Shown: piece after piece, positions 1-53,934 of the stretch
How the letters are laid out: the number at the start of each line of letters is the position of its first letter
Position numbering within the stretch: the first letter of the stretch is position 1
Assembly (NCBI RefSeq): GCF_028641065.1
Contig: NW_026575328.1
Coordinates: forward strand, 1-53,934
DNA length: 53,934 nt
Direction of reading: 5' to 3'
From: Leucoraja erinacea
Taxonomy: Eukaryota
The notes under the pieces: model-generated
Databases searched by the model: none
Told to the model about the DNA's origin: nothing
Seen by the model: the letters and a program-made list of their open reading frames with translations, nothing else
Made by a program: the position numbers and the translations under genes

Positions 1-923
1 ATATTGCGCGTAATTGGTTAATTAGTTAGTTAGTTATATGTGTAAATAATAGGTCTGTGGAACAGATGCATCATATCATGGCCATTTCAAAAGGAGACAA
101 TCTCATAGTTCTCCGTGCTGCAGGGTTTGGTGACGTGCTTGCAACCTTGATCTTTCATATGTGCTTTCAGTTCAGAAGATTAGTTCGGCATGTGTTATTA
201 ACAGCACATTCTTGCCAGATAAGACTGTCTGGTAACTGTCTGAAGCGTTCTAGTGTTTTAATTTGAACAGAAAAAACAGGCAATTAATCTGATCCTGGTT
301 GAATTTTGTTTAAAATCTCCTCGGCGTATTTGCAAGCAGCGTCCGGGTCCGTAAATGAGCGTTGCTTGCCCTTAAACGTAATTAGCATTTTTGCTGGATA
401 GATCACGCCATAACGAACTTCAGAATGTCCATATAAAACACTGCTTGCCCTTTTAAACTCGCGTCTTTTTGCCAGAATTTCCCGAGGGTAATCCCTGTAG
501 AATCTTACGATATTATCAGCGAATGTAAGATTTTTTCCGTAGTTTATCTTCTTTAATAGAGTTTCCACAGTTGAAATATCTAGAAACTTTACAATAATTT
601 GCCTTGGTTCAGCATTATCGTGTTTTTGGAGGCGACCCACTCGATGAGCCAGATCTATCTTTGGTTTTTCAGGAAGTTTGAAAACATCTTTAAGTAGATT
701 AGTAATAAAATCACGCATTTGAAGGCCGTGTTCAGCACCCTCTTTAACTCCTACTAATCTCAGATTTTGTCTCCTAGACCTGGCCTCTAAATCTTGACAT
801 TTCTCATTCAGTTTATTCGTTAACTCCCAATTCGTATCGTGTTGTTTTTTCAGACCTGTTATCTCTTGGCTCATCTGTTCCATCTCACCCTCCATTTCTT
901 CCATCAATTTTTCCGTGTCTGTT
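1..923 (-). mobile_element. L1 element 2 (host), 3' part of ORF1 plus spacer; continues beyond the left edge of the window
   Basis: ORF 284..907 is almost identical to the C-terminal part of ORF1 of element 1; it joins to 7904..8557 across the TSD. Confidence 0.9.
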
Positions 924-1289
924 TTTTTTTTTTTTTTTTTTGTTTATTTATTTTATTAGAAGTTAATACATCACAAAACAGTACAGTGGCACCTAATTTT
1001 AGGTGCCAACTATGTAATAACGTAATCCATTCTATGTACAACCTCTAGTTTTATGTTATAAGAAAGAAGTAAGCAGAACAAGAAAAAGAAAGCAATAGAA
1101 AGGGGAAAAAGTGGAGAAATAGATGGTAGAGAGTAGAAAAACGTGAAGTGTGTATATAAAAAAAAAAAAAAAAAGGAAGAGAGAAAGAGGAAAGTAGAAA
1201 TAGAAGAGAAGGCCCCTTAAAAGAGAATTTTTTAAATCTGTATTCGGAGATGTAGCTCTATCCGCGTCATGAACTGAAATCAGCAATCC

Positions 1290-4200
1290 TTACGGCACCG
1301 CTGCATCACATGATTCCAAAAAGTCGATGAAAGGAGACCAACTCTTTAAGAATTGGTCATATTTATCTATTAGTCGGAGTCTCATTTCTTCAAGGCGTGC
1401 TATGTCCATCATATTCCTAATCCACATTTTAACAGTTGGTGTGGTTGTATTTTTCCAAAATTTAAGTATCAATTTCTTTCCAATTATTAACCCATAATTA
1501 AAAAAAACATTTTGATCTTTATTTAAATTGGTATCTTCTCCTATTATTCCAAATATAATCCATTCCGTTTTGGGTTCTATTCTTGACTTGAAAATCTTTG
1601 TAAATATATCAAATATATCACTCCAAAATTTATTCAACTTTGTACATCCAACAAATGAGTGTGTTATATTAGCGTTTTGAAACAAACATTTATCGCATCT
1701 GGGAGAGACGTTTGGATAAAATTTATTCAACCTCGTTTTTGAATAATATAGTCTATGTAATAATTTGAATTGAATTAAATTATGTCTTGCATTAATAGAA
1801 CAATTATGTGTATTCATCAAATATTTTTCCCATCTATCCTTAGAGATCTTTGTCATTAGCTCTTGTTCCCAATCTTCCCTTAATGCTTCTGTTGAGGGTG
1901 ATTCTCTATTTAATATATTATTATAAAAGTATGATATTAATTTTTGTGAATCAGCCTGGATATTCATTGCTTCTTCTAAAGGATCTAAAAATATAGTTTG
2001 AAATCTATGTGTATGTTTCTTCATAAAGTCACATACCTGTATATATTTAAAATATTGATTATCCTTCAATTTAAATTTTAATTTTAATTGTTGAAATGAT
2101 AACAGTTTGCCCACTTCATACATGTCCCCTACTTTCCTAATCCCCAGTCTATCCCATTGTTGATATGTGTTGTCGATGAGAGAAGGTTTGAATGCGGGGT
2201 TGTTCAATAGTGGGGTTAATACTGATAAATTATTTAATTTCAAGGATGCTTTTATTTGTTTCCAAATTCTTATTATATTGTGAATAATTGGGTTCTTCTT
2301 ATATATTATACTATTCAATTTTATCGGTGAGAGCAGAATCGTTCCTATATCGTACGGATAGCACTCCTCTTTCTCCATTCTTATCCACTCCAACTGCTGA
2401 GTGGAACTATCTAGCCAGTATATTATGTTCTTAATATGCACTGCCCAGTAGTAATATATAAAGTTAGGTAATGATAAACCCCCCACTTCTTTAGATTTGC
2501 ACAAATGCTTTCGTTGAATTCTATGTGTTCTGTAGTCCCATATAAAATTAGTGATAGTGGAATCTAATTTTTTGAAAAAATATTTTGGAATATATATTGG
2601 GATTGCTTGAAACAAATATATTAATTGTGGTAAGAAAGTCATTTTTATAGCGTTAATTCTACCTATCAATGAGAGTGGAAGCGTTTTCCAAAATTTAATC
2701 GTATCATTCAGTTTATTTAATAGTGGTATAAAATTGGCACTAAATAATGATTTGTGTCTTCTCGTAATTTGAATACCCAGGTACTTGAATTTTTCTGTTG
2801 CAATTTTGAAGGGGAATTTTAGTAAGTGTCTCGAATCCTGTGGTTTTAAAGACATAATTTCGCTTTTATTCCAATTTATTCTGTATCCTGAAAAAGAGCC
2901 GAATTCCTCAATTAGTGTTAATAAGGTGGGTATACTCGCTTGTGGTTTAGTAATATATAAAAGGATATCATCAGCGTATAATGAAATTTTATTCTTTGAG
3001 TCCTTGCTGTTATATCCATGAATATTCGGGTGATTTCTAATCCTTTCGGCCAGCGGTTCTATCATAAGGGCAAATAGCAATGGTGATAAGGCACACCCTT
3101 GCCTATTACCCCTTGATAAGTAAAATTTTGGAGATAGCGTATTGTTAGTTAATATTCTTGCCGTAGGTCTATCATAAAGTAGTTTAATCCATCTGATAAA
3201 ATTCTCTCCCATATTAAATTTTTGGAGTACCTTGTATAAATACTGCCATTCTACTTGATCAAATGCCTTCTCTGCATCCAACGTGACCACTGAGATATCT
3301 TCATTGTCCTTCTTATGAGAGTACATTATATTAAAAAGCCTTCTCAAATTATTAAATGATTGTCTTTTGGTTATAAATCCCGTTTGATCCGTATTTATTA
3401 AAGTGTTAATATAATTATTTAGTCTTCTAGCTAGAATCTTTGCTAAAATTTTCTGATCCGTATTTAGAAGTGATATAGCTCTATAAGAACCAGGCTCATC
3501 TAAATCTTTATCTTTTTTTGGTATAAGCGTTATTGTTGCTTCTGCAAGGGTTTCTGGTAGTTTATTTTCAATATAAGCCTGCGTGTATAAATTAAATAAT
3601 CTTGGTACAATAGACTCCTGAAATCTTTTATAAAATTCATTACTAAAGCCATCTGGTCCTGGGGTCTTCCCATTTTTCAATGAATTTATTATTTGTTTTA
3701 TTTCTTCACTAGTAATCCGTGCTCCTAATTGCTCTTGTTCTAAACTATCCAATTTTGGGAGCTTGCAATTATCTAAAAAATTTGTAATTTTACTTACATC
3801 TGTCTTTATTTTGGATGTGTATAAATTATGATAAAATTGGGCAAACCTCTTATTAATATCCTTAGGCAATGTTAGCAACTCACCATTGTCCGATTTAATT
3901 TTTGTAATAGTTTTTTCCTTTTCTCGTTGCTTCAGTTGCCTCGCAAGCAGTTTATGTGGCTTATCCCCAAATTCGAAGTGTGCTTGTTTTGTAATTTGGA
4001 ATAATCTTATTACTCTAGCCGCTAATATTCTATTGACTTTATATTTCAGTAAAGTTATCTTATTATGTTTATTTATGGTTGGGTCAGTTGCATTGTCCAG
4101 TTCTAGTAATTTTATCTTCTGTTCTATCCGCTGAAGTTCTCTTTTATTTTCCTTATTTTGAAAACTTTGGTAAGAGATTATGACACCGCGAATATATGCC

Positions 4201-5104
4201 TTGAAGGTTTCCCATAATAGTGGTGCAGAAATACCCGGTGTGTCATTTATTTCGAAAAAAAGTTTTGTTTGTTCTTTTATATACTCATAACCCTGCGGGT
4301 TATTTAATATGTGTGCATTGAACCTCCAAAAAGGCTTTATACTCGGCATTCCCTCAATTTTAAGTATAAAAGTCAATGGTGAGTGATCAGAAATAATACT
4401 ATTATGATATGATGGTTTATTCGTATACGGGATCAATTTTGTGTCCAGTAAGAAATAGTCAATTCGCGAATAAGTTTTGTGAACTGATGAATAAAATGAG
4501 TATTCCCTACCACTTGGATTTGCTATTCTCCAAACATCAGCTATGTTATTATTTTTTATATAAGTATTTAAAAATTCACAGGTCTTGGTTTTAACAAGAC
4601 GCTTCCCTAGCTTTATTGATTTATCTAAATATGGATCTATAACACAATTGAAATCTCCCCCCATTATTATATTTTGAAAATTATGCTCTGCGATTAAATC
4701 TATTATTTTCCTAAAAAATTGTGGGTTATCAAAATTAGGCGCGTAAATATTTATCATAGTTAATGGTGTATTGTAAATTTCTCCTGTGACTATAACATAT
4801 CTTCCCTCTTTATCAGATATGGAATTCTTTAATTTAAAAGGTATGCCCTTCCGAATTATAATGGCCGTGCCTCTTGCTTTAGAGGTGAATGAGGAGTAAT
4901 AGGTTTGACCTATCCAATTTGCCCTTAATCTGATCTGAGTTTGTTGTTTCAAATGTGTCTCTTGTAGGAACGCAATATCCATATTTAATGATTTAATTTT
5001 AATTGTGCCAGAATTTTACCTCTTTTAATTGGCTCATTCGCACCTCTGATGTTCCAACTACAGAAGGTGAGACCTCCGGTATTTATTCGACTATTATCTT
5101 GCAT
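1290..5104 (-). pseudogene. L1 ORF2 (APE endonuclease, RT, C-terminal CCHC region); frameshift near 4990..5000
   Basis: 1230-aa ORF with LQET, GDFN, SDH, QGCALSP, YADD and C..C...H...C motifs. The N-terminus (MQDNSR...CSWNIRG) from ATG 5104 is out of frame because of a TTAAA duplication. Confidence 0.95.
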
Positions 5105-6009
5105 TGGCTATTATTACCAGACTGTATGCTTCATGTGATGCAGCCAAGTACCTCAGTATCCCGAATCCAGGGTTGTCCTTCATAATTTCTACAGTAGTTC
5201 TACATCTCTTGACATTATTAAACATAATTGAGGGGAAGAGAAAAACATAAAATAAAGTGTACATAAAAATGATTAAATCATGCAACACATAATTGTGAAT
5301 AAACAAAAAAAGTGAATGTAATTTATCAAAAAAAGCGATAAATTACCGAAAAGCCACCTATGGTAGCTAGATATGTTTTAAATTTGACCTCCGTCGATGA
5401 AATTATGCACTGGGCCCTATCCCCCTGTTAGAATTTGACCCAACGTTAGTCGGTTCCCTCTAATTGTTACCAAAATTATCATATCAGGTCATCGCTGAGC
5501 AGTTTAAAATAGAATAAAATAAAAGGGAAGGTAGAGGATTTAGCTTAAAATAAAAATAATGATGGGTTAAAATACCTCATCAAAAATTACACTTTTCATT
5601 TACCTGTATGTTAGTTAATTCATTATTAGTAATTAATAATTAAAATATATGTCTAACCTCCCCCACCCTTCTTGCTATATAGTTAATCGTGTTAGTATAG
5701 GACATTACGCCTTTAACGTTGGTTGAATTGGTTAATTAGTTAGTTAGTTATATGTGTGAATAATAGGTCATATAGTGTGAAACAGATGCCTCTTATCATG
5801 GCCATTTTAAAAGGCGATAGTCTCATAGTTCTTTGTGCTTCAAAATTTGGTGATGTGCTTGCAACCTTGAGAGTTCCTATGTGCTTTCAGTTCAGAAGCC
5901 CGTGTTATTAAATAGCACATTCTTTGCAGATAAGACTGTCTGGTAACTGTCTGTAGGTTTCGAGTGGTTTAAATTGAGCAGAAAAAACGGTTTCCAGGCA
6001 AAATGTCAG

Positions 6010-7108
6010 TTAATCTGATCCTGATTGAATTTTGTTTAAAATCTCCTCGGCGTATTTGCAGGCAGCGTCCGGGTCGGTAAATGAGCGTTGCTTGCCCTTA
6101 AAAGTAATTAGCATTTTTGCTGGATAGATCACGCCATAACGAACTTCAGAATGTCCATATAAAACACTGCTTGCAGTTTTAAACTCGCGTCTTTTTTCCA
6201 GAATTTCCCGAGGGTAATCCCTGTAGAATCTTACGATATTATCAGCGAATGTAAGATTTTCTCCATATTTTATCTTCTTTAATAGAGTTTCCACAGTTGA
6301 AATATCTAGAAACTTTACAATAATTTGCCTTGGTTTAGCATTATCGTGTTTTTGGAGGCGACCCACTCGATGAGCCAGATCTATCTTTGGTTTTTCAGGA
6401 AGTTTGAAAACATCTTTAAGTAGATTAGTGATGAAATCACGCATTTGAAGGCTGTGTTCCGCACCCTCTTTAATTCCTACAAGTCTCAGATTTTGTCTCC
6501 TAGACCTGGCCTCTAAATCTTGACATTTCTCATTCAATTTATTCGTAAACTGCCAATTCGTATCGTGTTGTTTTTTCAGACCTGTTATCTCTTGGCTCAT
6601 CTGTTCCATCTCACCCTCCATTTCTTCCATCAATCTTTCCGTGTCTGTTAATTGCTTCAGCAGAATGTCATGTTTGTTGTTATACTCTCTCCGCATACTT
6701 TCCATCTCTTTCGCTGTGTTGGACTCCAAATCTTTAAACTGCTGTTTCAGGGCTACATAAAGCTCTTTTACTTCGCCACAGCTCTTATCAATTTTCATAG
6801 AAAGATTGCCCTCCATAGTGGAGAAGTTATTCTGAATTGTAGAATTCATTTTGGCGAATTGCTGCTGAAGATCTTTACTAATTTCTTTAAGAATATTAGC
6901 TCTTACCGTTTCTTCCCAGCTTTTCATTTCTTTCTCTCTTTGTATCACTTCTCGCAGCCATATCGCTTGTAGGTTGTTGAGGTTCCAGCTCCTCTTCCAA
7001 ACTTTCAAACGAGAGTTCAGGGGTAGTTTCAAGCTCATCCAGAGCTTTTTGGAGCTGGAGACTGATTGTAGTTTTCTTGGGTCCTCTCTGACCTCTTCTC
7101 TTTCTCAT
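6010..7108 (-). pseudogene. L1 ORF1 (Transposase_22-type coiled coil/RRM/CTD), 1-nt frameshift near 6937
   Basis: DLEARSRRQNLRLVG, AHR, IIVKF and YPAK motifs; the N-terminus MRKRRGQRG lies in another frame. Confidence 0.9.
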
Positions 7109-7885
7109 CCAGTTTTTTCGATAAGATCGTTTTAAATCCCAAAACCACCAGTATCGTTTGATGGAGTCAGTACCCTTGACGTTCAGCAAACCTGATAAGA
7201 ATTTTTAACTCGTTCCTGGCATGGGAGTCGACTTTAAACACGATTTGTCTGGAGGAGAGCTCAGTGCAGCTGCCTTCACTGCTTTTTCCTTCGCTGTCCT
7301 GGACTCCAAATCTTTAAAAACTGCTGATTCAGGGCTACATAAAGCTCTTTTACTTCGCCGCAGCTATTATCAATTTTCTTAGAAAGATTGCCCTCCATAG
7401 TGGAGAAGTTATTCTGAATTGTAGAACTCATTTTGGCAAATTGCTTCTGAAGATCTTTAGTAATGTCTTTAAGAATATTAGCTCTTACCGTTTCTTCCCA
7501 GCTTTTCATTTCTTTCTCCTTTGTATCACTTCTCGCAGCCATATCGCTTGTAGGTTGTTGAGGCTCCAGCTCCTCTTCCAAACTTTCAAACGTGAGTTCG
7601 GGGGTGGTTTTAAGCTCATCCAGAGCTTTTTGGAGCTGGAGACTGATTGTAGTTTTCTTGGGTCCTCTCTGACCTCTTCTCTTTCTCATCCAGTTTTTAC
7701 GATAAGATCGTTTTAAATCCCAAAACCACCAGTACCGTTTGATGGAGTCAGTACCCTTGACGTTCAGCAAACCTGATAAGAATTTTTAACTCGATCCTGG
7801 CATGGGAGCCGACTTTAAACGCGATTTGTCTGGAGGAGAGCTCAGTGCAGCTGCCTTCACTGCTTCATAGCAGCCACCGGAAGTC

Positions 7886-8557
7886 AATTTTTCCGTGTCT
7901 GTTAATTGCTTCAGCAGGATGTCATGTTTGTTGTTATAATCTCACCGCATACTTTCCGTTTCCTTCGCTGTCCTGGACTCCAAATCTTTAAACTGCTGAT
8001 TCAGGGCTACATAAAGCTCTTTTACTTCGCCGCAGCTATTATCAATTTTCTTAGAAAGATTGCCCTCCATAGTGGAGAAGTTATTCTGAATTGTAGAACT
8101 CATTTTGGCAAATTGCTTCTGAAGATCTTTAGTAATGTCTTTAAGAATATTAGCTCTTACCGTTTCTTCCCAGCTTTTCATTTCTTTCTCCTTTGTATCA
8201 CTTCTCGCAGCCATATCGCTTGTAGGTTGTTGAGGCTCCAGCTCCTCTTCCAAACTTTCAAACGTGAGTTCGGGGGTGGTTTTAAGCTCATCCAGAGCTT
8301 TTTGGAGCTGGAGACTGATTGTAGTTTTCTTGGGTCCTCTCTGACCTCTTCTCTTTCTCATCCAGTTTTTACGATAAGATCGTTTTAAATCCCAAAACCA
8401 CCAGTACCGTTTGATGGAGTCAGTACCCTTGACGTTCAGCAAACCTGATAAGAATTTTTAACTCGATCCTGGCATGGGAGTCGACTTTAAACGCGATTTG
8501 TCTGGAGGAGAGCTCAGTGCAGCTGCCTTCACTGCTTCATAGCAGCCACCGGAAGTC
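7886..8557 (-). mobile_element. L1 element 2, 5' UTR and ORF1 N-terminus (nonsense codon at 7942..7944)
   Basis: Starts GACTTCCGGTGGC at 8557; ORF 7942..8442. Confidence 0.9.
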
Positions 8558-11500
8558 GCGTTATCTAATTATAATAGTTTAATTTCCTTTTCTAACGTCC
8601 CTTGTTCTATCGTATTCTTTTTATTTTGGAAACTTTGATATGAGATTATAACTCCACGGATAAATGCCTTAAAAGTTTCCCATAATAAAGACGGTGAAAT
8701 ACCTGGTGTCTCGTTTGTCTCAAAAAAAATTTTCATTTGTTGTTTTAAATACTCGTAACCTTGTGGGATATTAACTATTTGTGTATTAAATCTCCAAAAA
8801 GATTTTATACCTGGCATTCCCTCTACTTTTAAAGTAAAAGTCAATGGGGGAGTGATCAGAAATAATACTATTGCGATATTTAGGATTAATCGTGTATGGA
8901 ATTAATTTTGTGTCCACTAAAAAGTAATCAATTCTTGAGTAAGTTTTATGTACCGATGAATAAAACGGGTATTCCCTTCCAGTAGGATTAACTATTCTCC
9001 ATACATCTGTTATATTAGTGTTTTTTATATATGTATTTAAAAATTCACTAGTCTTGGATTTGACATTATTCTTCCTTAGTTTTATTGATTTATCTAGATA
9101 TGCACCTATAACACAATTAAAATCCCCCCTAATATTACATTTTGGTAATTACACTCATCTATTATATCCGATTTTCTTAAAAAATTGGGGGTTATCAAAA
9201 TTTGGAGCATAAATATTTATCAGTGTCAATGGTGTAGATTTCTCCCGCCACTATAGTGTACCTTCCTTCTTTATCAGATATAATATTTTTTTAAATAAAT
9301 GGCATACCTTTCCGAATAATAATAGCCGTGCCTCTAGCTTTAGAAGTAAATGACGAGTAATAAGTTTGACCTATCCAGTTTGCCTTCAGTCTCATCTGTG
9401 TTTGTAATTTCATATGAGTTTCTTGTAGAAAAGCTATATCCACCTTTAAAGATTTTAATTGAGCCAGAATCTTGCCCCTTTTGATTGGATCATTCGCACC
9501 CCTAATATTCCAACTACAAAATGTGATTCCTCCATTCTTTTTTTCCCTATTATCTTGAATTATTAATTAATTTTGCTGATTTTGATTCATGTGGTGTAGT
9601 TAAATACCTTAGGGTTTTGGGTGTGGGGTAACCGTCCCGTGTTAACGTTATTTTACATCTCCTCCGTCTATTGAACCTCCATATGAAGAAGAGGAAAGTG
9701 TGTTGAAAGGTAGTGAAGAAAACAAAGAAAATTATTGTTAAGTGAACCACATAAAAGTGAATAATAAAAAAAGGTGATCTTAAGGTATCAAAAAGGTGAT
9801 ACCTTAAATTCTCAATGCCATCAATGATGGCCAAAAATTTGTTGACTTCCGTAGTTGGAATTGTACATTGAGCTCAGCCCCCTAATTAAGCTGCCATAGA
9901 CAACTGCATGACGTTTCCACTTAATATAACCAAAAATCTTAACAATAAAACAAATTGATCCAGTCAGGCCGAATAGACAACAAAAAATTAATCAATAGAG
10001 AATTATCATCATCATTACTTTTCCACATAATCTCTTAAGTACCCACGCTTTAAACCTTCTATAATGCTTACTCAGTACATAGAGTAATGTAATCATAAAA
10101 CAGAGGGACAGGCCTTGTCCCTGTACTCGCTCGTCTCTTCCTTAATTACCAACCTGTTCCAAGGGTTAAATTTATTTATCTTAATAGCAACCGTCTTCCA
10201 GCCCAAACCTTTGGAACTATTCCAAACCTTTAACGCCTCCCTCTTTCCGGATTATAATGTTATAATATTATTATACATATTTTCATTAGTTGTTAAGTAT
10301 TAGAATACATCCTAGATTATATTTCCTTTCATTTCAGCTATATTAGAGTTATTTAACTATTAGTAATAACCATCTAATCCTCTATAGACCCCTTATCCCC
10401 CAACCTCAATTGATTAATGTGTTTGTTAGTCATGTTAGTATAATATTAAAATGATAGCCTAAACCTCGATTCGTAATATTAAATTCATATGATTAATTAA
10501 TTATTTACATTAAGTCTATACTGTAATAGTTAAAACTTTAATTCAGTCCATAGTTTCAAGTCTGATCATTTGCTTCAGCATGTCTGTTTTCTCCCTTTGT
10601 TTATCTTCACATTTTCCGTTCAAGGTGAAATCCAAACTCTGTCGTTGAAAACACATTCCTGTGAGATAAGCACGTCTGGTTCGTGTCTAGAGCAGACCCG
10701 CCATCTTAATTATAGCAGTCTTCCACTGAAAAGTTTAATCATCATCCTTCTCCTCTCTTTTCTCTATTTTCTGTGCAATCTCTTGTGCATACTTAAATGC
10801 CAGCTCAGGATCCATGAATGAGCGTTGAGTTGAGTTGTACATTATCTTCATCTTCGCGGGATAAACCACTCCGTATCTCACCCCAGGTTGTCCTTGCAAA
10901 ATATTACTTGCTTTTTTAAATTGAATCCCTTCCTCCAATATTTCGCGTGGGTCGTCCCTGTAGAATCTCACAGTCCCTCCCTCGAATATGAGCCTCTCAC
11001 CATGTGGTATCATCTTCAGGTGTTTTTTCCACGGTTGCAATGTCTAAGAACTTCACGATAATCTGTCTTGGGGGAGCATTTGTTTCTCTTCGGAAGCGAC
11101 CCACACTATGAGCCACATCAATCCTCACATTTTCATTCAACTTAAAGACCCCTTTGAGTATTTTGGAGACAAGCTCGGGCATTTGAATTCCATGCTCTCG
11201 TCCCTCCTTTACTCCTATAATCCTTAAATTCCGTCTCCTTGAACTAGCTTCCAAATCTTGACATTTGTCTGTCAGTTTATTCAATTGTTCCCGATTATCA
11301 CCTTGTTCCTTTTTCAAAATCGATATTTCGTGAGCCATCACATGCATTTCATCCATCATCTCTTCTGTCAACTTGTCAGAATGTTTCATCTCTTCAATCA
11401 ACTTGTAAAACTTCTTATTATAATCATTTTCCATTCTCTCAAATTCTTGTGTTGTACTCTGATCAAAGTCACTGAACTGCTGCTTCAAAGAGGCATACAT

Positions 11501-12014
11501 TTCCTTTGATTCATCATTAGCAGTATCAATTTCCTTAGACAGGTTAACTTCCATTTTAGAGAGATTACTCTCCAGTGAAGTGCTCATAGTAGCAAACATT
11601 TTGGAGATTAGATCTTACCGTTTGTTCCCACTGCTTCATCTTCTTCTCCTTCTCCTTTTCTTTTGACTCTCCTCTTGTAGCCATTTCAGATACTGCTTGT
11701 TGAGGATTAAGCTCTTCATCTGAGCTTTCAGTTGTTGATTGAAGAGCTTCCAAGTCTTCTCGAAGCTGGAGTCTGATGGTAGCTTTCTTGGGTCCACGTG
11801 AGTGTTTTACTTTTGTCACCTAAAGGTCCCGTTAAAACTCCGATTTCTTCGACGCTTTCGGATGACATCACTCCCGCGACGCCAAGCAGCCCTCGGTGAG
11901 TGTTTTTAAATCGGTCCCGACTTTTAAAACGCCTTTTTACGCGATTTTTATGCGATTTTGCGGGAGCGGAGCTCAATGCTGCGCCTTCACCACATCATGG
12001 CGCCACCGGAAGTC
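8558..12014 (-). mobile_element. L1 element 3 (older subfamily): 5' UTR, broken ORF1 (10735..11819), spacer and degraded ORF2 endonuclease
   Basis: ORF fragments homologous to L1 ORF1 and ORF2; 5' end GACTTCCGGTGGCG at 12014; ORF2 is cut at 8558 by element 2. Confidence 0.88.
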
Positions 12015-12039
12015 GGGCCGCTACTCTTCGTGTTGTATA

Positions 12040-12890
12040 TTCAATTATTCGGACAAAGGGGATTGAAGAGTTTGTGGCCAAGTTTGCGGATGATACGAAA
12101 AGATGTAGAAGGGCAGGTGGTGTAGATAAAGTAGGGATTCCGTAGAAAGCCCTGGACAGGTTGGAGAAGTGGTAGATGGAATATAGTGTGATTACCTTGA
12201 AATCATCTGCAAATTTAGTAAAAAACTGCATTTAAAAAAAAATAATTTGCATCTTTTGGCACCAGCTAACACTTATTATTAAGTTTTAATTTATTTAGAT
12301 TAAACAATATTATTGTAGAAAAAATAGTTCCTGAAGAGGAGTCAAGCATTTTGGTAGTAGGAATAAAGGCGTAGATTATGTTCTAAAAGGGGAAAGAATC
12401 CAAAAATCGCAGGTGCAAAGCGACTTGGGAGTGCTGTTGCAGGATTCACAAAAAGTTAATCTGCAAGTCGAATCGGTGGTAAAGAAAGCAAACGCAATGC
12501 TAGCATTTATTTCAGGAGGGCTTGTATACAGAAACAGGGATGTAATGCTGAGTCTCTATAAGGCGCTGGTAAGGCCGCGTTTGAAATACTGTGAGTAATT
12601 TTGGGCCCCATATCTGAAGAACGATGTGCTGGCTCTGAAGAGGTTACTGAGGAGGTTTATAAGCATGATCCCAGGAATTAGTAGATTAACCTATGATGAG
12701 CGTTTGTCGGCACTGGGCCTGTACTGCCTGGAGCTTAGAAGAATGAGGGGGGTGGTGGAGGGAGTCGTTGAGATTTACAGAATAGTGACAGGCTTGGATA
12801 GATTAGAGGTGGAGAGGATTTTGCGCAAGGAGTGTCTAGGATTAGAAATCATAGCCTCAGAAGTAAAGGACGTTGTTTAAGGAACGAAAT
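12040..12890 (+). mobile_element. Degraded CR1 LINE RT fragments
   Basis: KFADDTK and DLGVL...KKANAMLAFI...LYKALVRP motifs. Confidence 0.8.
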
Positions 12891-13424
12891 GGGGACTTTA
12901 TGAAACTGGAGCACCCGGAGACAGCCACACGGTCACAAGGGGAACAACAATCTCCGTACAGACAGCACCCGAGGCCAGTATCAAACTCAGCATATCTGGT
13001 GTTGTCAGGCAATGAATCTACCGCTACGTAGTTGTGTCCAATTCCCATCGTCTCATTAATCCAAGAACATTGTTCACTTCTTCAGTTCACCGACCAGCAA
13101 TGTGTATGAAGGCTGCGTTCAATCAGTAATGGAATTGACCTTGCTGCAGGCAGAGTTCAGGACGTTCGTCTACTTGTTAGATAACGCCAGGCCAATGCCC
13201 TCCTCAATTACCTCCACAGTTCCTGGGTGATCTCCGATCTGCGCCATGTGCTATATTTCCCAGTCGACTGATGTCGGTGAAAGCGAACAAGGCTTGCAAG
13301 AAAACAAGTGGGCGAATATGGACGGTGGGACAGCTCTATTGGGAGCAAGCATGAACCCAATCGGCCCAATGACATCCTTTGTCGTATTAAGTAGTTCAGA
13401 ACAGACGTTGCATTTAAGTATAAT

Positions 13425-13770
13425 AATATGATTATTAAGAGTTTGGACACGCTAGAGGCAGGAAACACGTTCCCGATGCTTGGGGAGTTCAGAACCAGGG
13501 GTCACAGTTTAAAAGTAAGGGGTGGGCCATTTAAAACGGAGGGGAAGAACAACTTTCTCACACAGAGAGTTGTGAGACTGTGGAGGCTGATTCTCTGGAT
13601 GCTTTCAAGAGAGAGCTAGTCAGAGTTCTCAAAGGTAGCAGAGTCAAGGGATATGGGGAGAAGGCAGGAACGGGGTACTGATCGTGGATGATCAGCCATG
13701 ATGATATTGAATGGCGGTGCTGGCTCGAGGGACCGAATGACCTACTCTTGCACCTATTGTCTATTGTCTA
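13425..13770 (+). mobile_element. CR1 3' fragment with (CTATTGT)n tail
   Basis: RTRGHSLK...TQRVV motif and the conserved 3' UTR. Confidence 0.85.
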
Positions 13771-13915
13771 TATCAAAATAAAGCAAACCAATAAATGTTA
13801 GGTAAGTGGTTTAATCACGTTGATATCTTTTCAATCTAAACGAATTAATTGATTACATGCTTCAGATTAAAAATAGCGCGACCTAAATTCCCTGACACCT
13901 TCGTATGACTGGCCG

Positions 13916-13961
<46 letters not shown>

Positions 13962-14089
13962 GCAAAGCTTTTCTGTTTCTGGAATGTTGAGTATACAGCC
14001 AAGGAACATCTAAGAAAATACATTAAATCTTGAAGATATGATAGTCCGGCACCAAGGCATCGGCCGTTTACAGGAGTTTTATGCCCGTG

Positions 14090-14345
14090 GAAACAGGCCC
14101 TTCGGCCCGGCGAGTCTGTGCTGACCAGCTTTCATTCATACACTAATGCTATCGTACACACGGCGGACAATTTACAGAAACCGATTAACCGATAAACCTG
14201 AGGGTGGGGGTGGAAATCGGAGAACCCGGAATCCACGCGGAGAATCCGGAACCCACGGGAAAGTAAAAACTCCACTCGGGGAACACCGGTAGTGGGGATC
14301 GATCCGGCTCTCTGGCGCTGCGAGGCAGCAACTCTACCACTGCGC
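14090..14345 (-). mobile_element. tRNA-derived SINE (HE1/V-SINE-like)
   Basis: Reverse complement of the head GCGCAGTGGTAGAGTTGCTGCCTC and of the CR1-like tail GGGCCGAAGGGCCTGTTTCC. Confidence 0.75.
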
Positions 14346-14813
14346 TGCTGTGCTGCCCCCTATGTGCGCCACTGTTCTTTGGGCCCCTGTCTATACAGGA
14401 CAATGACTGTTTCCGTCAGCAATCTCCGTATTCTGAAAACATGCAGAATAATGGACTAATGTAGACACTGGTGACAGGGTAACGCTGACGCTGGCACTAA
14501 TCACGGGGCGACGCACTGCACTCCCTCCTGCCGTCTCCATTGAAATCAATAGCAACAAATAAAGCAGGCCGTTGAGTCGCGAGCAAATTCTTTGCAAAAA
14601 GCAAACGGAGAATTCAGCGATTCCCAGGGAACGATACGGCGTTCTGCTGTGAAATGTATGAACCGGATGAAATTGCCAGTCGATACTATGGCACGCAACG
14701 AAAGATTGCGATCGTAGGTGCGGCGTAGGTCCGTGGACGCTTTCAGTAGGGGGTTGGCCGATTGGATGTACACGGTGTTCGAAATTTCGGTCCTCCCAGC
14801 CTCCTGCGATCTA

Positions 14814-14829
14814 TCAGTATCGACCATTT
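14814..14829 (-). CDS. Gene A terminal coding exon (R-NGRY-stop), followed by a 3' UTR homologous to gene B's
   Basis: Acceptor tctgtccactgcag|AAATGGTCGATACTGA; the paralogue has the same acceptor and the same stop position (51797..51812); downstream homology at about 14450..14560 vs 52120..52220. Confidence 0.75.
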
Positions 14830-17800
14830 CTGCAGTGGACAGAACATGAGTTATTAAAGTGAGTGTGGGTAATGGTACATATACATGACCACAGTTAACC
14901 GCCAGCAGAAATATTTGACGGTGTTTTGTCCGGGACTTCAACTGAACGGAGACTCTTCGGCCGCACGGTGGCGCAGCGGTAGAGGTGCTGCCTTGCACTG
15001 GTGCCGTCTGTGTGGAGTGTGTACCGCGTGTTTTTTTCCTCCGGGAGCTCCCTTCTCCTCCCGCACTCGAAAGACGTGCAGGTTTGTGGGTTAATTTGCT
15101 TATTAACTTGCAAATTGCCCCTCGTGTGTCGCGTAGTGGTCTACGCGGACTGGATGGGCCGAAGGTCTGTTTCCTCGCTGTATCTCTCAGTCTAAAGTCA
15201 TTATTTACAACAACATTTGGGGTTAACACGCAATCGCATGCGCCTAACCGCAGGCCAAGGGAGTCAAGAGTGTTTTATTGTCATATGTCCCAAATAGGAG
15301 AATAAAATTCTTACTTGCTGCAGCACAACAGAATATGAAAACATAGTACATAACGGGAGAAAAAAGGTTCAGTGTGTATATATACGCAGAATGATATTGA
15401 TCAGATGTTGAAATGGGTGGGCGAACGACAGGTGGATATTAATCTCTGCAGGTGGAAGGTGTAGCATTTTGTTTCTATTGGTGTCAGTACGACACACACA
15501 AGGAATGGGAATGTCCAGGTTTGCATAGAGGGACAGAGGGATCTTCGTTTAGAAATCGAAGGAGCGAAGGAAGGCAGCGTATTGGAGATCAGGGAAGGAC
15601 TGAGATGAGAATCTGAGCAGTAATATGGTTGTCAACAATGATCACACAATTAGATTCATTTGAATTATATTAGGTTGCTAATATCTTGGATTGGTCAACC
15701 CTAGATATTAAACTGGATGTCAGAGAAGGGGGTGGCTATGGAGGTTTAATCATGACCCAAACACATGAGCGAGCTAGACAAAACATGCTGCAATAACTCA
15801 ATGCGCCGGGCAGCATGTCTGGGGTAAAAGAATAGGTGACGTTTCGGGTCGAGACCTTTCATGACCGAGCTTTTAGCTCTAGGAGCAAGACGATGAGCGT
15901 TTTACGGCACCGGGCCTGTACTCGCCGGAGTTTAGAAGGATGATAGTGGACTTCATTGAAACTTACCGAATAGTGAAAGGCTTGGATAGAGTGGATGTTG
16001 AGCGGATGTTTAGTGGGAGAGTCTAGGGCTAGAGTACATAGCCTTAGAATTAAAGAACGTTCCTTTAGGAAGGAGATGAGGAGAAATGTAAATTGTCATA
16101 GGCTTGTGAATCTGTAGAATTCTGCCACAGAAGGCTGTGGAGGCCAAGTTAATGGATATTTGTAAGGCAGGAATAGATAGATTGTTGATTAGTTCAAGTT
16201 CAAGTTCAAGTTCACATTTATTGTCACATGCAGCAATTAAAGTACAGTGATATTTGAATTACCATGCAGCCATACAATTAAAAGGACACATTACACGATA
16301 GAACTTAACATAAACATCCAGGACAGCGATCACTGGAGGAAGGCAATAAGTACGGGTGTTGAGGGTTATGGGGAAATAGCAGGGGGAGTGGGGTTATCAG
16401 GGAGAGATAGATCAGCATGATTGAATGGCGAAGTAGATTTGATGAGCCAAATGGCCTAATTCTACTCCTGTCACGTGACCTCATGATTATGCTTTTTCGA
16501 TCCCATCTGGGGCTGTGATTAGGACTTATCAACGAGTCTCAGTGCAGGTGGAATGGGCAGAGCCAGCAGTGTCTTGGGCTTCTACTCCGGTGAGGAACCA
16601 GTGATTTGCCAGGCATATATTGTGTGTTTGCATTTATGAAGGCAATTCAACGTGGAAATATACAAAAGTTACCAACAGCAAAAATAACCTTTTTGAAGAG
16701 CATCACTGTTATAATGTGGAAAGTGAAGGCGGGAGAATGGGAGGGAAAGATAGATGCGCCATGACCGAATGACGGAGATTCGATGAGCCTTATGGCCCAA
16801 TACTGCTCCTATCACTCATGAACGAACCACTGCCCAACGCACGGTGGCGCAGCGCTGGAGAGTTGCTGCCTCACAACGACCCGTCTGTACGGAGTTTGTA
16901 CTGAAGGCTTTGTGTCTCAATGCAAGGAGCATTCGTAATAAGGTGGATGAGTTGAATGTGCAGATAGCTATTAATGACTATGATATAGTTGGGATCACGG
17001 AGACATGGCTCCAGGGTGACCAAGGCTGGGAGCTGAACATCCAGGGATATTCAATATTCAGGAGGGATAGAGAGAAAGCAAAAGGAGGTGGGGTTGCGTT
17101 ACTGATTAGAGAGGGGATTAATGCAATGGAAAGGAAGGACATTAGTTTGGAGGATGTGGAATCGGTATGGGTAGAGCTGCGAAACACTAAGGGGCAGAAA
17201 ACGCTGGTGGGTGTTGTGTACAGGCCACCTAACAGTAGTAGTGAAGTTGGAGATGGTATCAAACAGGAAATTAGAAATGCGTGCGACAAAGGCAAAACAG
17301 TTATAATGGGTGACTTCAATCTACATAATGGGTGAATCAAATTGGCAGGGGTGCTGAGGAAGAGGATTTCTTGGAATGTATGCGGGATAGTTATCTAAAT
17401 CAACATGTAGAGGAACCAACGAGAGAGCAGGCTATTTTAGACTGTGGTAGTGAGTAATTAGGAAGGGTTAGTTAGCAATCTTGTTGTACGTGCCCCCTTG
17501 GGCAAGAGTGACCATAATATGGTTGAGTTCTTCATTGGGATGGAGAGTGACATTGTTAATTCAGAAACAATGGTTCTGAACTTAAAGAAAGGTAACTTTG
17601 AGGGTATGAGACGTGAATTGGCCAAGATTGACTGGCAATTAATTCTAAAAGGGTTGACGGTGGATATGCAATGGAAGACATTTAAAGGCTGCATGGATGA
17701 ACTACAAAACTTGTTCATAGCAGTTTGGCAAAAGAATAAATCAGGGAAGGTAGTACATCCATGGATAACAAGGGAAATCAGGGATAGTATCAAAGCGAAG

Positions 17801-20800
17801 GATGATGCGTACACATTATCCAGAAAAAGCAGCATACCGGAGGACTGGGAGAAATTCAAAGACCAGCAGAGGAGGACAAAGGGCTTAATTAGCAAAGGGA
17901 AAATAGATTATGAAAGAAAACTGGCAGGGAACATAAAAACTGACTGCAAAAGTTTTTATAGATATGTGAAAAGAAAGAGATTAGTTAAAACAAATGTAGG
18001 TCCCAGTCAGAAACAGGTGAGTTGATCATGGGGAACAAGGATATGGCGGACCAATTGAATAACTACTTTGGTTCCGCCTTCACTAAGGAAGACATAAATA
18101 ATTTGCCGGAAATAGCAGGGGACCGCGGGTCAAAGGAGTTGGAGGAATTGAGTGAAATCCAGGTTAGCCGGGAAGTGGTGTTGGGTAAATTGAATGGATT
18201 AAAGGCCGGTAAATCCCCAGGGCCACATAGGCTGCATCCCAGAGTACTTAAGGAAGTAGCTCCAGAAATAGTGGATGCATTAGTAATAATCTTTCAAAAC
18301 TCTTTAGATTCTGGAGTAGTTCCTGAAGATTGGCGGGTAGCAAACGTAACCCCACTTTTTAAGATGGGAGGGAGAGAGAAAATGGGGAATGACAGACCAG
18401 TTAGTCTAACATCGGTAGTGGGGAAACTGCTAGAGTCAGTTATTAAAGATGGGATAGCAGCACATTTGGAAAGTGGTGAAATCATTGGACAAAGTCAGCA
18501 TGGATTTACGAAAGGTAAATCATGTCTGACGAATCTTATAGAATTTTTCGAGGATGTAACTAGTAGCGTGGATAGGGGAGAACCAGTGGATGTGGCGTAT
18601 CTGGACTTCCAGAAGGTTTTCGAGAAGGTCCCACATAAGAGATTAGTATACAAACTTAAAGCACAAGGCATTGGGGGTTCAGTATTGATGTGGATAGAGA
18701 ACTGGCTGGCAAACAGGAAGCAAAGAGTAGGAGTAAACGGGTCCTTTTCACAATGGCAGGCAGTGACTAGTGGGGTACCGCAATGCTTAGTGCTGGGACC
18801 CCAGCTATTTACAATATAGATTAATGATCTGGATGAGGGAATTGAAGGCAATATCTCCAAGTTTGCGGACGACACTAAGCTGGGGGGCATTGTTAGCTGT
18901 GAGGAGGATGCTAGGAGACTGCAAGGTGACTTGGATAGGCTGGGTGAGTGGGCAAATGTTGGCAGATGCAGTATAATGTGGATCAATGTGAGGTTATCCA
19001 TTTTGGTGGCAAAAACGGGAAAGCAGACTATTATCTAAATGGTGGCCGATTGGGAAAGTGGGAGATGCAGCGAGACCTGGGTGTCATGGTACACCAGTCA
19101 TTGAAGGTAGGCATGCAGGTGCAGCAGGCAGTAAAGAAAGCGAATGGTATGTTAGATTTCATTGCAAAATGATTTGAGTATAGGAGCAGGGAGGTTCTAC
19201 TGCAGTTGTACAGGGTCTTGGTGAGACCACACCTGGAGTATTGCGTACAGTTTTAGTCTCCAAATCTGAGGAAGGACATTATTGCCATAGAGGGAGTGCA
19301 GAGACGGTTCACCAGACTGATTCCTGGGATGTCAGGACTGTCTTATGAAGAAAGACTGGATAGACTTGGTTTATACTCTCTAGAACCTAGGAGATTGAGA
19401 GGGGATCTTATAGAAACTTACTAAATTCTTAAGCGGTTGGACAGGCTAGATGCAGGAAGATTGTTCCCGATGTTAGTGAAGTCCAGGACAAGGGGTCACA
19501 GCTTAAGGTTAAGGGGGAAATCCTTTAAAACCGAGATGAGAAGAACTTTTTTCACACAGAGAGTGGTGAATCTCTGGAACTCTCTGCCACAGAGGGTAGT
19601 TGAGGCCAGTTCATTGGCTATATTTAAGAGGGAGTTAGATGTGGCCCTTGTGGCTAAGGGGATCAGGGGGTATGGAGAGAAGGCAGGTACGGGATACTGA
19701 GTTGGATGATCTGCCATGATCATATTGAATGGCGGTGCAGGCTCGAAGGGCCGAATGGCCTACTCCTGCACCTAATTTCTATGTTTCTATGTTTCTATGT
19801 ACGTTCTCCCTGTGACCAGCGTGGATTTTCTCAGAGTCCGGTTTCCTCCCACTCTCCAAAATCGTAGAGGGTTGCCGGCTAATTGGCTTGATATAATTGT
19901 GAATTATCCTTAGTGTATGCAGGACGGTGTTAGTAGTGTGCGAAGATCGCTGGCCGGCTCTCACTCAACAGGCCTGTTTCCGCACTGTATTTTAAACGGA
20001 ACTAAACTAAAAGCACAAACTGGTTCTCTGTTACTTAGAGGGAAAGGAATGCATAATGTTACATACCTGAGTTTGGCACTACAATAAATGAAAGACATCA
20101 CTAACAGGGCAAAGGTTTTCAATCCAAGCGGAATACACAAGATCACAATGGGGGCAACCTGTGTGACTGAAGAGAGAGTGAGATAGGTCAAACAAGACTC
20201 TAGCAAAGAGAGTGAGAAAGTACTAATGGAGGCGGCTCATTTATAAATGTGGTGATAATGTGTCGTTAAACAGCAGAATTATTCTGACAAAAGTGAGGGT
20301 AATGCGTGTGAGTGAAATAATGAGAAAAGGGAGATTAAAAACCACATAGCAATCGCGCCGACAGGACTTAAGACGCGATTGTGTAACGTTCCTCCTGTAC
20401 TAACTTAATTGGCAACGGACAATGTGCCATTTCAAACGGCTGCGAACTGAAGTGCTTGAAATGGGTGGTAAATCCGGGCGACGGGTTAACATTGTAAATG
20501 TGCAATATCATTGGCAATACGCCAGTATTCACAGTAGCACAGTAAACATCAGTCACTAGTGTATGTATATAGGTGGATGAAGCAGGAACTGCGGAGAGAG
20601 AGATAGAACTAATACTCCAGGTCAGTGAAGGAACTCTACATTTCCAAATCTACTAATTGCTCTTTTTCTGTTTTCAATTAACTCAGTGACTGGCGCTCCA
20701 CGTCCACTGGGGCCGGCTGGTGGTGATGGTGGGGGGTCACACATATCCTACACCTACATATCCTAACACAGGTCTACACACTCGAGCCGAGTGCATCTTC

Positions 20801-23800
20801 ACCGCACTCCCTCGACACCATTAATATGTTTATTGTGCAAAACGCAAAGAGATGGAGTAAGGCGGTGGGTGAGGAAGTATCTGTGGAAGCAATGCGCAGG
20901 AGATATTTTGGTCGGGAGCCCTTCAGAACGATTGCATTGAGGAGAGAAAGCGGGAAGAGATTCGGGGCGGGGCAATGCCTGACAAGTGATAGGTGGACCC
21001 ATGTGGGGAGTGTGTTAATGATTGATTTCTCAATTTGCGTTAAGAAGAACAAAGCTGCCCTCAGTTCTGCAGGTGGAATCGCACCCTGACCCCATATAAT
21101 TATACAGTATTGAGACATTTTTATTGACGTACACAAATAATCTCTTACTACAAATTAACTAGCCAGAGCAGTTGTGGTCTCTTGTACATCGGCCCGTCGG
21201 CCTTCAGTGTAACATACATACACTGCCAGATCGCTCTGATCATCGACGGTGCCCCAACTTCTCATAGTTAACACATACTCTGCTTTTACGCCTTGTTCAC
21301 CCATTTGGCATGCTTCACATTTAATCTCATTATTAGTTTAATTTAGTTTAGTTTATTATCACGTGTTTCTAAGTGCAGTGAAAAGCTTTTATGGCTGCCG
21401 CGTTCCATCTGCCGCGTTCCCACCCAACCTTTGGCCTGCCCACACCCACTGAACCTTCTTTACTTCATCGTGCCCACCCAGAGTCTCATCTTCTCTTTTG
21501 TCATCGGTCAGATTGCAACTCCGTCATTTGAACATTCAGTCAAAACACTAATACATGTAGGGACTAAATGGGGCCGCTGCATTGCACGCTATGGTATCCA
21601 ATTGGCCACAATTGGTCAATCTGCGAGAGATGCGTTTATCCCCAACTTGCTATCTAGTCCGAGAACCAATTTTCAATCACGGGCGCATGGTCCCCTACGT
21701 CCGACTACTCCGGATTTCAGATTGTTGACCAATCTCCCATGCGGGACTTGACCGAGATCCTTCTGAAAATCCAAACACTCCACATCAATTAGCCTTCTTC
21801 AATTCTACTCATCACATCTTGCATACATCCATGCTGAACATAGAACATAGGAAACTGGTGCACATGAACCGGCCCTTCGGCCCACTGTGTCTGTACCGCA
21901 TATTATGCCAAGCAAAACTAATCTCGTCTGTCTGCACACACGATTCATACCATCCTATTCCCTGTATATCCATGTGCCTATCTAAAAGCCTCTTAAATGT
22001 CACCAACGTATCTGCTTTCACCACCACCCCTGCCAGCGCGGTCCATGCACCCACCACTCCCCACTTCAGCAACTTGATCCCGCACACCTCATTTAAACAT
22101 AGCCTATTTCGCCTGCAACCTAAGCCCTCTAGCCTTTGTTTTGTGTTCTGCTATTACATGCTTCATTATGAGGTTCAGTTTCCAAAGGCTGACCGAAATC
22201 TTTCATAGCAATTTGCCGAGCAGACTACCCGTTAGTTTAACAAGTCCATGTCAATGTAGTTACTGCTGAGTGTGGCAGCCGAGATCCCGCCCCCAGGTCC
22301 CTGATCTTCAACTTTACGAGCCGAGAGGCGGGTTTTCTGTTCCTGCTCCCCTTCCTCCCTCCACCCCCTCGCTGTACACTGCAGAATGGTTTCTTACCGG
22401 GTGTGACCCGCAGCCGGAGCTCACGCTGGTACTGATGAATAAACGGAGGGTATAAAATATAAAGGTATTTTGCCTCCGGTTTCCTGATCGGCACGAGACA
22501 CAAGTAGTCGTGACTGTCGTCCACCCTCAGCTGCTTTATCCAGGTTGAGGCGTTTCCGCGCTCTGGGTTGCCGACCAGCTCGAACCGAGTTGCTCCGTTC
22601 TCCGCCGCCCAGGATCCATCAGCTTGGGGTCTGAACGTGACGATGTGTCGGTAGGGATCCTTCCTCATCCATGTGACCGCGAGAGGGGCGTGCTTGAGCG
22701 GAGGCGGTGGGAACACACATGATAACGTAGCCGAAGCCCCCTCAGTCCCAGTCACCACTGAGACATTCTCGCCGGAAGCTGAGGGAAGGACAGACACCAG
22801 AATGTATCAGCGTTCTGTGGGTGAATTATCTTCACATTCTAGCAAGTCTCTACCATCTCCATGCACGTTTGTTCGTCTAATTCCAGTTCAGATTTAGGTG
22901 CTCTTAGAATAACCACAACAAAGTCTACACAAGTTACATATAGATTGGGCCAACCAAATTGGTAACAGCGCTGGGGAGGAGCATTTCCTCGAATATAGAT
23001 TTTTAAGCCAATATGTAGAAAAAAACGACTAATGGGCAGGCCACCCTAGACTGGGTATTGAGTTGATGAAGGATTAGTTAGCAATCTTGTTGTGCTATGC
23101 CCCTTGGGCAACAGTGACCATGTTATGATGGAATTGTGCATTAAGATGGTGAGCGACACGGTTAATTCACAGACTAGGGACTTGAACTTAAAGAAAGGAG
23201 ACTTTGGCGGTATGAAACGGTAGCTGTATGGGATAGTCTGGTAAATGGTACTTAAAGAGTGACGGTGGAGTTGCAATGGCAAAGATTGAAAGATCACATG
23301 ATGACCTACATTTGTTCATCCCAGCCTGGCGTAAAAATAAAACGGGGAAGACGGCTCAACCGTGACTAACGTGGCAACAAAAGGATAGCGTTAATTTCAA
23401 GGAAGAGGCATATAAATTGGCCAGAGGAAGCAGCAAACCGGAGGACTGGGAGAAATTTAGAATTCAACGAAGGAGGTCAAATTGGTTAATTAAGAGGGGG
23501 GAAAATAGAGCACGAAAGAACGCTTGCGGGGAATATAAAAACTGACTGTAAAAGCTTCATTACATATGTGAAGAGGAAAAGATTAACGAAGGCAAATGTA
23601 GATCCCTTACAATCAGAGACAGGTGAATTTATAATGGGAAATAACGAAATGGCAGAACAGTTAAACGAGTAGTTTGGTTCTGTCTTCACTAAGGAAGACA
23701 CAAACAATCTCCTAGAAATACTAGGGGCAGATGATCTAGTGGGAGGGAGGAAATGAAGAAAATCCATTATTAGTCGCGAAATTGTGTTATGTAAACTGTT

Positions 23801-26396
23801 GGGACTGAAGGCAGATAAATCCCCAGGGCCTGATGGTTTGCATTCCAGAGTACTCAAGGAGGTGGCCCTGGAAACAGTGGGTGCATTTGTGATCATTTTC
23901 CAATGCTCTCTCGATTCTGGATCAGTTTCTGTGGACTGGAGGGTAGCCAATGTAACTCCACTTTTTAAGAAAGGAGGGAGAGATAAAACAGGGAATTATA
24001 GACCAGTCAGCCTTACATTGGTTGTGGGAATGATGCTTGAGTTGATTATTAAAGATGTAATAGCAGTGCATTTGGAAAGTAGTGACAGGATCGGTCAAAG
24101 TCAGCATGGATTTACGAAGGGGAATCATGCTTGAAGTGTTTTTTGGATTTATTTGAGGATGTAATACGTATAATAGATAAGGGAGAACCAGTGGATGTGG
24201 TGTATCTGGAATTTCAAAAAGCCTTTGACAAGGTGCACACAAGATATTAGTGTGCAAAATTAGAGTACGTTGTATTGGAGGACGGGTATTGACATGGATA
24301 GAGAACTGGTTGGCAGACAGGAAGCAAAGAGTAGATATTAAGTGGTCCTTTTCAAAATGGCAGGCAGTGAATAGTAGGTTGCCGCAAGGCTCAGTGCTGG
24401 CACTCCAGTTATTTACAATATATATTAACGATTTAGATGAAGGAAGGTATGTAACATCTCCAGGTTTGCGGATGACACAAAGCTGAGTGGCAGAGTGAGC
24501 AGCGAGGAGGATGCTATGAGACTTGAATATGATGGGTGAGTGGGCAGATGCATGGCAGATGCAGTAAAATGTAGACAAAGGTGAGGTTATCCACTTTGGT
24601 AGCAACAACAAGAAGGCAGATTATAAACATATAACCATATAACAATTACAGCACGGAAACAGGCCATCTCGGCCCTACAAGTCCGTGCCGAACAACTTTT
24701 TTGGTGTCAGATTAGGAAAACGTTAGGTGCAACGAGACCTGTGTGTGCTTGTACAGCAGGGAGTGAAGAAAGCTAATGGCACATTGGCCTTCATTGGGAG
24801 AGAATTTGAGTTTAGGAGCAAGGAGGTCCTACTGTAGTTGTACAGGGCCCTAGTGAGGCCACACCTGGAGTATTGTGTGCAGTTTTGCTCTCCAAATTTG
24901 AGGAAGGACATTCTTGCTATTGAAGAAGTGCTGTACAGGTTCACCAGGATAATTCCCGGGATGGCGGTACGGGTATATGAGGAAAGAATGGGTCGATTGG
25001 GCTTGTATTCCCTGAAAATTAGGTTGAGAGATGTTGAGAGAGGATCTTTTAGAAACGTTAAAACATTTCTTACGGGATTGGACAGGCTAGATGCAGGAAA
25101 AAATGTTACCGATGTTGGGGGAGTCCAGAACCAAGGGGCCACAGTTTAAAATTAACGCTTAAGCTATTTAGGACTGAAATTAGGAAAAACGTTTTCACCC
25201 AGAGAGTTGTTAATCTGTAGAATTCTCTGCCACAGAAGGCAGTGGAGGCCAAAGCACTGGAGGATTTTCAGGAGAGAGTTAGATTTTGCTCTTAGGGCTA
25301 ACGGAATCAAGGGATGTGGGCAAAAAAGCAGGAACGAGGTACTGATTTTGGATGATCAGCCATGATCATATTGAACGGCAGTGCTGGCTTGAAGGGCCGT
25401 ATGGCTATGTTCCTTTCTATGTTTCTTAAGTGAGCAGCTTCTTGTTTCTCAGCTCCAGCCATGAGGCCCCATTGGACCATCGCTGAATAGTGATATCTAA
25501 GACCACTGCAATGTTTTCTCTACTATCAAAAATAGATTTCTCTCCTCCTCTCTTCCCTCCCTCTTTATCCAACCATTAGCGCCTGTTTCATGGAGCGTCG
25601 AACTGCTAGCTCTGTCCCTACCGTAGTCACTTTTCTGTAATGTCTATAACATCCATTATTTAAGGATGGCAGCGGTAGAGTTGTTGCATCACAGCGCCAG
25701 GGACCCGGGTTCGGTCCTGACTAGGGGTGCTGTCTGTATGGAGTTTTTTAATTATCCCGTGAACGCGTTGGGTTTCCCCGGGTGCTCCTGTTACGTCATA
25801 CACTCCAACGACGTAGAGGTTTGTAGGATAATTTGTAGTTTAACATTGTGCAGCGGGATTCACTGGAAAGGGAGTAATAGGGGAAACCCGGCGCCTCACA
25901 CCGATACGTGCTTGATCAACATTTATTGATCATCAGCGTGCCAGGGAAGCGTTTGACCCGTGCGATCTGGGCACAGCTACAGCATTTAAGCATTGTTTCT
26001 CACATATCACAGTCAGGCGTGTTGGGACCACAGTGTGGAAGGATCCAATATTGAGGTCCACTTGGCACCGAAACGTAGCACCATCGTCCTCCCGGCTCAG
26101 TCGCCCCACCATTATCGAGACATCCCTCTGTCTGAGGTTCCCTACGAATCTGCACCGGCTCCCTCCGGCCTCCTGTGTCACTTCATCGCAAAGGGAGCGG
26201 CCGGGACCGGGATATGTACAGTTAAAAACAACGCTCTCAACCCCGGATTTTCTCTTGTGCCACAGCACGGAGCCGGTGAGGATGCGATCAGTGGGTGGGT
26301 GCGTGAATGTACACGGCAAAACAGCGTTGGCCCCTTCCATCGCAGACAGCTCATCAGCACCAGATATTGTCCAACCATTGGACGAAAAATCTACAC

Positions 26397-26428
<32 letters not shown>

Positions 26429-27719
26429 GGCGGGGGGGGGGGGGGGGAGGTGAGGGAGAGAGAGAGAGATGAGCCAATGTTAGAACAGCAAGTGAACAGA
26501 TCTGCAGTTTCAGACTACACTGCCTGATGTGTAGTCACAAGTGCTACCATTAGGTGGCCATGTGCATCACTTCTACAGTAACATAGAGGAGTGGGTTCCA
26601 GACCGGGAGATATTGGGGGTGGGGGGGAGTGGTATTTGCAGATGGGGGGGGGGGGGGGGTGGGGGAGATGAGGAGGTGGAGGGGTGGTATTCGCGGATGA
26701 GGGTGGGAGGGGCTAGTGGGGGCGAGGATGGGAGGGCGGTGGGATGGGGGGTGGGGGGGGGGGGGGGGGGGGTTTCCAACAGCAATGAATGGCCTGCTGA
26801 TAGCGACTGGGATCCAATTCTGGGGCAGGGGTTGGGCTGTCTATAATTCATGTCTGAATCTTGGGTCGGTCGTCTATCTAAATACCATTGTATTTTTTTC
26901 TGGAGGAGCAGCGATATTTGAACATTGTGTAACTCTGCTTTGATACAAAAGCGTTTCTGGAACTCAGTCGGTGTGACTGTATAGTTACAGCAGGAACATG
27001 CGACATTCGGGCCCTTCCTCTGTAAAAGAGCAATATATCATACCTAGTCACCTGGACCAATAGACCCACAAATGCCTTCCTTTCTGAGGCATTCCTCGTT
27101 CCCTTAAAACGCTGCATTTTTTATCACACACCCTTTCCTCCCCCAACCCCATTTCCATGCGGACGTGAGGAACATTGTTTCTTCCAACCGGCTTGACCAA
27201 TCGCATTCTATCTGTAACAGTTTTTTTGTTCCCTTCACTGATGGGAACAGCCTCACTCTGTTTTACACCCTTTACAATTTTGCATCCCCCAATCGGGTCT
27301 CCTGGCAATATCCACTTGCTCCGCTATTAAATAAGACCGTGATTTCCACTGCTTTTATTCCATCTCCCCTTTTTCGCTTGCATCGAACAACATTCCACCC
27401 TCTTACCTGTCAAGTGTGCCACTCTGGTTTAGAAAAGATTGGTCCGTGTGCAATTGTATCCACCTACTCTTCCGCCGTTTGACCCGCACGGAAGGAGTGA
27501 AGTGGATCATCAAGACCTCATCCCCTCCCTGGCAAGGGCAGTCAGTTACGGTCAAGACCAGTTTATTTCCTACCGCCGACTGACTTCGGCGGGAGCTAAC
27601 GTACAGACACCTGGAGGACTGGCAATATGGGATGAGACAAAGAAGGAAAATCACCTACTGTAACCCAGGACTGACACCGAGAGCAGGGCCGAGCAGAGAC
27701 AGACCCGGATAGAGGGCAT
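14814..27719 (-). CDS. SIGLEC15-like: Gene A: Siglec-15-related activating receptor (SP-V-V-TM[Lys]-short tail), 314 aa; join complement(27659..27719, 26004..26390, 22398..22778, 20067..20166, 14814..14829)
   Basis: All introns are GT-AG with consistent phases (1,1,1,2) and the spliced 945 nt is open to TGA. D1 ([26 protein letters not shown]...VFNC...[23 protein letters not shown]...C.V) matches the Siglec-15 V-set pattern as I recall it ([26 protein letters not shown]...VFRC...RFRLLGNPRRNDLSLRVERL...D..YFCRVEF). [12 protein letters not shown] resembles Siglec-15 LGFKALLL. Every exon has a paralogous exon in gene B. Confidence 0.85.
14960..15197 (+). mobile_element. HE1-like SINE
   Basis: CACGGTGGCGCAGCGGTAGAG head; GGGCCGAAGGTCTGTTTCC tail. 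Confidence 0.75.
15880..16490 (+). mobile_element. CR1 3' fragment interrupted by an antisense retroposon tail (about 16192..16345)
   Basis: CR1 3' motifs; the insert starts with (TTCAAG)n and TTTATTGTCA. Confidence 0.7.
16901..19799 (+). mobile_element. CR1 LINE, whole ORF2 (EN+RT) with stops and frameshifts, inserted in a SINE (halves about 16836..16900 and 19800..20010)
   Basis: [27 protein letters not shown] and FADD motifs; (TTCTATGT)n tail; SINE sequence resumes at GTACGTTCTCCC. Confidence 0.93.
20067..20166 (-). CDS. Gene A exon 4, transmembrane exon with intramembrane Lys ([33 protein letters not shown])
   Basis: Acceptor ctctctcttcag|TCAC, donor CTCAG|gtatgt; hydrophobic run with K at 20117..20119; paralogue at 50213..50303. 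Confidence 0.88.
21540..22130 (-). mobile_element. Old CR1 fragments including a 3' end
   Basis: [11 protein letters not shown]-like ORF and a (CTATGTT)n tail. Confidence 0.65.
22398..22778 (-). CDS. Gene A exon 3, second V-set Ig domain D2
   Basis: Acceptor tccttccctcag|CTTCC, donor CCCG|gtaaga, 381 nt; motifs [29 protein letters not shown]. Confidence 0.92.
22900..25425 (+). mobile_element. Degraded CR1 LINE (ORF2) in gene A intron 2
   Basis: [19 protein letters not shown] and [12 protein letters not shown] fragments; CR1 3' UTR. Confidence 0.9.
25665..25860 (+). mobile_element. HE1-like SINE
   Basis: GCAGCGGTAGAGTTG A-box region and GGTTCGGTCC B-box. Confidence 0.7.
26004..26390 (-). 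CDS. Gene A exon 2, Siglec-15-like V-set domain D1
   Basis: Acceptor (ct)n-gtgtag|ATTTTTCG, donor ATAT|gtgaga, 387 nt; Ig Cys (LPC, FRC) and Trp (VLW); overlaps ORF 25933..26340. Confidence 0.92.
26396..26469. repeat. (GA)n plus poly(G) microsatellite forming the polypyrimidine tract of gene A exon 2
   Basis: Read directly. Confidence 0.9.
27659..27719 (-). CDS. Gene A exon 1, signal peptide [20 protein letters not shown]
   Basis: ATG at 27719, 61 nt, phase-1 donor TACA|gtaggt; homologous to 33531..33591. Confidence 0.85.
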
Positions 27720-27739
27720 CGCAAACACTTCAGTGTGGT

Positions 27740-27810
27740 GTCCACCTCACCGACTGCTGTTTACGTGCTGGAACTGAAATACAGAAGTAGCTTAAACTTC
27801 CTCTATATTT
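27740..27810 (-). promoter_or_regulatory. Gene A proximal promoter/5' UTR: PU.1/Ets-like AGAGGAAGT (27796..27804) and GGTGAGGTGGAC box shared with gene B (33506..33517)
   Basis: Motifs read directly from the sequence; function is inferred. Confidence 0.4.
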
Positions 27811-27981
27811 CCCGTAAACCCTCGGGAAATGTTGAAACAATCGGCTGGCGTAAGTGATTTCACACTGACCAAGCACAGACTGGGGGATAATTTTACTGCA
27901 TACCTTCACAGTCTGCCTTGGCCTACCTGATCTCACTGCTGCTGAACAATTTAATTCCTCTCATTCCCATACTGACCTTTC

Positions 27982-28026
<45 letters not shown>

Positions 28027-28049
28027 ACTCCCCCCTTCCACTGTCATAG

Positions 28050-28147
28050 TGATACCAAACGCAGATTGGAGAAACAGCACCTCATATATAGCTTGGGTAT
28101 CTTACACACCAGAGGTATGAATATTGCTTTCCGTAAATTCAAGTACT
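28050..28147 (+). mobile_element. Penelope-like element, GIY-YIG C-terminal remnant
   Basis: RRLEKQHLIYSLGILHTRGMNIAF resembles the C-terminus of Penelope-like elements. Confidence 0.55.
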
Positions 28148-29064
28148 ATTTTAGGACTCAATGGAGAACGATTGGTAAGCTGATACGAAAGGGGGACGTT
28201 GATTTTCAGGGAAAGGTTACGTGTAATAGTAAAATAAAGTGCACTTTTTGTTGTTGTGGCTATATACAGGTAAATAAGAGAAGGGTCGTAAGGAACGCCT
28301 ACGCCTCTACAGAATAGGCCTGGTGATTAAATAACGGGAAACAGAGGAAAGGAAGTGTGGTGAATAATCTTCTGCACCAATCTTCCCGCGGGGAGCACTA
28401 CACATAAAATAACAAATGTATTCATTTTACATGACACGCTGGACGGTGGAACTTGTCTTCTGTTCCCATTTCCTTGAGTTGTTGCGATGTTGTGAAAAAA
28501 GGTCAGGAACTGTTGAAATTGTTAACTTGCAGCAATTACGTTCAATGTCAGATTCATGGGTATATATATTGCTGAAGGGAGGGCCCGTCAACAACAATGA
28601 TGGACTCTGCCAAGGAGGTAGGGGGAGGGGGGGGCGGCCGGGCGCCGAGCACAAAGAGGGTTACGGCGGGGGTGGGTGCTGTGAGAAGAAACAGCGATCA
28701 TCGGGGCTGCAGTGAGTACGTGTAACTTTCTAGGCGCTAGATAGTTGGCGACCATTGCGCACTCTGTGGCTCGTATGCAAAAACAAAGAATTTCACTGTA
28801 CCTCAACTAGGTCCTTGTGACAATAAAGTATCAATAATTCATTGGATTAGAAGTAACTGAACTTCAATTGATGGTGAAACTCTGAGTGCATTGGAAAGTG
28901 ATTCAAATACTTGAGCCATCCCAGTCGAACCGGCTTTTTTCTCTCAGCCACCAACACCACACTATCACGTTGCTGATTATAGGAGGTCGTTGTGCAGAAA
29001 GTTGCGCTGTCAACGTTATAACAATAACAGTTCTAATCAGTCAGTACAAAACAGCCAGTACTAT

Positions 29065-29625
29065 GGGAGTCAGTGCCTACTGCAAACCTACTGACTCCCA
29101 TAGCTACCTGGACTACACTTCTTCCCACTCTGCTTCCTGTAAGGACTCTATCCCCAAATCCCAATCCCTCCGTATAAACCGCATATGTGTCCAGGATGAT
29201 GTTTTCCATACTGGATCATCGGAGATGTCCTAATTCTTTAGGAAACGGGGGGTCCCCTCTTCTCACTAGCGCCTCCTCGATACCCCGCAGCTCCGCTCTT
29301 GCTCACCCTCCCTCTATTCGCAACAAGGACAGAGTCCACCTTGTCCTCACCTTCCACCCCATCAGCCGTCGATTACAGCATATAATCCTCTGACATTATC
29401 GCCACCTCCAACAGGATCCCACTACTGGAAACATCTTCTCATCTTACTGTGTCCGACTGCATTCTATTTCTGTCCCGCCCACTCCCCTGACATCAGTCTG
29501 AAGACGGGTCTCGACCCGAAACGTCACCCATTCCTTATCTTCAGAGACGCTGCCTGTCCCGCAGAGTTACTCCAACATTTTGTGATCACCTTCGATTTAA
29601 ACCATAATCTGTAGTTCTTTCCGAC
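29065..29625 (+). mobile_element. Penelope-like element remnant (RT thumb region plus terminal repeat)
   Basis: YCKPTDSHSYLDYTSSH...KDSIP.SQ.LR..RIC and LVLTFHP motifs; terminal GTCTGAAGA..GGTCTCGACCCGAAACGTCAC...GAGTTACTCCA, copies of which recur at about 15790, 36670, 38410, 38700, 39820, 48940 and 49610. Confidence 0.75.
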
Positions 29626-31030
29626 ACAATATTATCTGCTGGTTGTGAATGGAGATACCAGAAGAATACTAGAGATGAACACTAAATGTGGGAGGAAATC
29701 AGCGGGCCAGGCAGGCTCAACGATAGCCGCGGTCTGGGGAAGCTTGTCAGGGAACCCGGGTCCATTAATTGCCCTCAGAAAGTAGCGTCTGGCGCTGTCT
29801 GTCGCAATGAGGAGCAGCAACCGGTCAGATGTATCACAATGAGAGAAAGAACCGGCCCCGGAAATTTACAGAGAGAGCATGCGCGGTCGCGGTGTGTTGC
29901 AGGGTACTCAGGTAGCGCGTGCCCCAGAGAGTTGAAAGGGATCGCGGAAAATTGTTCCCGGGCTGAATCAAAGGAACAGGGTACATGGAAACAAACCGAG
30001 GTGACGGATACCCGGGAGTGAGATGCAGCCTGTAATAAACGGATTGGGTTTATTCCTTGAAACTTTTCACTGTACCTCGAAACACGTAACGACAATAATA
30101 AACTAAATGAATGTATAATTAATGTGAATGGGTGGTTGATGGTTGGTTCTAACTCGAAGAGCAGGATGTCGTTTTTGGGTGCCCTATTTCCCTTTTAGTG
30201 TTGCTCCATCGCCCTGTCATATGTCTGCACCGCTTCAGCCATTCATTTGCCCGCTTCCCCAACTTGTTTGAATCGCATTGAAACATCTACTGAGCCGCTG
30301 ATTTAACAATTGGTTCCCTCATCATTGTTGCAGATTGTGAGACAAGAAAAGATTTATCTGTTACTTCACATATCACCACAAGGATGTTTGCGCCTCTTCT
30401 CTGTGTCCTATCCGTCTCACACTACTTGAGTTTGGTGGAAAGTGAAGACTTTTGGATAATTCACTAAAGTGCTCCCTATATTACAATTGGGATGGCGTGA
30501 AGGCAGTCTTTGGTGTTGTTCTTTTACGTTCTACAAATGCGTTTGCTCGCTGTTCTTCCTCTTGTTATCACTGAGACATTAATGTGAGTTTTGTAGTTTA
30601 GCACCTCCGGAACATTCTGCAGCAAATGTAGAAAACAACTTCTGCATTTCAGGGTCTGGAAATAAACAGCCGTGAGGAATGAGGTCACAGCACTATGATG
30701 CTGGTGAACAAGTGTCTGTGGGGTTGTCGTTGCTGGGTCCTGCTGTCTCTCCCATTGCAGGGTGACAACGGGTGATTCATTCTTTACATTCACTTCCTCA
30801 CACAAACTGGAAAACCCAGAAACAGTGTTCACAGCCGCAATATCCTTGGAAACAAAACGAGATGTCAGCTACCCTGGAATGAGATACACACTCTGATGGG
30901 TTCAATTGGATTAAGGTAGGATTAATGTGAATGGTTCTTGTCGGTTTGTCGCCACGCTGACTACCCGTTGGCACAGTGTACACACGTCGGGTTAGAAGGC
31001 CTGTTCCTGCAATATATCACTCTGTAAATA

Positions 31031-31856
31031 TGCTCCCAATACTTACCCCCCTTAGTCTAGTTCAGTCAAAACACTGAGTCAAGCACTGGAACAACTAAAC
31101 TTTATTTTTGAACGAACAACAAACCCCCTATACGATAACTAAACCACCGCGGGTTCGATCCTTGTCCCTGCCTGGCCAAGCCCCTCAGCCTCGTACAATC
31201 AGACACTACCAAAATGTCACGTAGTCCCAAGCGCCCTTCCAGTAGATCGACACCGATCCAAATGGGGGCTACCTGTTATAGGTCAACGAATCATGAGGGG
31301 CCGAACTACATAGGGGTTTCCCCTTTATAAGCCAATTACACATATCGATTACATTAAAGCGTTACTGACAGTCCCCCAACCTAATTACAAAGAGTCCCAA
31401 AATATGTTTCTCTAGAAGCTTTTGGAAGGAAGTCTGTTAACTAAATAATGCAACATTTACCCCGACAGTACAAACAATTCAGCCAGGGCTTCACACTTCG
31501 GCCAATCACCAAACAGCAGGACAACTGTCTTGCAACATTATTTACATTATTTATAATCCCTTTGCAGTAATCCAACCAAATCCATGCATCTAGAAAAGCT
31601 TAGAGTTTCTCTGCAAAGTCCTCATACATATTATCAACTCCGAGGACAACTGGACCTTCCTTATCTGATGTATTGATCTGTGACCTATACTTCCGGGCAT
31701 CAGCTTGCAGCTTGAGGCTTCTCACAGAGAAAGGCTAACAGGCCCTGTAGATGCATACATCCTTAGCTTTATTTTAGCTGTAGGCCAGGATTTACAGCTA
31801 CATGGCGATATTGCTGGGGACACGAACATTGCTGGAAAAATTTCAGGGGTTCGTCA
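31031..31856 (-). mobile_element. Probable solo LTR
   Basis: On the minus strand it starts TG (31856) and ends CA (31031), with TATAAA at 31329..31324 and AATAAA at 31106..31101 in U3-R-U5 order; no TSD found. Confidence 0.5.
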
Positions 31857-33237
31857 GTGGTGGGCAAATTAATGGAAAGGATACTTAGAGATATATATAT
31901 ATATATAAGCATCTGGATAAACAGGGTTTGATTAGGAACAGTCAACATGGATTTGTGCCTGGAAGGTCGTGTTTGACCAATCTTCTTGAATTTTTTGAAG
32001 AGGTTACTCGGGAAATTGATGAGGGTAAAGCAGTGGATGTTTTATATATGGACTTCAGTAAGGCCTTTGACAAGGTTCCTCATGGAAGGTTCGTTAAGAA
32101 GGTTCAATTGTTGGGGATTAATGGTGGAGTAGCAAGATGGATTCAACAGTGGCTGAATGGGAGATGCCAGAGAGTAATGGTGGATTGCTGTTTGTCAGGT
32201 TGGAGGGCAGTGACTAGTGGGCTGCCTCAGGGATCTGTGTTGGGTCCACTGTTGTTTGTCATGTACATCAATGATCTGGATGATGGTGTGGTAAATTGGA
32301 TTAGTAAATATGCAGATGATACTAAGATAGGTGGTGTTGTGGGTAATGAAGTAGATTTTCAAAGTCTACAGAGAGATTTAGGCCAGTTGGAAGAGTGGGC
32401 TGAAAGATGGCAGATGGAGTTTAATGCTGATAAGTGTGAGGTGCTACATCTTGGCAGGACAAATCAAAATAGGACGTACATGGTAAATGGTAGGGAATTG
32501 AGGAATGCAGTTGAACAGAGGGATCTAGGAATAACTGTGCACAGTTCCCTGAAGGTGGAATCTCATGTAGATAGGGTGTTAAAGAAAGCTTTTGGTGTGC
32601 TGGCCTTTATAAATCAAAGCATTGAGTATAGAAGTTGGGATGTAATGTTAAAATTGTACAAGGCATTGGTGATGCCAATTCTGGAATATGGTGTACAATT
32701 TTGGTCGCCTAATTATAGGAAGGATGTCAACAAAATAGAGCGAGTACAGAGGAGATTTACAAGAATGTTGCCTGGGTTTCAGCAACTAAGTTACAGCGAA
32801 AGGTTGGACAAGTTAGGTCTTTATCCTTTGGAGCGCAGAAGGTTAAGGGGGGACTTGATAGAGGTCTTTAAAATGATGAGAGGGATAGACAGAGTTGACG
32901 TGGATAAGCTTTTCCCACTGAGAGTAGTGAAGATTCAAACAAGAGGACATGACTTGAGAATTAAGGGACAGATCTTTAGGGGTAACATGAGGGGGGACTT
33001 CTTTACTCAGAGAGTGGTAGCTGTGTGGAATGAGCTTCCAGTGAAGGTGGTGGAGGCAGGTTCGATTTTATCATTTAAAAATAAATTGGATAGTTATATG
33101 GACGGGAAAGGAGTGGAGGGTTATGGTCTGAGTGCAGGTAGATGGGACTAGGGGAGAATACGTGTTCGGCACGGACTAGAAGGGCCGAGATGGCCTGTTT
33201 CCGTGTTGTAATTGTTATATGTTATATGGTTATATGG
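31852..33237 (+). mobile_element. 5'-truncated CR1 (HER1-like) with an uninterrupted 407-aa RT C-terminal ORF (31928..33151)
   Basis: QHGF, DFSKAFD, PQGSVLGP and YADD motifs; (TTATATG)n tail. Confidence 0.93.
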
Positions 33238-33530
33238 TTCAGGCAACGCCTGTGGAGGAGAATGGGCAGACGACGTGTCTGGTCATGACCTCTTAATTCA
33301 GACGTCGTCTGTCAATGTACCTTCACGGATACAGCTTGACCCGCTTAGTTCCTCCATGACTTTGGTTTTTGCTCATGACCCTAACCTTGCTCAGTTTAAA
33401 ATGACTAATTATCAGTATTTATAGCAGTTACTTAATTTTTTGCAAGAAATTAAGAAATACTTGGAGCAAGTTCCGCATTTCAGCGACAAGAAGCTCACAG
33501 CATTGGGTGAGGTGGACTGAATTGTTGGCG

Positions 33531-33591
33531 ATGTGGTCTCTCCGGGTTTGTCTCTTCACCGTCCTGCTCTCCGTCTCAGTCCAGGGTTACA
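33531..33591 (+). CDS. Gene B exon 1, signal peptide [20 protein letters not shown]
   Basis: ATG at 33531, donor TACA|gtgagt; hydrophobic leader. Confidence 0.88.
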
Positions 33592-34376
33592 GTGAGTGTT
33601 TTCTGTTGACTTGATTAGCTCATCCTTGTTGTCCCATCACCTCTCCCACTGTTCTGGTTCATGTTCTATCGTTGCTCCAGCTGTTTGTACTTTAACTCCT
33701 GCCGAGGGCAACGATTCAATGATTCAATTATATTTTATTGTCACATGGACCTAGGCACAGTAAAATGATTTATTTTGCATACAACCCGGCGACACGGTGG
33801 CGTAGCGGTAGAGCTAGCGCCAGTGACCGGGTTCGATCGGGACTACGGGTCCTTGCCTGGAAGAAAGTTGCTCGTTCTCCCCGAGAGCTGCGTGCGTTTT
33901 CTCCGAGATCTTCGGTTTCCTCCCACACCCCAAACGTACAGATTTGTAGGTTAATTGGCTTAGTGATAATGTAAAATTGTCCTTAATGTGTGTAGGGTTG
34001 TGTTAACGTGCGGGGATCGCTGGTCAGTGCGGAATCGGTGGGCCGAAGGGCCTGTTTCCGTGCTGCACCTCTAAACTAAACTAAAATAAACGAAACTAAA
34101 ACCATATAGCAGTCCTCACCCACGCAGGACCCAAGTGTCGCCACATTTTGGCGCCGACAACGTTACAGAAGTTCACCGAACATTCCTGTCAACTGCCTGG
34201 CACCGCACTTGTCAGCAACACGACCCCCTCCCGCCAGGTCCCTCTTCATTCTCGGCGACCCTCCCGCCGCTTCCCCACCCTCTTTGTTCTCAGCGATACA
34301 CTCTCCCTCTCCGTTCTCGGCGGCTCTCGCTCTCTGAGCCTTCCTTGGCTCTCCGGCGATCTCCTCGCTCTCGGAT

Positions 34377-34407
<31 letters not shown>

Positions 34408-36287
34408 TGACGATCTCTGACGCCTCTTCTCGCTCTCGGGCGATCCTACTGGGTCCGGATGCCCTCCTCTCCTCCCGATTGCTTCCGGCCGTCGCTTGGG
34501 AAAAGGTTGTGATATCGCCCGCCGTTAAGTGCCCTTCCAAAGTTGGTGGTGAGGTCTTCCTCGTGCAGGCAAGATGAGATTGCACATGGAACCGGCCTTT
34601 TATGAATTAGAGCGGTGCACATGATAAGAAAGAGGGTGAATGATACTCGAGGTCGGCGGGAGTAGGGAGAGGGATCTCGCAGTAGGCCAAAAGTAATCTC
34701 ATTTAATGGCGTTGGAAGCGGACGTTGTCAGGAGATGTGATTGAGATATGGGAAATTGTGAAGTGAGTAGTATAGCGTGAGGCTACGCGATGGTGGAAAA
34801 ACAAGAACTTGCAGTCATAGAATGAAGGTAATTGCGACACTGTTGCTCAGAAACATTATTTCTCACAGGGACTGGCTGGTTTACAATGTAGGACCCGGTA
34901 GAATTGGCGGCTGAGCTAAGCGGTGCGTTTTAAATTAAGCCAGTGATATATCTGAAAGAATGGATTTTTAAAGAAATAAAGCGCGGAAATAGGCCATCCG
35001 GTCCACATATTCTGCCGCTACCAGCATCACCCTGGACACTCACACTATCCGACACGATAGGGATCAATTTACTATTATACCATGCCAATCAGCCGACAAA
35101 CCTGTGCGCTTTGGCGGCTTGGAGAATGGGAGGAAACCGGCGATCCCGGAGAAACCAGGATGTTTCTAAAACCAACACATGTGACAGGGAGAACATATAA
35201 ACTTCGTGCTGACAGCACCCGTAGTCAGAATCGAACCCTTTTCTCTGGCTCTGTCAGGCAGCAATTCCAACTCTGCGCCATCGTGCCGCCCCTTGCGGAT
35301 TTGTGGGTATATGGGACGGGTTGTGTGACTGGGATTGCATTCCTCTTACACTGAGCCAGTCTAAACGGGAGGGGGCGACTGGCACACTGACGGAATTCCG
35401 CGAGTTTTCAAAGCCCAAGTCCCGGAATCGTCTATTAACGCAAGAAACGGCATTTATTAAAATAAAGGGACGGGTTCGGGGTTCGGGCGAGAATTATCGT
35501 CTGCCCTTCCCCCGCATCCCCCTTCCCCACCGCCCAATAACTCGTATCACCCAACTCCCAACGCGAAACCTTGATTGAATCCCAACAAATAAAGGCAATA
35601 AAATAATAGGAGCCTGAGTGGTATCTTTTTCACATAAAGGGTGGTGGGTGTATGGAAAAAAACTGCCGGGGGAAGTTGATGAGGCAGGATCTATCGCGAA
35701 GAAGCAATTCGATAGCTAAATAGGCGGTGGGCGGCGCGACTCTGGTCAGCAGCGGCCTCTGCAGTCTGTCCGCGTTTTATTATTTTCTGTCTGTGTTTAA
35801 ATGTAGTTTTGTGTTTTTTTGGGGGTGTTGGTGGTGTGGGGGGTGGGGGTGAGCCGAGGGGGGGGGGGAACTTTTTTTAAATCTCTCCCTGCACTGGAGA
35901 CCCGACCTTTCTCGTCGGGTTTCCGTTGTCGTTGGGGGGACCAACGAGGAGCGGCCTCCAACTCAGCCGGGGACTCTGGTGCTACGACTCACCGTCGCCG
36001 TCGCGGGGCTGGCCGAGTCCGGAACCCGCGGGTCTCTGGAGGGAGACCGCTTTTCGGGCTCTCGCAAAGGCGACTTCCCCCGCCCGAGTGGCGGGGTCGA
36101 AGAGCTCCTGGAGCGGGGCCTGACATCACCGCCCCGCGCGGCTTGGAATGGCCGCGGGACTCTGCGAGCGCACGCCGGGGGCTCTAACACCAAGACCCGG
36201 TGTGCGACCTCGCACCACCCGACGTGGCTTTAATGGCCGCGGGACAATCGCCATCGCCAGCCGGGGGCTATGGCTTTGACTCTGACA

Positions 36288-36327
<40 letters not shown>

Positions 36328-39300
36328 GCAGTGGAGAGATAAGTTAATTTGGCCTTCCATCACAGCGATGTGATGGATGTTTATGCAAATTATGTTGTGT
36401 CTTGGGTCTATGTGTTTGTAATGTATGGCTGCAGAAACGGCATTTCGTTTGGACCTCAAGGGGTCCAAATGACAATTAAATGTATCTTGTATCTTGTATC
36501 TTGTAAATGGATAGGACAGGTTTAGACGGATTTTGGGCCAAACGCAGGCAGGCGAGTCTAGTGTAGATGGGACATATTGGTGGGTGTGGACAAGTTGAGC
36601 CGAAGGGTCTGTTTCCACACTGACTTGATGAGTCAATGTCTCTAACCTATATCTAATGGAATGACCAAATTGCTGGAGTAACTCAGCGGGTCTGGCAGCA
36701 TCTCTGGAGAACATGAAACGCTGACGTTTCCGCGTTCGACCCTTCGTCGTACTGCCTCTGAGATGCTGCCCGACCCTCTAAGTTACTCCAGCATTTCGTG
36801 TCTTTCTTTTGTAAACCGGCACCAGTGGTTCCGAAAGGCTCCACGTGGCGACATCCCCGACTCAAACCGAATCTCTTCCCCAGTTATTCTATATTGAGTA
36901 GAATTTGTGCCGTCATGTCGCAGTTGGAGAAGACGTTGGTGAAGCCGAAATTTAGAGGAGTGTGTTCAGTTCTGTGCATCATGTTATATGAAATATGTGG
37001 TATAACTGGAACGGGTACAGAGAAGGCTGACCCGGATGTTGCCAGGACTAGAGGGTCTGAGCTATAGGGAGAGGTTGAGTAGGCTGGGAATCTGGAGCTC
37101 AGGAGAATGAGGTGTGATCTTAGAGAGGTGTATAAAATAATGAGAGGAATAGATCGGATAGTTGCACATATTATCTTGCCCCGAGTAGGTGAATCGAGCT
37201 CCAGAGGACATAGGTTTAAGGAGAAGAGGAAACGTTTTTAATGGGATTCTGAGGAGAACATTTCAACGAATGTTGGTGGCTGTATGGAACAAGCTGCCAG
37301 AGGAGGTTGTTCAGACTGGGACTATCCCTGTTAAAAAAAAAATTAGAGGCAGACTTTTCGTACAAGAGTTGGACAATATCCGGTGCTGATGTGGTGTCTG
37401 CCGTGGAAGGAACGTCCGCTGTGTTGCCGTGTACATTCACCCACCCACCCACTGATCACAACCTCACCGGCTCCGTGTTGTGGTACAGGAGGAAATCCGG
37501 GGGTGACCACCTTGTGTTTAACTGTACATATCTAAGTCCTGACCGCTGCAGCGGCGAAGAAGTGACACCGGCGACAAGAAGGGTTTTGTTGAGATTCGTG
37601 GGGAACCTCAGGCAGAGGGATGCCTCCATCATGGTGGAGCGACTGAGCCGGGAAGACGACGGTGCAAGGTACCGGTGCCGTGTGGAACTCAACGTTGGAA
37701 AACGTCACGCTGTGGAGCCAACACGCCTGACCGTGAGAGGTGAGGAACAATGCTGAGAGGCTGTAATTGCCCCAGATAGCCCAGGCCAAACGTGTCCATG
37801 GTGCACTGAATGATCAATACATTTTGTTCCGCCCCATGTTAGACGTGCCGGTTCCGCATGTGATAGCTTTGCAATCCATCCCGCAGTAGAATTTAGTTTA
37901 GTTTAGTTAAGTTTAATTTATTGTTGTCACGTGCACCGAGGTACAATGAAAAGCTTTTTCGTTGCGTGCTATCCAGTCAGCGAAAAGACGATACATATCT
38001 ACGATCAAGCCATCCACAGTGCAGAGATGCAGGATATAGGGTGTAATGTGTTCCTAGATAAGGTCAGAGCGGCAACCTATTCGAAACCTACATGGTCTTT
38101 AGCAAGGCCTTTGATAATAATCCGCATGGTAGGCTGGCTGCTCTAGAAGGTCGGGTCAGTGGGATCCAGAGAGCGTAAGTTAACTGGATGAAAAGTTGTC
38201 CTGATACAAGGCAGCAGAGGATGATGGTGATAGTCTCTTGGACTGTAGGCATGTGACCAGTGTTGTGCTTTAGAGATTGTTGCTGGACCCGTTGCTGTTG
38301 GTAGTCAGTATCAACGATATTGGATAAAAATGCGCAAGGCATACCTAGTAAATTGGACGATGACGCTAAAATATGTGATATTGTATACAGTGCAGAAGGA
38401 TGATAGATACAAAAACTGGAGTAACTCGGCGGGTCAGACAGGGTCTCTGGAGAAAATGAATAGATGACGTTCCTGGTCGAGGTCCTTCTTCAGACTCAAG
38501 ACGTGACTCAAGAGGTGAGATAGCAGAGTCAGGGGGTGGGGGAGAAGGCAGGAACGGGGCACAGATTCCCGATGATCAGCCATGATCACATTGAATGGTG
38601 GTGCTGGCTCGAAGGGCCGAATGGCCTACTCCTGTACCTATTGTCTATTGTCTATTGTTTATTGTTTCCGGTTAGACTATTCAGACTAGTCTTCAGGCTC
38701 GGCCCAAAACGTCACCTTCTCTCCAGAGATGCTACTCAAGTTTTGTGTGTGTATCTTGGGTTTAAACCAGCAACCCCAGTTCATTCCTACGCAGTTCAGA
38801 ATGATATCAAGAATATCTTCGGGATCTTGTGCGAGTTGCTGCAGTTTTGGAGGTTTCCATGTTGAATAGGGCCTGGAGATTGATGTAGAACAGAAGCACA
38901 TTGGATTACAAATACAAATACAAATACATAGCTTCCCGAAAGTGGCGTCAAATGTAGACAAGGTGATGAACAATAGTCTTGTCTCACTGGCAGTCAACAG
39001 GCAGGGCATTGAATACAGATAAAAAGAACTGCAGATGCTGCTTTACAAAAGTGGACACAGAGTGCTGGTGTAAGGCAGGTAAGGCAGTATCCCACGATAA
39101 CATGCATATACGACCTTTAGAGTCGGAACCCTTCGTCAGACGGATTGTGGAGGAGGGAATAAATATTGTGCGTATTCACGCTGGCTATTTCTTTCCTGAT
39201 TTTATACGTTCTGAAAATATCACCCTGCGACCCGTATAATTGCAAACGTTATATTGTTTCGGGGGGGGGGGGGGTGTACATTGACAGAAAATGTATAGAA

Positions 39301-42300
39301 AGCATATGGGACAAACGGAGGCAAATGTCAATCCACATGGCCTACTTGAACTGAGGAGTTATTAATCTATATGAGTGCTGTATATTTAAACAGTCCACAC
39401 TGCCAGACGTTTGCACTGCGAACGGGAGAGTAGAGGGAACACTCACTGAGAGAGGTGCCTCGTGCTATAGGCGACGGCGGGGCCTGGTACCAGTTGGGTG
39501 GGCGGGTCATCGCTTAGCACATTGAACAAGCCCAGCGCAGAACAGCAGCGGTGGCACGGGTTCACTGTCGTTCGTTCTCTGACACCCAAGACAGAGCTGA
39601 TGCAGTGCCGCACTGCCAGAGGCGCTCTGCCCAGCCCAGTGACTCGCTGCCGGGGCGACCCTTGATCTGCCCTGTTCCCGGCGCACACACCATACCTTCC
39701 CGGGGACCATCACTGTCAGCTCCACACTGGTCGCCGCCTCCACCCACTAGCCCCGAGGAGAGGTCGGTACAAAACAATTCACTCACAACACTCTGAAATA
39801 TTCTGATGGTAGATAAAATATGCCGGAGTAACTCAGCTGGACAGACAGCGCCTTTGGAAAGAAGGAATGGGTGACATTTCGGGTTGAGACCCCTCTTACA
39901 TTGTGATGTCTGTCCTTCACTCAGCTGCTGTCGTGAATGTCTCAGTTATGACTGGGACTGAGGGGGCTTCGGCCACGTTACCCTGTGTGTTCCCACCGTC
40001 TGCACTCAACCACACCCTACACAGAATCACATGGATAAGGAAGGATACCTACCGACACATCGTCGCGTTCAGACCACAACTTGATGGATCCTGGGCGGCG
40101 GAGAACGGAGCAAATCGGTTCGAGCTGGTTGGGGACCCAATGCAGGGAATCGCCTCAACCAGGATAAAGCAGCTGAGTGTGGAGGACAGTGACGGCTACC
40201 TGTGTCTGGTGGATATCAGGAAACCTGATTACTACCGTCCTGCATCGCCCCCAATCCATAGCCCCATCGTAAACCCGTCGTTTATCCAACTTTCGCAGCG
40301 TGAGGTCCTCCTGCGGGTCACAGCTGGTAAGAAATCATCGCCACATTCTGCAGTCCGCAGCGATTGTGTAGAGGGAGGGAGGGAAACCGGATCCCCGTCT
40401 CTTAGGGCTCAACGAGCCGAGCCGAGCGTCCGTGTAGCCAAGATCCTCTACAGAGCCTTGGGGGCAGCTTTCTTGTCGCCACAACTAGGGTGTATTATAG
40501 CAACATAGTAAATAGGTGCAGCAGTAGGCCATTCAGCCCTTCGAGCCTGCACCGCCATTCAATATGATCATGGCTGATCAGCCAACTCAGTATCCTGTAC
40601 CTGCCTTCTCTCCATACCCCCTGATCCATTTAGCCACAAGGGCCACATCTAACTCCCTCTTAAATATAGCCAATGGACTGGCCTCAACTACCTTCTGTGG
40701 CAGAGAATTCCAGAGATACACCACTCTCTGTGTGAAAAATGTTTTCCTCATCTCGGTCCTAAAAGATTTCCCCCTTATCCTTAAACTGTGACCCCCTTGT
40801 TCTGGACTTCCCCAACATCGGGAACAATCTTCCTGCATCTAGCCTGTCCAAACCCTTAAGAATTTTGTAAGTTTCTATAACATCCCCCCTCAATCTTCTA
40901 AATTCTAGCGAGTACAAACGGAGTCTATCCAGTCTTTCTTCATATGAAAGTCCTGGCATCCCAGGAATCAGTCCGGTGAACATTCTCTGCACTCCCTCTA
41001 TGGCAAGAATGTCTTTCCTCAGGACGCAATACGCAATACTCCAGGTGTGATCTCACCAAGACCCTGTACAACTGTAGTAGAACCTCCCTGCTCCTATACT
41101 CAAATCCTTTTGCTATGAAAGCTAACACACCATTCGCCTTCGTCTCTACCTGCTGCACCTGCATGCCTACTTTTAATGACTGGTGGACCATGACACCCAG
41201 GTCTCGTTGCCTCTCCCCTTTTCCTAATCGGCCACCATTCAGATAATAGTATACTTTCCTGTTTTTGCCACCAAATGGATAACCTCACATTTATCCACAT
41301 TATACTGCATCTGCCATGCATTTGCCCACTGACCCAGCCTATCCAAGTCACCCTGCAGTCTCCTAGCATCCTCCTCACATCAAACACTGCCCCCCAGCTT
41401 AGTGTCATCCGCAAACTTGGAGATGTTACACTCAATTCCCTCGTCCAAATCATTAATGTATATTGTAAATAGCTGGGGTCCCAGCACTGTGCCTTGCGGT
41501 ACCCCACTATTTACTGCCTGCCATTGTGAAACGGACCCGTTTACTCCTACTCTTTGCCTCCTGTCTGCCAGCCAGTTCTCTATCCACATCAATATTGAAC
41601 CCCCAATACCGTGTGCTTTAAGTTTGTATACTAATCTCTTATGTAGGACCTTGTCGAAAGCCTTCTGAAATTCCAGATATAACACATCCACTGGTTTTCC
41701 CTTATCCAGTCTACTAGTTACATCCTCGAAAAATTCTATAAGATTCTTCAGACATGATTTACCTTTCATAAATCCATACTGACTTTGTCCAATGATTTCA
41801 CCACTTTCCAAATGTGCTGCTATCCCATCTTTAATAACTGATTCTAGCAGTTTCCCCAGTACCGACGTTAGACTAACTGGTCTGTAATTCCCCGTTTTAT
41901 CTCTCCCTCCCTTTTTAAAAAAGTGGGGTTACATTAGCTACCCTCCAATCCTCAGGAACTACTGCAGAATCTAAAGAGTTTTGAAAAATTATCACTAATG
42001 CAACCACTATTTCTGGGGCTACTTCCTTAAGTACTCTGGGATGCAGCCTATCTGGCCCTGGGGATTTATCGGCCTTTAACCCATTCAGTTTACCTAACAC
42101 CACTTCCCAGCTAACTTGGATTTCACTCAATTCCTCCATCTCATTTGACCCCCGGTCCCCTGCTATTTCCGGCAGATTATTTATGGCTTCCTTAGTGAAG
42201 ACGGAACCAAAGTAATTATTCAATAGGTCTGCCATGACCTTGTTCCCCATGATCAATTCACATGTTTCTGACTGCGAGGGACCTACATTTGTTTTAACTA

Positions 42301-45300
42301 ATCTTTTTCTCTTCACATATCTATAACAGCTTTTGCAGTCAGTTTTTATGTACCCTGCCAGTTTTCTTTCATAATCTATTTTCCCTTTCCTAATTAAGCC
42401 CTTTGTCCTCCTCTGTTGGTCTCTGAATTTCTCCCAGTCCTATGGTAGGCTGCTTTTTCTGGCTAATTTGTATGCTTTATCTTTTGTTTTGATACTATCC
42501 CTGATTTCCATTGTTATCCACGGATGCATTACCTTCCCTGTTTTTTTTTTGCCAAACTGGGATTAATAATTGTTGTAGTTCATCCATGCAGTCTTTAAGT
42601 GTCTTACATTGCATATCCACCGTCAACCCATTAAGAATCAATTGCCAGTCTATCTTGGCCAATTCACGTCTCATACCCTCAAAGTTACCTTTCTATAAGT
42701 TCAGGACCCTTGTTTCTGAATTAACAATGTCACTCTCCATCCTAATGAAGAACTCAACCATATTATGGCCACTTTTGCCCAAGGGGGCACGTACAACAAG
42801 ATTGCTAACTAACCCTTCCTCATTACTCAATAGCCAGTCTAGAATAGCCTGCTCTCTCGTTGGTTCCTCTACAGGTTGGTTTAGAAAACTATCCCGCATA
42901 CATTCCAAGAAATCTTCTTCCTCAGCACCCTTCCCAATTTGATTCACCCAATCTATATGTAGATTGAAGTCACCCATTATAACTGTTTTACCTTTGTTGT
43001 GCGCATTTCTAATTTCCTGTTTGACGCCATCCCCAACTCCACTACTACTGTTGTGGCCTGTACACAACTCCCACTAGCGTTTTCTGCCCCTTAGTGTTTC
43101 GCAGCTCTACCCATATCGATTCCACATCCTCCAAGCTAATGTCCTTCCTTTCTATTGCGTTAATCTGCTCTCTAACCAGAAACGCTCCCCACCTCCTTTC
43201 CCTTTCTGTCTATCCCTCCTGAATATTCAATATCCCTGGATGTTCAGCTCCCAGCCTTGGTCACCCTGGAGCCATGTCTCCGTGGTCCCAATTATATCAT
43301 AGTCATTAAAAAGTATCTGCACATTCAACTCATCCACCTTATTACGAATGCTCCTTGCATTGAGACGCAAAGGCTTCAGTCTTGTTCTACAACACTCTTA
43401 CGATATGATATGCCATTTATTGTCACTATACATGTACAGTGAAACTGAAAGCTGCTCGTACTCAGTGCATACATACAATTTAGCACAAAAAACAAGAAAC
43501 AGAAAAAACAAAAAAACAGAAGGGAGATGGGGGGGGGGGGGGGGAATAGGTGCACAAATTCTGCGGCGCTACATACATATATACATATATACAGATGGAA
43601 GTCCGTGTTGGGCGGTGTAGTCAGTGCATGTGTGAATTTGAATTTATAGTAGATATAATTCTCGGAAAGCAACTATTCCTGAGTCTGTTTGTCCTGGATT
43701 TGATGCACCTATAGCGCCTTCCAGAGGGCAGCAGGTCGAACAGTCCAAACGCAGGATGGGAGCTGTCTTTGATGATCTTCTTTGCCCTGCTAAGGCAGCG
43801 GGAGGTGTAGATGTCCATCAGGGAGGGGAGAGGGCAGCCAATGATCCTCTGCGCTGTCCTAGTTACCCTCTGAAGTCTCTCCCTGTCTGCCATGGTGCAG
43901 CTGCCATACCATGCTGTAATGCAGTATGTCAGCAGGCTCTCGATGGACGAGCGGTAGAAGGTCAGCAGCAGGTTAGAGTCCAGGTTGTGCTTCCTGAGGA
44001 CCCTCAGGAAGTGCAGCCGCTGCTGAGCCTTCTTGATGACCGCTGTCGTGTTGTCCGTCCAGGAGATGTCAGCAGCGATATGGACGCCGAGAAACCGGAA
44101 GGTGTTGACCCTCTCCACACACTCGCCATTGATGTGTAGGGGGGCTAAGTCGGTGCTGTGCCTCCTGAAGTCGACAATGAGCTCTTTTGTTTTCCTGGTG
44201 TTCAGAGCCAGATTGTTTTCTGAGCACCAGGTTGTCAACTTCAGGACTTCATCTCTGTAGGCTGCCTCGTCTCCCCTCGAAATAAGTCTGACCACAGTAG
44301 TGTCATCAGCAAATTTGACGATGCGGTTGTTGTTGTGGGCCGGACTACAGTCGTAGGTGTAGAGACAGTATAAGAGGGTGCTTAGCACACAGCCCTGTGG
44401 GGAACCGGTACTCAACCTGCGAGTGGAGGAGAGGTGGGGGCCGAGTCTCACAGTCTGGGGCCGGTTGGTGAGGAAATCCTTTATCCAGGCACACGTGACA
44501 GTGGGGAGGCCGAGAGTGACCAGTTTACCAATGAGAATGTCCGGAATGATTGTATTAAAGGCTGAACTAAAATCCACAAAGAGCATCCGGACGTAGCTCT
44601 GCCCCTGCTCCAGACGGCTCAGCATAGAGTGGAGAGCTACGGTGATGGCGTCTTCTGTGGATCTGTTTTGGCGATAGGCGAATTGGTGGGGGTCGAGGTC
44701 TGGTGGTAGATAGTCCTTGATGTGCTGGAGGACCAACCTCTCGAAGCACTTCGTGATTACCGGAGTGAGGGCCACAGGACGGTTGCCATTAAGGCTGGTG
44801 ATGGTAGACTTCTTCGGCACAGGGACGATTGTGGCTGATTTTAGGCAGGACGGAATAACTGCCTGGGCCAGGGAGAGGTTGAAAATTCTGGTGAAGATGG
44901 CAGTGAGCTGGTGGGCGCACGCTTTGAGCACCTTACCAGGGACTCCATCTGGGCCGGTAGCCTTCTTGGGGTTCACTGCCAGGAGCACCCATCTGACATC
45001 ATGTTCCATGACAGTGAGTGGAGTAGTACAGGAGCTAGGTGTGGGTGGAAACAGGGCTGTAGCAGGTGAGTGCTGCTGTTGTGATGTTTCAAAGCGGGAG
45101 AAGAAGCAATTTAGCTTTTCTGCCAGCGGCGCACTCAGGTCTTCTGACTTTGTGGCACAGCCTCTGTAGTTGGTAATGTCTTGTATGCCCCGCCATACCT
45201 CCCGTGTATTATTGCTGGACAAGTGGGACTCTATGCTCCTCTTATGGTCCGCCTTGGCTTTTTTAATACCACTTTTCAGATCGGCTCGAGCAGCCCTGTA

Positions 45301-48300
45301 CAGAGCTCTGTCACCTGACCTGAAGGCAGCATCGCAGGCTCTGAGGAGTGTGCGGACCTGGCTGGACATCCAGGGTTTCTGGTTTGGGAAAACCCGTATG
45401 TTTTTGTCTACAGTCACATTTCCGATGCAGAACTTGATATAGTCCAGCACCGATTCTGTGAGAGTTTCCAGATCCTGGTGTTCGAATATGTCCCAGTTTG
45501 TCTGTGTAAAGCAGTCCTGTAGATTGGAGAGTGCATTTTCAGGCCAGGTTGTAACAGATCTTATGGTGGGCCTGGCACTGCGTCTGAGGGGGGTGTAGGC
45601 TGGAGAGAGCAGGAGGGAGAGATGATCTGACTGGCCGAGTTGGGGGAGGGGGATGGCTCTATACGCGTGCTTGATATTGGTGTAGACATGATCCAGCGTG
45701 TTCACCCCTCTAGTAGAACACTTGACATGTTGGTAGAATTTCGGCAGTACAGTCTTCAAGTTGGCCTTATTAAAGTCCCCTGCGATTATGTGAACACCTT
45801 CGGGGTGATCCCGCTGCTGTTCGTTAATGGTGTTCAGCAGGAGAGAGAGCGCCTTGTTTACATTGGCGTCAGGTGGAATATACACAGCCGTGACAATCAC
45901 GACTGTTAGTTCTCTCGGTAGAAAAAAAGGCCGGCATCTTACAGACATGTACTCGAGGTCAGGGGAACAATGATTGGCTATGATTGTCCCGTTGTTGCAC
46001 CAATTCTCATGCACGTATATACAGAGACCCCCTCCCCTGCTCTTACCGGAGTCCATAGTCCTGTCCCCGCGGAGCAGAAAGCGACCTGCTAGCTGCATGC
46101 TAGCATCAGGTATCCCCGGGTGAAGCCAGGTTTCGGTGATGATCATAACACAGCAGTCGCGGACATATCGATTTCCGGTGAGTTGTACTTCCAGGTCATC
46201 CATTTTGTGAACCAGGGATCTGGCGTTGGAGAGATACAGGCTCGGTAGAGGTGGCTTGTGTGGTCGATTCCTTGCCTTAGCAAAGCACCGGACCTGCGGC
46301 CTCGCTTCTGCTTCCTCTCCCTCCTCCGTCTGCGCCGCCTCCTAGACCCGACAACAATCCACGGGGACCCCGGTGGTCTTGCTATGTCGCCCGGGATATT
46401 ATACTTGCGATGGAAGACACCCGAAACCGCAGACTGACGCTGGTCACCGATATCTCCGATATCCACCTCATACAATTATATTGAAAAGTGTCCCTTTTTG
46501 ATTTTTGCCCTGGATTTGTCTGCCTGCCACATTTCACCTTGCTACCTATTGCTTCTACCCTCATTTTACACCCCTCTGTCTCTCCGCTCACACATTTAAG
46601 AAACCCTTTCCCTTTAACTCCATCCTCAACTATCCAATTCGACACCCCACCCCCCTTATTCAATTTAAAACTACCCGTGTAGCAGTGGCAAACCTGCCGG
46701 CCAGAATGCTCCCCCCCACTCGTTAACATGCAATCCGTCCCTTTTGTACTGTTCTCCCTTACTCCAAAACAGATCCCAGTGAGCTAAGAATCTAAATCCC
46801 TGTCCCGTGCACCAGTTCCTCAGCCACACGTTCAGGTCCCGTATCTCCCTGTTCCTGCTCTCGCCAGCACGGGGAACTGCCTCGAATCCCGTCTGTTGCC
46901 GCAGAAACCGCTGTCCGTACCTCTCACAATGGAGTCTCCCACTACAATGGCGTTGCCTGACTTTGGCCTTTTTGGTTTTGGCTCAACAGCCTTATTCGCA
47001 TCGCAAGCCAGTCCGCCGCTCAGTGTAAAAACGTCTTATGTCCCGACAGCTTCTAAGTGGGTGAACCTGTTCACAAGAGGTACAACACCCGGGGACGTTT
47101 GCATTACATCCTTCCCTCCCTTTCTCACTGTCTCCCACCTTCTCTCGTCCAGTACCTTATTGAACTGTAGGACTTGTCGAGGAACGACTCAGTTTCTCGG
47201 AGGAACCTGTGGTCATCCACTTACTTCTCCAGTTCCCCAACACGGTCCTTCAGGACCTCTACCTGGATGCACTTGTCACATTTGTAGCAGCCAGAGGCAC
47301 CAGCGGTGTCCTTGACCTCCCACATACTGAAAGCATCACACTGAATCGGCTTACCTGACATCTCTTTCTTTTGTCTCTCCATCTGCAGTATTTTGCGTAG
47401 CCTCTTCTCCTCAGCCTCCTCTCCGAAGACTCCCGAGCCACAGACTCACACTTTTCTCACAGGGCACTTCCCTCACAAGGCCGCTCCCTAAGAGCCGTCT
47501 TGCTTATATTGACATAAATTGCCTAATTTACCAATATACAAACCAAATTCCTCAGTTTTCAACTGTTCCCCCCTCTCTGACTCACTTCTAACTCTCCTCC
47601 CACTTGGGCTAGAGCCAATCAGTGTTTTCTCTTGCTTAGCTTCTCCTGTTGCTTCCAAATCCACAGCAGCTCTGAGTAAAGTCTGCCTGTGCTTTGCCTC
47701 TCCTTTTCAACTGTTTTCCTCCCTCTGGCTCACTTCTAACTCTCCTCCCACTTGGGCTAGAGCCAATCATTGTTTTCTCTTGCTTAGCTTCTCCCGTTTC
47801 CAGTGACAAGGACGTTAAACCAAGGTCTAGCGTGTTCTTCAAACGTCTCTGACAGATCTTGGTCACCCTTCTGAATGAATGAATGATAGAATGATTGAAT
47901 GATTGAATGGATGAATGAATGACTGAATGATTGAATGATTGAATGCATGGATGAGTGAATGAATGATGGAATGAATGAATTAATTAATTAATTAATGGAT
48001 GATTGATGAATGAATGGATGTATGAATGAATNNNNNNNNNNNNNNNNNNNNNNNNNNNNNNNNNNNNNNNNNNNNNNNNNNNNNNNNNNNNNNNNNNNNN
48101 NNNNNNNNNNNNNNNNNNNNNNNNNNNNNNNNNNNNNNNNNNNNNNNNNNNNNNNNNNNNNNNNNNNNNNNNNNNNNNNNNNNATTGAATGAATGATTGA
48201 ATGAATGAATGAATTAATTAATCAATTAATCAATCAATCAATCAATCAATCAATGAATTAATTAATTAATTGTTTAATTGATTGATTCATTAATTGATTA

Positions 48301-51300
48301 ATTATACTTTGGTATCACAAGGGACGTTTCACACTAAAATTATTAGTTTTGCAAACACGAGAATGCACACAATCGCCATCTATAACACGCCAACAAAGTT
48401 ACAATGTATTCAATTTGGCTCCAATTACTCTTTGTTCCCCCCCCCCCTGCCGATCGCTCCGCACGCCGAGTTCCCCACGCCTCGATCCGCACGCCGGGAT
48501 TTACTTTTATTCTCTGCGGTGCATCCGGCACCTCGGCGGCCCATCCGACCACCTATACTCGACATCGTCCGCGACCGCGGCCGGGTCCTCTCTCGAAGGC
48601 CACAGGCATCCGCCGCCCGGCTTCTCAAGTTTTCGTTGTTAATCCATTGACAGATATAGAAGAGAACAGAAATGCTCCTATTTCTTCATTTATATTAAGA
48701 TAATATTTGTATACGCGAGTAAAGATGTTTTTTGCAATTATATTGGATGTTGATGAAACCTCACCGACAGACATGAGTACACTTTATAACTACAATGAAG
48801 ATTACCATCGCCAAAACCTCCCTCTTCATATGTAGCCAGTTATCACTTGCTAGGCTGTGTCCCTCCTCAACCGTCATTGCCACCCCCTCCTCCCGCTAAT
48901 ACAATAGTTCTGCATAAGAATCCCGACAGTAAACGTCGCCGGTTGTCTGCCTCCACAGATGCTGCCTGACCCGCTCAGTTATTGGTGCATTTTAGGTTTT
49001 GTTTAATACAAATGTATAGTTGTTGTCGAGTGCGTGAAGATGCTCTGAACAGTTCCAATAATGACAGTCCAGCGAACGCAGCTGTTGTTGCGGGAGCCCC
49101 GGACAAACAGGCCACCAATCTGTGACCTCATAAACTAAATTTAACTAACTTAACTAAAACAGACAAAAGAAAACAACAACAAAAAAAAGAAAAACAAACG
49201 GACTGCTGGCGAACCGCAGCTGACAGGCAGCGCCGCCACTTCCGGTTTTCCCCTGACTGAAGAATCTCGGACCAGGGGTCGCAGTTTAATGCATATATTA
49301 TTTAGTACTGAGACGAGGAAGAGTTCCTCATCTAGGTTATGGAGAAACCTTCGAATCCCATCCCCCCCCCCCCCCCCCCCCCCCCCCCCCGCCTTCCACA
49401 CCCTTCACGGGCATGGACATTCAGTCACTGTGTACATTAAATCAAAAAATCAATAGATTTCAATAGTTAATCAAAAATCAATAGATTTCAATAGTTATTC
49501 AAAAATCAATAGATTTTAAAATTGTCAAGCTGATTCACTGACCTGAAATATTAATTCAGTTTCTCTCTCCACAGATGCTGTCTGATCAATCTAACCACAG
49601 AAAACGACACAGAATGCTGGAGTAACTCAGCGGGTCAGGCAGCATCTCTGGAGTAAATGAATCGGTGACGTTTCGGGTCAGGTCCATATATCAGTCTGAA
49701 GAAAGGTCCAGGGTTGAAACGTCACCATGTTCTCCAGAGATGTTGCTTGACCCGTTGAGTTATACCAGCACTTTGTATCTTTTTAGTAAACCAGCGTCTG
49801 TAATTGCTTGTAGTACCAAGGTAGTTATATCAGTTAATGTGACGTTCACAGTGCTATCGTGGAGACTTGTTTTCACCATTCAATACTGAATATTTGCAAT
49901 ATTAACCCACCATTTATCACCCATTTGAAGCCCTTCAGCACTTGGCCCAATGAAGTGATACACACTCTTTGCAAATAAACATACAAGTGTATGGATTTTA
50001 GGCGGTCTGGCGTTAATTCCTATCACTGTGATAATTATTGTACATGGTTTTTTTTTTAATGTCCCTTTTTGTATTCCTTGAACACGCGAAACATTCTACT
50101 GTTTAGTCTCACCGGCATCAATACATCTGCAGATCAGCGGTCTACATCATCGGTATCCCCCTCTTTGTGACAATCTGGTTTGACCACTCTCATTCTATAT
50201 TCAGTCCCACAGACGTTCCCGTTACGATCTTGTGCATGCCACTTGGATTGAAAACCCTTGCCTTGTTAGTGATGTGCTTCGTTTTATATTGTGACAAAGT
50301 GAGGTATGTAACATTATAAATATGCTTGCCTCTAAGTGACTAAACATAAATAACGGTGAAGCTCTTTATGTGTCGGGAAGTGATTCATTTACTCGATGGC
50401 ATCCCAGGTGAACCAAGTATTTGTTGCAAATATTGTCACATGATAAAGAACTGTTTATTATATTGTAGTTGACTGCAGAAATTTGCTGTTCGGACATTTC
50501 CAGTTACCCTTTCCAAATTACAATGGTGATGTACTTCAAACAGTTTAAAAAAGCTTTTGAGCACTTTGGGATATTTGCCATGTTGAATGAATCTGATAAA
50601 GGCGAGCATAGAATGCGTGCCCGGCAGAATCACTGACGCCGCGCAGGAGCAGTACACATGCGCACTGTTTGTCTCCTCATCTCAAATGAACTAATATGAG
50701 GAGGCCTAACTGCATCCCCAGCTGGGATCAGCCAACTCAGTTCAAACCAAGAATAGATCTGTTGTCCTGGTCTACACAGTCCGGCTCCCCGAGACAAAAC
50801 TTCGCTCACATGTTATGGTCACGGTTCAGTCTCCAAAACCATTTTTCTACTCTGTCTTCCATAGAAACATAGAAATATAGAAAATAGGCGCATATGTTGG
50901 CTATTCGGCTCCTCGAGCTCCCACGTCGTTCAATGTGATCATGACTGATCATCAAAAATCAGAGCCCTGTTCCCGCTTTCTCCCCACATCCCTTGATTCC
51001 TTTAGCCTAAGATCTATATCATGTTCCCTCTTGATAGCATTCAGCGAATTGGCCTCCGCTGCTTTCTGTGGCAGATAATTGCACAGATTCACAACTCTCG
51101 GGGTGAATACGTTTTTCCTTATCTCAGTCCCATATTGCCTACCCCTTATTCTTAAACTGTGACCCTTGGTTCTGGACTGTCCCAACTCGGTGAACATTTT
51201 TCCTGCATCTACCCTGTCCAATTCCTTAAGAATGTCATATGTTCCTATGAGATCTCCTCTCTCCCTTGTAAATTCCAGTGAATATAAGCCCAGTCGATTC

Positions 51301-51812
51301 ATTCTTTCCAGTTTAATCTGCAAGGTTATGATTTCGCGTTTCCAATTTCAGTCCGTTCTTGATCTCCAATAATATGCTTTTGCTTCGCATTTTAGATTTG
51401 TAAACCAAACTCACTCTATCCCCCGGTAAAATCCTGGACGTGCACGTTAGTTGTGTATGTCGTACTGGTTATCGTCGAAACAAAATGTTTCACCTTCCAC
51501 TGGTCGATATTAATCTGTACCTGCCATTCGCTTCCCAATTCACCATCAGATCAATATCATCCTGTAGCCTAGGCGTATCTCCTCACTATCACACCGCCAA
51601 TATCATCAACGATGTTGAGCGTATGCAATTCCGTGTTAAACGCAAATGTTGTGTTGCAGTAAAATGTACGGTCTACAGAGTTCAGTTGAAGCCTCGATCG
51701 AAACCCCGTTAGTGCTACCTACTGATGGAGAGAGTAGCGGTCTTATTGCACCTTTAAGCTGTCTTGTTTTAATTGGTCTTGTTTCGTCCACTGCAGAAAG
51801 GGTAGAGGCTGA
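33531..51812 (+). CDS. SIGLEC15-like: Gene B: Siglec-15-related activating receptor (SP-V-V-TM[Lys]-short tail), 318 aa; join(33531..33591, 37353..37739, 39925..40326, 50213..50303, 51797..51812)
   Basis: Spliced 957 nt is open; GT-AG introns; D1 has YRCRVEL (essential Arg kept). Caveats: the exon-2 acceptor is weak and there is an N-gap in intron 3, although intronic homology to gene A is colinear on both sides of the gap. Confidence 0.78.
33787..34100 (+). mobile_element. HE1-like SINE
   Basis: tRNA-like head, GGGCCGAAGGGCCTGTTTCC tail and (CTAAA)n. Confidence 0.8.
34980..35295 (-). mobile_element. HE1-like SINE
   Basis: Reverse-complement head GGGCGGCACGATGGCGCAG. Confidence 0.7.
35722..36503 (+). 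mobile_element. GC-rich non-autonomous retroposon with ATTAAA and (TATCTTG)n tail, inserted in a CR1 3' fragment (35610..36625)
   Basis: CR1 sequence resumes after the tail; TAAAT on both sides; related pieces at about 16192..16345, 49020..49245 and 52240..52660. Confidence 0.6.
36900..37346 (+). mobile_element. Degraded CR1 fragment abutting gene B exon 2
   Basis: GTATGGAACAAGCTGCCAGAGGAGGT CR1 motif; the 3' end is missing. Confidence 0.75.
37353..37739 (+). CDS. Gene B exon 2, Siglec-15-like V-set domain D1
   Basis: cag|ACTTTTCG at the position homologous to gene A's acceptor; donor AGAG|gtgagg; 387 nt; within ORF 37307..37756. Confidence 0.88.
39925..40326 (+). CDS. Gene B exon 3, second V-set domain D2
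   Basis: Acceptor tccttcactcag|CTGC, donor GCTG|gtaaga, 402 nt; within ORF 39903..40508. Confidence 0.92.
40501..47800 (-). mobile_element. Near full-length CR1 LINE (repeated 5' UTR, ORF1 with Cys knuckle and SGNH-esterase GDS motif, degraded ORF2), split by a Rex1 element
   Basis: ORF2 fragments 40587..43370; ORF1 remnant [13 protein letters not shown] at about 46910..46955; 5' UTR repeats at 47580..47650 and 47729..47793. Confidence 0.9.
43398..46470 (-). mobile_element. Rex1/Babar-clade LINE with an 860-aa open EN+RT ORF (43621..46203); frameshift near 46270 upstream
   Basis: [48 protein letters not shown] and [11 protein letters not shown] motifs; upstream [11 protein letters not shown]; AATAAA plus (CATAT)n tail. 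Confidence 0.92.
47872..48300. repeat. (TGAA)n/(TTAA)n simple-repeat array spanning an assembly gap (N 48032..48183)
   Basis: Read directly. Confidence 0.95.
49440..49517. repeat. About 2.7 copies of a 29-bp tandem repeat ATCAAAAATCAATAGATTTCAATAGTTA
   Basis: Read directly. Confidence 0.85.
50213..50303 (+). CDS. Gene B exon 4, transmembrane exon with Lys ([30 protein letters not shown])
   Basis: In frame from the acceptor cccacag|AC; donor GTGAG|gtatgt; K at 50251..50253. Confidence 0.82.
50861..51310 (-). mobile_element. CR1 3' fragment
   Basis: ORF 50952..51323 (RLGLYSLEF...RTKGHSLRI) and tail. Confidence 0.85.
51797..51812 (+). CDS. Gene B terminal coding exon (R-KGRG-stop)
   Basis: Acceptor tttcgtccactgcag|AAAGGGTAGAGGCTGA; AATAAA downstream at 52085..52090. 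Confidence 0.75.
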
Positions 51813-53318
51813 GCCATCGCAGGAAGTTACAAAGAACATTTTCCGACCACAATGTACACCATCTCCCTCCCATAAGATCCGATCTACGACGAATTTGCGA
51901 TTACAATCATTAGTTTTATCCTATGATATCAACTGAGAACCTCATCCCGTTGATAATCCCGAGAGCAACTTCCCTGTGCCACTTTGAGGGAATAGCTCAA
52001 TCCTCTGTGTGCCTCTACAAAGCATTTTCTCGCGAATCACCTGCATGCTTAACTTTCCTCAAATGTTGCAAAACATACTTGGCTAATAAAGTATTACTGT
52101 GATTGTGATTGATTGTGATTTGCGTTATTGATGTCTATACAGACGGCAGTGGGAAGAGCTGTGCGTTGCCGCGATCCGACGTTCCACTGCCGCCAGTGTC
52201 TACAGTAGTCCATTATTGTGTCCGGTACTGAGAGGAAATGTTAATGTCGTGAAATAACGAGAGAGGGCGGCACGGTAGAGCAGACCAAGGGCCCACCAGC
52301 TCTACGAAAGTCCGCAGGTTTCCGCGGTTGGAGCTCCCGAGGTCGATCCCTGGCGAAGGGATCGCGAGCTCGGCGGTTTTAAGTCCTGGTTTGGAGACCC
52401 CAAAGTCGATCCCCAACAAGAGGCCTCCAGTTCATCGATATTATGCCGCAGTGCGGGGATAGGATAGGGAAGAAATCGTCTCTCCGTCGGGGAAGAGATT
52501 TAAAAAATGTTTACCCCAACCTCCGCCCCCTCCCACCATTACCACACACACTTAATACAAAAATAATGGTTCACTAAATCATACATTGAGCAACAGACTA
52601 ATAAACAACAAAGAAGGAGCAAGACGAGGAAGGCCGTTGCGAGGCAGGCATAGTAACGCGCCACCTGGTGTCATGTATTTCTTCATGCCTGTTAAAAACC
52701 CGCGCGAGCGTTATAGGCTGTGAGCCGAGGAGCTTTATTCTACTGTATCGTGACCCAAGTCACAAAACTACATGAAATATTCACATATTGTGTAAAAATA
52801 TCATATAAATAACCCCTAAAACTCGTCAAGGACAAGACTTGCACATTTGTTTTTATTAAATTAGAGAAAAACCGGAAAATTCTCGAGTATTTTTAGTTCA
52901 ATCTAAGCACGTTTGACATTGACTCGGACGCCAGTTGGCCAATCACGCGCTTTGTTTCAGGCTGGCTAGGCAGGGCGTACACAACATGGCTGAGAGTACT
53001 GTTTTACTGGAGATTCCGATGAAGGTTCTTTCTAGTTCTGTGGAATAAATGTCGTGGAAACTTGCAGGAGGGTAATTGCATTTAGTGAGAAAAGCATTAA
53101 GAGGTCTGAAGAATGTGCAGCTAAGTGGATAGAAGTGGAAGAAAGTCTAGAAAGCAAAGTCGCTGCTGAGATGCTGCAACACAAAGTTGTGAAACCAGTC
53201 AAACTTTGTGAATCACCGAACTGAAAGGTAAGATCTAAAGTCTGAATCTATGAAATGTAATCTGTATTGACTTTAATTGCACCCTTTATAATGTGAACAA
53301 ATTAGATTTGGAGGCAGT

Positions 53319-53934
53319 ACATTCACTCATTCATTCATTCACTCATTCCTCATTCACTCGTCCACTCATTCACTGATTCACTCACTCATTCATTAATTCA
53401 TTCACTCACTCACTCAATCATTCACTCATTCACTCACTCATTCATTCACTCACTCACTCACATTCATTCACTCATTCAATCACTCATTCATTCATTCAAT
53501 CATTCGTCCATTCNNNNNNNNNNNNNNNNNNNNNNNNNNNNNNNNNNNNNNNNNNNNNNNNNNNNNNNNNNNNNNNNNNNNNNNNNNNNNNNNNNNNNNN
53601 NNNNNNNNNNNNNNNNNNNNNNNNNNNNNNNNNNNNNNNNNNNNNNNNNATCATTCATTCATTCATACATGCATACATTCAATCACGCATTCATTCATTA
53701 TTCAATCATTCATGCATCCAATCATACATCCATTCTTTCATTCATTCATTCATTCATTCATGCATTCAATCATTCATTCGTTCATTCGTTCATGCATTCA
53801 TCAATCATTCAATCAATTTAATCATACATGCATTCATTCATTAATACATTCATTCATTCATCATACTTTCAATCATACATTCATTCATTCATGCATGCAT
53901 TCATTCACTCATGCATGCATTCATCCATTCATTC
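53319..53934. repeat. (CATT)n/(CACT)n simple-repeat array with an assembly gap (N 53514..53649)
   Basis: Read directly. Confidence 0.95.

What the first reader, a model, noticed from the sequence alone, without database searches (positions are those of the whole stretch)
26062..26064. Essential sialic-acid Arg present in gene B but replaced by Gln in gene A
Seen: B D1 reads YRC-R-VEL (CGT, 37679..37681); A D1 reads FRC-Q-VDL (CAA, 26064..26062). Known: the F-strand Arg (YFCRVEF in Siglec-15) makes the salt bridge to the sialic-acid carboxylate, and its loss abolishes binding, as in human Siglec-XII. Inference: the duplicates have split ligand roles, with B a sialic-acid sensor and A a non-lectin or altered-ligand receptor.
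Basis: partly seen in the sequence, partly recalled or inferred. Interest (0 to 1): 0.72.

Follow-up and report, generated by a model that had tools for sequence, protein, structure and literature searches.

The report
Skate Siglec-like receptor lacking sugar-binding arginine
A skate immune-receptor gene has glutamine where its relatives have the arginine that grips the sugar sialic acid, so it likely no longer binds that sugar in the usual way; the same loss recurs across this shark-and-ray gene family, mostly in members predicted to activate cells, and is known from apes and humans, so it is real but fairly ordinary.

Summary
Observation confirmed. A has CAA (Gln) at 26064-26062; B has CGT (Arg) at 37679-37681; the site is Siglec-15 R143 by sequence and fold. 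A is intact and spliced, and its Gln is shared by a second copy in this assembly and by the thorny-skate orthologue. The proposed clean split is weak. (1) B keeps the Arg but has Arg (Leu in Amblyraja) where Siglec-15 has the stacking aromatic Y154; A keeps Phe there. (2) This window's B has a one-base loss before its membrane exon helix, a deleted splice tract and a decaying second domain. (3) A and B are both of the activating type (membrane Lys, short tail); intact Arg-plus-Phe pockets lie in other paralogues, including the ITIM one. (4) The Arg is missing in 24 of 85 shark and ray domains of this family, about 12 changes on the tree. It is kept in 27 of 28 inhibitory-type but 18 of 34 activating-type first domains; this bias is not significant with independent pairs. 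Arg-less Siglecs are known (Siglec-XII, ape Siglec-5/14). A new member of a known kind; the family-wide bias is the part worth testing.

The parts
27659..27719 (-). Gene A leader exon (coding part, ATG at 27719)
   Evidence: joined to 26390 in a contig of run X3
26004..26390 (-). Gene A first V-set exon (Siglec-15-like D1)
26062..26064 (-). Gln130 (CAA) at the Siglec-15 R143 position
26038..26040 (-). Phe138: G-strand aromatic (Siglec-15 Y154 equivalent) kept in A
22398..22778 (-). Gene A second V-set exon (D2; Leu at the Arg position, as in the whole family)
20067..20166 (-). Gene A transmembrane exon; Lys codon 20119-20117 in LGLKT
14814..14829 (-). Gene A last coding exon (short tail and stop); five exons give one open frame of 314 residues
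   Evidence: Amblyraja P0023 ends alike
33531..33591 (+). Gene B leader exon; ATG 5812 bases from A's ATG, head to head
37353..37739 (+). Gene B first V-set exon; its acceptor lacks the pyrimidine tract present in the C1440 copy
37679..37681 (+). Arg130 (CGT), the essential Arg, kept in B
37703..37705 (+). Arg138 (CGT) in place of the G-strand aromatic in B
39925..40326 (+). Gene B second V-set exon; 14 residue changes against the C1440 copy, 10 of them new on this copy
50205..50303 (+). Gene B transmembrane exon; C run 50218-50220 is one base shorter than in C1440 (frameshift with the orthologous acceptor; open with an AG ending at 50212); Lys codon 50251-50253
51797..51812 (+). Gene B last coding exon (short tail and stop)

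Best explanation
Gene A is an intact, spliced skate receptor of a Siglec-15-related family (two V domains, a membrane lysine, a short tail) with Gln in place of the sialic-acid arginine, so it likely no longer binds sialic acid through the canonical pocket and would act as an adaptor-coupled activating receptor for a non-self or protein ligand. Shown: the anatomy, the Gln and its age (shared by two skate genera), the recurrence of Arg loss in the family. Inferred: an activating receptor that grips host sialoglycans risks firing on self, so the Arg (a mutable CGY codon) is released or selected against in activating members and held in inhibitory ones, which would read sialic acid as 'self'. B is not the complementary sensor: it is a second activating member whose pocket has eroded at another residue (the aromatic), and whose copy in this window is likely a null allele or decaying duplicate. 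DAP12-type coupling and any ligand are untested.
For: Open five-exon frame for A; leader-D1 splice in run X3; A D1 119/128 and D2 119/126 identical to Amblyraja. Membrane LGLK motif aligns with that of Siglec-15, whose Lys binds DAP10/12 (PMC7226832). Arg kept in 27/28 uncharged-membrane or ITIM first domains, 18/34 Lys-type, 11/17 unclassified (Fisher p 1e-4, rows not independent; 17/28 vs 25/26, p 0.002, after dropping allele, isoform and divergent rows). Of 39 columns at least 90% conserved in the inhibitory class, the Arg column shows the largest drop in the Lys class (0.96 to 0.53; mean of the 39 is 0.93), so it is not just faster evolution overall. 12 Arg/non-Arg changes on a tree built without that column, including a separate Gln in Mobula P0046. 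B: Arg/Leu at Y154; lesions in the window copy.
Against: With phylogenetically independent pairs the class bias is not significant (4-6 pairs, median p 0.5; never in the opposite direction for the Arg). 18 of 34 Lys-type members keep the Arg and 12 keep Arg plus aromatic, as do human Siglec-15 itself and the two Lys-type skate genes at C3:12.7 Mb. In apes the Arg is lost in the inhibitory Siglec-5 too. 16 of 24 replacements (H, C, Q, Y) are those CpG decay would give, which fits relaxed constraint without any new ligand. 14 of 61 Arg-bearing domains lack the aromatic, so B's change is not unusual and may be tolerated. No adaptor was found (one search, DAP10 family, no match). No binding data exist here.
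Confidence: 0.5

Rival explanations
1. Neutral erosion: activating members of a birth-and-death family are simply under weak constraint at the sugar pocket; the CpG-bearing Arg codon decays and A has no new ligand.
For: All 9 Arg-bearing first-type V domains read in this genome use CGC or CGT (and window B); 16 of 24 replacements are H, C, Q or Y; dN/dS 0.4-0.9 in allele and paralogue comparisons; 17 replacement vs 5 silent variants listed in A D1 across runs X1-X3, near the neutral 3:1 (some may be paralogue pieces); window B is decaying.
Against: A stays open and 93% identical between two genera; the Gln is unchanged in every copy that covers it. This rival shares 'A lost canonical binding' with the best explanation and differs only in the cause.
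Confidence: 0.22
2. One reading: the inverted duplicates divided labour, B a sialic-acid sensor and A a non-lectin.
For: Arg in B and Gln in A in both Leucoraja copies and in Amblyraja; whole-gene inverted homology and a shared one-residue insertion before the F strand; sisterhood not rejected (AU p 0.33); the C1440 copy of B is full length (P0026).
Against: B lacks the G-strand aromatic in 3 of 3 copies; its C'-C'' Cys is shifted; window B carries a frameshift; better-equipped paralogues exist on C3; both neighbouring Rhinoraja Lys-type genes lack the Arg.
Confidence: 0.15
3. A still binds sialylated ligands, through a non-canonical site or with help from the membrane, as Siglec-6, MAG and Siglec-11 do.
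For: PMC12953582 (abstract); A keeps the A-strand Trp and the G-strand Phe.
Against: Siglec-15, the closest solved relative, loses binding with R143A; the residue two after the Gln varies freely (Asp to His or Asn in X1, X2).
Confidence: 0.08
4. The family does not bind sialic acid at all, so the Arg/Gln difference has no bearing on ligands.
For: Zebrafish Siglec-15 with its Arg bound tested glycans weakly (PMC7226832); no C2 domain; over all 85 domains the Arg column is only of median conservation (0.72 vs median 0.69).
Against: 27 of 28 inhibitory-type members keep the Arg, 24 of 28 with the aromatic; Arg is kept in lungfish, newt, gar and teleost relatives.
Confidence: 0.06

Closest known systems
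Siglec-15 (PDB 7zoz; PMC10264397, PMC7226832)
   Same: Best sequence and structure match of D1; B-F disulfide, C' Cys, A-strand Trp, membrane Lys in a G-x-K motif.
   Different: Second domain is V-set, not C2; multigene family with ITIM members; A lacks R143, B lacks Y154; Y87 not kept; F-G loop three residues shorter.
Arg-mutant primate Siglecs: human Siglec-XII (R122C), great-ape Siglec-5/-14 (Arg to His or Tyr), human SIGLEC17 (Arg to Trp) (PMC6288428, PMC7379906)
   Same: Essential Arg replaced in one paralogue of a fast-evolving cluster, with the rest of the receptor kept.
   Different: Those are CD33-related Siglecs; there the loss hits inhibitory members too. Here it is a Siglec-15-related family and losses fall mostly on Lys-type members.
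Paired Siglecs 11/16 with the null allele SIGLEC16P (PMC5701461)
   Same: Close neighbours with alike ectodomains; an activating member segregating as a small deletion that truncates before the membrane helix, much like window B.
   Different: A and B are both activating-type and only 67% alike in D1; the ITIM relative lies elsewhere (C3:12.13 Mb).

Membership tests
Siglecs | Essential F-strand Arg in the N-terminal V-set domain: gene A | tested here: not met
   Gln130
Siglecs | Essential F-strand Arg: gene B | tested here: met
   Arg130
Siglecs | A-strand Trp (Siglec-15 W44) in A and B | tested here: met
   Trp27 in both
Siglecs | G-strand aromatic (Siglec-15 Y154): gene A | tested here: met
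   Phe138; alignment; register fits the model range 150 to 166
Siglecs | G-strand aromatic: gene B | tested here: not met
   Arg138 in both Leucoraja copies, Leu in Amblyraja. No residue-level overlay could be viewed.
Siglecs | One V-set domain followed by C2-set domains | tested here: not met
   D2 of A and B is PF07686 V-set, over the cut-off; no further domain before the membrane exon
Siglecs | Arg-dependent binding of sialic acid | not testable with these tools
   needs binding assays
Siglec-15 subfamily | B-F disulfide (C64-C142) and C'-C'' disulfide (C95-C104) | tested here: inconclusive
   Cys47/Cys129 in both; Cys78/Cys88 in A fit; in B the partner is Cys86, two places earlier; bonds not inspected in the models
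Siglec-15 subfamily | Membrane Lys | tested here: met
   LGLKT in A and B; helix in the models
Siglec-15 subfamily | Association with DAP12/DAP10 | not testable with these tools
   PF07213 search of the genome gave no match, which shows nothing
Siglec-15 subfamily | Orthologous position beside SLC14A1 (human order recalled, from no call) | tested here: inconclusive
   Urea-transporter genes lie on C1; placed family members lie on C3; the window's scaffold is unplaced
Paired receptors | A and B signal in opposite directions | tested here: not met
   both have membrane Lys and a short tail without ITIM
Paired receptors | Family holds ITIM and charged-membrane members with alike ectodomains | tested here: met
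   P0011 (ITIM-like motifs, 64% identical to A D1) and P0012/P0029 (Lys) in the same species

The most novel reading that the evidence does not exclude
Sharks and rays have an undescribed paired-receptor family built from the Siglec-15 V domain, a parallel to the mammalian CD33-related Siglecs, in which inhibitory members read sialic acid as self while activating members repeatedly disarm the sugar pocket (A by the Arg, B by the aromatic) under selection to avoid self and to catch microbial proteins that exploit the inhibitory members.
Probability: 0.3. Interest if true: 0.6.

Novelty: new member of a known kind. Interest (0 to 1): 0.3.

Why it matters
The single substitution teaches little: Arg-less Siglecs are known. 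The family does offer about a dozen natural replicates, from a lineage far from mammals, for the open question of why activating Siglecs exist and why the essential Arg is lost so often. It also warns that the RefSeq name 'Siglec-15' or an Arg alone does not make a gene a sialic-acid sensor.

Tried and rejected
Sequencing error or private variant for the Gln: rejected. A as pseudogene: rejected (open frame; splice junction). Misalignment of the Arg: rejected. Rescue by D2: D2 has Leu (Gln or Val in a few) at that site throughout the family. Foldseek on the whole models returned only tandem-V proteins such as JAML and scFv, uninformative; for the B model (C1440 copy, not the window's B) VIA-align gave 7zoz Z 12.4, tied with a tandem-Ig hit. 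Expression: no RNA holder listed; raw RNA reads on the D1 exons were few in X6 (mean depth under 1) and absent in X10, X13 and X7; one search was swamped by repeats. Independent-pairs test underpowered. DAP10 search blank. Literature searches for a description of this family and for a CpG account of the Arg codon found none; the library lacks most subscription papers and I opened no supplements, so an earlier description is not excluded. One paper sought by a recalled id was not held. Earlier findings by place and by sequence: none. No complex was predicted.

Full report
OBSERVATION. The codons are as reported: CAA at 26064-26062 on the minus strand (FRC-Q-VDL) and CGT at 37679-37681 on the plus strand (YRC-R-VEL). 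Both exons are V-set domains whose best PDB sequence hit is Siglec-15, with the site on R143 of YFC-R-VEF. R143 makes the salt bridge to the carboxylate and R143A abolishes binding (PMC10264397, passages). An AlphaFold model of A (mean pLDDT 83.7) has Siglec-15 as its best match among 48,161 chains (Z 15.2, rmsd 2.2, 120 aligned).

ANATOMY. The window is a whole unplaced scaffold, C147. Gene A is RefSeq XP_055521110 of Leucoraja erinacea (100% hit on a contig of this length). A (minus) and B (plus) lie head to head, ATGs 5812 bases apart, each with leader, V, V, membrane and short last exon. Both membrane segments carry the Lys of LGLKT, matching the Siglec-15 Lys that couples to DAP10/12 (PMC7226832, passages); neither has an ITIM. 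The second domain is V-set, not C2, and has Leu at the Arg position. A's five exons give one open frame. A contig of run X3 runs from position 26390 into letters that equal the end of A's leader exon (one search compared), so A is spliced in that sample; X1-X3 bear another organism code than the runs labelled with this species, so they may be a relative or another label.

THE GLN IS OLD AND STABLE. Scaffold C1440 is colinear with much of the window at about 95-97% identity, a second haplotype or recent duplicate; it has CAA in A' and CGT in B'. The Amblyraja orthologues have Gln and Arg (P0023, P0002). X1 and X2 cover the codon unchanged; X3 and X7 do not cover it. From the family's CGC/CGT codon (9 of 9 Arg-bearing first-type domains read in this genome; and window B) CAA needs two changes.

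B IS A POOR CANDIDATE FOR THE SENSOR. Siglec-15 also uses W44 and Y154. Alignment of the family with Siglec-15 and the family profile against 7zoz put Y154 on residue 138: Phe in A, Arg in both Leucoraja B copies, Leu in Amblyraja B. I could not view a residue-level overlay; the end offset of the structural match (150 to 166) fits this register. The weight of this is limited: 14 of 61 Arg-bearing domains lack the aromatic. The window's B has further trouble against C1440: one C fewer in the membrane exon, which shifts the frame to a stop before the helix if the orthologous acceptor is used (an AG 8 bases on keeps the frame); loss of about 366 bases holding the pyrimidine tract of the D1 acceptor; and 14 residue changes in D2 (dN/dS 0.93), 10 of the 13 that could be polarised new on this copy. 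The first two could be assembly errors; the third cannot easily be. No RefSeq protein for the window's B came up. The B model was therefore made from the C1440 copy.

FAMILY CONTEXT. The genome search gave 15 matches, 13 of first-domain type, on C3, C513, C1440 and C147: 9 with Arg, 2 Gln, 1 Asn, 1 Leu. Skate members with Trp, Arg and Phe all in place lie at C3:12.1-12.7 Mb: one ITIM gene (P0011) and two Lys genes (P0012, P0029). Protein searches (the latter scored only its 7995 best candidates) gave 85 distinct chondrichthyan first-type domains, alleles and isoforms included: Arg 61, His 8, Gln 4, Gly 3, Cys 3, Ser 2, Asn 2, Lys 1, Tyr 1. Paralogues group by lineage; A and B each form a well-supported skate clade; whether they are sisters is open. 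A tree of 79 first domains without the trait columns needs 12 Arg changes. Mobula P0046 has a separate Gln. Related Arg-bearing proteins occur in chimaera, lungfish, newt, gar and teleosts. A V-plus-C2 gene at C3:21.92 Mb has the Arg but an uncharged membrane segment and no W44, so no clear 1:1 SIGLEC15 was found.

CLASS BIAS. An earlier AI note (e1-9112073) suggested that activating members lose the Arg more often. I tested it on my 79 first domains, classed by pattern: Arg in 18 of 34 Lys-type, 27 of 28 uncharged-membrane or ITIM-type, 11 of 17 unclassified. Some 'inhibitory' records show only the uncharged helix or only the ITIM tail. Fisher p is 1e-4, or 0.002 after dropping 4 allele or isoform rows and the divergent clade, but rows are related. 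Among 39 columns conserved at 90% or more in the inhibitory class, the Arg column falls most in the Lys class (0.96 to 0.53, mean 0.93). With independent pairs the trend never reverses for the Arg but is not significant.

MECHANISM. Most likely A is an activating receptor that has dropped canonical sialic-acid binding. The reasoning, inferred from paired-receptor biology (PMC5701461 and PMC13358205, passages), is that inhibitory members need the Arg to sense self sialoglycans, whereas activating members gain little or risk autoreactivity by it. Neutral CpG decay under relaxed constraint explains much of the same data (16 of 24 replacements are H, C, Q, Y) and is the main rival. Non-canonical binding is possible (PMC12953582, abstract; PMC10122656, search listing).

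COMPARISON AND VERDICT. It works like an Arg-mutant Siglec: human Siglec-XII, ape Siglec-5/-14, SIGLEC17 (PMC6288428, PMC7379906, passages). A fails the Siglec test on the Arg, and both genes on the V-plus-C2 layout, so they are Siglec-15-related receptors rather than Siglec-15. I found no paper on this family (PMC8455134 mentions Siglecs only in passing), within a library that lacks most subscription journals; supplements were not opened. Interest 0.3.

Noticed in passing
window 50218-50220 and 37340-37352: The window's gene B looks like a null allele or decaying duplicate (one-base loss in the membrane exon, lost acceptor tract), much like human SIGLEC16P; assembly error not excluded.
   Followed up: partly
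G000:C1440:50104-80703: Second scaffold colinear with window 24052-53505 at about 95-97% identity: a deeply diverged haplotype or a recent duplicate.
   Followed up: partly
window 26154-26152: A D1 has a fifth Cys (Cys100) where the family has Phe; shared with Amblyraja; likely unpaired.
   Followed up: no
window 26058: The acidic residue two after the Gln (Asp132) reads His in run X1 and Asn in X2; across X1-X3 17 listed variants in A D1 change a residue and 5 are silent (some may come from paralogue pieces).
   Followed up: partly
window 14549-14829 (-): RefSeq isoform X1 of A (P0025) skips the membrane exon and reads the last exon in another frame: a predicted secreted form.
   Followed up: no
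window 14444-14858 and 16599-16723 vs 52220-51768 and 50635-50509: Non-coding homology on opposite strands beyond the membrane exons shows that the whole gene, with its 3' end, was duplicated in inverted orientation.
   Followed up: partly
G000:C3:21920985-21923900: V-plus-C2 Siglec-15-like gene with the Arg, an uncharged membrane segment, no A-strand Trp and no C'-C'' cysteines; beside it V-V-C2 genes at 21.95-22.01 Mb and 16.0 Mb (the last with Leu for Arg).
   Followed up: partly
proteins P0108, P0116: Lungfish protein with seven tandem Siglec-15-like V domains, each with the Arg, and a newt V-V protein with ITIM-like motifs: the Siglec-15-related radiation is not confined to sharks.
   Followed up: no
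window 1293-11614, 16787-19790, 40497-46341: Long retroelement-like open frames (1241 aa at 5015-1293; 906 aa at 46341-43624), tandem ORF1-like copies at 6013-8457, and a 2.9 kb element present in introns of both A and B at 91% identity; labels from recall, not tested.
   Followed up: no
window 47987-48221 and 53306-53934: (ATTC)n-type simple-repeat arrays, holding the two N stretches.
   Followed up: no
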